Positions 1 through 56,059 of a stretch of DNA of 56,059 nucleotides are shown here, in pieces; positions within the stretch are counted from its first letter, which is position 1; every line of letters starts with the position of its first letter. The translations under genes were made by a program, and so were the position numbers. Under the pieces are notes generated by a model. It was not told where the DNA came from. It searched no databases and saw only the letters and a list, made by a program, of their open reading frames with translations. This DNA is from a virus (Duplodnaviria; Caudoviricetes). The stretch covers positions 1 to 56,059 of IMG/VR virus record IMGVR_UViG_3300027865_000011; one strand, given 5' to 3'.

Positions 1-214
1 CGACAACTCCGTGCAGACTGAGTACCAGTTCCACAGCGTCACGCTCTCCCCGGAAGGTGATCTCGCGATGCTCGGTGACGAGTTCTCCACCATGCAGTTC
101 ACGGGCAAGGCAGAAGCCCGAGAGGCTGTAGACGCCTCCGCCCCAGTGGTGCGTATCCGCACCTACAGCCAGTAGACCTCCGCGGGCACCTCTCGATAGA
201 GGGTGCTTCTTTTC
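1..214. repeat. Terminal direct repeat, copy 1 (circular overlap)
   Basis: 1-214 matches 55846-56059 with 4 substitutions; lies in the 3' end of the tail tube gene. Confidence 0.97.
186..214 (+). terminator. Probable intrinsic terminator after tail tube gene
   Basis: GCACCTCTC-GATA-GAGGGTGC hairpin followed by TTCTTTT. Confidence 0.5.
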
Positions 215-242
215 AAGGCAGACCAGCAAGCAAGGAGATACC

Positions 243-941
243 ATGTCAACCCAAAAGGGATTCCTGAGCAAGAAGGGCATCGAGTACGAAATCGTGCTCG
301 AGGACGGGACCTCGCGGACCGTCCACTTCTACCCCATCAGTGTTCTGCGCCTCTCGTCGCTGCGAGACATCGTCTCCGCAGCTAGTCAGTCGATGATGGT
401 TCTGTCCGAGAAAGCTCCCCTCTTCGAGGACGCGAAGACCGTCATCAAGAAGGACGGGGATTTTTCGGAGACCGTCCAGGAACCACCTTCTATCGAGCAC
501 CGCGAAAAGCGGCACGCTCGGAGAGCGTTGGCTTTGGAGAACCTTCTGACTGTGCTCCTTCATGAGGCGAACACCAAGACAGTCGCTCAGCTCCTGATGA
601 GCTCCTTGAAGGACGACGTGCCCAAAGATCAGGATCCTCTCGAGTTCCTGGATGATGTGGAAGTCAGTGTGCTTCCGCAGCTCTTCAAGGGCTTCGTCAA
701 GGCCAACAAGAAGGTCCTCCCAGCCCCTTTGCAGAAAAGGGCTCTGGCGATTTGGGAGTCGGCTCTCCTGAAAATGGAGGCCGACAAAAACGAAAGCCAG
801 GCCCTGTCCCCAGAACCGAACGAGGCCGCCGACTCGCCGCCCAGCTCCGAAGCATTGCCGACAAGCGACGCGGACAGCCTGTCGCTGAGTCTGGTAAAGG
901 CTCCGGATCCCGAACCGGACCTGCTAGCTACCGACCAGTAG
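243..941 (+). CDS. Tail assembly chaperone (G-like)
   Basis: Between tail tube and tape measure; AAGGAG RBS; 232 aa. Confidence 0.7.
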   Translation: MSTQKGFLSKKGIEYEIVLEDGTSRTVHFYPISVLRLSSLRDIVSAASQSMMVLSEKAPLFEDAKTVIKKDGDFSETVQEPPSIEHREKRHARRALALENLLTVLLHEANTKTVAQLLMSSLKDDVPKDQDPLEFLDDVEVSVLPQLFKGFVKANKKVLPAPLQKRALAIWESALLKMEADKNESQALSPEPNEAADSPPSSEALPTSDADSLSLSLVKAPDPEPDLLATDQ

Positions 942-1237
942 ACCTCTCAACAGCTGATGACCAAGATTGGGTGAACCTCGAGCTCACCATCGTCGACTTG
1001 GTTGGCTTCGGCTTCTCGGAGGACTACATCCTGAACATGGATGTCGAGAGCTTCGATGTCCTCGTTCAGCGAGTTTTAGAGGTGCAAGTCTGTCACAAGG
1101 TGGAAACACTTTGGTCACGCTTTCTTGCAGCACAGGGCACCAAGAAGGGTGTCCAAAGCATGGCGGAAGCCTTAGATCCGCGAAAACTGTCTCGCAGAAA
1201 GGATCCCAAGGATGGCTCTCGATCGCGGAGGACTTGA
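785..1237 (+). CDS. Tail assembly chaperone T-like segment, probably reached by -1 frameshift
   Basis: -1 frame ORF (752-1237) overlaps chaperone 3' end and tape measure start; no good RBS of its own. Confidence 0.55.
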   Translation, partial: QKRKPGPVPRTERGRRLAAQLRSIADKRRGQPVAESGKGSGSRTGPASYRPVDLSTADDQDWVNLELTIVDLVGFGFSEDYILNMDVESFDVLVQRVLEVQVCHKVETLWSRFLAAQGTKKGVQSMAEALDPRKLSRRKDPKDGSRSRRT

Positions 1238-4200
1238 ATACCCGATCAACGTCGAGGATCAGTTCTCCGCGAACCTCACGAAGTTCAGGAACGATACCCA
1301 GAAAGCCACCGAAGACTGGAAGCGGCTCCGCGAGGAGCTCTCCAAGACCGCTAGCGCTCAACGGGCTCTCGGCAGACGGCGTGCGGGCCCTTCCGAAGCT
1401 GTTCGACAGGCGAGGGAAGAACGGTCGATCGCAAACGAGCGCGCCAAGAGCGAGCGCAAGGTAGCGGAAAACCGAGAGAAGGCCGACCGCCAAGCCTCGC
1501 GCTCTCGACAGGGCCGAAGACGAGATCTCCAAGAAGAGGAACGGCTCAACGTTCGACAGGCGGAGATTGAAAGGCGTCGGCTAGATGAGGCCGAGAAAGC
1601 CCGCAAGAGCGCAACCGCAGCAGACAGGAATCGCCGAGCAGAATCCGAGAGGAGCGAGCGAGAAACACAACGGCGCCGCGTAGCGGCCGCTGCCAGTCAG
1701 GCAAGGGCCGCCAGAGCTCGCCAAGCCGCCGTTGAAGGACAAGCTCGGGTCGAGAAGAAAGCCGCTGAGGATCGAGCTAAGAGCCTCCAACGAGCCGAAG
1801 CTCTGGAAGACCGTCGGGCCGCCAGCTCCGCGCGGCGGGTCGCGGCCGAAAAACGAGCAGGGCTCCAGATCCTCAGTGGGCAAGAGAGGCTGGCCAACCA
1901 GCGCGCAACCCAGCAATCACGGGCGAATGCGGCAGCCGAGCTCGCGACCACAAGACAAGAATCGGCCCAGTCCAGGCTCCTGGAACAACAGCTCCGCGGG
2001 GCCGAGCGCGTTTCGCGGGAAGGTGATCGGACATCTCAGCAGCGGGAGACCGCGGCCAGGAAAGCTCGACGAGACGAGGAAGCCCTCAGAGTAGTTCAGG
2101 ATCGACGAGCCCGCGCGCAGGTGCTGGGCACGACTCGACAATCCGAGGCAGAGGCTGCTTCGCAAGCTCGTCGTCTGCGAGAGACCCAGCAACTCGAGCA
2201 AACCGAGCTGCGCATCGCCGCCGCTCGCCGGCGAGCGGCTCGCGAGCAAACCCGGATCACCAAGGAGACCAAGCAAGCAGGTACAGCCGCGGGACAGCTC
2301 CTCTTCACGTTCCGTCGACTGGTGGGTGTCCTGGCGATCTTCACAGCAGCACGCCTCCTGGTGCAGTCCCTGAGGGCCGCTGTGCGAGAGGCCATCGACT
2401 TCAACTCGCGGATTCAAACGGCCGTCTTGGGGATCCAATCTCTGCTGGCTGCCACCGGAGAACTCTCCACCGCAACGGGGCGAATGGTTCAAGGAGCGGA
2501 GGCCTTCGCCGCAGCGAATGCCGAGGCCCGCCGCCAAGTGTCCCTGCTTCGGGTCGAGGGCCTGAAGACGGCCGCGACCTTTACTCAGCTCCTGGAAGCC
2601 TTTCAGACCGCCCTGGCGCCTGGTCTGCGTGCGGGCCTCTCCCCAGACGAGGTCCGAGGCTTCGCGGTCAGGATCGCCCAAGCTGCAGCTGCGATCGGTC
2701 TTCCTCAGAATCAGCTCGCCGAAGAGATTCGCTCCATCCTCCAAGGGACCATCCAGGCCCGGACGACCAGGATCGCCGTTGCTCTGGGGATCACGAACGA
2801 GGACATCCGCAACGCGAAGGAGGCTGGCGAACTGGCCGACTTCCTCCTCGAGCGCTTCTCCGCCTTCCAGTTCGCGGGCGAAGCGAGTCTATCCAACTTC
2901 GCGGTCATCATCGCCAACTTGAAGGATGCCACCTCTCAACTCCTCGGAGAAGGCGGCCGCGAGTTCTTCAACCAGCTCGCTGATGGGCTCCGCAATGTCC
3001 TCGCCCTCCTGATCCAGACAACCGAGAAGGGAACGGTGGTCAACCCCGATGCCCTGCGCATCATCCGCGCCTTCTTCTCGATCCTCACCAACGTGGGCGA
3101 AGAGCTTGGACGGATCTTCGACTCCTTCTCTCTCGAAGGGGCCGCCGACGCCGCCACTGTGATTGCATCGGTCGTCAACTCGATCGTAGACGTGGCCGCC
3201 GGATTTGCTCAAGGCTTCGTGGAGGTCTGGACAGACGTCCTCGACATCATCGGGGATATCCTGAAGAAGGCTGGGGAGCTTGCCGAAATCATCGGCTTCG
3301 AAGATGGGGAGTTCACGGCCACCTTCCGAGACGTTGCCAAGTTCTTCGGGCAACTCGTGGCCTTCGGTCTGGTGTGGCGAGCAATCATCTTCACGATCGT
3401 CAAGCCGATCTCCTTGATAGCTTTTGCTTTCAACTCCATGGCCAAGGCAATCAAGTTCGCCATACCGGTGATGCGGATCCTCGGTGGCCTGTTCTCCCTC
3501 GCTGCACTCAAGGTGGCTTTGATCACCGGCATCTTCATCGCAATCGGAGCAGCTATCGCGCTGGTAGTCGCGGCTTTCCGCAACGACTTCATTCGCTCCA
3601 TCGAGATCGGCGGTCTGAAGATCGGCACTATCGCGGATACCATCAAACTGCTGCTCAGCTCGGCGATCAAGAAAGCGGCCCTGCTCTTCTCCTCCGCCTG
3701 GGGCAAGTCCATCAACTTCGTGAAGAAGCTCTTCGTCACCGTGGCGAACTTCTTCCTGGACAAGATCCTGGCCATCGTAGAGTTCGTTCTCGATATCGGT
3801 GCCATCTTCTCAGACGCCGCCGAAGACGCCGCCAAGGGTGTGGCCGCCACGCGGAGAGAGCTGGATTCCGCATCTGAGGCTTTCGGAAAACGAGAAGACG
3901 CGAGGCTCAAGAAGCGTCTCGCAGGCATAAAAGAGGAACGTCGCGCCAACCAGATCGCCTTCAACGAAAGGCTGGCAGCAATCCAGCAAGCCGAGAGAGA
4001 AGGACCACGAATCACTCCGGAGGAGGCTGCCAAGCAGTTCGCCGAAGGTGCCAAGCGTTTCTTGGGGTTGTCGGAAGCGGCCGCCGACTCCCAAGATGAG
4101 ATAGCCTCTACCGTGGAGGACTACGCAAAAGCGTTTGCCGAAATCCCTCCCACCGTAGGCGCGACCAACATCAAGCTGGAACAGCAGGCTGCCATCCTCC

Positions 4201-6152
4201 AGAGACTGCAAGGCAGCATCGAGCAAAACCAAGAGAGCTTGCGCTTGGCTTTCAGCGCCCAAGGTTTGGAGAATGCAGAGCGTCGCATTCTCAGAGACCG
4301 CGTGCGCGCCGCGGGTGAGCTGAGAAAAGCCACAACCCAGATCGACGCTCGTATCAGAGAGAACGAACAATCACTCGGCAACATCGCAAACAAGGAAAGG
4401 AAGATCACCGAGGAGATTCTTCGACAGAACACGGCCAACCGACAACAGGTGAGCTCTCTGGTGGCCATCGGCGCCGAACTCAATGATCTTCAACGGCGAA
4501 GAGAAGGTGCTGCCACCGCCTTGCTCACTCTCGAACGACAGCAACGCTTCGCCATTCGCTCCAACGACGCCGAGCGAACCAAAGCAACTCTGCGCCGCTT
4601 GGTAGCCATCGACGCGGAAACCTTGAAGATCGACGAGCAGATAGTCTCTCAGCGAGCACTACTGAAAGCCGAAGTCGAGAGACTTGGTCTCTCTCAGGAA
4701 GCTGGACGAAAGCTTCTGAGCAACTTGACCGAGTTGGTCAGACTGAACGGTCTTCGCGTATCCACCGAGCAAGACCTCACCTCCGCCACCAAGGAACGTG
4801 GCCGAGCCGAAGAGTTGATCAATGATGCTCTCGAACTCCGTCTACGCACGATCCTCGTGCTGGAAAGAGAGCGATTGAGGGTCAACAGACTCCGAGCCGA
4901 GCAGGAACTGGTCAACGCTCGCTTGGTCCAGGGTGCTGCGCAAAAAACCGCTGGGGTCGGCGGCCCCCTCGGCGGTACCGCTGCCGATGCTCAACGAGAA
5001 GTCGCGGCTGCTCAAGTCCGCTTCAATCTGCTCATCCGCCAAACCCAAGAGCTGGCTAGGCAGAACACCCTGAGAAAAGAGGCCCTGCAAGATCAACTCG
5101 CCCTAACGGAAGACGCAGATCTTCGCGCCGAGATTCAATCGCGAATCAACTCCCTGGACGAAGTCTTTGTGGCTAACCTCCGTCTGGCACAACTCGAAGC
5201 CGCGGAGATCACGAAGGAGCTCGCTCGCCTCGAGTTCATTCTCGATCAGCCCCTTACAGCCGGACTGGAAGCGGGCTTCGAGGATTTCGTCACCAAGGCC
5301 GGTGATTCCTTCGCGCAGATAAGAAACATCGGGGAAGCTTCCATCACCGGGCTTGCGGACACCATAGCGCAATCCTTGGGTGATGCTTTGGATCCTTCCA
5401 AGAAGCTGGACTTGGTCGCTCGCTTCGAAGAATTCTTCCAGCAAATCACCGCGATGGTTCTGAGGCTCATCGTCAACCTATTGCTGGTGAAGGCCCTCAC
5501 CGAGGTCCTGGGGCTCGACACCTCAGCCGGGGATAGGGCCGCCGCCGAAGCTGCCGCCTCAAAAGCCGTCGTAGCCGCTGCCGTGGCTTCTGCTGCTGCG
5601 GCAGTCGCTCAGGCAGCTGCGGCCGAAGCCGCTGCCAACAGCGCCTTGTCGTCGGCTGGTGGCTTCGTCAAGGGTGGTTTGATCGGGGGCGCTTTGCCGG
5701 GAGCTTCTGGCGCAGCCTTCCGCCATGCTCAGGGGCTCTCCGAAGGTGGCATCCCTCGACCGAAGGGGCTCCACCCCAGCGATCGAATCCCGATCTGGGC
5801 AGGGATTGGCGAGTTCATGCAGCCCGTGAAGTCTGTCCAGGCCTATGGCGTGCGTGTCATGGAAGCTATCCGAAAACGCCAGATCGATCCGGGCATCCTC
5901 AAATCCCTCGTGGGCAGTGGCACAGCTTCGGCAGCCCGAACATCCTTCGCGACCAAGGGCCCAGGTTTCCAGACCGGCGGTGGTGTCAGCTCAACCTCCG
6001 GGGACTCCGCAAATCAGGAATCTCAATCCCTCACCATCATCAACGTTTTCGATAGGCAGCAGCTCCTACAAACGTTGGCTGAGACCGATGGGCAAGAAGT
6101 TCTCGTCAATGTCATGCGATCTCGCCACGACGATCTAAGGCCAGCAAGATAA
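1212..6152 (+). CDS. Tape measure protein
   Basis: 1646 aa, Ala/Arg/Glu-rich helical, hydrophobic mid region, C-terminal GGFVKGG/SDRIP/GEFM motifs typical of TMPs; position after chaperones. Confidence 0.93.
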   Translation: MALDRGGLEYPINVEDQFSANLTKFRNDTQKATEDWKRLREELSKTASAQRALGRRRAGPSEAVRQAREERSIANERAKSERKVAENREKADRQASRSRQGRRRDLQEEERLNVRQAEIERRRLDEAEKARKSATAADRNRRAESERSERETQRRRVAAAASQARAARARQAAVEGQARVEKKAAEDRAKSLQRAEALEDRRAASSARRVAAEKRAGLQILSGQERLANQRATQQSRANAAAELATTRQESAQSRLLEQQLRGAERVSREGDRTSQQRETAARKARRDEEALRVVQDRRARAQVLGTTRQSEAEAASQARRLRETQQLEQTELRIAAARRRAAREQTRITKETKQAGTAAGQLLFTFRRLVGVLAIFTAARLLVQSLRAAVREAIDFNSRIQTAVLGIQSLLAATGELSTATGRMVQGAEAFAAANAEARRQVSLLRVEGLKTAATFTQLLEAFQTALAPGLRAGLSPDEVRGFAVRIAQAAAAIGLPQNQLAEEIRSILQGTIQARTTRIAVALGITNEDIRNAKEAGELADFLLERFSAFQFAGEASLSNFAVIIANLKDATSQLLGEGGREFFNQLADGLRNVLALLIQTTEKGTVVNPDALRIIRAFFSILTNVGEELGRIFDSFSLEGAADAATVIASVVNSIVDVAAGFAQGFVEVWTDVLDIIGDILKKAGELAEIIGFEDGEFTATFRDVAKFFGQLVAFGLVWRAIIFTIVKPISLIAFAFNSMAKAIKFAIPVMRILGGLFSLAALKVALITGIFIAIGAAIALVVAAFRNDFIRSIEIGGLKIGTIADTIKLLLSSAIKKAALLFSSAWGKSINFVKKLFVTVANFFLDKILAIVEFVLDIGAIFSDAAEDAAKGVAATRRELDSASEAFGKREDARLKKRLAGIKEERRANQIAFNERLAAIQQAEREGPRITPEEAAKQFAEGAKRFLGLSEAAADSQDEIASTVEDYAKAFAEIPPTVGATNIKLEQQAAILQRLQGSIEQNQESLRLAFSAQGLENAERRILRDRVRAAGELRKATTQIDARIRENEQSLGNIANKERKITEEILRQNTANRQQVSSLVAIGAELNDLQRRREGAATALLTLERQQRFAIRSNDAERTKATLRRLVAIDAETLKIDEQIVSQRALLKAEVERLGLSQEAGRKLLSNLTELVRLNGLRVSTEQDLTSATKERGRAEELINDALELRLRTILVLERERLRVNRLRAEQELVNARLVQGAAQKTAGVGGPLGGTAADAQREVAAAQVRFNLLIRQTQELARQNTLRKEALQDQLALTEDADLRAEIQSRINSLDEVFVANLRLAQLEAAEITKELARLEFILDQPLTAGLEAGFEDFVTKAGDSFAQIRNIGEASITGLADTIAQSLGDALDPSKKLDLVARFEEFFQQITAMVLRLIVNLLLVKALTEVLGLDTSAGDRAAAEAAASKAVVAAAVASAAAAVAQAAAAEAAANSALSSAGGFVKGGLIGGALPGASGAAFRHAQGLSEGGIPRPKGLHPSDRIPIWAGIGEFMQPVKSVQAYGVRVMEAIRKRQIDPGILKSLVGSGTASAARTSFATKGPGFQTGGGVSSTSGDSANQESQSLTIINVFDRQQLLQTLAETDGQEVLVNVMRSRHDDLRPAR

Positions 6153-7366
6153 TGACCTACACACCTTGGGGAATCACCCACGGAGGCATCGCACTCTATT
6201 CGCAGGTGGTAAAAGCTGCCGTCGCCGCTGGCTGGGCCTTAGACACGACGTCCTACGGGCGCGCTGATTGGGGCACGCAGCCTGTTGTACAGAACAACAC
6301 CATCCCCATCCAGACCGACATTACAGGGGTGCCTCTCCCCTTCGTTCTGCCTCTGCCGATCATGTTCTTCGACAACTACGTCGTGAAGAAGGATTTTGTC
6401 ACCTCTGTTACTCTTGGCGTCGATTATTCCATCGATCCAGACTTCGGCACGGTCACCATTCTCTCCGGGGGCGTTTGGGACAACGGCTCTGGCTTCGGGA
6501 CCGGGGAGTTCACGATCCTCCAAGGCTACGATATCAAACGTGGTTGGGTCATTCTTCGAAGCTTCGGCATCAGCACCACTGAGGATTTTCGCATCGGCTT
6601 CCGCTTCAACTCCGCCGCGACCAACCCCTCCAATCCTCAACAGACCGGTGTCGAGATCTCCTGTTGGACAACCCCGCCGACAGCCTTCGAAAGCTATGAG
6701 TTGGTTGACCTGACTCGTAGAAACGCACTCGTGCATGATGTGAAGTGCATGATCTCCCCAAACGCCGATGTCACGGGGGCCTATTCTCTCGACGCTGATC
6801 GAATCATCTTCCACGGTAGAGCCGACTGCTTCACTGCTTGGGGGTGTGCCGGCATCCCGGCGCGCTTCAGGCCCCTTGCGGAACAGCCGCTGCTCACCGG
6901 CATGATGGGCAGCACCTCTTTGCAACAGGACCGTGCTGGTGGTCCTGTAGGGAAGACGGACGAGCCTGGGGATCTCTCGCTCTCGACAGAGATGGGATCC
7001 ATCTACTTGTTCGAGCAAGGCGCTTTCTGTGCTGTGGACGACAACGTGGAGTTGAACGCCAACTACTGGGAGAATGAAGTAGGTCACCCGACCAATGGCT
7101 ACACCACCAGCCAACGAGTGATCACCCCCGGCAGCGGCGCAACCTTGCCCGTGCCTTATTTCGAAGTCCATGACGTAATCACGGGTCGGGCCATCGACGT
7201 GGTAGGCAGCTCCTCCAACATCCTCTACGGGCTTTGGAACGGACTGCATACCGTGCTCTGCGCGGAGCCTTCGCACAACCTGCAAGTAACCATGGACGGA
7301 CGAGCTTTCAGACTCTGGAAAGTTGGTGGAAGTCTCTCCCGCTTCATCGCAGTGGAGGAGATCTAA
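6152..7366 (+). CDS. Minor tail/virion structural protein
   Basis: Coupled to TMP stop (TAATG); 404 aa. Confidence 0.7.
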   Translation: MTYTPWGITHGGIALYSQVVKAAVAAGWALDTTSYGRADWGTQPVVQNNTIPIQTDITGVPLPFVLPLPIMFFDNYVVKKDFVTSVTLGVDYSIDPDFGTVTILSGGVWDNGSGFGTGEFTILQGYDIKRGWVILRSFGISTTEDFRIGFRFNSAATNPSNPQQTGVEISCWTTPPTAFESYELVDLTRRNALVHDVKCMISPNADVTGAYSLDADRIIFHGRADCFTAWGCAGIPARFRPLAEQPLLTGMMGSTSLQQDRAGGPVGKTDEPGDLSLSTEMGSIYLFEQGAFCAVDDNVELNANYWENEVGHPTNGYTTSQRVITPGSGATLPVPYFEVHDVITGRAIDVVGSSSNILYGLWNGLHTVLCAEPSHNLQVTMDGRAFRLWKVGGSLSRFIAVEEI

Positions 7367-8691
7367 TGCCTTTTCAAGATCCTGTCTTCTCTGTCCAACA
7401 ACAGCTGCTGTCCCCAGGAAGCGCGGAGGGTGTGCTCTCTTTCATCCGCTCCGTAGCTGTGCTCGCTGGTTGGGTCGTCGATGAATACGACGTAACCCCC
7501 AGCCCTGCCTTAGAGACGGGGGGAGATGAGCTCTACGTGCATCCCGCCGTAGGTGGAGTGACCAATCCTCCCTATTTCTCTTTGAAGGCTTTCGATGGCT
7601 CAGCGGCTGATCAGCAGGCTATCAAGATCTGGATGAACACGGGCTACGATTCCACGAAGCGCGCAGACAACCAACCAGGCATGTACGCGCAATCCAAGCC
7701 GTGGCCAACCAATGCCGTGGATCGAACGCAAGTATTCTCCGGCGCATGGGACACCCTGCCCAATGCCAACCCCGCTGATCTGGGGATGTACCTCACGCAG
7801 GCTTGGAATCCTGCTTTTCCTCTTCTGGGTCCTGCTCCAGTGATCAGCTCGGCGGCCACGAGCTTGCACACCAAAGCAACCTCTTCCATCGATCAGATCT
7901 ACGGATTCTACGATGCGCCGTTGTCCCTCGGTTCTTCTCGCTGCTTGATCTTCGTCTGGTACATCGACAACACGATGTATGGCATCGCCATGGGTCACGT
8001 ACTATGGGACGTGGAGGGTGTCTCGCCGGACGACGACGAAGGTCATCTCTTGACCTGCTGGGGAAACGCCTACGACGATCGCCTTCTCGAGCTCCCGCCG
8101 CACCCAGACTCTCTCGGCGGCACCATCAACCAAGCAACCCCCTCGGCCATCATCCTTGAACTGATCCGCAACCGAACGAGCGGCAGCGAAACCTTCCCGA
8201 CCGGCACACCGAACGGGAACCCGCTCATGGATTCTGGTCCGGTAGTCCTTCAACAAGGTCGCATCGAAGCCAGCGACAACGTAGCGGACGCCAACATCTC
8301 CGCGGTAGTGCGTCCCGATCAAGACTTCGAGAGCCTCTGGAACAACCTCCAAGGAGACGCTTTCCCAAACCCTCGGATCACCATTCACCGCGAACCCATC
8401 GTCGGTCCGATGACGCAGGAACGACTCGGATTCCACCGGCCGCGGCACATCTCCCGGTTCCCTGATGGGGGCGTACTGTTGGGCAACTACGCTATTGGGG
8501 AAGGTTCTTCGGACTGGAGCGACAGCGGTTTTTCCTTCCCGATCTACTTCGCCCCCCTCCGCCTGCAAGCGGACGGAGACACGGTCACCGAAGGTACTCG
8601 GCAATACATGCTCTTCCCGGGCAACCGGAGTGGCGGCTCGCCCTACACCCAAGCTTGGAGAGTCGCCGGCCTCGCGGTTAGGATTGCTTGA
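7366..8691 (+). CDS. Minor tail/virion structural protein
   Basis: GGAGGAG RBS, TAATG coupling, starts MPFQDP. Confidence 0.7.
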   Translation: MPFQDPVFSVQQQLLSPGSAEGVLSFIRSVAVLAGWVVDEYDVTPSPALETGGDELYVHPAVGGVTNPPYFSLKAFDGSAADQQAIKIWMNTGYDSTKRADNQPGMYAQSKPWPTNAVDRTQVFSGAWDTLPNANPADLGMYLTQAWNPAFPLLGPAPVISSAATSLHTKATSSIDQIYGFYDAPLSLGSSRCLIFVWYIDNTMYGIAMGHVLWDVEGVSPDDDEGHLLTCWGNAYDDRLLELPPHPDSLGGTINQATPSAIILELIRNRTSGSETFPTGTPNGNPLMDSGPVVLQQGRIEASDNVADANISAVVRPDQDFESLWNNLQGDAFPNPRITIHREPIVGPMTQERLGFHRPRHISRFPDGGVLLGNYAIGEGSSDWSDSGFSFPIYFAPLRLQADGDTVTEGTRQYMLFPGNRSGGSPYTQAWRVAGLAVRIA

Positions 8692-9908
8692 TGGCATTCA
8701 TCACGTGGAACAACGGGACTCTGGGTAGGCTACCCAACGTGCAGGGGATCACCCGCACACAGGTGGCGCTGCCCGTTGTACTGACGGTCTACGGCCCTCT
8801 CTTCTCAAAAACCCACAGCAACCCCTGGTGGGTGAACTACATCAACGCCATCCGCGCCACGTGGCTCAACAACCTCTTCCTCTATCGAATCTTTCCACAG
8901 ACCTCCTTGGGCGATCTCCTCCGGTCGGATCCCTCCCTGGTCGTGGTGTCTTACGGAAACGTGCTCGACGATGTGCTTGATCCCCTGACCCTCTTGAGCA
9001 CTTTCCAGGCCACTGCCACCTTCTCCAGCCCCGGGCCTGGGCTCGGCAACTCAGAAGGTCTGGATCGCACCGAGCCCAACAACGATCCTCCTATCGCTCC
9101 CCCGAACCCTCCGCTGCCTTCGTCGCTCGCTCCCACCGTGGCCTCCTCTGGCACCGTGGAAGCTGGAGGCGAGCTTCCTTTCGACGTCGCCATAGATGGA
9201 CAAGACGCGCACTCCTCCCTGCTGTTCTCCTACTGCTACGCCTGGACTGTGGCGAGCCCCAACCAAAGACCAACGACCTGGGAGCCAGGAACTCTTTGTT
9301 ACCAGATCGTAGGCTCTCGAGCCGTTCTGATGTCGTTCTTTCCCGACTGGAAAGAGCGCCCGCCCAGCTGTCGTTGGTCCTACCCAGACGATGTCTTCGA
9401 AAGCGACGCTTTCATAGAGCAGCGAGTTTCGACTCTCCCGGCTCCTGTCCTTGCCAATGCTGCCGAGTCCGAATGTGTCCACTTCCTCCAAACCCGCTTC
9501 AAGACGGATGGTCGAGAAGACAGCATCAACCTTTGGACGCGGTTGATCAGGATGCGGCATAACAGGGTGGCTCTACCCTTCTGGTTTGAGCCTCTCGTGA
9601 CAGCAATAGACTCCTCCGGGTTGTCTACCATCACAATCGTCAGCCTCCCTCTCGACTCGCTCATGTACGAATCTGGCGAAATCGTCCGCTTCGACAGACG
9701 AGATCGCTACTACGAAACCCGTGCCGTTACAGGCATCAATCGCCCTGCCAACACAATCGACACTGCTGCCCCTTGGGAGCGCGCTATCCCTCCGCAGCAC
9801 GCCGTCATCTACATGGTCCTATACGGGGCAATAGACTCTCCGCCAAAGCGAACTCTCGACACGGACACCCACCAAACGATCGACGTTGATTGGAGGAGTA
9901 TCCGATGA
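8691..9908 (+). CDS. Tail tip/distal tail-type protein
   Basis: TGATG coupling; PDW...EQR...LPFW pattern; position before hub. Confidence 0.6.
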   Translation: MAFITWNNGTLGRLPNVQGITRTQVALPVVLTVYGPLFSKTHSNPWWVNYINAIRATWLNNLFLYRIFPQTSLGDLLRSDPSLVVVSYGNVLDDVLDPLTLLSTFQATATFSSPGPGLGNSEGLDRTEPNNDPPIAPPNPPLPSSLAPTVASSGTVEAGGELPFDVAIDGQDAHSSLLFSYCYAWTVASPNQRPTTWEPGTLCYQIVGSRAVLMSFFPDWKERPPSCRWSYPDDVFESDAFIEQRVSTLPAPVLANAAESECVHFLQTRFKTDGREDSINLWTRLIRMRHNRVALPFWFEPLVTAIDSSGLSTITIVSLPLDSLMYESGEIVRFDRRDRYYETRAVTGINRPANTIDTAAPWERAIPPQHAVIYMVLYGAIDSPPKRTLDTDTHQTIDVDWRSIR

Positions 9909-10597
9909 GTGTTCCAGACACCCCCCTGACGGTACGGACAGTGACCGGTTTAGACACAACTGGTGGGGAAGGCTTTTTCGTGGAGCCGGCCTGGACCGCA
10001 CCGTCAGACACTATCGATTTTGGCTCCTTCTTCATCGAAGGACGCTCCACGAAAGTGAAGCCGAGTACCAAGGTGGGTCCTACCGTTGCCCGATCTTCTG
10101 GAGATCGAAACAAGCTGGGAGGCCATCGTTGGTCAGGGAACTTCCTCTTTCGGCCCTACACCCACGCGAGATTGTACACTCTTTTCGACAACATGCGCCG
10201 CTGGCAAGGTCGTGTGATGCCGTTCTGGATGCCTTCTTGGTCTTCTGATTTTCGCATCGTGCGAAACGTAGATCCTCTCGAGGGGGACGTGGTGCATGTG
10301 CTCCCCAACGGCTTCGAGTGGTTGTTCGAGGATTCCCGTTATGGGTTGATGATCGAGACCTTTGATCGCTTCCTCGACATTTACGAAATCGTGGGGTACG
10401 ACTCAGCAACCGGCCACCTCTTTGTGCGTGATACCCTCAAAGTCCTCATAGAGTTGACCAACATCGCGCGTGTCTGCCTTGTTCGTCGGGTACGCTCTGA
10501 CAGCAACACCTTCGACTGGCGGTACCTCACCGACGCCATAGCAGAGGTTCCTTTGGGTGTCCGTGAGGTTTTAGGAGAAGGGCTCTTCCTTCCTTAG
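9905..10597 (+). CDS. Distal tail-type protein
   Basis: GGAGGAG RBS, ATGA overlap; GRVMPFWMPSW motif. Confidence 0.6.
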   Translation: MSVPDTPLTVRTVTGLDTTGGEGFFVEPAWTAPSDTIDFGSFFIEGRSTKVKPSTKVGPTVARSSGDRNKLGGHRWSGNFLFRPYTHARLYTLFDNMRRWQGRVMPFWMPSWSSDFRIVRNVDPLEGDVVHVLPNGFEWLFEDSRYGLMIETFDRFLDIYEIVGYDSATGHLFVRDTLKVLIELTNIARVCLVRRVRSDSNTFDWRYLTDAIAEVPLGVREVLGEGLFLP

Positions 10598-10599
10598 CC

Positions 10600-11430
10600 A
10601 TGTCCTTTGATCCCATACAAGAAGCTTCTACGATCGTTGGGGAGCGAGAGTTCTACATCTTCGATATGGGCGAACTGCCCAACGAGCACTACACAACCCA
10701 CCACGAAGCGGTCACAGAAAGCGACCTCACTGGTGCGCCTGTCACCTGGCAACCATTGCCGATCCTTCGAAGGGGGGTCAAGAAGAAGCACACGGCCCAG
10801 CCGGAAACCACCAAGCTAATCCTTCCTGTGCTCAACAGCTTCGTCTCTTTGGTTGCTCAAGGCGGTTTGGACGCCATCGGCATCACCATCATACGAGGTT
10901 TCGGGGACGACTACGCCAACGACTACCGAAGCCCTTGGTGGGTAGGCTTCTTGCAAGACATCACGGTTAGCACCGACATAATAGAGGGGAACCTGCGTTC
11001 TGTGGAGTCCTTGTTCGAGGACTCTTTCCCTCGGCTCTTTCACCAGCCGGGATGCAACAACACCCTCTTCGATCCTGTTTGTGCTCTCAATCCAGCCTTG
11101 TTCCTGATCACCCGCACGATAACAACTATTGCCGGCGACGGTCGTTTAGTCGATGTCGATGGGGCCATTCCTACCTCTGATTTCTACTCCTTGGGCAGGA
11201 TGCGTCTGGTAGGTTCTGGGGATATTTGGCGACACGTGATTCGCCAAGATGGTTTGCAGTTCATTCTCCATATCCCCATCCTCGGACTTGCTGTGGGTGA
11301 CTCCGTGGACATCCTCCCAGGCTGCGCAAAGCGCGTTCTGGAGGATTGCGTGACCAAGTTCGGCAATAAACCACAGAACGTGTCGATGGCAAATATCCCT
11401 GTGGCCAACCCGGTGATAGACGGCTTCTGA
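10600..11430 (+). CDS. Baseplate hub, phage BR0599/DUF2163 family
   Basis: CNNTLFDPVC and C-terminal PGCAK...DCVTKFGN cysteine pattern. Confidence 0.85.
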   Translation: MSFDPIQEASTIVGEREFYIFDMGELPNEHYTTHHEAVTESDLTGAPVTWQPLPILRRGVKKKHTAQPETTKLILPVLNSFVSLVAQGGLDAIGITIIRGFGDDYANDYRSPWWVGFLQDITVSTDIIEGNLRSVESLFEDSFPRLFHQPGCNNTLFDPVCALNPALFLITRTITTIAGDGRLVDVDGAIPTSDFYSLGRMRLVGSGDIWRHVIRQDGLQFILHIPILGLAVGDSVDILPGCAKRVLEDCVTKFGNKPQNVSMANIPVANPVIDGF

Positions 11431-11924
11431 TGCACGCTAACGAAAGGATCCTCCAAGCGGCTCGTTCCTGGCTCGGGGTCCCGTATCGAAAAGCCGGGAG
11501 AGATCGCCGCCGAGGAGTGGACTGCCTCAACTACGTGGGTCAATGCTTCCTCCAAGCTGGCATATCTCACTCACTGCCGGCTTGGAGGAACTACGAATAC
11601 GGATTCTGGAAAGCTCCTGGAGATGTCATCCTTGCTGCCATCGAGGACGGTCTACGTCTTCTCGGATCCGAGGTAGAGGTGGAGGAGTACCAATCTCTCG
11701 GCCGCGCCGATTGGCGTCCTGGTGATCTGGTTTGTGTTAGTCAAATGGAGGGTTTGAACAAGGCAACCCACGCTGTGATAGTGGAATCGGTTACCTCTCA
11801 TTCCGTTCGTATTCTACATGCTCGACAAGGTTCCGGGGGTTGCGTAGAATCTACTCGAATGCCTCCAAGTTGGCGGATGATCCGCTTGTATAGGTTCTTA
11901 GGATGGGAAGCCCCGGCAAAATAA
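11430..11924 (+). CDS. Tail-associated NlpC/P60 peptidase
   Basis: ARSWLGVPY...GVDC, PGDLV, THAVI: catalytic Cys and His retained. Confidence 0.88.
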   Translation: MHANERILQAARSWLGVPYRKAGRDRRRGVDCLNYVGQCFLQAGISHSLPAWRNYEYGFWKAPGDVILAAIEDGLRLLGSEVEVEEYQSLGRADWRPGDLVCVSQMEGLNKATHAVIVESVTSHSVRILHARQGSGGCVESTRMPPSWRMIRLYRFLGWEAPAK

Positions 11925-14782
11925 TCTTGGGAATCGCTGGCGCAATCGTCGGCTTCGTCGTTGGTGGTCCCGGCGGCGCCGTCGTCGGTTTCAGTTTGGG
12001 GTTCTCTGTTGGGGGTTTGTTGTTCCCTCCGGATATCTCCACGCCCACGCAGACCACAGACAGCTTCAACGTAACAGGAGCTTCTGAAGGATCCCCTCCA
12101 GCGTTCGTGTTGGGTCGCCGGGTAGTCAAGGGCAACATCATCTTCTTCGGCGATGTGGTGACCGAAGAAGTCACAGAAGACCCAGGAAAAGGTGGCGGAG
12201 GGGGTGAATACGTAGTAGAGGTTCGCCCCTACGCTCCTGTGCATATCACGCTCTGCCTGGACACGCTGCTTACCCTACACGAAGTGGCAGACGGGAAGGG
12301 TCGCAACTGGGAACAACTGAACTCGGACGTGGGAGGGGCGCCGCTCCAGATCAGTACCGGAATCGGTACCGACTTCGGGTATCTGCCCGATGCCGTTCCC
12401 ATGCCTGGTGTCACGTCGGTCTACTCCGACGCTCTGTTCCTGGGAGAGAATGCTCGCACCTTCCCTCCTTTGTCGTTCGATGTCTCTGTGCTTCCCGATG
12501 CTACGGTGGGTGACCCCACCTTAGGTCTCTCTTCCGGCGTGAATCCTGCCAATGCTTACTGGCATATTCTAACCAATCTACAATATGGCCTCGGACTTGA
12601 TCCCTCTTCACTGAATCTTGCCAGCTTCCAGGCAGCGTACACCATCTACAAAGACGAAGATAGAGGCCTCAATGTACTCCTCGAGAACGCGACCACTTTC
12701 AAGAGAATGGTTGAGGTTCTCAACTTCCACACGAACTCCATTCTGCGTGTGGACTCTGAAGGTCGCTTAGAGCTCTTCCCCCTTAGGTGGGGCAACTGGA
12801 CCGCGGTTCCTGTTGCTGAATCCGAATGCAAAGATGCTCAAGTTTCGGTGCGCACTTGGGCCTTTGTGGACAATGATTTCGTCGCCACCTTCCCCGACGA
12901 AGCCAATCGCTACACGCAGCGCACCATCCGCCAGAAGAACGAAGCCGTCCAAGAAATGGTAGGCTCCAGCCAAACCAGGACGTACGACTTCCCCTGGTTC
13001 ACCGACATCGACAACGCCACTCGCCGGCTCTCCGAGCTCATGGAAGCGCACTCCTTCCCCGACTCGGTTCTCGCGATCAAGGTGTCCAAGAAGTTCCACG
13101 ACATCCGTCCAGGAAGCGTCATCGCACTGACGCATTCTGCTTACGGATTCGACGGAACCCCGAGCAACGGATACTTCCGAATACTGGAAGTCCAGGACGC
13201 CGACTTTGGGAAAACCGGAATGCTCCTGAAGGGGCTCCAAATCCGTGAGCCTTTGTCGACCAACTACGTTCCTCCTATCCCTGCTCCAGCTCCTCCTATC
13301 CCCATAGTTGACCCTCTGCCTCCTCTCGCAGTAGGTGGGCTCTCCCCCAAATGGCGAAGCCATCGACACCCTCCAGAGATAGGAAGTCCCAAGGGCATCC
13401 CTGCGCCGGCTCCTGGTGCCCCTCCCGGCGGTGGGGGAGCTCCGATCGGAAGCCCCCAACAGCTGTCCCCTCTCGAACCAGAGGCAAATTTCTTCGGCTA
13501 CCCAATGCCATTCTGGGCTGCTCGAGGCGGCGGCCGAGATGTCCTCTACATGATGGAGACCGCGCATGCCAAGACGGCGAATCTCCCAGTAGGAGAAGCC
13601 GGCAGAACCATCTCGAATCGGTGGGCCTTCGGGTTCTACGCTGCGCAAACCATCGGCGCCAAGCAGCACTTCCGGGGCGACGAGCCTTTGCCGGTGTCCC
13701 TGAACGGCTTCTCCGGGCAGCTGCTCCCTGACTTCGGGCTTGACAGCGCGGACGCCAACGGGTTCTTCCGAAAGCAGGAAACTGGCCCTTGGGCGCTACT
13801 CATCGGCAACACGGAGATAGCCCTCTTCGAGCAGATCGTCTTGGTCAATGGCACCGACTACGAGATCTACGGCCTCAAGAGAGGTGCCAACAAGGAATAC
13901 CTCTACGAGTGGCCTACCAACACTCCCCTCTTGGTCATCAACCTCAGGCCCTTCTCCCGCCAGATCGGGCTCCCCCAATCGGAGTGGGCTTTCCGGCAAC
14001 GCTACATCCGGCAAGTCGACTACGACGATCCCACGCTCCTCGCACGCATCCGAACCTTCTTCCAGACCGCTGATCTGGCTGGTCATGTGCAACGCCCTGA
14101 CCAGGGCTGGAACGGTGTGAATGGGGAGACATGGGAAGATCGCGCTGGCGCCATTGCGCACGCCAGCGGCTTCTACGCCCCCGCGAACGAGCATCTGGCC
14201 AACCGAGGCCCTATGCCGACCTGCCAAGCCTACAAGAAGGGCACCAGCGGCTCAGGCGTAGAACGCTCCTGGTACGCCGAAGACAATGGGATAGGGGCCT
14301 CGGGTGACTGGATCGTCGAGCTCCCTCCGTTCCCCGACGACAGCACGGGTATCGGGGACCGCGTGGCCTACGACCAACTCGAAACCGTGGGGGAGCCTTT
14401 CGGGCCTCCTGTCGACCCCTGGGAACGGTTCCACGGGCCAACCGATCTACCTTTCAACGACCATGTAGGAGCCTCTGCTGCGGTCAATGGGCAGCTCTAT
14501 AGGCTCTTCATCATGGCCAACATTACCCAAGATCCTCTCGTGGATACCCCAATCAGAGAGATTGATGTCTCGTTCTCGGGTGCTGAGGTGGAATGGCCTG
14601 CTTTCCTGTATACTGTAGCCCTACAGATCACCGATGGGGTTACGTCCTTGGGCGCAACAATCGCATTTTGGGTGGCTGTTAGGGGGCGGGGCAATCACTT
14701 CTGCCGCCCTCGTCTGGTGGACAAGATTGGCTTCGCATGGCCTCCTCAAGAGGATCCCCTGCTGGCCATCGTACCGAGCTGA
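11903..14782 (+). CDS. Central tail/tip attachment protein (J/megatron-like)
   Basis: N-terminal Gly-rich hydrophobic segment, GNIIF, NPA..WHILTN..YGLG motifs; 959 aa. Confidence 0.82.
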   Translation: MGSPGKIILGIAGAIVGFVVGGPGGAVVGFSLGFSVGGLLFPPDISTPTQTTDSFNVTGASEGSPPAFVLGRRVVKGNIIFFGDVVTEEVTEDPGKGGGGGEYVVEVRPYAPVHITLCLDTLLTLHEVADGKGRNWEQLNSDVGGAPLQISTGIGTDFGYLPDAVPMPGVTSVYSDALFLGENARTFPPLSFDVSVLPDATVGDPTLGLSSGVNPANAYWHILTNLQYGLGLDPSSLNLASFQAAYTIYKDEDRGLNVLLENATTFKRMVEVLNFHTNSILRVDSEGRLELFPLRWGNWTAVPVAESECKDAQVSVRTWAFVDNDFVATFPDEANRYTQRTIRQKNEAVQEMVGSSQTRTYDFPWFTDIDNATRRLSELMEAHSFPDSVLAIKVSKKFHDIRPGSVIALTHSAYGFDGTPSNGYFRILEVQDADFGKTGMLLKGLQIREPLSTNYVPPIPAPAPPIPIVDPLPPLAVGGLSPKWRSHRHPPEIGSPKGIPAPAPGAPPGGGGAPIGSPQQLSPLEPEANFFGYPMPFWAARGGGRDVLYMMETAHAKTANLPVGEAGRTISNRWAFGFYAAQTIGAKQHFRGDEPLPVSLNGFSGQLLPDFGLDSADANGFFRKQETGPWALLIGNTEIALFEQIVLVNGTDYEIYGLKRGANKEYLYEWPTNTPLLVINLRPFSRQIGLPQSEWAFRQRYIRQVDYDDPTLLARIRTFFQTADLAGHVQRPDQGWNGVNGETWEDRAGAIAHASGFYAPANEHLANRGPMPTCQAYKKGTSGSGVERSWYAEDNGIGASGDWIVELPPFPDDSTGIGDRVAYDQLETVGEPFGPPVDPWERFHGPTDLPFNDHVGASAAVNGQLYRLFIMANITQDPLVDTPIREIDVSFSGAEVEWPAFLYTVALQITDGVTSLGATIAFWVAVRGRGNHFCRPRLVDKIGFAWPPQEDPLLAIVPS

Positions 14783-14785
14783 ACC

Positions 14786-15238
14786 ATGATAGGAGACGGA
14801 AGACTACAACTGACCGAGGCGGCCCCGGGTTCACAGACCTGGCTCGCGCAGCTCAACGCGAACATGCTGGTGCTGAACGACACTTCGCCGGCGCAGTGGT
14901 TGGCCACCGCCGGGGAGACCATTTCAGCCGGGGACATAGTCGCTCTCGAGAGCGATGGCCTGTTCTACCTGGCGGACAGCAACCACGCATCCGTCCCTCG
15001 TAGAAACGCCTTCGGCGTCGCTTTGTCGGACGCGGCCTCTTCCGCGACCTTTGTTGTGCGGCTCCGGGGCCCTCTTGAGTCGACAGCTCATGGCTTCTCG
15101 CTCGCCAGCATTCTCTACCTATCAGAGACCGCGGGAGCCTTTACCACGACCCCGCCCACGACTCCTCGTATCGTGGGGATGGTGCTAACGGCCAATCTCT
15201 TGTGGCTGGATTGTCCTCGTAGTTGGGCTGCTGCATGA
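14786..15238 (+). CDS. Small virion protein (DUF2190/cement-like)
   Basis: AGETISAGDIV...YLAD, LYLSETAG motifs. Confidence 0.55.
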   Translation: MIGDGRLQLTEAAPGSQTWLAQLNANMLVLNDTSPAQWLATAGETISAGDIVALESDGLFYLADSNHASVPRRNAFGVALSDAASSATFVVRLRGPLESTAHGFSLASILYLSETAGAFTTTPPTTPRIVGMVLTANLLWLDCPRSWAAA

Positions 15239-15279
15239 TCGATCATTCGAACAGCGGATCTTGCTCGCTGTGTCTGCCT

Positions 15280-15320
15280 GGGGCGGCGGCTCCTTTTCGC
15301 GGCCGTCGCCCCTCCTTTTT
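15280..15320 (+). terminator. Intrinsic terminator
   Basis: GGGGCGGCGGC...GCCGTCGCCCC stem, then TCCTTTTT. Confidence 0.7.
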
Positions 15321-15331
15321 GAGGTACCTCT

Positions 15332-16435
15332 ATGCCTGATCCTCCACTCCCAGGCCTCGGGGAACACGTTGGTGGTCGATACTATCAACTGACCAAGGGG
15401 TCTTTCGGCGAAGCCGGCTCCGCTGTTGATGTTTCCCGAACCAATCCTCAACCAGTCGATGACTGGAAACTGGAGATCCCAAGAGGCAACCGCCCCGGTC
15501 TGTCTCCAATGATCAAGTTCGGCGAAAATCCGAACATCAACAATAGCGGAGACTTCTTCCATCTTTGGGATGCTACGGGGCTCTACGCTCCTCCCACTAT
15601 TCCGCGTATCCACAATGTGGCATCCGACAACGCCGCTGATGCAGGAAACACCATCGTCAGTGGTACCGCAACTGGTGGCTCTGTACTCACCCTCGTAGAT
15701 ACCTCAGAAAACTTCGTAACTGCGGGGGTCGTAGCTGGTGATATCGTCCTGAGCGATACCAACTGTGATATTGGAATCGTTTCCTCCGTGGCCACGGACA
15801 CTCTCACGGTCAATGGTTTCCGAGACCCCGAAACGGGCTTTTTCGGCGACGCGATCTCTGCTGGTGATAGCTATCGAGTGGTCCACGAAGGCTCGACGGG
15901 TGCCTGTGTCGTTTATCTGCAAGGGCTGGACTCTTCCTTCTTGTTGGTGAATGAGTTCGTCGTCCTGAACGGTATCTCCGATGTGGCCACGGTAAACAGC
16001 TACATTCGCCAATACCGTGCTCGTTCTTTTGGGACTACCAGAGTCGCGACATTGGTGGGTGTACTGACCTCCACTGCCGTAGGAGACGGTACTGTCTCCT
16101 GTCAAATCAACGATGGCAAAAATCAGACCCAGATGGCCATCTACACGATACCCTTTGACAAGAACGCCTACATCCTCCAGTGGTGGGGGTCTTTGTCGAA
16201 GGCTGTAAACGCCATTTCCATCATCAATCTTCGTGTTGGCCAGCTTGATGGTTTCGGCTACATCGTGCAGCCCTGGTCGCTCTCTGCCTCTGGTCAGTCT
16301 AGCTTCTGCTACGAGTGGGGGACCCGTCTACCGCTCCCTGGCGGTGCTGATATCTGGATAGAGGCCAACTCCAACCTTCCAAGCACCGGCGTATCCGGTG
16401 GTTTCGATATCATCCTGGTTGACAAGGTATCCTGA
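15332..16435 (+). CDS. Putative structural protein
   Basis: GAGG RBS; 367 aa, Gly/Thr/Val-rich; KFGENP...W...Y and TGA..V.LQGLD...E...LNG motifs. Confidence 0.55.
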   Translation: MPDPPLPGLGEHVGGRYYQLTKGSFGEAGSAVDVSRTNPQPVDDWKLEIPRGNRPGLSPMIKFGENPNINNSGDFFHLWDATGLYAPPTIPRIHNVASDNAADAGNTIVSGTATGGSVLTLVDTSENFVTAGVVAGDIVLSDTNCDIGIVSSVATDTLTVNGFRDPETGFFGDAISAGDSYRVVHEGSTGACVVYLQGLDSSFLLVNEFVVLNGISDVATVNSYIRQYRARSFGTTRVATLVGVLTSTAVGDGTVSCQINDGKNQTQMAIYTIPFDKNAYILQWWGSLSKAVNAISIINLRVGQLDGFGYIVQPWSLSASGQSSFCYEWGTRLPLPGGADIWIEANSNLPSTGVSGGFDIILVDKVS

Positions 16436-16436
16436 C

Positions 16437-18296
16437 ATGTCCAACGACATCTACATCGACTCTGTAACCGGGGATGCCGGTGGAGATGGCTCCGCTCGCA
16501 GTCCCTACCAGGCCTACTCCACGGCCCTCGCGGCCGGCATCTCGTCCGGCGACACCGTCTGGGTTCGTGGTTCTCTCGCCGAGCAGATCAGCCTCCTCGG
16601 GGGTGTGACCTACCGCAAGTGGGGTTCCGCTCGCTTCGTGGTCACTGGCGGTGGTGCTCGAACCTACTGCATGCACGCGGAAGACGGCTCCTCGGGATGG
16701 ACCGTGATCGGTGCTGAGTTGACGGCCGCCACTTCTCACGGCTTCGCTCTCGTGGGCTCTGGTAGTGGTCGCTTCTTCGGTTGCTACTCCCACGCGAACC
16801 CGGCCGGGAACGGCTTCGGCTCGGTGGCCTCCACCGCAGATGGAGAAGTCCACTTCTACGGCTGCATCACGGACAACAACCTTGACGGTTTCAGCGCGGT
16901 CAACACGGCCAAGTTCGTGTGCTACGACTGCGCGGCCACCACCGAGACCAATGGCTTCGAAGCCCTCGACGATGCCAACCTGAAAGCCTTCCGTTGTGTG
17001 GCCACCACCTGCGCAATCGCTTTCAACCTTCGCCACAACTCCGGTAGGGCCATCCTTGCCGGCTGTCAAGCCTACCTCTGCCAGGACAGCTTCCTCCATA
17101 TCCCCAGCTCCACCTCCCTGACCACCGCCATGGCGCAGCCCTCCACGTTGGCCTATGCCTGCGCGGGGGGCCTGGGCATTGCACCCTCCGCCGAAGCCGC
17201 GGGGTTCGTTGTGTCCGAAGGAGCGCATATGGACGTGCTCTCCTGCTCCGTCTACAACGCAGGGGACACGGTGGCCAGCAACCTTCTCATCTCCTTCGAT
17301 TGTCGGGACGCGGCCAACGCTGGGGGCATGGTCACGACCATTCGTGTCCTGGGGTGTGCCACCCACACCTTGGTGGATGTGCAGGCCTACCACGGGCGCG
17401 CATTCACTCCGGCGAATGTCCTGGATTGGGACTACAACGCCTATACCAGCGTCTCTGGTGATCGCTTCCTGATCGGAGCCGTTGCCAAGACTTTCGCCGA
17501 GTGGCAAGACGAGGCCAACCTGGATAGCGGCTCCTTCCAGTTCACCGCCGTGATGGTGGGGCCTCCGGTGAGCGAGGCCACGTTGCTGAATGCTCGGCTG
17601 ACTCCCACCACGGGCCCCGACACCCCCTTCGTCCCCAATCTCCAAACCTTGCTCGAGAGCAAGGGCCTGTCCTCGATCTGGACAGAACTGGCCTGGGCAA
17701 CTCCCGCCATTGTCGCTCGTGATCGGGATTTGGCGAACGCCAATCGCCGGGTCTTCGCATTCTCCGCTTCGATGGCCTTCTCCGCTGTCGCGGGGGGTGT
17801 CTTCGACGTCACCGAAGAGCTCTGGTTCCCCGGAGCCTTCCAGGAAGGCATCCTGGCCGGGACAGATACCGAAGTCCATGTCAACGCATCCGCCAATGGT
17901 GGCACCCTGCTCCTCGTAGACCGGGACTTCAACACGGCTCTGCTGGATCTCCGGATCAACAGGGAATCCGTCGCTGGTGATCGCTCCCGCCGCGTGGTGA
18001 TCATCGGAGGTTTCGTGACCCAGAACGCCATCACGGTCCCCACGAAGGTGGTGATCTGGGCGGGGAAGAAAGCCGCTGGCTTGCCTGTGGCAGTGGCCAT
18101 GTTGACCTACGCTCAGCAGATCCCAGAGAGGGCTCTTCCGCCCGGGATGGATGCCTACTTGGAAGTCGGCGATCCTGGGGTGGCCGTGCAAGGCGTTGGG
18201 GAGATCAACTACCGGATCGAGACCGTGGACGACGTCGACGGCCTCGCCGGTCCCAAGCCAGTCGGCGTCGGTCTCACTGCTGCGCGGCTGTCCTGA
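16437..18296 (+). CDS. Right-handed beta-helix protein (tailspike/depolymerase-like)
   Basis: IYIDSVTGDAGGDGSARSPY N-terminus and repeated N..GF / C.A..N..GF rungs. Confidence 0.7.
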   Translation: MSNDIYIDSVTGDAGGDGSARSPYQAYSTALAAGISSGDTVWVRGSLAEQISLLGGVTYRKWGSARFVVTGGGARTYCMHAEDGSSGWTVIGAELTAATSHGFALVGSGSGRFFGCYSHANPAGNGFGSVASTADGEVHFYGCITDNNLDGFSAVNTAKFVCYDCAATTETNGFEALDDANLKAFRCVATTCAIAFNLRHNSGRAILAGCQAYLCQDSFLHIPSSTSLTTAMAQPSTLAYACAGGLGIAPSAEAAGFVVSEGAHMDVLSCSVYNAGDTVASNLLISFDCRDAANAGGMVTTIRVLGCATHTLVDVQAYHGRAFTPANVLDWDYNAYTSVSGDRFLIGAVAKTFAEWQDEANLDSGSFQFTAVMVGPPVSEATLLNARLTPTTGPDTPFVPNLQTLLESKGLSSIWTELAWATPAIVARDRDLANANRRVFAFSASMAFSAVAGGVFDVTEELWFPGAFQEGILAGTDTEVHVNASANGGTLLLVDRDFNTALLDLRINRESVAGDRSRRVVIIGGFVTQNAITVPTKVVIWAGKKAAGLPVAVAMLTYAQQIPERALPPGMDAYLEVGDPGVAVQGVGEINYRIETVDDVDGLAGPKPVGVGLTAARLS

Positions 18297-19236
18297 GCCT
18301 GAGCACTGTCCGGCAACGCCCATGGAAGGGGGGCACCCCCAGCGCGTGCCGGCTGAACACCTCTTCCGCGGTTCCGTCTTGCAGCTGCGCCTCCTTCGAG
18401 GAGATCAAAGGCAGCGCGTCTTTGGCGTCCGCAACATCCCCTCTGGATTGGCTGAGGTAGTAATTCTGGAATCGCCCAAGAAGTCCTTGGGTCGCGACCA
18501 CTCGACCATGGATGGCCCGGCAGAAGGACGTCGTGCTCGAGTCCGGGCCCCCGCCGGCGGGGTTATTGAACAGTATCAGCTCCTGGATCCCCGCGGCCGA
18601 GGCGGCCGCTACGACCCCTGCATTGAAGGTCCGGTAGGCCCAAAGATCCGTGATGTAATCGCTCACCGTGCCCTTCGGGTCCCCGACGACATCGGCGACG
18701 TCCGCCAGAAGAGCCTCCAGATCCTCTGTGCGCTCCTCGGGGGGTGAGGCGGCCCAAGCCTCGAGCAGCTCGCGCAGAGGCTCCTCCCGCTCCCGCAGCC
18801 TCTGCCTGAGCCAGAAATGCAGATCGTTGGCTGCGCTCCGCTCCAAAGCCAAGAATCTCGGGTCGAAAGTGACCCTCTCGAGCTGCCCGATGCTGCGGGC
18901 CCCCGCCTCGAGTAGTCGCCGGGTCGCCGGGAGCAGCACGCTGCTCTCCAAGCTCTCCTGATCGAAGGCCACGAAGAGCGAGAGCAAGAATGCGACGACG
19001 ACGTCCTGCTGGAAATCCTCCTGCCGGACGGCCGCAAGGCTCTCCGCCTGGGCGAGCAGCTCGCCGAGGGCCCTCTCAGCTCCCAGGGCCCAGAGCCTCT
19101 CGACCAGCGAGGCCAAGAGCTGAATCTCGAACTGAACCTCGGGGATGTCCTCCTTGCGGAGCCTCTCGTCGGTCGCCGCACCCAACGCTCTAGCCAGCGT
19201 GTGGCGCCTCATCAGCAGTTTCAGATCCAGTTCCAT
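18274..19236 (-). CDS. Head morphogenesis protein (Mu gpF/SPP1 gp7 family)
   Basis: D..TTSFCRAIHG and PPFHGRCRT motifs. Confidence 0.85.
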   Translation of the reverse strand: MELDLKLLMRRHTLARALGAATDERLRKEDIPEVQFEIQLLASLVERLWALGAERALGELLAQAESLAAVRQEDFQQDVVVAFLLSLFVAFDQESLESSVLLPATRRLLEAGARSIGQLERVTFDPRFLALERSAANDLHFWLRQRLREREEPLRELLEAWAASPPEERTEDLEALLADVADVVGDPKGTVSDYITDLWAYRTFNAGVVAAASAAGIQELILFNNPAGGGPDSSTTSFCRAIHGRVVATQGLLGRFQNYYLSQSRGDVADAKDALPLISSKEAQLQDGTAEEVFSRHALGVPPFHGRCRTVLRLRTAAQQ

Positions 19237-19420
19237 CCTGTTCCTTTCGCAGTCTCTGGGCCAGCTTGTAGGCGCTTTCCCTGCCGGGATGCTTCACGAG
19301 TATGTAAGTGCTGGTGTGTCTGCAATTCGTGCAGCGTCTCTCCTGGGTTTTCGCTCTGCCTGCCTGGAAGGTCTTCTTGACCCTCATCAGACCTATACCG
19401 CAGGCTTCGCAGATCATCAT
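19190..19420 (-). CDS. Small zinc-ribbon protein
   Basis: MICEAC...RRCTNCRH (two CxxC); ATGA overlap with terminase stop. Confidence 0.6.
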   Translation of the reverse strand: MMICEACGIGLMRVKKTFQAGRAKTQERRCTNCRHTSTYILVKHPGRESAYKLAQRLRKEQDGTGSETADEAPHAG

Positions 19421-20790
19421 CCCGCTACTCTCCCCTGCATGGCCAACATGTCGTAGAACGTCATGACCATCGCATCGGCATGATCTGGGGAACCCGCTTG
19501 CACCCTCTTGCGGTACTCCTCTTTGGACTCGACCTTGATCTTGCCTTTGAGCGTCATCGCATACTGGCGGCTGGAGAGCTCCTCTATGAGCTGTGGGTCG
19601 TTTGGGATATGGCAATCTCTCTGTCTGACGTACTTCGCCATGCTGAAAAACGCCTCTGTGACCTTGTCATGGTACTCGCTGCTTGTAGGTTTCCCTCCAA
19701 AATGGAACTCGTGGGTCTGTTTCCGGTTGTTGTGGAAGTGGTGCAAGAGGCCTTGGCCTACGCCACCCGCGTCCACGACGTACCAGCAATCTCGATTCTC
19801 CCAACCAAAGCTGCCTTGGTCTGCAAAGACCTGAGCTATGATCTTGTCCGGTTCGGCTTTGTAGTGGATCCTCTGGCCCACCACCGCGTGCCCGCTGCGC
19901 CGATACGCCACCGAAGCATCATCCCCGTAGCGGGCAAAGTCCATCCCGAACTGCTTGGTCGAAGATCTCCTGACCATATCCATCTTGTCGGTTCGGGCGC
20001 AGGCCTCGAGATCGTCGGACGACATGACGCAGTTAGGATCTGATTGTGGGAACTCTCCGAGGACCCGCACCCGATAGACGTCGCTGTCTGTGCCGTAGAG
20101 ATCCGCGAGCCGTCGGACGTTCTCCTTGTCCACGATGGGGCTCTCTTCTGCATTCAGGGTGAGCGTCCACCACTTCCTGCGATCTCGATTGAAGCAATCG
20201 AAGAAGGAGCTGTCCCGCGTGTTTGGGTTGCCGATCATCAAGAGCATCTTGTCGGTGTTCGACAGCGTCCCCAGGATCGTCTCGATGATGTTCCGAGCTA
20301 CGCCAGAGGCCTCGTCCACGATGAAGGAGAGGTGGTCGTTGTGCCAGCCCTGCATGTTCTCGGGCTTGCTGGCCGACGCGAGCTTGATGCCCCAGTCCTC
20401 GACCCCGAGGATCTCGATCTCCGTCGCCCGCACCTCGAAGAACTTCCGAATCTCAGGGTGGGCCTTCATCACCCGCCCCCGGGCTTCTGCAAGCCATACC
20501 TCTTTGCACTGCCGCATGGTGGGGGCCGTGACGACTGTCAAAGCCATGAAGTGGCGAAAAGCCTTCCAAAGCCCCGCGATGGTCGCAAGTGTAGTCTTCC
20601 CCGGGCCTTGGCCACTTTTGATGGCCATATGCGTAGGCTTGCCGTAGTAAACCTGGCTCTGTATCGCGGACAACACAGGAACCTGCTGGGCTGTCGGCTC
20701 GAAGTTGAAGCCTCGGCAGAACGCAAAGATGTCGTTTCTGGCGCGGTTGTAGAACTTCAAGAAATCAGCCGATGCTCGGGAAAGATACAC
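19417..20790 (-). CDS. terL: Terminase large subunit
   Basis: SGQGPGKT Walker A, IVDEASG Walker B, IGNP, GMDFARYGDD and SPDHADA nuclease motifs. Confidence 0.95.
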   Translation of the reverse strand: MYLSRASADFLKFYNRARNDIFAFCRGFNFEPTAQQVPVLSAIQSQVYYGKPTHMAIKSGQGPGKTTLATIAGLWKAFRHFMALTVVTAPTMRQCKEVWLAEARGRVMKAHPEIRKFFEVRATEIEILGVEDWGIKLASASKPENMQGWHNDHLSFIVDEASGVARNIIETILGTLSNTDKMLLMIGNPNTRDSSFFDCFNRDRRKWWTLTLNAEESPIVDKENVRRLADLYGTDSDVYRVRVLGEFPQSDPNCVMSSDDLEACARTDKMDMVRRSSTKQFGMDFARYGDDASVAYRRSGHAVVGQRIHYKAEPDKIIAQVFADQGSFGWENRDCWYVVDAGGVGQGLLHHFHNNRKQTHEFHFGGKPTSSEYHDKVTEAFFSMAKYVRQRDCHIPNDPQLIEELSSRQYAMTLKGKIKVESKEEYRKRVQAGSPDHADAMVMTFYDMLAMQGRVAG

Positions 20791-20802
20791 TTGCCATCGC
20801 TC

Positions 20803-21180
20803 CTATTTGATATCTCCTATATGTTGACCGACTTCGTCTAACTTCCCGTCGATCTTGTCCATCACATCAGCGATCCTCATCAGCGCTTCGGCCAACTTCC
20901 CTTGGGCTTCCGCGCATTGAAGGACCGCCTGTTCCAGGCTTCTCTTGACGTACCAGACAGGGACACCGTCGGCATCTCGGTGGTTGTGGATGTCCACCAA
21001 CCACTGCATCTGCACGCGCAAGCCCTCCCAGTTCTTCTTCTCGTCCGTCTGGAGGACACACTTTGAAGCTGTGGAAGAGCTCTTGCTTGCGCGGCTCACG
21101 AAAGGCTTCAGCTCTCGCAGAAGCAGAATCGTGAAGACCCCGAAAGCTCCTATCCCGGTTACGTCCATCTCGGGCAGCAT
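20803..21180 (-). CDS. Membrane-anchored protein (holin-like candidate)
   Basis: N-terminal TM segment GIGAFGVFTILLL, C-terminal coiled coil. Confidence 0.45.
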   Translation of the reverse strand: MLPEMDVTGIGAFGVFTILLLRELKPFVSRASKSSSTASKCVLQTDEKKNWEGLRVQMQWLVDIHNHRDADGVPVWYVKRSLEQAVLQCAEAQGKLAEALMRIADVMDKIDGKLDEVGQHIGDIK

Positions 21181-21195
21181 ATCGTGTCAAGTTCC

Positions 21196-21501
21196 TTATT
21201 CCTTGACAGTCAGCGCTTCGACCTGCTTTGCTGTTCTTGCCGCATATGCGTCTTCTAATGCGGCACAGTGCCTACCCCAGGCTGTCTGTTTTTTGAAAAA
21301 TCTCTCTGGCTTCGTCCACCAGAAGAGCGTTCGCCAGAATACGATTCTGACTACTCGTTGATTCCGCCATTGCTTTTGGCCATATTCGTGACCTATCTGT
21401 GCCATCAGGATCTTGCGATACTCCAGAACCTTGGTGCAGTACCACGAAACCCCCGCCGGGAAAATTACGATGCGCAATACGATCAAAAGCCAACGTTTCA
21501 T
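21196..21501 (-). CDS. Hypothetical protein with hydrophobic N-terminus
   Basis: AAGGAGG RBS; 101 aa. Confidence 0.55.
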   Translation of the reverse strand: MKRWLLIVLRIVIFPAGVSWYCTKVLEYRKILMAQIGHEYGQKQWRNQRVVRIVFWRTLFWWTKPERFFKKQTAWGRHCAALEDAYAARTAKQVEALTVKE

Positions 21502-21546
21502 CTGACTTGCCTCCTTACGTCAGAGGGGCATGAAGAAGCCACAACT

Positions 21547-21885
21547 TCATGGTTGATCTCCTGTCTGTGGGCTTTCGCCCGTGGATGATTGCTCGCTTCC
21601 TTGCGGATCTGTGTTTCTTGCTTTGGTGGTTGCTTCGACGAACCCGTCAACGAACTGCCCGACGATTCCTTGGGCCGTAGTTGATTTGATGTCGTAGACC
21701 ACCGCCATGTGGATGGCCAGAGCCGTGGTGATGGTCTTCTTGACGTAGTCTAAATCCACGTAAGCCTCCATCATCTTCGCCAACACCTGTTGCTGTGTTG
21801 GGGGCTCGTATCCTCTGGGTTGTGTCGGGTTCGGACCCTTGCCTTTCCGGGGTCCGCCGAACGGTCCTTGTCTTCGCTTGCTCAT
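21547..21885 (-). CDS. Hypothetical protein
   Basis: In operon order; 112 aa. Confidence 0.55.
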   Translation of the reverse strand: MSKRRQGPFGGPRKGKGPNPTQPRGYEPPTQQQVLAKMMEAYVDLDYVKKTITTALAIHMAVVYDIKSTTAQGIVGQFVDGFVEATTKARNTDPQGSEQSSTGESPQTGDQP

Positions 21886-21903
21886 GTGTCTACCTGCTGT
21901 TGC

Positions 21904-22182
21904 CTAATCAGGAAGGTGCGCGATCACGGGAGCGCTCCCGTTGCCCGCGATGAAGTTGTTCATCGATCGGACATTTGCTGTGGTGGTGCTCAGAGCAGCT
22001 CGCTGTGGTGGTTTGAGAGCATTGTCGATGAGTACGATGTCATCGTTCTTCTCCGCGGCCTCTATCGCTGCGCCGTCGCCGGTGTCGATAGTGGCGTACT
22101 CCTCAGGAATCCCGAGCGCTGTCAGATGCCGGTTGTAGGCTATCAGCATCATGGCGCTGCTTCCGACTTGGATTAGCTTCAT
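21904..22182 (-). CDS. Hypothetical protein
   Basis: MKLIQ start overlapping upstream stop (ATGA), GGAG RBS. Confidence 0.55.
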   Translation of the reverse strand: MKLIQVGSSAMMLIAYNRHLTALGIPEEYATIDTGDGAAIEAAEKNDDIVLIDNALKPPQRAALSTTTANVRSMNNFIAGNGSAPVIAHLPD

Positions 22183-22952
22183 GGTCGACTCCGTTCTTTC
22201 TCGAGCTCTCGGCGTTCTTCGTCTGTGAGCACCTCGATCATCGGCGGCACGGGCGCGTCTATGACTTCTCCTTCCAGCACTTTGCGGACCGCTGGGGCGT
22301 TGTCTTGGCCCCCGCCGCACACCATCCTCGCCAGCTCTGCGATCTCTCCCAGCGCCCCCGCGCCTTCGTCGCGGATGACCCCCGTGACCCGATCGAGGTG
22401 CTTCACGGTGGCGAGCGCCGTCTTGGGGTCCATGCAGATGTCGGACTGGTGGAAGATCCGCTCGAGCCGCGCGATGGAGACCGCCCGGTGCTCTTCGATA
22501 TCGGTGGCAAGATGCTCCTCGGCGAGGGCCATGCGGGCCTCTTTGCAGATCGCTTGGCACTCGATGGCGTTGTAGCCCATCTGCTCGAGGCCCACCCGCA
22601 CGTACCGCGCTCCGTAGCGGACCAGCTCCGTCGTGACCTCATGCAGGAAGGCGGAGCGCCCCTCGCGCTCCTCGAAGGCCTCCATTGATGCGGGGTCTTT
22701 GAAGCTCGCGGCATCGGCGGTGAGGGGTTCGATCGGCCGGTGGTAGATGGTCTCCGGGTTGGGTAGCAGGGGATCGGCCCCGCGGGCGGTGGTCGCCGGC
22801 CGCCACTGGTTCGCCCCGTTGGTGGCCGAGGGGCTCTCCTTGGGGGTCATGTATCTTTGGCTATGGAGGTGTGGCCTCTCCAGGGAGGCCACGTAGGCAT
22901 TGTGCCGCGCGAAGGCTGCATTCCAGAAGGATTGTGTTTCGATCGGGGTCAT
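22179..22952 (-). CDS. Putative terminase small subunit
   Basis: Upstream of terL; [14 protein letters not shown]...[17 protein letters not shown] helical pattern seen in TerS-like proteins; ATGA overlap with thyA. Confidence 0.55.
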
Positions 22953-23749
22953 ACCGAGATGGGTGCTTTTATCGCGGGGTGGCTCTTGTAGCCCTCGATC
23001 TGAACATCCTCGAAGACGAAGTCGTCGATCGACTGTCGGTTGCCTTCCAGGAGGAGTGTAGGAAGATCCATGGGGCCTCGGCCGAGCTGCTCCCTGGCCT
23101 GCTTGAGGTGGTTCAGGTAGAGATGGGTGTCTCCCGTGCTGATGACGAGATCCCCCGCGACGAGCCCGGTGACGTGCGCCACCATGTGGGTGAGCAAGGC
23201 GTAGCTGGCGATGTTGAAGGGTAGCCCCAAGAAGACGTCCACGCTCCGCATGTTCATATGGCAGGAGAGCCTCCCGTTGGCCACGTAGAACTGGAAGACG
23301 AAGTGGCAGGGCGGAAGGGCCATGTCGGGGACGTCGCCCACGTTCCACGCTGAGACGATGTGCCGGCGGCAATCAGGGTGGGTCTTGATGCGTGCGATCA
23401 CCTGAGCGAGCTGGTCGATCGGCTCTTCCAAGCCTTCGTTATCTCCCCAGGCCCGCCACTGTGACCCGTAGACCGGCCCCAGGTTTCCGTTCTCCCTCGC
23501 CCACGCATCCCAAATCTTGACGCCATTGTCTTGGAGGTACCAGACGTTGGTGCCTCCGCTGATGAACCACAGGAGCTCGTGGATAATGGACTTGAAGTGG
23601 AGCTTCTTGGTCGTGACCGCTGGGAAGCCGTGCTGGAGATTGAACCGCAGCTGGCGGCCGAAGACGCTCAACGTTCCGGTGCCTGTTCGATCGCCCTTCT
23701 GGACTCCGTGGTTGAAGATGTCCCGAACGAGATCCAGGTACTGTTTCAT
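22949..23749 (-). CDS. thyA: Thymidylate synthase
   Basis: [51 protein letters not shown]. Confidence 0.97.
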
Positions 23750-24417
23750 GATGGCTCCCCTTCCTTGGAATTCTCCTGACTCTCCCACCAACTCTTGAAG
23801 GTCGTGGAAACCTCCATCAATGCAGCGAAGATCTTGCGAGGCGGATCATCCGTCCGATACCACCGCACCAAGAGGAGGAACTGCACGCTGGGGAGGGTGT
23901 CTCCTGCGAGGGCCCGTGGTTTTCCGTAGATCTTGATCCGCTTCCAAGCTTCCGGTGCTTGCTGCACGGAGGGAGTCCGTAGGACCTCCTTGACGTCGAC
24001 CGCGTCTTCGATCGCCCATCCCGACACGTCGTTGGTCTTGAGGAAGGGGAAAACCGGTCGCGTGGTGGTCGCGGGCGCCTCGGCCGCCTTGAGTTCTCCC
24101 CGGACCTTCGCGCGTGCGCGCGCCTGGGCCTCTTCCAGGCCTTTGTACGTCGCCGCGACCCTCTCGGCGAAGGATGGCCGCGCGGGGGTGTCGGGGAGGA
24201 GGAACCTCTCGGCCCGCGCGGCGAGGGCGCGCACCGTGGTCCGCGTCGCTGCCTGACAACCATGGACCGTCTCGTGGGGGCAATCGCCCGAGAAGCACCC
24301 GTAGTCCGCCATGCTCGCAACGTCCGCGAGCATCTCGTTGAGCTCTGAGTATCGCTCGAGAAACATGGAGGGCACGGCCCTCGGCGGGATGTCGCGCGGG
24401 ATGTCAGGTGTTGCCAT
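23746..24417 (-). CDS. Hypothetical protein
   Basis: AAGGAG RBS before MATPDI; ATGA overlap with thyA; C-x4-CPH-x5-C cluster. Confidence 0.6.
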
Positions 24418-24834
24418 ATCGGTCTCCTTTTGGCTGTTCTGCTTGGTCTGCGGCTCCGCTGGTGGCGGCCTATGTTCTCCCCATGGTCCAGGATACCGCC
24501 GCAAGAAGCAAGTGTCCGTGAACGAATATCGCGAACGAGTGTTGCTCCGGGGATGGACCGTGGTATGCTCAGGTCGTCGCGCACCAGGCTCTCCCTCGCT
24601 CCACGCACACCTCACCGTCGCTCGAGCCTGGTGCGCGGCGATCTGGTTAATGTAGTACTATCGAGTCGCTGAGGCGGTTCCTCACGGGCCGAGGTCTTCA
24701 CAGATAGTGTTGCTTCAGGGATGGCTGTTCCTGAGGCTCCGCTGGTGGTTGTGCTTGACCTCGGCCCGTTTTCTACGCCCACAGGTGATGTGCGTGCCTC
24801 AAAGCCCCACTCGTGCCTCAAAGCCTCGCTTTTG

Positions 24835-24979
24835 ATAAAGGCATTTCTTTGTGCGTGATGTTTTCCCTCGTTTTCTCATAAATGCGTTTATCTGTACGTG
24901 TCATTACCCCACGTTCTGGAAAATGCACTTATGGGGAAAGTTCGTCGTCTCAGGTCGTGTTTCTGTATAAGTGCATTTT
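24835..24979. promoter_or_regulatory. Repeated ATAAGTGCATTT-type boxes (operator-like)
   Basis: Copies at 24835, 24880(rc), 24921(rc), 24967; further copies at 25490(rc) and 26477. Confidence 0.55.
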
Positions 24980-25329
24980 TTTGTTCCTGGAAATTTAGGG
25001 GTTCCCCGTGAAAAGGGAGGGCACACTGGGGAGCGCGAGGATCTCTACGTGTCCGTTCGACATGTTTTGCGTGCATGATGGGCACTACCCCACCCTCGAG
25101 CGGACAGAAACGCGCATTATCATCCACTGCCTTACCCAGCCTATGGCCCTTGATTGGTGTTTTCCGCGCTCGCCCGACCTTTGTTGGGCAAAGCCTCAAT
25201 AGTCGAAGGGTGACAATCCCCACCGTTTCGGAGCACCACCGGACACTGACTTGGGACAACCGCCATAAGCCCCGCAACCGCAGTAGGTTATGAGGTGGGG
25301 AGAATTCCACACATGGGGTGGGGAAAAAT

Positions 25330-25696
25330 TTGGCAACACCTTGGCAACACCTTTGCAACACCAAAAAGGTGCTCGATAACCGGGGGACATCGTTGGAGTT
25401 ACAATCATTAGCAACAGCGCAACAGTTTTTTATGAATACTATATGTGAGAAATACCCCTTCAATGCTTTTTATACACGCTATTCTATATAAATGCACTTA
25501 ATAATACGTGTCATAAATACATCATGTTACATGTATCTCTATATGGTTTCCGCCAACTGTTGCACTGTTGCCAACCGACCCTAACCCCTGCTCTCATGGG
25601 CACTTGCTGGGCAACACCAGCCCTTTTTCAAAGTGTAGCCGCCGTTGCCAGCACCACCTAACTCCTGTTCTCATAAGCACTTGCTGGGCAACACCT
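25330..25696. other. Putative replication origin: GCAACA iterons around an AT-rich core
   Basis: Three GCAACACC at 11-bp period; 17-bp inverted repeat 25411-25427/25555-25571 flanks the most AT-rich stretch; duplicated GCACTTGCTGGGCAACACC. Confidence 0.6.
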
Positions 25697-26087
25697 GCCT
25701 TTCGGCACCTCTCAGCGGGCTATCGAGGGGAGGCCAAGTGAGGGGGTGGGGGCCGCACTGGGCAGACGTCCACAGCGAAGCACGGAAAGCCTGTTGTGGG
25801 CGAGGCTACGATGACACAGGCCCCAGTGGTCGATTTAGCCTTGCCCAGCCTCTATGAGGCACTGAGAGCGGCTACAGGCAAGGAGCCTTTGACGTGCCGA
25901 TACTACATCCTATGGGCGCCGGGGGATGGGGATCCCGGCTCGGCGCGACCACCAAGAGGCCGGACCCGTGATGGGGAGGGGGAGGATCCTCGAGAAATGT
26001 ATTTTCTGAGAGGCCGAGCCTTGGGGGGGCGCAACCCCCTCCCCAGCAGGTACATACGCCAATCCGAACACATCGCCACACGCTCAT

Positions 26088-26199
26088 CACGAACATTTTT
26101 TGAGAAAGAGTGTATGATAACGCTCCGGGATCCGTTATATAGGTAGCAGCGAAGAACAACACGAGCGACACAGGAGCAAGACCATGACGACCATCAACC
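26088..26199 (+). repeat. Early expression cassette copy 1 (promoter-like + palindrome + RBS + MTTIN)
   Basis: About 110 bp near-identical to 26580-26696. Confidence 0.9.
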
Positions 26200-26405
26200 A
26201 AGACACCACGCCACAGCAAGACGCGACCAGGGCCTTCGAGCTCGGCAACGCTGCGGGACAGGGGCGCCCCTGGTACGGAGCCCCCCTTGGCGCCGAGCAG
26301 CACGTGGTGGCCCGCACCCAGGACGAGGTGAGCACCTGGCAGCTGGCGGATGGCTCGATCGTGGCGGTGCGCAAGAATGGCGGATGGGCGATCACCATCG
26401 GGTAG
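26184..26405 (+). CDS. Small early protein
   Basis: AGGAG RBS; 73 aa. Confidence 0.75.
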   Translation: MTTINQDTTPQQDATRAFELGNAAGQGRPWYGAPLGAEQHVVARTQDEVSTWQLADGSIVAVRKNGGWAITIG

Positions 26406-26579
26406 GGGACACCCGCACAAACCCCATTTGTTCGGCACGCGGTAGCTCCCTGAGAGGGGCCACCTACCAGGAGCTGATAAGTGCATTTCTTTCCATCAAG
26501 CAGTTGTTTGTGGGTTCTCGAGGGCCGCTTAGAAGCCAGCACACGTACGCTCAGAGCGAACAAACACACGAACAAGAAA

Positions 26580-26696
26580 CACGAACGTTTTTTGAGAAAG
26601 AGTGTATGATAACGCTCCGAGAAGCGTTATCTTGGTAGCAGCGAAGAACAAGCTGACACGAGCGACACAGGAGCAAGACCATGACGACCATCAACC
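26580..26696 (+). repeat. Early expression cassette copy 2
   Basis: Contains perfect GATAACGCT-6-AGCGTTATC inverted repeat. Confidence 0.9.
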
Positions 26697-26854
26697 GCAA
26701 CCGAGCCTTGATCAGAATCGCAAGTGACCATGGGTGCAGCGCATTTGTGGATGCCGCGGGTCTTCACGTGGAGCATCAGTTCTTCAACGCACCCTCCGAA
26801 TGGAGCATCATCCCCGCGACCTTCCAAGCCTTGTGGGCCCACTTGGGCTATTGA
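26681..26854 (+). CDS. Small early protein (57 aa, below ORF track cutoff)
   Basis: MTTINRNRAL...WAHLGY*, same RBS as cassette 1. Confidence 0.75.
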   Translation: MTTINRNRALIRIASDHGCSAFVDAAGLHVEHQFFNAPSEWSIIPATFQALWAHLGY

Positions 26855-26889
26855 TCAACCACCACCGACCACCACCAGGAGCAACAGCC

Positions 26890-27498
26890 ATGACGACCAC
26901 CAACACCAACCAAGTCCTGAAAGTTCGCGTATCCGTCGACCCGTGCATCCGACTGATCCCGGGGTTCTTCTGCAATGGGCAGATCGTCGTGGCCGATCGC
27001 TACTGCGACTTGCCGCCCAATGTGCGAAGGATTCAGAAGGATGCGACGGATGGAGAAGTGTGGCTGCCCGGTACCAACACGCGGAGAATGCCGACAGAGG
27101 CGATTCAGGCCATGGTCAAGGACAACATGGTGCAAGACGATGACCGCACTGTCTCGGTGGTGATCCCTACGCGGTTTGGGGATACGGCCAGCGAGTCCCC
27201 GTATTGTCGTGTCGTCAACCTCGCAGGTGCGGTCAAAGGGTTCACCGCGCTGTCCACCCGTTACGCCGATGCGTTTGGGTCCGGCGAGTTCCGGATAGTC
27301 GCACCAGCCACGTACGACTGGAAGAAGGGGCAGGATCCCTTGACCATTCAACGAAGGCAATCAAGTACGGCCATGCACGGCAAGACCACCGAAACTTGGT
27401 TCGGCGTAGGCGTCTTGATGAGCATGACGCTGCGGAGTGCACGGGATTTGGCTGAGGAACTGGAGTTGCTCCTGACTGCCTTGAACAAGAGCAAGTAG
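26890..27498 (+). CDS. Hypothetical early protein
   Basis: AGGAG RBS, start MTTTNT. Confidence 0.7.
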   Translation: MTTTNTNQVLKVRVSVDPCIRLIPGFFCNGQIVVADRYCDLPPNVRRIQKDATDGEVWLPGTNTRRMPTEAIQAMVKDNMVQDDDRTVSVVIPTRFGDTASESPYCRVVNLAGAVKGFTALSTRYADAFGSGEFRIVAPATYDWKKGQDPLTIQRRQSSTAMHGKTTETWFGVGVLMSMTLRSARDLAEELELLLTALNKSK

Positions 27499-27545
27499 TC
27501 CCCACCACCACCACCGACCAACCACCACCACAAGGAGCAATAGCC

Positions 27546-27932
27546 ATGACCGACACAACCGATACACTCCGCCACGTGCGACTCGAGGCGACAATCAACC
27601 ACCCATTCACCCTACGCACATGGGACACCCACAGGATCGAACCTCTGGGTAAGACCATCCTTGGCTACTGCCTATCGGATGCCAATGGCCCCATCTTCGA
27701 GGGAGAAGACTTCGCGTGCTCGCCCTTGGATGCCATCGACTCAGATGACTGCCTACGATCGCTGCTCGGGTTCCTCACTCTCAGCTCTGGTGATGCGGAT
27801 GCCGAGTATTTCGCAGACTACTCGGCAAGGCAGATGGAGTTTGCCGAGCAGGATGCCGAGTGGTTGGCCGTCTACACCGAGACTGATGAGAGTTCCGAGC
27901 ATGGCGCTGTTCCTTTCGAAGACATCGCCTGA
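27546..27932 (+). CDS. Hypothetical early protein (acidic)
   Basis: AAGGAG RBS; 128 aa. Confidence 0.75.
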   Translation: MTDTTDTLRHVRLEATINHPFTLRTWDTHRIEPLGKTILGYCLSDANGPIFEGEDFACSPLDAIDSDDCLRSLLGFLTLSSGDADAEYFADYSARQMEFAEQDAEWLAVYTETDESSEHGAVPFEDIA

Positions 27933-27971
27933 CCCGCACGCACTACCCGACTGCCACAAGGAATCGTTACC

Positions 27972-28625
27972 ATGTCTGCTACTCCAACCACCCCCACCGT
28001 AGTTCTGGACCGTCCCACCATCAAGGCCTTGATGAGCATTGTGTGCAAAGAGCGTACACGCCACGCTCTGCACACCATGCAAATCACAGACACTGAAGTG
28101 TCAGCTTCGGACGGCAAGGTAGGCATGATGGTAGCCCCGATCCCCCCGCAAGACGCCCCAGACGCCACCAACGGGTTCGCCCCCATGCTCTTGGGTCGAA
28201 AGGAGGCAGCTACTACGCTCAAGTTGATGGGATCGGCCAAGAAGATGGCGCCACCCACAGTAGCACTGTCTTTGAGCGATGAGCACAACCCGATCGGGCC
28301 TACCAAGATCGCAGCCGAGGTGCGGAACAGCTCAGGCGTTTTGCCTGTGCAGTTGCCCCAAGTGACTGGAGCATTTCCCAAGCTACGGTCAGTCATAGAC
28401 GATACCAGAGCCAGAGGCGAGGGAAAGAACACAGTGAGAGTCGATCCTCGCAAGTTGGGCGAACTCCTGTTGGCCGCTGCCGAGGTGCTTGAGTCCCGGG
28501 TACTCGGCAGGCAAATATCTGTAGTTACGCTATCGGTTTACGACAACCCGGAAATCCCGGTGTTCATCGACGGCCCAGAGTTTTGCCCATTGGTCGGTCT
28601 CAGCATGCCATGCTCGGCGCGGTAG
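27972..28625 (+). CDS. Beta sliding clamp-like protein
   Basis: RTRHALHTM...ASDGK and GAFPKLRSVI resemble DnaN R..L.GV...ATDG and G.FP.Y..VI motifs. Confidence 0.55.
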   Translation: MSATPTTPTVVLDRPTIKALMSIVCKERTRHALHTMQITDTEVSASDGKVGMMVAPIPPQDAPDATNGFAPMLLGRKEAATTLKLMGSAKKMAPPTVALSLSDEHNPIGPTKIAAEVRNSSGVLPVQLPQVTGAFPKLRSVIDDTRARGEGKNTVRVDPRKLGELLLAAAEVLESRVLGRQISVVTLSVYDNPEIPVFIDGPEFCPLVGLSMPCSAR

Positions 28626-28645
28626 CCACCACAGAAGGAACAGCC

Positions 28646-29011
28646 GTGAAAACTACCAGAGCCTTCCTCGACGGAGACCGGTACCACTTCGATTGGGTCA
28701 CGTGCTCATCGTCCAAGGGTTTCGCCCAAGTGGACACTTACCAAGATGCCAGCTACTTCGGTACGTGGGCCAACCCGACCACCCGCACGATCATCTGCTT
28801 CTGTGAAGGTGACTTGACCGTGCAAGAGGCCGAGACTGATGCCGAGTTCTGCGAAGCACTCCGGGCCATCAAGACTTGGAACACCGAGCACGGGGGCGAT
28901 GGGGGCTTCAAAGGGATCGACACTATGTGCCGACCCGAGATCACCGAAGCCTTCGTAGCGCTCGGGCTGCAAGACCTACTGCAACAGCAACCACCGAAAG
29001 AACAACCATGA
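28646..29011 (+). CDS. Hypothetical protein
   Basis: AAGGA RBS + GTG; DRYHFD...QVDT.QDASYFGTWANP. Confidence 0.7.
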   Translation: MKTTRAFLDGDRYHFDWVTCSSSKGFAQVDTYQDASYFGTWANPTTRTIICFCEGDLTVQEAETDAEFCEALRAIKTWNTEHGGDGGFKGIDTMCRPEITEAFVALGLQDLLQQQPPKEQP

Positions 29012-29328
29012 AAACCGCAAGCATCAGGTGCCTCGAGTGTGGCGAGCCCATGCGCTACCGCTACGCCGCGGACAACTTCGGAACGATCTTGGGACAACGT
29101 TGTGTTGCCTGTGCCGACGTCTCCGCGAGAGGATCCGACACGTGGGTACCGCGGCACCAGGGGACCTACTTCTACTTGGCCAGGGAACCACTTTGCGCGG
29201 TATCCCACTGCTTGGGGAAATGGTACGCCTACTACCGCGGAAAGTACGTGGGCAAGGCAATCGAGCGCAGCGGCGCGCAGGCCATGGTCCTACGGGCCGA
29301 GCAAAACAAAACCGCCCCAGGGGCGTAA
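29008..29328 (+). CDS. Small Cys-rich protein
   Basis: ATGA overlap; CLEC...CVAC. Confidence 0.6.
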   Translation: MKTASIRCLECGEPMRYRYAADNFGTILGQRCVACADVSARGSDTWVPRHQGTYFYLAREPLCAVSHCLGKWYAYYRGKYVGKAIERSGAQAMVLRAEQNKTAPGA

Positions 29329-29477
29329 CCCCCCAAGACGGCATGTTAGGTCGATGACGAGCGAAGCTCGACGCCGCTCACCAGTAAGCAACCCCCGCGG
29401 CGAAACACCGCAGGCCAGCGAGACGGCCTAAGACAGGAGCAAGCTACAGGAGCCCACCGGGATGGGCAAGAACTTTC

Positions 29478-29555
29478 TCGACCGGACTCGTCGACCGGAC
29501 TCGAGAATAGGACTCGTCGACCGGACTCGAGAATAGGACTCGAGAATAGGACTTG
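29478..29555 (+). repeat. Tandem array, 6 x 13 bp, GGACTCG core
   Basis: Units TCGACCGGACTCG / AGAATAGGACTCG; last unit runs into TTGACA. Confidence 0.95.
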
Positions 29556-29581
29556 ACAAGCCGCACGCCAAGACGTACGTT
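29553..29581 (+). promoter_or_regulatory. Sigma70-type promoter
   Basis: TTGACA-17 bp-TACGTT. Confidence 0.8.
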
Positions 29582-29610
29582 GACCACGAACACGAAAGAA
29601 GATCAGAGCC

Positions 29611-30048
29611 ATGAGAACGAGAACAGCCGACACAGATCCCCAGATGCGCCACGCCAACACCGACGGCGATTGTGCTCGAGAAAACGTGATGACCATGGCT
29701 ACGCTGCTCATCACAAGACGTACGTCGAAGGTGGCGGAGCAGGTGATCTTGCTTGACATGCTGGGAGCACTCCCCATCGACATGATCCCCACGACACCGA
29801 GCTTGCGACATTTCGTGGTTGATTTGTTGACGGAGGGATTAGCAGCGGCACGCTACGCGCAGTCGAAGGTCTTGGGCGACTACATCCCGGCTACCCTGCT
29901 CCCTGCTCGGGTGGTCGATTGGCTGGTGCTGTGGGCCCTCAACTACGCTGGCGACACTGGCCCGAAGAAGCTCCCACCTCCACCGATCGAGACATCGGGA
30001 GGCCAACTGATCGAGCAAGGCGACGATCCCGAGGCACCAAGAGGATGA
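29611..30048 (+). CDS. Hypothetical protein upstream of recombinase
   Basis: Follows promoter; ATGA overlap with recombinase. Confidence 0.6.
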   Translation: MRTRTADTDPQMRHANTDGDCARENVMTMATLLITRRTSKVAEQVILLDMLGALPIDMIPTTPSLRHFVVDLLTEGLAAARYAQSKVLGDYIPATLLPARVVDWLVLWALNYAGDTGPKKLPPPPIETSGGQLIEQGDDPEAPRG

Positions 30049-31007
30049 CCACCCTACCCACAACCACCGCCGGCACGCCCCTCATCACCGTGGCCGACGT
30101 CCGGCGCGATATGCTCGCGGCATTCACCTGCGGGAAGAAGGGTACGACCGTGCGAGCCTATACGCGGGACCTGCGGGACTTCGCCAGGTTCCTCGGCGCA
30201 GAGCACCCCAACGCGGCCATCGCCCTCCTGGTGGGCCAGGGCCAGGGGGAAGCCAACGTCAAGGCCCACGCCTACCGAGCGTGGATGCTCGAGAAGAGAC
30301 TCTCCCCCGCGACGGTCAACCGGAGGCTATCGGCGCTTCGGTCTGTCGTGCGACTGGCCCGGACTTTCGGTTTGGTGTCCTGGGGACTCGATGTCACGTG
30401 CGTCCCCTCGCAGGCCTACCGGAACACCGCTGGCCCGGGGACGCCCGCATTTCAAGCTATGTTACGTAACACGGAGGACCCGCGGGATCGTGCAATCCTG
30501 CGCCTGCTGTTCGACGTGGCGCTGCGCCGGGGGGAGATTGAGAGCTTGGATCTCGAGCACGTGCGCCCACAGGGGGAGGGCTTGTCACTCGAGATCCAAG
30601 GGAAGGGTCGCTGGGAGCGCGAGCTCCTCGAGCTCCCAGCGCCTACTGCAGAAGCTTTGGCCGCATGGCTCGAGATGCGTGGTACGGCCCCGGGGCCCTT
30701 GTTCCTGAATCGGGACTCCGCAAGGAAGGGAGTGGACGGTCGACTCTCGTCCACCAGTATCTACCGGATCGTCCAAGCCGCGGCCGCGCGCGCCGAGGTG
30801 CCGGGGCCCGTGAGTCCCCACCGCTTGCGACACTCGGCAATCACCCGAGCAGCCAAGCTGTTGCAGGGAGACATGGTGAAGCTGGCGAAGTTCAGCCGGC
30901 ACCGCGACATTCGAACGGCCGCGCGCTACGTGGACAATGAGCAGGGTGTAGCTGCTTCGGTGGCGCGGCAGGTGGCGGACCTGGGGACTGATGAGGAGGA
31001 CTCGTGA
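30045..31007 (+). CDS. Tyrosine recombinase (Xer/resolvase-like)
   Basis: TVRAY..DL, SPATVNRRL, LRRGE, GKG, PHRLRH, SRH, RYVD: catalytic residues present. Confidence 0.93.
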   Translation: MTTLPTTTAGTPLITVADVRRDMLAAFTCGKKGTTVRAYTRDLRDFARFLGAEHPNAAIALLVGQGQGEANVKAHAYRAWMLEKRLSPATVNRRLSALRSVVRLARTFGLVSWGLDVTCVPSQAYRNTAGPGTPAFQAMLRNTEDPRDRAILRLLFDVALRRGEIESLDLEHVRPQGEGLSLEIQGKGRWERELLELPAPTAEALAAWLEMRGTAPGPLFLNRDSARKGVDGRLSSTSIYRIVQAAAARAEVPGPVSPHRLRHSAITRAAKLLQGDMVKLAKFSRHRDIRTAARYVDNEQGVAASVARQVADLGTDEEDS

Positions 31008-31008
31008 C

Positions 31009-31296
31009 ATGGACTCGAACATCAAGTGGCCGAGACACAAAGCTTCTCTGTCTGTGGAACATCAGCCACACAAGGCGTACTACGAGTCCATCGCCCAACA
31101 CATGGAGTCTTTGGGAGGCGCGGCACCCTCTTGGGCAACGGAGGACTCCGAGAGGTTGGCATTGGAGAAAGATGAGTTGTGGTTTCTGCTGTGGTATCCG
31201 GACACCCCGGTAGCCTTTTTCTCAGTAGCAGGCCACTCCTTGGAAGACGCGCTCGAGGGGGCACGAATGATCCAGGAACAGGAGGACTCGCGATGA
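31009..31296 (+). CDS. Hypothetical protein
   Basis: GAGGAGG RBS; WYPDTPV.F motif. Confidence 0.7.
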   Translation: MDSNIKWPRHKASLSVEHQPHKAYYESIAQHMESLGGAAPSWATEDSERLALEKDELWFLLWYPDTPVAFFSVAGHSLEDALEGARMIQEQEDSR

Positions 31297-31703
31297 AAGA
31301 TCCGATGGACGATCTGAAAAGCTCCGCAAACACGGTGCTGGGGTTTCGGTACGCGGCTGCTCTTTTCGCAGGCGTGGCGATCTGGGCTCTCTTGGGCTTC
31401 GGGTGGTGCATGCTCTTCTTGGCAGCTTGTGCTTTGGGTTCTGCGTTCTATCTCCGGCGTTCGGCTGACAAGAAGATAGTGATGGACTTGGTTGAGAAAT
31501 CAGCCCAGAAGGAAGCGCCAGCCCGAGGCCCCTTCGTCCGCAACAGCAAGATGGTCCTCGGAGATGATGTGCATCTGGAGTACAAGAACCCTGGCCATAC
31601 CCTCAATGGGCCCATGTCTTGGCGGCTTGGAAAGAGCTTTGGGAAGACCCCAGGCGCCCCGGCATCAAGTACGGGCATCAGTACACCATCAGTCTCGCGT
31701 TGA
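31293..31703 (+). CDS. Membrane protein
   Basis: GGAGG RBS; two hydrophobic segments. Confidence 0.65.
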   Translation: MKDPMDDLKSSANTVLGFRYAAALFAGVAIWALLGFGWCMLFLAACALGSAFYLRRSADKKIVMDLVEKSAQKEAPARGPFVRNSKMVLGDDVHLEYKNPGHTLNGPMSWRLGKSFGKTPGAPASSTGISTPSVSR

Positions 31704-31785
31704 TGGAAGAGGAGGTGACGGACGGTGGGACGGACGGTGGGACTGATGGCGAGGACTCGTGACACGGACTCGAAGGAGGTGAGAC

Positions 31786-31962
31786 ATGAGTAGGAGGCGC
31801 GATATCTACCAAGCCATCAAGGATGCCGTCGATGAGGGTCGTGGCCTGCACTTGTCGGCGTATGAGGTTCTTCTCTTGTGGCACGACCAAGCTATTCAGC
31901 AGATCATATGGACCGCGCTGGAAGAGCAAGCGGATCTCATAGACCCAGGAGGTGAGACATGA
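31786..31962 (+). CDS. Small protein (58 aa, not in ORF track)
   Basis: AAGGAGGT RBS; MSRRRDIYQ...PGGET*. Confidence 0.7.
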   Translation: MSRRRDIYQAIKDAVDEGRGLHLSAYEVLLLWHDQAIQQIIWTALEEQADLIDPGGET

Positions 31963-32300
31963 GCGAAGCTGAGAAGCGTGAGTACCTGCTCAATCGTGGG
32001 TGGTTCTTCCTACACATCGACACACTCGGAGGCGATTCGAAGGAATACGCCATAAAGCACCCGGACCTGCCGAGCTACGATGCGTTCGGGTTCGAGAGTC
32101 TGGACCCGGTCGAAAACGCCGTCGAGCTACAGCGACATGTCGACAAGGCCCGCGAAGAGGGGCGGCAAGAGGAACAAGAGGCGTGCGCGAAACTGGCGGA
32201 GTCTGCTTTTCCTCCGGCGTTCGGACCGGTTTCCATGTTCTGTCCACGAGAACTTGGCAGGATCATGGCCGAGCGTATCCGCGCCCGAGGTGAGACATGA
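31959..32300 (+). CDS. Hypothetical protein
   Basis: GGAGGT RBS; EQEACAKLAE...AERIRARG motif common in small phage proteins. Confidence 0.7.
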   Translation: MSEAEKREYLLNRGWFFLHIDTLGGDSKEYAIKHPDLPSYDAFGFESLDPVENAVELQRHVDKAREEGRQEEQEACAKLAESAFPPAFGPVSMFCPRELGRIMAERIRARGET

Positions 32301-32404
32301 GCGAGAGCATCAAAGAGCATCTTGAGGGCAAGGGGTGGCTGTTCCATTTGGAGACATCCGATTGTGACGGAGCACAGTGTATACACTCGCGTGACGCTAC
32401 CTGA
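32297..32404 (+). pseudogene. Truncated paralog of 31959-32300 (35 aa)
   Basis: MSESIKEHLEGKGWLFHLET vs MSEAEKREYLLNRGWFFLHIDT. Confidence 0.45.
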
Positions 32405-32479
32405 ATGAATCTTGCGAGGCCTCGCGAAGTAGCTGGCCTCTTCTACCGGGGCATGAGCCCCTCAACTTGGAGAACTACC

Positions 32480-32983
32480 GTGAAGCAAGCGCTTCTTTTC
32501 CTGGCCATCATTGGCCTGTTCTTGGTGCCCGCCGTTTCGCTGGCGCAATGCCCTCTCTCGGGTGGTGACGCCAACATCAGGTACAACGAATCGTCAACGG
32601 GTGCTTGGGGGATCCACCACATGGGTCGTTGGGATGTCGATCTTGACGAGTCGTTGATCCCGTTCAACCCTGGCGGGGAGTGGCATTTCCATTCTGCTCT
32701 CATCGTGAGCGCGGACTGTGCTTGTGGCGGTGAGCACAATACGGCGGATTGGGCTACCGAAGCTGGCGGCAAGATGTACATCGACGTACCCGCTGCACGA
32801 GCGGCGGACTGCTTCAAGATCGAGATTGAGATTTGGGTAACGTGGGCCGACGATTCGACGCCGACCAACTACACCCACACGTGGTACACACAAGAGATCG
32901 ACATTTCGAGTTGCGCTCCGCTCGTGACGACCACCACCGGCTGGCATGACCGAAGCCTCCACCGCATGCTGCTCGTGATGTAG
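32480..32983 (+). CDS. Secreted protein with signal peptide
   Basis: GGAG + GTG; KQALLFLAIIGLFLVPAVSLA|Q; several Cys/His. Confidence 0.65.
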   Translation: MKQALLFLAIIGLFLVPAVSLAQCPLSGGDANIRYNESSTGAWGIHHMGRWDVDLDESLIPFNPGGEWHFHSALIVSADCACGGEHNTADWATEAGGKMYIDVPAARAADCFKIEIEIWVTWADDSTPTNYTHTWYTQEIDISSCAPLVTTTTGWHDRSLHRMLLVM

Positions 32984-33042
32984 CCAGCCCGACCACGACC
33001 ACCGGAGCATAAGGCAGCACCCCCATGAGCGTCGCCTATGCT

Positions 33043-33144
33043 CCCCTCCTAGAGTCCGAGGAGCAGGACAAGGGACTTGCCTCTCGGACTCTAGGAGGGG
33101 ACTCGAGGAGGGGACTCGAGGAGGGGACTCGAGATCTGGACTCG
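33043..33144. repeat. Second 13-bp-period GGACTC array overlapping an 18-bp inverted repeat
   Basis: GGACT at 33073, 33086, 33099, 33112, 33125, 33138; CCCCTCCTAGAGTCCGAG (33043-60) pairs with 33083-33100. Confidence 0.92.
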
Positions 33145-33166
33145 GTAACACCAAAGGAGATCGACA

Positions 33167-33349
33167 ATGAGCATCGGCGGCTGGCACATAAAAGGCATTC
33201 TGCGCAAGGTCACGAAAATCGAGAACGTCGAACACCACCCCAAGAAGAAGAAGATCACCCTTCACTGCGGGCACACCATCCTGCGGTGGGATGCCGACGT
33301 GCCCAAGAAGCGCGCGCGGTGCCTTGAATGCGCCAAGCGTAGGCCTTGA
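33167..33349 (+). CDS. Small zinc-binding protein
   Basis: AAGGAG RBS; LHCGH...RCLEC. Confidence 0.65.
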   Translation: MSIGGWHIKGILRKVTKIENVEHHPKKKKITLHCGHTILRWDADVPKKRARCLECAKRRP

Positions 33350-33564
33350 ACAGGAGCAAGAAGGTGAAGAACTTCAATGGCAAGGCACTGGCGAGGCTTT
33401 GGATCCACTCAACATGCACGGTCATCATGTTGCTGGTGGGGGCGCACTTCTTGGATAAGGGCTACTACTGGTTTGCCGTCATCGCAGCGGTCTTGACGCC
33501 TTGCAATCTTTGGTCCGCCGTGGACGCCATGATCGACTTCCGCAAAGAGGAAAACAAGAAATGA
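33346..33564 (+). CDS. Small membrane protein
   Basis: Overlap-coupled both sides; two hydrophobic helices. Confidence 0.55.
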   Translation: MNRSKKVKNFNGKALARLWIHSTCTVIMLLVGAHFLDKGYYWFAVIAAVLTPCNLWSAVDAMIDFRKEENKK

Positions 33565-34730
33565 CACTCGTAAGAGAGCAACTCAACGGTTGCCAGCTTG
33601 CCGCCGTCCAAGCAATCAAGGCTTGGTTCGATGAACGGCCGGACGACGTGAGAGAAGACGACATCGTCTGGCATCCCCAAAGCAAGGAGCTCTCCCTGGG
33701 AGGCCTCGCCGGCACGGGGAAGACGTCCCTCGTTGCCTTCTTGATGCAGGACTCGGAGTTCCTTGGATTGTTCGCCGGGGTCCTCACCCCCACGGGCAAG
33801 GCGGCCGAGGTGCTTCGAAGCAAGGGCATCCCCGCGGACACCATCCACAGTGCGCTCTATCGCTGCACGGGCGAGGAGGAGGAGAACGACCGCGGTGAGC
33901 TGTCGCCGGTCTTCGAGACCAAGACCCCGATATTCCGCCGCGGGGACTTCGTCATCATCGACGAGGCTTCGATGGTCAATGCGGAGCTTGCTCGAGACAT
34001 CCGAAACGCGGGGTGGAACGTGCTCTGGGTCGGTGACCACGGACAGCTCCCCCCGGTGGGCGAGGATCCGGGGATCATGACCGAGCCCGATCTTCTCCTC
34101 GACGAGATCATGCGCCAAGCCGCTGAGAACCCCCTCATCGCCTGCGCGTACCATCTGAGGCAAGGAGGCACTCCACAAAACTGGGGCCCCACATATTCCG
34201 AAGTGGTGGTGAGGGCGAGGACCTACCCTTCGCACTACGCAAAAGCAGCCTACGACGGGCGCTACGACCAGATAATCTGCGGCTTCAACCGAGATCGCCA
34301 CGCAATCAACATCCAATCCCGAGCCCTTCGGGGCTTCACCGACCCTCTTTGCGTGGGGGACTTGGTGATCTGCCTGCGAAACTCTCGGAAGAAGGGGATC
34401 TGGAACGGGCAGATCTTCGAAGTCCTCGAGCTCAGCGAAGGCTCCGTCACGAACTGCGTGAGCGCGGTGCTCCGCTCGGAAGATCCCGACGCGGGCGCCA
34501 TCTACGTGGACATCGACGTGCCGTCGCTCGGCGGCGCTCCGGCGGGGTACGGACGAGCTAAGAAGGCGCATCTCTTCGACTACGCCTACGCGATCACCTG
34601 CCACAAGGCCCAAGGGAGCGAGTGGGGAAAAGTCCTCGTCGTGGATTCTCCCTGCCAGTCTTGGGACAACGACCGGTGGCGCTACACCGCGGTAACGCGC
34701 GCGCGGGACCAAGTCACGATCTTCGCATAG
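33561..34730 (+). CDS. SF1B helicase (Dda/RecD-like)
   Basis: GLAGTGKT, TPTGKAA, DEASMV, GDHGQLPPV, YAITCHKAQGSEW, YTAVTRA. Confidence 0.93.
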   Translation: MTLVREQLNGCQLAAVQAIKAWFDERPDDVREDDIVWHPQSKELSLGGLAGTGKTSLVAFLMQDSEFLGLFAGVLTPTGKAAEVLRSKGIPADTIHSALYRCTGEEEENDRGELSPVFETKTPIFRRGDFVIIDEASMVNAELARDIRNAGWNVLWVGDHGQLPPVGEDPGIMTEPDLLLDEIMRQAAENPLIACAYHLRQGGTPQNWGPTYSEVVVRARTYPSHYAKAAYDGRYDQIICGFNRDRHAINIQSRALRGFTDPLCVGDLVICLRNSRKKGIWNGQIFEVLELSEGSVTNCVSAVLRSEDPDAGAIYVDIDVPSLGGAPAGYGRAKKAHLFDYAYAITCHKAQGSEWGKVLVVDSPCQSWDNDRWRYTAVTRARDQVTIFA

Positions 34731-34822
34731 ACCAGGACAACAGCGGACCCGAGGTGGATGCCTCTCGACTCGGGGCCGGAGAAGCGGTACGGTGAGAGGC
34801 CATACACGGAGCGAGTACGACT

Positions 34823-36265
34823 ATGAGCACACAGAAGACGAACGTACCGACGGAGAGAAGTGAAACCATTCTCGAGGAGGCCGCGCGCATTGTAGACGGC
34901 CCGCGGCGGAAGGAGTACGGCCATCCGAAGGCCAATATCGGCCGGGTCGCCATCTTCTGGTCGGAAATCGTCGGCGTCCCCATTTCCCCCGCGCAGGTGG
35001 CCCTCTGCATGATCGCCCTCAAGATCGCGCGGCTCGCCCACAAGGTCGATCGGGACGGCGTGGTGGACATCTGCGGCTACGCCAGGATCCTCGAGCTGCT
35101 CTGCCTCGGAGCCGCGGAGGGTTCGGGTGGGGAGGATTCTGCGCAGGCCGCGGAGGAACCCCCAAGTGCTTCGCCGGGCACCAACTTCCAGGGATCGTGC
35201 CTCAACATCCCGGCGTCGGCGAGCGCCCCGAAGGAGCCTACCCCATCTCTGCGTGACCACACCGTACGCAGCAAAGGGCTTGACGCCTTGCACGAGGCGC
35301 TCAAGACAAGCCAGGCCGCCTTGCGGGAGCTTTCCCTCGAGCAGCGCATCTTGAAGCAGCGGATCTGCCAAGAGGCGCTCAAGATTCCGCCCTCTTCGAC
35401 CGTCGAAGACGCACCTGAACCCAAGCCAAAGCGCAAGATTTCGGAACTGATCGACGAGGCTGTTAGAGATGGTGCGGATGAGCCGTCGCCCTCTGCTTGG
35501 GCCCTGGCACACATCAAGCAGTACACCCTCCCCTGCCCCAAGGAGCAGCTCCCCAAGCACTGGGTCCGCAAGAAGGATCTGCGCACGGGCGAGTTCTTTC
35601 CCTTGCGAGCGAACGGGGCGATGTTGGTGGGCTTCTACGAAGACCACCCGATCAAGCTGCTCATCGACGAACAGGGCCGCCCCTGCACGCTGATCTACTC
35701 CGGGGCGTTCAGCCCTGGGCCGTCGTCGTTGACCCCCAAGCCGGACAGTCAATGGATTTGGGAGTGGGACGCAGACAAGAAGCTCTTCCGTAGAGACCTC
35801 ACTGCGACGGAGATCGATGGCATCCTGGCGGGGGTCTTCGGGTTCGACACGATAGGAGGCAACGGCTTCCGGATCTTCAGGGTGCTCGGGTACGAGAACC
35901 CCTACGCCGAGGAGCCCTCCAGAGAGGCCCCTCAGCCTACGCCTGAGCAGGAGACACCGGCCAGCCCGCCCTGCTCGACCTTCCCGCGCCGAGAGACCGT
36001 CAGCAGCTTCCGAGGGAACCCGGTGGAGCTCCTGATCGGTGCCGACGACATCCCCTACGCCCTCTTCTGCGCGTCGACCGTCATCCCCTGCAAGGCAGAT
36101 GATTGGGGACACGACGACGTGAGGACTGGATGGCTCCGGGATCTCTCCCCGGAGGAGATCGCTGCTTGGGCCTCCGAGTCGCTCACCTTCGAAGAAGTCT
36201 CGAACCACGGACCCGGCTATCTGGAGATCAGCACATCCACCACCATCCCTCCCGAGGAGGACTGA
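34823..36265 (+). CDS. DUF6378-domain protein with long C-terminal extension
   Basis: ILEEAARIVDGPRRKEYG...VALCMIALKIAR...DICGY. Confidence 0.75.
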   Translation: MSTQKTNVPTERSETILEEAARIVDGPRRKEYGHPKANIGRVAIFWSEIVGVPISPAQVALCMIALKIARLAHKVDRDGVVDICGYARILELLCLGAAEGSGGEDSAQAAEEPPSASPGTNFQGSCLNIPASASAPKEPTPSLRDHTVRSKGLDALHEALKTSQAALRELSLEQRILKQRICQEALKIPPSSTVEDAPEPKPKRKISELIDEAVRDGADEPSPSAWALAHIKQYTLPCPKEQLPKHWVRKKDLRTGEFFPLRANGAMLVGFYEDHPIKLLIDEQGRPCTLIYSGAFSPGPSSLTPKPDSQWIWEWDADKKLFRRDLTATEIDGILAGVFGFDTIGGNGFRIFRVLGYENPYAEEPSREAPQPTPEQETPASPPCSTFPRRETVSSFRGNPVELLIGADDIPYALFCASTVIPCKADDWGHDDVRTGWLRDLSPEEIAAWASESLTFEEVSNHGPGYLEISTSTTIPPEED

Positions 36266-36266
36266 T

Positions 36267-36596
36267 ATGTCCGGAGCACTCCTGCATTTTCGCGACTGGC
36301 ATCGGGAAGTCCACTGGATCGTTTTCCACGACCAGCAGCGGGTGAAGAACACGATCGCTGCCATCAAGACCTACCAGTGGTACAAGACCGCGGGGCTGGT
36401 GTTCGATCCGAAGAACCCCCCGCCGGCCGATCGCCTCGAGCTTGCAGGAGTGTTCCGCCGTCGAACTCAGCAAGTGGTGAAGTTCGACGGCACCAAGGAT
36501 CTGCTGGAGCAAGGAGAGCTGGCCGAGAAGGTGGCTTGGATCCAGAAGGAATGCGGAAAACGAGGCATCCCGGTAACCTTGAGCGATTCCCAATGA
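36267..36596 (+). CDS. Hypothetical protein
   Basis: GAGGAGG RBS; 109 aa. Confidence 0.7.
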   Translation: MSGALLHFRDWHREVHWIVFHDQQRVKNTIAAIKTYQWYKTAGLVFDPKNPPPADRLELAGVFRRRTQQVVKFDGTKDLLEQGELAEKVAWIQKECGKRGIPVTLSDSQ

Positions 36597-37040
36597 AACC
36601 CAGAAAACCACCTTCGGCCGCGCAGAAGAGACGTCGCGCTATCTGGCCCTGACATGGTGGTCTCCTTTGGCATTCGAAAGACTCAAGAAGGCTATGCGGT
36701 GACCCGCAAAGCTGTCACCGAGGGTCTCATGGGGCCGACTTGGACGAAACGAGCCTACGCCCGGACGTTCAAGGTACAGCTGGAAGAGCTCTTGGCTAGT
36801 TGTGTAGCGGAGCTGCGGGACTCTGTTCCTTGGGCCACTATCCAGAGGGATACTCGACACTCGTTGACCTACATGACCAAGATGCGGCTTCTGGTAGAAG
36901 ACGACCCTGTGCTGTGGTGCTGGGAAGTCGATCAGCTCGTGCTGATGCTCTGTCTTTTTGCAGCCAACGAGTCTCAAGTGCCTATGCCTCCAGTCATGCT
37001 TGAGAGTTGCCGGGAAGCGCTTGAAAACTCCTACTTGTGA
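36593..37040 (+). CDS. Hypothetical protein split at CCC-TGA (frameshift or indel)
   Basis: 19-codon ORF from coupled ATG 36593 ends CCC TGA; +1 frame continues to 37040. Confidence 0.5.
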
Positions 37041-37049
37041 CACACGCCC

Positions 37050-39683
37050 ATGCCTCAATGGCCAAACGTAACCGTCTTGCATTACCGGAACACCCGAGGC
37101 ATCAACGCCTACGGGGACGAAGCGCCGAAGCTTCCTGTGATGCCCCTCAAGACCGCGTTGGAGAAGAGGTGGGTCACAGACTCCCACATGACCGGCTACT
37201 TGCTGCACCACGACGCCTCTGAGGTCTATGCAAAAGATGGGGAGATGGTCAGGGTCAACAAGCCATCTCTCGAGTCTTTAGCCAGCGAAGGGTTCTCTGT
37301 CCTGACCAGTGTGGTCCTCGTAGATCTCGATCTTCCCAAGCACATCTTTTGGGACGAAGAGCAGCTGGCGCTGTTCCTCGAAGCCTTCGAAACCGCCAGC
37401 ACCCAAGACGAGATGTTGAAGCAGTGGCACGCTTTCTATTCCACGAGATCCGGTGCTCGTCTCGTCTACGCGCTGGATCGGCCGGTGCCCTGCCCCGCGG
37501 CGGAAGGAGTGATTAGGGGGATCCTCTTTCGGATATCGCAGACAGCTCTCGGCCCCTACACAGACACCAGCACCTACGACTTCACTCGACTGTTCCGGCT
37601 TCCTCAAGTGACTCGGGACGGTCATCCTTCTTGGGAGCAGGACTACTGCCAGCTCGAGTTTCAGCCCGAGCAACCGCTCTTGGCCACGAAAAACATCGCC
37701 CCGATCCTGACCACGGCGAAGAAGTACGGGAAGGTTCTACGGATCACGGGGGATTGCCCCGGGGCCGACGAAGCCAAGGCGTGGCTCACCATAACCAGCG
37801 AGACCACCGGGCAGCCCGTGATGAGCGAGTGGTTCAAACGGGCGAGGAGACAACTCAAAGGCCGAGAGAGCGCCGACCTGATAGACGGGAAGCTGGACCT
37901 CGAGACCTGGCCCGACGGAAGGAACAACGGCCTACGCTTCTGCGTCGGGCAAGCGGTGAACCTGCTCTACCTCCTGCCAGGAGCAGACCCGAAGCTGCTC
38001 TTCGCCCTCTTTGTGGACCCTTGCGAGCAGCTCGAGGCAAGGACCGGGGACGATGACGGCAAGTCTTGGTTGGACATCCTCTGGCATTTGACCACTCATT
38101 GCTGGGAGAAGGAGTCGGCCAGCGTTCAGGTGGAGGACGCGAAGCGTGAGCACGTGGCCCTTCAATCGGGCAAGATCTCCCTGGACATCTTGACAGGCAT
38201 GAGGAAGTGGTGCTCTTGCTCTATCGTGCATGGCCCGGAAGTCGAAGCGATGCTCTGGCTGAATCGGTATCTGATCGTGTTCTGCGACGGGTTGTACTAC
38301 GTGATGCGCCCCGACGGTTACTACGACAGCGTGGGCGTGGGCGTGCCCAACTTGGTCGCCCGAATCCGAGAGTTGGGGATGCAGGGGATCATTCCCATAG
38401 AAGAAGAGGTGGTCGTAGGTGGGCAGGTGGTTCGGCGAGATGTCCCGACACAGAGGATCATCAACCGTCATGTTTCGGTCGTCCCCTACTGCGCCGGAAT
38501 CGTGGGCACCGCCGGAAGCGTCGTGCGGGATCTGGGCACAGACTCTGCCACGTTTCAGTTCAAAATGTACTCGAGGCGCACCGACATTGATCCGCAGTGG
38601 TCCGACGAAGTAGACGCTTGGATGGCAGCGACCTTCGGAGAGGCCTACGAAGAGGTGAAGAACTGGATAGCCCACGCCTTGAACTTCGAAGGCGGCGGGA
38701 TCTGCGCGCTCAGCATCAATGCGCCGCCGGGCATCGGCAAGAAGCTTCTCCTCGAAGGCCTCGCGGAGTGCATCGACACCAAGGCGGTAGCCAGCGCCAA
38801 GGAGCTGACGGGGCGCTTTCAATCCATGATGCTCAGCACGCCCTTCCTATCCATCAACGAAGGTCTGCCCAAGGTATCCCGCGACGGGAGCAACGACCCC
38901 GCTGACTCTTTCCGTGCCTTGATAGCCGGAGACACCCACAAGGTGGAGCAGAAGGGCCGCGGCATCATCTCGATCCACAATCCGATGCGTATTGTGATCA
39001 CCGCGAACAATGACAGAATCCTGCAAGACTTGTACGGCAACCAAGACCTAAGCCCCCAGGACCGGGCAGCTCTCGGTAAACGCATCCTCCATTTCGATCT
39101 TGGAGCCGAGGGAGAAGCGTGGTTGCGCAGGAAGGGAGGCATGGCCTACACCGGGAACCCACAAAGACGATGGATCCGAGGCGACGATGGCCGACAGAGC
39201 CACTGGCTGATGGCCAGGCATTTCTTGATGCTCTACAAGCATCGTCTTCCTGTCCCGATCGGCAACCGTCTCTTGGTTGAAGGAGACCCAGACAGCGGCA
39301 TCGTCCGAGAGATGGCCGTGTCAAGCGGTGGGTCGCCAGAGATCATCGAAGTGATCGTGAGGATGACGGAGGAATCGCAATTCCCCCCAGGGATCCAGCT
39401 AAAAAACGGGGGCGTCTATGTGTCCGCCCTCGGCGTGCGAGACTTCCACACACAGCTCTTTCCCTTCGAGAAGAAGCTGAGGCTCTCCCGGGTGAGCTCG
39501 GTACTTCGGGGCCTGTCCTCGAGGAGTGCCAGCCAAGCTCGACAACTCCACGGCCCAGGCACGCCGAAAGTCCGAGCTTGGAAGATCGACACGAATATCC
39601 TGATGCGACATGCAGACACGAACGGACATCCTTGCGAACGCCTAAAGGATCTGGTAAGCTCCAACGCGAACGCGAACGAATAA
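37050..39683 (+). CDS. Primase-helicase (AEP-like N-terminus, P-loop NTPase C-terminus)
   Basis: VDLD, STRSGARLVY, TRLFRLP..RDG; RNN; APPGIGK, INE, VITAN. Confidence 0.85.
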   Translation: MPQWPNVTVLHYRNTRGINAYGDEAPKLPVMPLKTALEKRWVTDSHMTGYLLHHDASEVYAKDGEMVRVNKPSLESLASEGFSVLTSVVLVDLDLPKHIFWDEEQLALFLEAFETASTQDEMLKQWHAFYSTRSGARLVYALDRPVPCPAAEGVIRGILFRISQTALGPYTDTSTYDFTRLFRLPQVTRDGHPSWEQDYCQLEFQPEQPLLATKNIAPILTTAKKYGKVLRITGDCPGADEAKAWLTITSETTGQPVMSEWFKRARRQLKGRESADLIDGKLDLETWPDGRNNGLRFCVGQAVNLLYLLPGADPKLLFALFVDPCEQLEARTGDDDGKSWLDILWHLTTHCWEKESASVQVEDAKREHVALQSGKISLDILTGMRKWCSCSIVHGPEVEAMLWLNRYLIVFCDGLYYVMRPDGYYDSVGVGVPNLVARIRELGMQGIIPIEEEVVVGGQVVRRDVPTQRIINRHVSVVPYCAGIVGTAGSVVRDLGTDSATFQFKMYSRRTDIDPQWSDEVDAWMAATFGEAYEEVKNWIAHALNFEGGGICALSINAPPGIGKKLLLEGLAECIDTKAVASAKELTGRFQSMMLSTPFLSINEGLPKVSRDGSNDPADSFRALIAGDTHKVEQKGRGIISIHNPMRIVITANNDRILQDLYGNQDLSPQDRAALGKRILHFDLGAEGEAWLRRKGGMAYTGNPQRRWIRGDDGRQSHWLMARHFLMLYKHRLPVPIGNRLLVEGDPDSGIVREMAVSSGGSPEIIEVIVRMTEESQFPPGIQLKNGGVYVSALGVRDFHTQLFPFEKKLRLSRVSSVLRGLSSRSASQARQLHGPGTPKVRAWKIDTNILMRHADTNGHPCERLKDLVSSNANANE

Positions 39684-39684
39684 C

Positions 39685-49430: not shown

Positions 49431-50839
49431 CAGGCTGCCGGCGACAGGAGCCGATCCATGGCGGCCTTGTAGAGCTCGACGAGCAAGGAGACCCGCTCCT
49501 CAGAAGAGAGATCTTCTGCTGCGATGTTGGCGAGCCTCGCCGCGGGGGTGCCTGCCTCCGGAGCTCGCTTCCCTCCCTGAGGTCCCTGGCCGGCGGGAGC
49601 CACTCCTTCGGCCGCTGGCTTGCGTGTGCGCGCCACGGCATCCAACCCAGGAAGATCGATCTTCTCTACGATGGTGTTCCACTCAAAGCTCTTGCGAGTC
49701 ACGCCAGGTATGCCGAGACCTTCCTTACCAAGCGTGCATCCGAGCACCGAAGTCCAAAGCTTCTGCTTCTGGCTGATAACCATCGCCTGAAAGACTGCCA
49801 TGGCGTTGGGGAGTTCGTTCGTTGCACCGAGCTTGCCGGGGATCATGATTCCCGCCAGCTGCGGCGGCACTTGGTGGGCCGACACGATCCTCATCGATAG
49901 CGTATCGAGCATCTTGTCGAAGGAACCCTCTTCACTCGTGTCGATCCCGAGCTTCTCGAGCTGGACCTGCGCCTCTCCCGGGAAGTTGATAGCCATCGAC
50001 TTGTAGCCGTTGCCCAACCCGACGTGCTCTTGGATCTTGTTTTCGATCTGCTTCCAGTCCTCGTCGATCACTTTTTGACCGAGCACGAAGAGGATAAACT
50101 CGGGGACTCCTCGATTGTTGAAGAAGTCGTAGTTGTGCTGGAGGATCGACATCACCAACTCAATGGCAGCCACCGCCGACAACCATCGAGGCACGCCGTA
50201 CCAGCGAGACAGCGAGGAAGGATCCTTGATATGGATCACCTCGGAGAACGTGCCGGCTTGGCCTTCCACCAACTGTTTGGCAGCTCCGACGAGAGTGCCT
50301 TTGAGCCGATCCCCATCCCCAAAACGAGCGAAGCGTCTCTCCTGCCCCTCTTGCGAGAAGATCTCGTAGTGCCAATCCATCTGCGCCACGTCGTCGAGGT
50401 GCAACCAAACACCCGACGCTCGGAGGTGGTGGAGTCCCGTGATCTCGCCGCCTTGCCTCACGACTTCGATGTAGCCGTTCCCCGTGTTCTCGAAATCCTC
50501 GGCAACCTCGATGATCAGGGACTGCCAAGAGACGGTGCAAAGATCGTCCAGGATCTCTTCGGCATTCTCGTCTTTGATCCCGAGCCCGACGGATGCTCCG
50601 ATCTTCGCGGCTATGCTGGCCGAGTGGTGAGTATCCGCCGTCAGTAGTTTGCCCGTCGCCGCCATGTTGAAGGGGTGTTCTTTTCGGCCGGTCTCCACTC
50701 CCTGGTTGGACGCAGCCTCCTCCTTGTCAGCCTCTTTCGTGATATGCGTGTTCCAGGATTCTCCATCTCGTAGCCGTGGAAATAGAGGGATCCTGGGGCG
50801 CTCTACCGCGATGACTTTGTTCTGCTCTGACTCGCTCAT
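49430..50839 (-). CDS. Portal protein (PBSX-like)
   Basis: TGNGYIEV, EVIHIK, WYGVP, FFNNRGVP, IVSAHQVPPQL. Confidence 0.9.
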   Translation of the reverse strand: MSESEQNKVIAVERPRIPLFPRLRDGESWNTHITKEADKEEAASNQGVETGRKEHPFNMAATGKLLTADTHHSASIAAKIGASVGLGIKDENAEEILDDLCTVSWQSLIIEVAEDFENTGNGYIEVVRQGGEITGLHHLRASGVWLHLDDVAQMDWHYEIFSQEGQERRFARFGDGDRLKGTLVGAAKQLVEGQAGTFSEVIHIKDPSSLSRWYGVPRWLSAVAAIELVMSILQHNYDFFNNRGVPEFILFVLGQKVIDEDWKQIENKIQEHVGLGNGYKSMAINFPGEAQVQLEKLGIDTSEEGSFDKMLDTLSMRIVSAHQVPPQLAGIMIPGKLGATNELPNAMAVFQAMVISQKQKLWTSVLGCTLGKEGLGIPGVTRKSFEWNTIVEKIDLPGLDAVARTRKPAAEGVAPAGQGPQGGKRAPEAGTPAARLANIAAEDLSSEERVSLLVELYKAAMDRLLSPAA

Positions 50840-50870
50840 GGGTACATGTATCCAAAGACTGGCTCAGGGT

Positions 50871-50900
50871 TTGCAAAACCCGAATGATCGATCCTATACT
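50871..50900 (+). promoter_or_regulatory. Sigma70-type promoter for head/tail operon
   Basis: TTGCAA-18 bp-TATACT. Confidence 0.6.
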
Positions 50901-50924
50901 CCAAGAGTCTTTCGGGGAAGCTAT

Positions 50925-52004
50925 ATGGCCAAAGGACGACGAATCAAGAGCGCAGATATCCGGTTCGTGAGCCTGTGCCCGCGCGGCATGACGGGTCTCC
51001 GTACGCTTTACAAAGCGGACGATGGGGATCCTTCCAAGGGGACGGTCACACTAGAACCCATCCTCAAAGAGGATTCCGACTTCCTCGAACGGGGCCAGCT
51101 CATCGCGGCCATCTGGGTGCCCAACCACCAAGACCGCGAAGGGGATTGGGCTGGCCCCGACGCCATCGAAAGCATGGCGCATTCTTTCGCCCGCAATGGC
51201 ATGCAGCTCGATCTGAGACACGACGAACAACCCCTCACCAAGGAGCAGGTGTTCGTCGCTGAGAGCTTCGTCATCCAAGCCGGAGACCCTCGCTTCGCCA
51301 ACTTGAAGGACTACAACGGGACCACAGTGACCGCTACGGGCGGCTGGGGTGCTGTGATCCAGATCGAAGATCAAGATCTCCGCAAGCAGTATCGTGATGG
51401 TAAGTGGGGAGGCGTCTCGCTACAGGGACCTGCCCTTGTCGTAGAAGAGGACCCCCCCGCTTCGGCTCGCTTCGAGAAGATGCGGAAACAACTGGACGGA
51501 GATTCCGACATGACATCAGAGGAACTGGCAGAAGCAATCGCGGCCGGAAACAAGACTCTTCTCGGCGGACTGGCCACGCTGTTCAAGGAAGCCGGCATCC
51601 TGCAGAAAGCCGACGATCAGCCGGCTCCTGCGGCCAAGAAGACCGAGATCGATCTCACCGACCCGGCCGCCGTTCGAAAGCACCTCGCGGCCATGGAACT
51701 CGCCGCGATCGATCCCGATGACCCCGCCGCCTTGAAGAAGCATCTCGAGAAGCTCGAGAAGGCCTCCGATACGCCGGACGCCAAGGAGCCCGACGACTCC
51801 CCCGAGCTGCAGAAGGCGAAGGCGGATTTGGCGAAAGCCCAACTGCGGTGCAAACACCTCGCAGGAGCCTCCAACCAAAACGCCGATGGCGCCAACGCCG
51901 GCGACGACGAAACCGAACCCGTCCACCTGAAGAAGTGTTTCGACATGGCCAACGCCATGGCAGCGCACGCCAACGGGGTACCTCTGGAGAAGAAGGCAAG
52001 CTAG
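50925..52004 (+). CDS. XkdF-like prohead protease with C-terminal scaffold
   Basis: VSLC..G, VP...DREGD, IESMAH.F, DLRH, ESFV, GVSLQG; acidic helical C-half. Confidence 0.85.
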   Translation: MAKGRRIKSADIRFVSLCPRGMTGLRTLYKADDGDPSKGTVTLEPILKEDSDFLERGQLIAAIWVPNHQDREGDWAGPDAIESMAHSFARNGMQLDLRHDEQPLTKEQVFVAESFVIQAGDPRFANLKDYNGTTVTATGGWGAVIQIEDQDLRKQYRDGKWGGVSLQGPALVVEEDPPASARFEKMRKQLDGDSDMTSEELAEAIAAGNKTLLGGLATLFKEAGILQKADDQPAPAAKKTEIDLTDPAAVRKHLAAMELAAIDPDDPAALKKHLEKLEKASDTPDAKEPDDSPELQKAKADLAKAQLRCKHLAGASNQNADGANAGDDETEPVHLKKCFDMANAMAAHANGVPLEKKAS

Positions 52005-52060
52005 GGAGAGCAGACTCTTCCAGAGGCCTCTTTTCCAAGAACTGAGTAGGAGACAAGCAC

Positions 52061-52492
52061 ATGGCGCTCACACCTCGAAGCCTACGAACCACGAGTACCG
52101 CGGCGGCGCTGTTGCGAATCAACTCGATTCTCAACACTCCGCAGACCTTCGCCGCCGACGCCGGAGCAGCGACTGTGGAGCTGGTGGCCGGCACTCCCGT
52201 GGCCTTCAACACATCGACCAACCTCTGGGTCCCCTGGGTCCAAGGCGGTTCGAACGGTATCGACATCATCAGCGGCATCGTCTGGCCGGACTCGATCACC
52301 ATCCTGGCAACCGGAGGTGGAGAAGTCATCGGCAGCGTCATGCGGCGCGGCGAGATCCACTACGAGGATTTCCAGCTTCTCGCAGCTCAGGGAACCGCAG
52401 CGCAGCTCATCACCGCCCTACAAGAGGGTGGCTCCGCCGCGGCTCTGCGTACCCTCGGTATCGATGTCAAGGGTCTGGACTTGGTCATCTGA
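52061..52492 (+). CDS. Head decoration protein
   Basis: Between scaffold and capsid; AGTPV, W.PW, GIV, GEIH. Confidence 0.7.
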   Translation: MALTPRSLRTTSTAAALLRINSILNTPQTFAADAGAATVELVAGTPVAFNTSTNLWVPWVQGGSNGIDIISGIVWPDSITILATGGGEVIGSVMRRGEIHYEDFQLLAAQGTAAQLITALQEGGSAAALRTLGIDVKGLDLVI

Positions 52493-52550
52493 TCGTCTCC
52501 CGATGATCGGAAACTGACTTCAAGGAACAAGAAACACAGGGGAGGCAAGG

Positions 52551-53627
52551 ATGCCCACGATCACGGAACTCGAATGGCAGACAATGTCGAGGGTTCTCGA
52601 AGAAGTACGCACGCCGTACCACTTCGTGACCCAACTGCTCTTCAACAACTTCAACACGAATCCGACCGAGAACATCGCAATCGACTCCTGGGTCGCTGGC
52701 CGTCTGATGGCTCCCTTCGTGACTCCAGGAGCCGGTGCCCAGCTGATTACCGGCATGTCCACCCGGCAGTCGATCGTGACCGCGCCTTCCATCCGGGCCA
52801 AACGCCCGTTCACTGCGCGGCAGCTTTTGACTGCTCGAGTCCCGGGATCTCCCGTGTTCGCGAATGACGGCAGTCCGGTGCTCAGCGCCGCGGCTAAGCG
52901 GGTCGCTCACGACCTGAAGTACGCTCGCGAGCAGATCGATCAGACTTTGGAATGGATGTGCTGCCAGGTTCTGACAGGCACGCTCACCTACAACATCGCC
53001 CTCACGGACGGTCAACTCGGGGATTCCTTCACGATCGACTACGGCCGCCCCGCGGGGCATACCGTGACTCTGACGAGCAACGATACGTGGGATACCGCGC
53101 TGGCTTCTGCCACGTCCCTCCCGCGGCAACACGTCACGGCCGTGAAGGAGCTGATCTCGGACACAGTCGGACTCGCCCCCACCGACTGCATCATGGGATC
53201 AGCCGCGGCCGACGCCTGGATCGCGAACGAGAGCATCCGGGAAGACCTCGACAATCGTCGCATCGTGCCCGGAAGCATGACCCTGGTGGAGCAGTTCCGG
53301 CAGTCCGGTGCGATCTTCCTCGGGGAAGTCTACGGCATCCGCTGGTGGAGGTATGCCCGTTCCGTGTCGGATCCCTTCGGCACCGCCACCCTACTCGTCG
53401 CGGCGGACGCGGCGCATTTCGTGGCCGCCACCCCCGGCGCCGAGAACGTCGTCGAGTACGGCGCCATCCAGGACCTGGAAGCTGCCGAGCAAGGAATGCT
53501 CGAGACTCGCTTCTTCTCGAAGTCCTGGCGGCAGAAGGACCCCAGCGCGGATATGTACCTCTGGGAGTCTCGCCCATTGCCCGTGGCGCGGCGGCCCGAG
53601 TCGATGGTGACCTACATCGTCGTTTGA
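52551..53627 (+). CDS. Major capsid protein (lambda E family)
   Basis: MAPFV.P, EWMC.Q.L.G, IDYG, KSW...DPS, ESRPLP. Confidence 0.92.
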   Translation: MPTITELEWQTMSRVLEEVRTPYHFVTQLLFNNFNTNPTENIAIDSWVAGRLMAPFVTPGAGAQLITGMSTRQSIVTAPSIRAKRPFTARQLLTARVPGSPVFANDGSPVLSAAAKRVAHDLKYAREQIDQTLEWMCCQVLTGTLTYNIALTDGQLGDSFTIDYGRPAGHTVTLTSNDTWDTALASATSLPRQHVTAVKELISDTVGLAPTDCIMGSAAADAWIANESIREDLDNRRIVPGSMTLVEQFRQSGAIFLGEVYGIRWWRYARSVSDPFGTATLLVAADAAHFVAATPGAENVVEYGAIQDLEAAEQGMLETRFFSKSWRQKDPSADMYLWESRPLPVARRPESMVTYIVV

Positions 53628-53663
53628 TCCTTTTCGAGGCAGACACCTTCAAAGAGCAAGCAC

Positions 53664-54086
53664 ATGGATGATCCCACCTACATCGCCAGAACAACGATCT
53701 TGCACAACGGCAAGAAGATCGAGGCTGGAACACAACTCACCTTCGAAGATAACGCAGATCTTCGGGACGAGTTTCTTCGAAAAAGAGCCGTCGTGCTTCT
53801 TGGTTCTCCGGAAGCCACGTCCCTCTCTTTGAGGGGACGCCAAACGACCATGGTCCAGAAGCCGGCGGAGCCGCCGAAGGGGAGGGATCCCAAGGGTCCG
53901 GCGGCTCCGCCCCCCGGCAAGAATTGCCAGGTCCAACACCTCTTCGCGTTCTCCGCGCAGCAGCTCGCCGGCAAGTCCCTCGACGATCTCAACACGATGA
54001 TCCTCGAGAGGGATTCCGACGTGGCCCCTTACGAGACTCCAGAGGAGGCGCGCGCCCACCTCATGAAGGATGCTACGAAGGACTGA
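53664..54086 (+). CDS. Hypothetical protein (packaging chaperone position)
   Basis: ILHNGKKIEAG motif; follows capsid. Confidence 0.5.
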   Translation: MDDPTYIARTTILHNGKKIEAGTQLTFEDNADLRDEFLRKRAVVLLGSPEATSLSLRGRQTTMVQKPAEPPKGRDPKGPAAPPPGKNCQVQHLFAFSAQQLAGKSLDDLNTMILERDSDVAPYETPEEARAHLMKDATKD

Positions 54087-54094
54087 TCTGATCC

Positions 54095-54643
54095 ATGGCC
54101 GACGCTACTCCGATGTTCCAGACGAAGAGCAACCTTCTAGGTCTCTTGCGTCTCTCCGCCTTAGGCGCGAACACCGACGCCGACGAGCAGCTCGACGGCG
54201 CCATTCGGGAAGCTCGTGAGTTCTTCTGGCGCACGCTGGGATTGGTGCGCCTCGATGAGCTGATCGCTCTGTCCTTCGTCGATCCTCCGGTCACCAACGA
54301 CGACCATATGAGGCAGCTCGCTCTCACGATCGAGTTCTATCGCTGTCGTTGGTTCTTGTTCCCCCTCTACACCGCCCACTACAAAGATGGCGGCGCAGCA
54401 CCATTTCAGGAGTGGAGCCAAGAGGCTGCCTTCCGCAACCTGAACCCCTTCGCGGCCGATCGCCTGCGCTCGAAGCTACTCGACGAAATCAACGATGCGA
54501 TGGACATTCTCTCCCAAGAAGAGCTGCCGGGAGAAGAGACCGTAAGCCGGGTGTCCACGATCGGGTTGCCTGACAGCGCGAATCCTCCGATCGTTCTCGG
54601 AGAGAGTGTTATCGCAGGGGGGATCTTCCGTGGCCTCCCCTGA
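54095..54643 (+). CDS. Putative head-tail adaptor
   Basis: Position and size. Confidence 0.5.
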   Translation: MADATPMFQTKSNLLGLLRLSALGANTDADEQLDGAIREAREFFWRTLGLVRLDELIALSFVDPPVTNDDHMRQLALTIEFYRCRWFLFPLYTAHYKDGGAAPFQEWSQEAAFRNLNPFAADRLRSKLLDEINDAMDILSQEELPGEETVSRVSTIGLPDSANPPIVLGESVIAGGIFRGLP

Positions 54644-55115
54644 AGTGCTCGCGCTTGATGCGTGGAAACCTCGGATCTGGAAGCATCTGCACGATCTATT
54701 CGTGAGGCTCCCCATCGGCAAATTCTATCGATGGTCTCCGGACTCCTCGACCGGCGATGTCAACTTCGAAAAGAATGCCGCTTTCGAGATCACGCCAACG
54801 GGTTTCTCCGCAAATGAAACCTCGACGAATGTCGGGGCCTCCGAGAACAAGCGCGATCTTCTCCGCGAACGAGAGTTCTTGACCTGGGAAGTGCTCCTGA
54901 CCTTCAAGGAAGAAGCACTGACCGAATACTTCGACAGCGAGCTTTTCAAAGTGGGGGAGCACGCAATTCCTATGGGCGTCGCGGATGACAACACGCGGAT
55001 CCCGCCCATTTGGCTGAACGTGGCTCAGATCGATTTCACACATCCGCCCATGCACGATGCCTCCAATGGTAGCTTCGTGCGTTACACGTTGCAGATGATC
55101 CCAGGAAGGATCTAA
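54630..55115 (+). CDS. Putative tail completion protein
   Basis: Directly before tail tube. Confidence 0.45.
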   Translation: MASPEVLALDAWKPRIWKHLHDLFVRLPIGKFYRWSPDSSTGDVNFEKNAAFEITPTGFSANETSTNVGASENKRDLLREREFLTWEVLLTFKEEALTEYFDSELFKVGEHAIPMGVADDNTRIPPIWLNVAQIDFTHPPMHDASNGSFVRYTLQMIPGRI

Positions 55116-55129
55116 CAGGGAGATACGCC

Positions 55130-56020
55130 ATGGGTTTCTCGACCGGACTTGCACAACCCAACGACTACATCATCGGTCGTGGGATCATCTTTTTTGCGAG
55201 CGTCAACGCCGCAGGCTTTCCTCTGGAGTTTCGCGACCTCGGCAACGCCCCCGAGTTCTCCGCGACGCTCGAGACGGAGAAGCTCGAGCACCAGTCTTCC
55301 CGCGCCGGTCTGAAAGTGACCGATAAGGAAGTCGTGGTTGCCATCTCGGCTTCCATCTCGTTCACCGTGGACGAGATCAACCTGGACAACTTGGCGCTGT
55401 GGTTCTCGGGAGACACCACGTCGTTCAGCCAGTCCGCTACCCCCGTGGTGGGCGTCGAAAACGTGGTGCTGTCTCTCGCCAAGGCGGGGGTCGCCGAATC
55501 CGCGCTCGGCAAGTGGTACCTGCTCTACGTCCGAGCCGACATGAGCTCCGGAACGGCCTACCCGGGCACCTCGGCCGAAGTGCGGATGTACAACATCGCC
55601 GACGCGGGTTTCGCCGCCGAGAAGACAGGGAGTACGGCGCTCACCGAAGGGACCGACTACCAGGTGGATCGCATCATGGGGCGCATCTTCCTCTACGACA
55701 CCACCGCGAACCGGGCCGAGTTCCCTCTTGGCACCGAAACGCTCGACGTCGACTGGACCCCCGTGGCGCAGACCATCGAAGAGGTGGCCGGTCTCACGGT
55801 ATCCGAGATCTCCGGGGCCTTGCAGTTCATCCAGAAGAACGCCGCCAACAACTCCGTGCAGACGGAGTACCAGTTCCACAGCGTCACGCTCTCCCCGGAA
55901 GGTGATCTCGCGATGCTCGGTGACGAGTTCTCCACCATGCAGTTCACGGGCAAGGCAGAAGCCCGAGAGGCTGTAGACGCCTCCGCCCCAGTGGTGCGTA
56001 TCCGCACCTACAGCCAGTAG
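55130..56020 (+). CDS. Major tail tube protein
   Basis: Y.IGRG.I, RDLGNAPEF, EHQSSRAG, NLAL, LSPEGD motifs. Confidence 0.85.
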   Translation: MGFSTGLAQPNDYIIGRGIIFFASVNAAGFPLEFRDLGNAPEFSATLETEKLEHQSSRAGLKVTDKEVVVAISASISFTVDEINLDNLALWFSGDTTSFSQSATPVVGVENVVLSLAKAGVAESALGKWYLLYVRADMSSGTAYPGTSAEVRMYNIADAGFAAEKTGSTALTEGTDYQVDRIMGRIFLYDTTANRAEFPLGTETLDVDWTPVAQTIEEVAGLTVSEISGALQFIQKNAANNSVQTEYQFHSVTLSPEGDLAMLGDEFSTMQFTGKAEAREAVDASAPVVRIRTYSQ

Positions 56021-56059
56021 ACCTCCGCGGGCACATCTCGATAGAAGGTGCTTCTTTTC
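55846..56059. repeat. Terminal direct repeat, copy 2
   Basis: Matches 1-214. Confidence 0.97.

Follow-up and report, generated by a model that had tools for sequence, protein, structure and literature searches.

Phased, orientation-locked GGACT units as putative control sites in the early region of an uncultured tailed-phage family

Short units built on the core GGACT recur in 13-bp phase on one strand of a tailed-phage genome, and the phage family as a whole has conserved this motif, its phase, its strand and its restriction to the early region. The window is the whole stretch of DNA that was analysed, 56,059 nucleotides in length. We tentatively favour a reading in which the units are putative DNA sites, phased and locked in orientation, for one sequence-specific factor that would gate early-gene expression; the sites would then form the control system of the early, non-structural gene block in this family of uncultured tailed phages.

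Arrangement of the units in the phage genome

A sequence-only reading of the window had described four clusters of co-oriented GGACTCG-type units at 13-bp spacing, and all four were found; none lies elsewhere in the 56-kb genome, as had also been claimed. The span given for array 1 (29478-29555) does contain the array, but the array starts at 29484, as 29478 takes in one spacer. The clusters and the features around them are as follows.

29484..29555, + strand: array 1, six units in 13-bp phase, five GGACTCG and then GGACTTG
29611..30048, + strand: first gene past array 1, 145 aa
30045..31007, + strand: tyrosine recombinase, XerC/D-like, 320 aa (PF00589, E=1.7e-15; PF02899; phrog_1)
30985..31017, + strand: triplet 1, GGACTGA, GGACTCG, GGACTCG
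31740..31772, + strand: triplet 2, GGACTGA, then two GGACTCG
33042..33101, + strand: inverted repeat, 24-nt arms, 12-nt loop, 92% complementary
33073..33144, + strand: array 2, six units, GGACTTG, GGACTCT, then four GGACTCG

Array 1 is located in a 282-bp gap, non-coding in the coding-potential plot, downstream of gene 29008-29328. Its GGACTCG units start at 29484, 29497, 29510, 29523 and 29536, its GGACTTG unit starts at 29549, and TCGACC and AGAATA alternate as spacers. The 145-aa product of the next gene has no family match; the stop codon of this gene overlaps the start of the recombinase gene (ATGA). Triplet 1 covers the recombinase stop codon (31005-31007) and the start of gene 31009-31296, the first G of its last unit being the G of the ATG, and triplet 2 ends 14 nt ahead of the ATG of gene 31786-31962. 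The first unit is degenerate (GGACTGA) in both triplets, at 30985 and 31740, and both sit in copies of one 44-nt direct repeat, which share 86% identity and are 755 bp apart. Array 2 occupies a 183-bp gap ahead of gene 33167-33349, whose ATG is 23 nt past the array end. Its units start at 33073 (GGACTTG), 33086 (GGACTCT), 33099, 33112, 33125 and 33138 (all GGACTCG), and most of its spacers are AGGAGG. Units 2 and 3 of array 2 lie in the 3' arm of the inverted repeat, and one inverted unit lies in the 5' arm.

Counted over the whole genome, the bare GGACTCG heptamer shows no more than a mild excess (25 found vs 15.0 ± 4.6 expected, with 25 reached in 3 of 100 shuffles), whereas its phasing exceeds chance by far: a pattern of three units at 13-bp steps, with at most one mismatch, gave 10 matches vs 0 in each of 100 shuffles. 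The pattern GGACTCG-N6-GGACTCG occurs nine times forward and never in reverse across the whole record, and its backwards control gave 0. At distance 13, GACT-GACT pairs number 14 on the + strand and 0 on the − strand; no other distance between 5 and 29 is represented more than three times, except for distance 26, which is represented 10 times.

Conservation of core, phase and strand in relatives

Here G000 denotes this phage, and G001, G002, G005, G006, G012, G013, L031, L034 and L164 denote related records or loci. The family is uncultured and mostly aquatic, and this member comes from seawater. In a scan of viral contigs, five loci had three GGACTCG units in phase; two of them, G001 and G002, belong to distant relatives that have portal, capsid, PolA, helicase and primase proteins in common with G000 at 27-45% identity. 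A scan for four GGACT units returned 15 loci, and the five with variable spacers are all in the phage family. Four of these five are in primase-encoding records, including G012 (primase hmmsearch E=1.3e-220; GC 0.42) and G013 (primase E=5.8e-179); the fifth is a fragment that matches G012 along the stretch shown. In distant relatives with the same GGACT/13-bp sites, the primase is 25-37% identical in protein alignments and genome GC ranges from 0.42 to 0.65. Replication proteins of the array-bearing relatives are 25-48% identical, and their early genes are unrelated.

The same phase is seen where long arrays are missing. In 13 relatives without them, GGACT-GGACT distance 13 was found 13 times in sense and 0 times in antisense, and each of the other distances from 5 to 40 at most three times; an unbiased k-mer test at distance 13 ranked GGACT, GACTC and ACTCG on top. 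GACT-N9-GACT pairs in seven genomes fall 70 times on the primase-sense strand and once on the antisense strand, and 13 loci, counted separately, gave 38 sense pairs and 0 antisense pairs. Between arrays and between phages, core and phase are kept and spacers are different.

G000 and G005 have all their sites in the few kb that precede the primase gene. Most sites of the other genomes are also upstream of this gene, with the replication genes downstream; G006 has a few strays beyond the early region, one of them on the opposite strand. The number of clusters per genome varies from 1 to more than 10, across 3-6 kb, and they range from doublets up to octets. Cluster ends fall within −10 to +30 nt of a called start in 9 of 40 cases (8.7% expected, binomial P=0.006), a test that used crude gene calls and missed at least two further cases seen by eye; about a quarter to a third of the clusters adjoin starts. 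Another 19 of the 40 are within coding sequence, distant from any start. In G000 the site ends are at −8, +14 and +23 nt relative to starts, and the relatives are similar.

Overlap of array 1 with a promoter-like element

The claim that array 1 overlaps the −35 of a promoter, that of the operon with 29611-30048 and the recombinase gene, was borne out by eye: its last unit (29549-29555) runs into the TTGACA of the following element.

29553..29581, + strand: promoter-like element, TTGACA (29553-29558), 17 bp, TACGTT (29576-29581), read by eye

The −35 begins with the T that ends the last GGACT, giving GGACT/TGACA-17-TACGTT. The −10 is weak and fits only 3 of 6 consensus positions, which is why the consensus scan did not list the promoter. 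Relative L164 has the same register, AGACT/TGACG-17-TAGAAT, with a stronger promoter that scored 10/12 in the scan. This fusion fits the autoregulatory or operator option of the sequence-only reading.

In the DNA-site reading that we favour, the basic site would consist of two GGACT(C)(G) half-sites, head to tail and 13 bp apart, and longer arrays would be multimers of this unit. The protein would sit on neighbouring units, one molecule beside the next. Over array 1 it would cover the −35 and 70 bp upstream and thereby govern the firing of the promoter; at the co-oriented sites further downstream, it would block or gate the passage of RNA polymerase or the access to gene starts. The early genes would thus be timed or shut off, in the way that an L5-type repressor acts at its operators and stoperators. 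Distant relatives keep the core of 5-7 nt, its 13-bp phase and its orientation, which supports binding sites for one protein; the support for this earlier claim is indirect, and the protein itself is a candidate only. Against the DNA-site reading, the 13-bp step is not the helical repeat, so that adjacent protomers would spiral round the DNA; the many intragenic clusters far from starts also count against it.

A candidate reader

The reader would most likely be a family-wide phage protein. Pfam and PHROG scans of the genome's ORFs found no HTH, repressor or immunity-repressor family, and the early-region ORFs of seven phages have no DNA-binding family in common. The universal non-structural proteins are five, and they include the primase-helicase, the family marker gene.

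37050..39683, + strand: primase-helicase, 877 aa, PF19263

This protein was found in all six compared genomes. It comprises a DxD primase-like N-terminus, an SF3 helicase core and a C-terminal domain, and it matches PDB 6k9c/6k9e ('Primase') at E=2.2e-6 and, in the helicase core, parvovirus NS1 at E=0.017. The model of its C-terminal domain (mean pLDDT 64.9) gave no Foldseek match at E ≤ 0.001; its best winged-helix matches reach Z 5.8, and the tool describes this as a common arrangement. On that model the domain may be a winged helix. Across nine homologues it has zero invariant residues, which is strange if this domain reads a motif that does not vary. Another universal product, that of 43588-44109, resembles OB-fold SSB/PrgE proteins (Foldseek E=3e-5). 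Among the five, the primase-helicase is the sole plausible sequence-specific protein and thus a plausible lead candidate for the reader. By analogy with polyomavirus large T, the primase-SF3 helicase might read 'GGACT every 13 bp', shut the early promoter, stall transcription at the co-oriented sites and then start replication from one of the arrays, a scheme that we regard as quite improbable.

RNA-level and replication alternatives

The repeats could instead act as RNA. In this rather unlikely alternative, their copies in early mRNAs would bind a translational repressor or processing factor and cover ribosome-binding sites, with T4 RegA/RegB and CsrA-type GGA sites as the model for shut-off or timing of early genes at the mRNA level. 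The sites are on the transcribed-sense strand (70 vs 1), and several overlap start codons or end 1-25 nt ahead of them; at L031 2199 and L034 153, the GGA of the last unit is at the expected Shine-Dalgarno position. This proximity to starts fits an RNA-level reader equally well as a DNA-bound one. A universal host RNA-binding machine could account for the conservation across hosts that differ in GC, and array 2 adjoins a 24-bp hairpin, an RNase III-like substrate, where the RNA fold reaches −77.4 kcal/mol vs −56.4 ± 4.0 for shuffles (z = −5.24). At array 1, however, RNA structure is not above shuffles (z = −0.12), and the Rfam search gave no family above threshold, only microRNA look-alikes below it on the array-2 hairpin. 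CsrA/Rsm sites are flexibly spaced and display their GGA in hairpin loops and across the Shine-Dalgarno sequence. The GGA core is present here, but its spacing is a rigid 13 nt, which is not expected for a flexible RNA reader such as CsrA, and the CU that follows is invariant, although CsrA-type sites can dispense with it. The fusion with the −35 in two phages (G000 and L164) places the array upstream of the start of the very transcript to be regulated. The G001 arrays are located between convergent genes, past a terminator-like hairpin and ahead of opposite-strand genes, a position that a DNA barrier fits better than an mRNA leader.

It is unlikely that the units serve replication, either as iterons at which the primase-helicase opens an origin or as priming sites at GGACT on one strand. 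Two universal proteins would suit such a role, the primase-helicase as family marker and the SSB/PrgE-like product. With its primase-like N-terminus, SF3 core and possible winged helix, the former is built like P4 alpha and SaPI Rep, initiators that bind short repeated sites. The two arrays are 3.6 kb apart, as in P4 ori/crr, and cumulative GC skew is lowest near 28-30 kb. The NrS-1 enzyme primes sequence-specifically, according to PMC8718748. Nevertheless, the clusters do not look like an origin: a genome has from 1 to more than 10, over 3-6 kb, many within genes and all in one orientation. No AT-rich unwinding stretch was found beside the arrays, where the lowest 40-nt GC is 0.425-0.45, and a better origin candidate lies 4 kb to the left, the AT-rich non-coding region 25389-25566 (GC 0.20), which has its own 11-bp repeats, TTGGCAACACC, three times. 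The winged-helix matches, moreover, do not exceed Z 5.8.

Recombinase, partition and slippage alternatives

The sequence-only reading had also proposed that the arrays are accessory sites of the recombinase or bound an excisable or variable 3.6-kb cassette. The arrays do bracket the recombinase gene, and the triplets do lie in direct repeats. Relatives, however, keep arrays without any recombinase: BLASTP found no homologue there, and PF00589 matched in 0 of 5 searched relative records (3 complete). These array-bearing, recombinase-free relatives contradict the proposal, which we consider very improbable. In addition, the recombinase has SAM-like and catalytic domains only, without an arm-binding domain; the units are all direct repeats, and an inverted core site is absent; contigs over the region show no joints, and contigs cannot reveal rare forms. 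The comparison of gene contents thus shows an array system that is independent of the recombinase, which is a bystander. Kept family-wide, the sites look like docking sites for one regulatory factor and are unconnected with the recombinase.

Centromere-like partition sites of a plasmid-prophage, another suggestion of that reading, have a comparably small probability. With their short direct repeats close to a promoter, the arrays here resemble type Ib/II centromeres, of which parC and parH are examples. The genome, however, gave no match to ParB_N (PF02195) or ParA-type AAA_31 (PF13614) in a search whose controls were positive and outside which small ribbon-helix-helix partners fall; the sites, furthermore, are numerous, track transcription direction and are often intragenic. 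That the units are functionless 13-bp tandem repeats born of slippage is scarcely credible: such repeats with GGACTCG are common in bacteria (at least 120 loci, nearly all of those listed with uniform spacers), and some spacers here recur, as a 26-bp unit in array 1 and a 13-bp unit in array 2, but conservation across the family contradicts slippage, since only core and phase are kept across arrays and phages while spacers differ, and one strand has an excess, at exactly 13 bp, of doublets whose spacers are unrelated.

Comparison with known systems

The DNA-site reading has its closest models in actinophages. PMC9283540 describes sites of L5-type repressors as asymmetric, located in promoters and short intergenic spaces, and oriented with transcription, reversal abolishing repression. 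The GGACT sites resemble Cluster A stoperators in their asymmetry, in an orientation that tracks transcription (70 vs 1; 38 vs 0), in their many copies per genome, and in their placement, one over the −35 of an early promoter (G000, L164) and others in short gaps (30985, 31740, 33073). A stoperator, however, is one site of 13 bp that binds one repressor monomer, and stoperators are spread genome-wide, whereas cores of 5-7 bp at 13-bp steps here build doublets to octets confined to the early block. The L5 gp71-type repressor of Cluster A, with its HTH and stoperator domain, is phage-encoded; Pfam and PHROG gave no homologue among the G000 ORFs. Different from stoperators, which reportedly diverge with immunity groups, the GGACT motif is constant across very distant relatives.

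Start-associated sequences of Cluster K are, according to PMC3203893, restricted to the non-structural half, where they share one orientation, precede starts by a few bp and are conserved ahead of unrelated genes, their reader being not known. SAS/ESAS and the GGACT sites are both short asymmetric repeats of the non-structural region in almost one orientation, and some of both overlap the upstream stop. SAS stand 3-7 bp upstream of starts; here, by crude gene calls, 9 of 40 clusters end within −10 to +30 nt of one. Each SAS, however, is one 13-mer with a Shine-Dalgarno core, compared with tandem GGACT units, two arrays of which are fused to promoters and many clusters of which are intragenic. 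A hairpin partner like that of ESAS is clear at array 2 only. The third model is that of repeats read by primase-helicase or SF3 initiators. These include P4 ori/crr with gp-alpha, SaPI Rep and the pentamers of SV40 large T, which also repress the early promoter. Like those iterons, the GGACT sites are short direct repeats near replication genes, in clusters kb apart, one of them over an early promoter; unlike them, they have no adjoining AT-rich element, and their clusters are too many, strand-locked and often coding.

Significance

Dispersed, strand-locked short repeats of early regions have so far been known, in the form of stoperators and start-associated sequences, from a few cultured actinophage clusters; elements of the same kind are now found in an uncultured, mostly aquatic phage family. 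Their grammar is very simple and rigid (GGACT, a 13-bp step, one strand), and it has survived the loss of almost all protein similarity as well as a shift of genome GC from 0.42 to 0.65. This persistence narrows the reader to one of the five proteins universal in the phages or to a universal machinery of the host. Core, spacing and orientation can be changed separately, which makes for clean test constructs, and a false lead, that of the arrays as boundaries of a recombinase cassette, is removed. In metagenomic members of the family, the motif can be used as a marker of the early region and of transcription direction. If the large-T-like logic is true, one protein and a five-base word would couple early shut-off to the onset of DNA synthesis, and this coupling would span hosts with GC from 0.42 to 0.65.

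Genome of the window phage

The window, the genome of a tailed phage, is 56,059 bp long, its GC content is about 60%, and IMG/VR rates it as 97% complete and classes it as linear. According to Pfam and PHROG matches, its structural genes encode a lambda-E-type major capsid protein, a portal protein, a large terminase and GTA-like baseplate proteins; a thymidylate synthase gene and a replication block are also present, and tRNA genes are absent. Besides the three proteins listed here, the replication block contains one DUF6378 protein, one PD-(D/E)XK nuclease, one DEAD-type helicase and one family-A DNA polymerase.

Replication block proteins of the window
33501-34730, Dda/RecD-like helicase
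37050-39683, primase-helicase
43588-44109, small protein

The window phage has no close relative among isolated phages. The sole DNA match of isolated phages to 28500-36000 is a 64-bp helicase stretch, the window primase has no protein match among them, and their nearest capsid proteins are about 27% identical. The phage was found in two seawater runs, its likely source run and one other; no RNA run is among the sequencing runs listed as containing it. In the second run, which belongs to a different study, contig pieces at window positions 28831-29096, 30299-30623, 31523-31782 and 33388-33569 are identical or nearly so to the window, with one C>A difference at 31660; therefore, the phage, or a very close strain, recurs in another sample.

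Two further features were noticed. The large terminase and portal genes (19417-20790 and 49430-50839, minus strand) run opposite to the genes for capsid, protease and tail; the portal gene is overlain on the plus strand by conserved shadow ORFs, and the viral records G001 and G002 have the same portal arrangement. In the polymerase frame (44295-47225), the first about 320 residues resemble phage DNA methyltransferases, with 41-48% identity to Edwardsiella, Pseudomonas and Xanthomonas phage genes, and continue into the family-A polymerase in one open frame; either the two parts are fused, or an internal start has gone unrecognised.

Phased GGACT clusters and their gene context

As described in the sequence-only reading, the window contains four clusters of co-oriented units at exact 13-bp spacing, and the genome-wide motif count found no further site in the window, in agreement with its remark that no such arrays were seen elsewhere. 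The surrounding gene run, taken from coding potential, is all on the plus strand.

GGACT clusters and gene run (all plus strand)
26734-27498, 27546-27932, 27972-28625, 28583-29011 and 29008-29328, genes left of array 1
29484-29555, array 1: GGACTCG at 29484, 29497, 29510, 29523 and 29536, GGACTTG at 29549
29611-30048, gene after the array-1 non-coding gap
30045-31007, recombinase
30985-31017, triplet 1: GGACTGA, GGACTCG, GGACTCG
31009-31296 and 31293-31703, genes
31703-31762, 19-codon ORF
31740-31772, triplet 2: GGACTGA, GGACTCG, GGACTCG
31786-31962, 31959-32300 and 32405-32983, genes up to array 2
33073-33144, array 2: GGACTTG at 33073, GGACTCT at 33086, GGACTCG at 33099, 33112, 33125 and 33138
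33167-33349, gene after the array-2 non-coding gap, followed by the helicase

The phased arrangement of the units is far from chance. The heptamer alone is only mildly over-represented, with 25 matches against 15.0 ± 4.6 expected, a count reached by 3 of 100 shuffles; three phased units, allowing at most one mismatch, gave 10 matches in the window and none in 100 shuffles. The phased doublet occurs nine times in forward and never in reverse orientation, nor in the backwards control, and a GACT-to-GACT distance of 13 was counted 14 times on the plus strand and not once on the minus strand.

The last unit of array 1 overlaps the hexamer TTGACA (29553-29558), which is followed 17 bp on by TACGTT; this promoter-like site, read by eye, agrees with the earlier statement that array 1 overlaps a -35 element, and it is omitted by the consensus scan because its -10 matches only three of six positions. 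Triplet 1 spans the recombinase stop codon plus the ATG of the next gene, whereas triplet 2 and array 2 end 14 and 23 nt, respectively, before the following ATG. Both triplets sit within a 44-nt direct repeat, the two copies of which are 86% identical. One 18-nt ribosome-binding/start block, GAGGTGAGACATGAGCGA, precedes three consecutive small genes (31776-31793, 31949-31966 and 32287-32304); two copies are identical and one is 83% identical, and the second and third gene products look paralogous.

One inverted repeat with 24-nt arms leads into array 2. As RNA, this hairpin folds far better than shuffles (z = -5.24), and array 1 has no excess of RNA structure (z = -0.12). Among eight arrays tested, a hairpin ahead of the main array is not a rule (Z +0.68 to -1.68, not significant), and the only Rfam matches were sub-threshold microRNA look-alikes, located on the array-2 hairpin.

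Conservation of motif, step and strand in relatives

When 2.9 million viral contigs were scanned for three GGACTCG units in phase, five loci were found, and four of the records were compared. Two of these, G001 (57.6 kb, complete) and G002 (33 kb), are distantly related to the window phage and share with it portal, protease, capsid, tail proteins, primase, nuclease, DEAD helicase and polymerase at 27-45% identity; G003, with a uniform tandem repeat, and G004, with a mixed short repeat, have no BLASTP similarity to it. The contigs were scanned again for four GGACT units, which yielded 15 loci; in ten of them, all from unrelated records, a single unit or two alternating units are repeated in tandem. 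The other five have variable spacers, and all belong to the family of the window phage: the primase is encoded in G001, G005, G012 (GC 0.42; E=1.3e-220) and G013 (E=5.8e-179), and the fifth is a 54%-complete fragment with an array matching that of G012 over the stretch shown.

Through primase alignment we gathered 10 viral loci, 9 metagenome loci, most of them with too short upstream DNA, and one MAG contig (L164). Long GGACTC arrays in 13-bp phase occur in the window phage, G005, G002 and G001 (the latter three being loci L025, L028 and L033), and in every case they precede the primase gene and share its sense strand. When the core was relaxed to GACT, degenerate arrays were also seen in L164, L031 and L029. 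In 13 other relatives, the GGACT-GGACT distance of 13 was counted 13 times on the sense strand and never on the antisense strand, and every other distance from 5 to 40 at most three times. This peak in relatives without long arrays makes the doublet the basic element and the arrays its multimers. In an unbiased count of 5-mers recurring at distance 13, GGACT, GACTC and ACTCG came top, each far above the background of other distances. When seven whole genomes were mapped, 70 phased pairs lay on the primase-sense strand and one on the other. The sites are concentrated in the few kb that precede the primase gene, apart from a few strays in G006, G012 and G013. An 8.7-Mb MAG gave background only (9 matches, 19 for the control). 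Conservation, orientation, place and promoter register of the clusters were observed directly.

In the high-GC branch of the family, the early regions of L029 (4865-5440) and L031 (5021-5545) encode GGDEF (diguanylate cyclase) domain proteins.

Proposed action of the clusters

L164 is the closest relative found, its primase being 37% identical to that of the window. The last unit of its GACTCG array is fused with the -35 element of a strong promoter, AGACT|TGACG-17-TAGAAT (10/12 in the promoter scan), the same register as GGACT|TGACA in the window. In G001, the arrays lie between convergent genes, past a terminator-like hairpin, and no sense-strand gene start follows. These two settings point to the DNA level. 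Other clusters coincide with the junction of a stop and a start codon or shortly precede a start codon: 9 of 40 clusters have their end between -10 and +30 nt from a called start (8.7% expected, P=0.006; the crude gene calls miss at least two obvious cases), and about half of the clusters are inside genes.

The L5-type repressor and its stoperators have the same layout, in which an operator at the promoter is combined with co-oriented sites where genes meet, and reversing a site abolishes the block (PMC9283540). The start-associated sequences of Cluster K phages are alike in their non-structural restriction, single orientation and nearness to starts; their reader is described as still unknown (PMC3203893). 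From these settings and likenesses, the clusters are best read as phased, head-to-tail protein-binding sites, and we infer binding and effect as follows. Bound sites would set the firing of the array-1 promoter, sites further down would gate transcription or start-site access, and the early genes would be timed or shut off.

A reader acting on the RNA is an unlikely alternative: it would explain the strand lock and the nearness to starts, but leaves both the -35 fusion and the context of the G001 arrays unexplained. One particular RNA was considered and dropped. Array 1 contains a minus-strand promoter-like site, TTGTCA-18-TATTCT (29530-29559), in which AGAATA spacers read as -10-like hexamers, and a terminator-like hairpin with a T-run lies on the minus strand just to its left (29342-29311); together they could yield a short RNA, transcribed leftward, that contains the units in complementary form. 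The L164 array has, by eye, no comparable minus-strand hexamer resembling a -35, and the promoter scan listed none there.

Just upstream of the L164 array (780-900) are three palindromic sites of the type ATTGCGA-N5-TCGCAAT, which make up a classic set of three operators, and an HTH_3 protein gene lies at 4227-4484; therefore, this phage has a separate repressor system beside its GGACT sites.

Origin, recombinase and other readings

That the clusters are iterons or priming sites for the primase-helicase is rather improbable. This reading fits the marker gene of the family, a primase-helicase, and the sequence-specific priming known for related enzymes (PMC8718748); however, it does not fit how many clusters there are, how widely they are spread and how strictly they keep to one strand, and no unwinding element accompanies the arrays, where the lowest 40-nt GC is 0.425-0.45 and an AT-rich stretch is absent. 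The arrays are probably not an origin. A better candidate for the origin or main switch region is 24800-25700, about 0.9 kb of non-coding-looking DNA that adjoins the switch from leftward to rightward genes. Within it, AT content reaches its highest in the genome (GC 0.20 at 25389-25566), and it contains the 11-bp tandem repeat TTGGCAACACC in three copies at 25330-25362, with further GGCAACACC copies near 25610 and 25690.

The sequence-only reading had proposed one factor reading phased sites, as recombinase accessory, centromere-like or autoregulatory sites, possibly bounding an excisable or variable 3.6-kb unit. The single factor remains, with motif, step and strand conserved in relatives, whereas the recombinase accessory and cassette boundary fall, since relatives carry the arrays without a recombinase homologue: PF00589 matched none of five records searched, three of them complete. 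The window recombinase is an ordinary 320-aa XerC/D-type protein, and as a probe of viral contigs it found nothing. Assembled contigs across the region show no joints and no indels, though contigs cannot speak to rare rearrangements, and those of the likely source run break inside array 1. The centromere-like option was discarded, as far as can be seen, with no ParB_N or ParA-type match in the window genome, and plain slippage because only core and step are kept across arrays and phages while spacers differ; recombinase, centromere and neutral-repeat readings are each scarcely credible.

GACTC, which fits the CcrM-type methylation site GANTC, is present in 56 of 76 units, the invariant part being GGACT; units with GGACTT, GGACTG or GGACTA lack GANTC, and methylation sites were rejected. 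Rho loading takes 13 nt per subunit and six units; a Rho loading site was dropped because the units are G-rich.

In genome contigs, three phased GGACTCG units occur at a minimum of 120 loci, and nearly all of those listed are uniform 13-bp tandem repeats in unrelated bacteria. Such repeats are common in bacteria, so a pattern match by itself proves nothing, and the listed loci are uninformative on phage host or function. Some single bacterial genomes carry, at many loci, 13-bp tandem repeats of GGACTCGTAGGTC or GGACTCGTTGTAA, each with a GGACTTnAGTCC hairpin at its end (L044, L060, L086, L088, L136 and L144 in one Motiliproteus MAG; L043, L051 and L148 in cyanobacteria); these repeats form a dispersed family of their own, with no relation to the phage element.

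Candidate reader protein

The motif persists across family genomes from GC 0.42 to 0.65, a persistence that speaks for either a conserved phage protein or universal host machinery as the reader. The phages have unrelated early-region proteins, among which no DNA-binding family is shared. The non-structural proteins present in all six compared genomes are the primase-helicase, nuclease, DEAD helicase, protein 43588-44109 and polymerase. The model of protein 43588-44109 (pLDDT 81.4) matches the OB-fold protein PrgE (E=3e-5) and SSBs; therefore, it is likely a single-strand-binding protein, for which sequence specificity is unlikely, and it was set aside as reader.

In its SF3 core, the primase-helicase resembles the NrS-1 phage enzyme and parvovirus NS1. 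The matches to the C-terminal 125 residues of the protein (model pLDDT 75-91) were mostly winged-helix folds, among them PadR, Cdc6/Orc1 on origin DNA, ORC subunits and SaPIbov1 Rep, with Z of only 4.5-5.8. Foldseek returned no match for this domain at E ≤ 0.001, and the fold is possibly a common arrangement; across nine homologues, the domain has no invariant residue. Given the low Z and the lack of an invariant residue, the primase-helicase is the lead candidate reader only.

Our literature search, in which supplements and subscription journals were outside the scope, found no description of the element, the matches being primer lists and unrelated papers; on P4 iterons, none of the papers matched describes ori/crr. 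The element belongs with the known phage control repeats, here in an unstudied phage family; its grammar of one core, a 13-bp step and one strand is unusually simple, which makes the reader protein testable.
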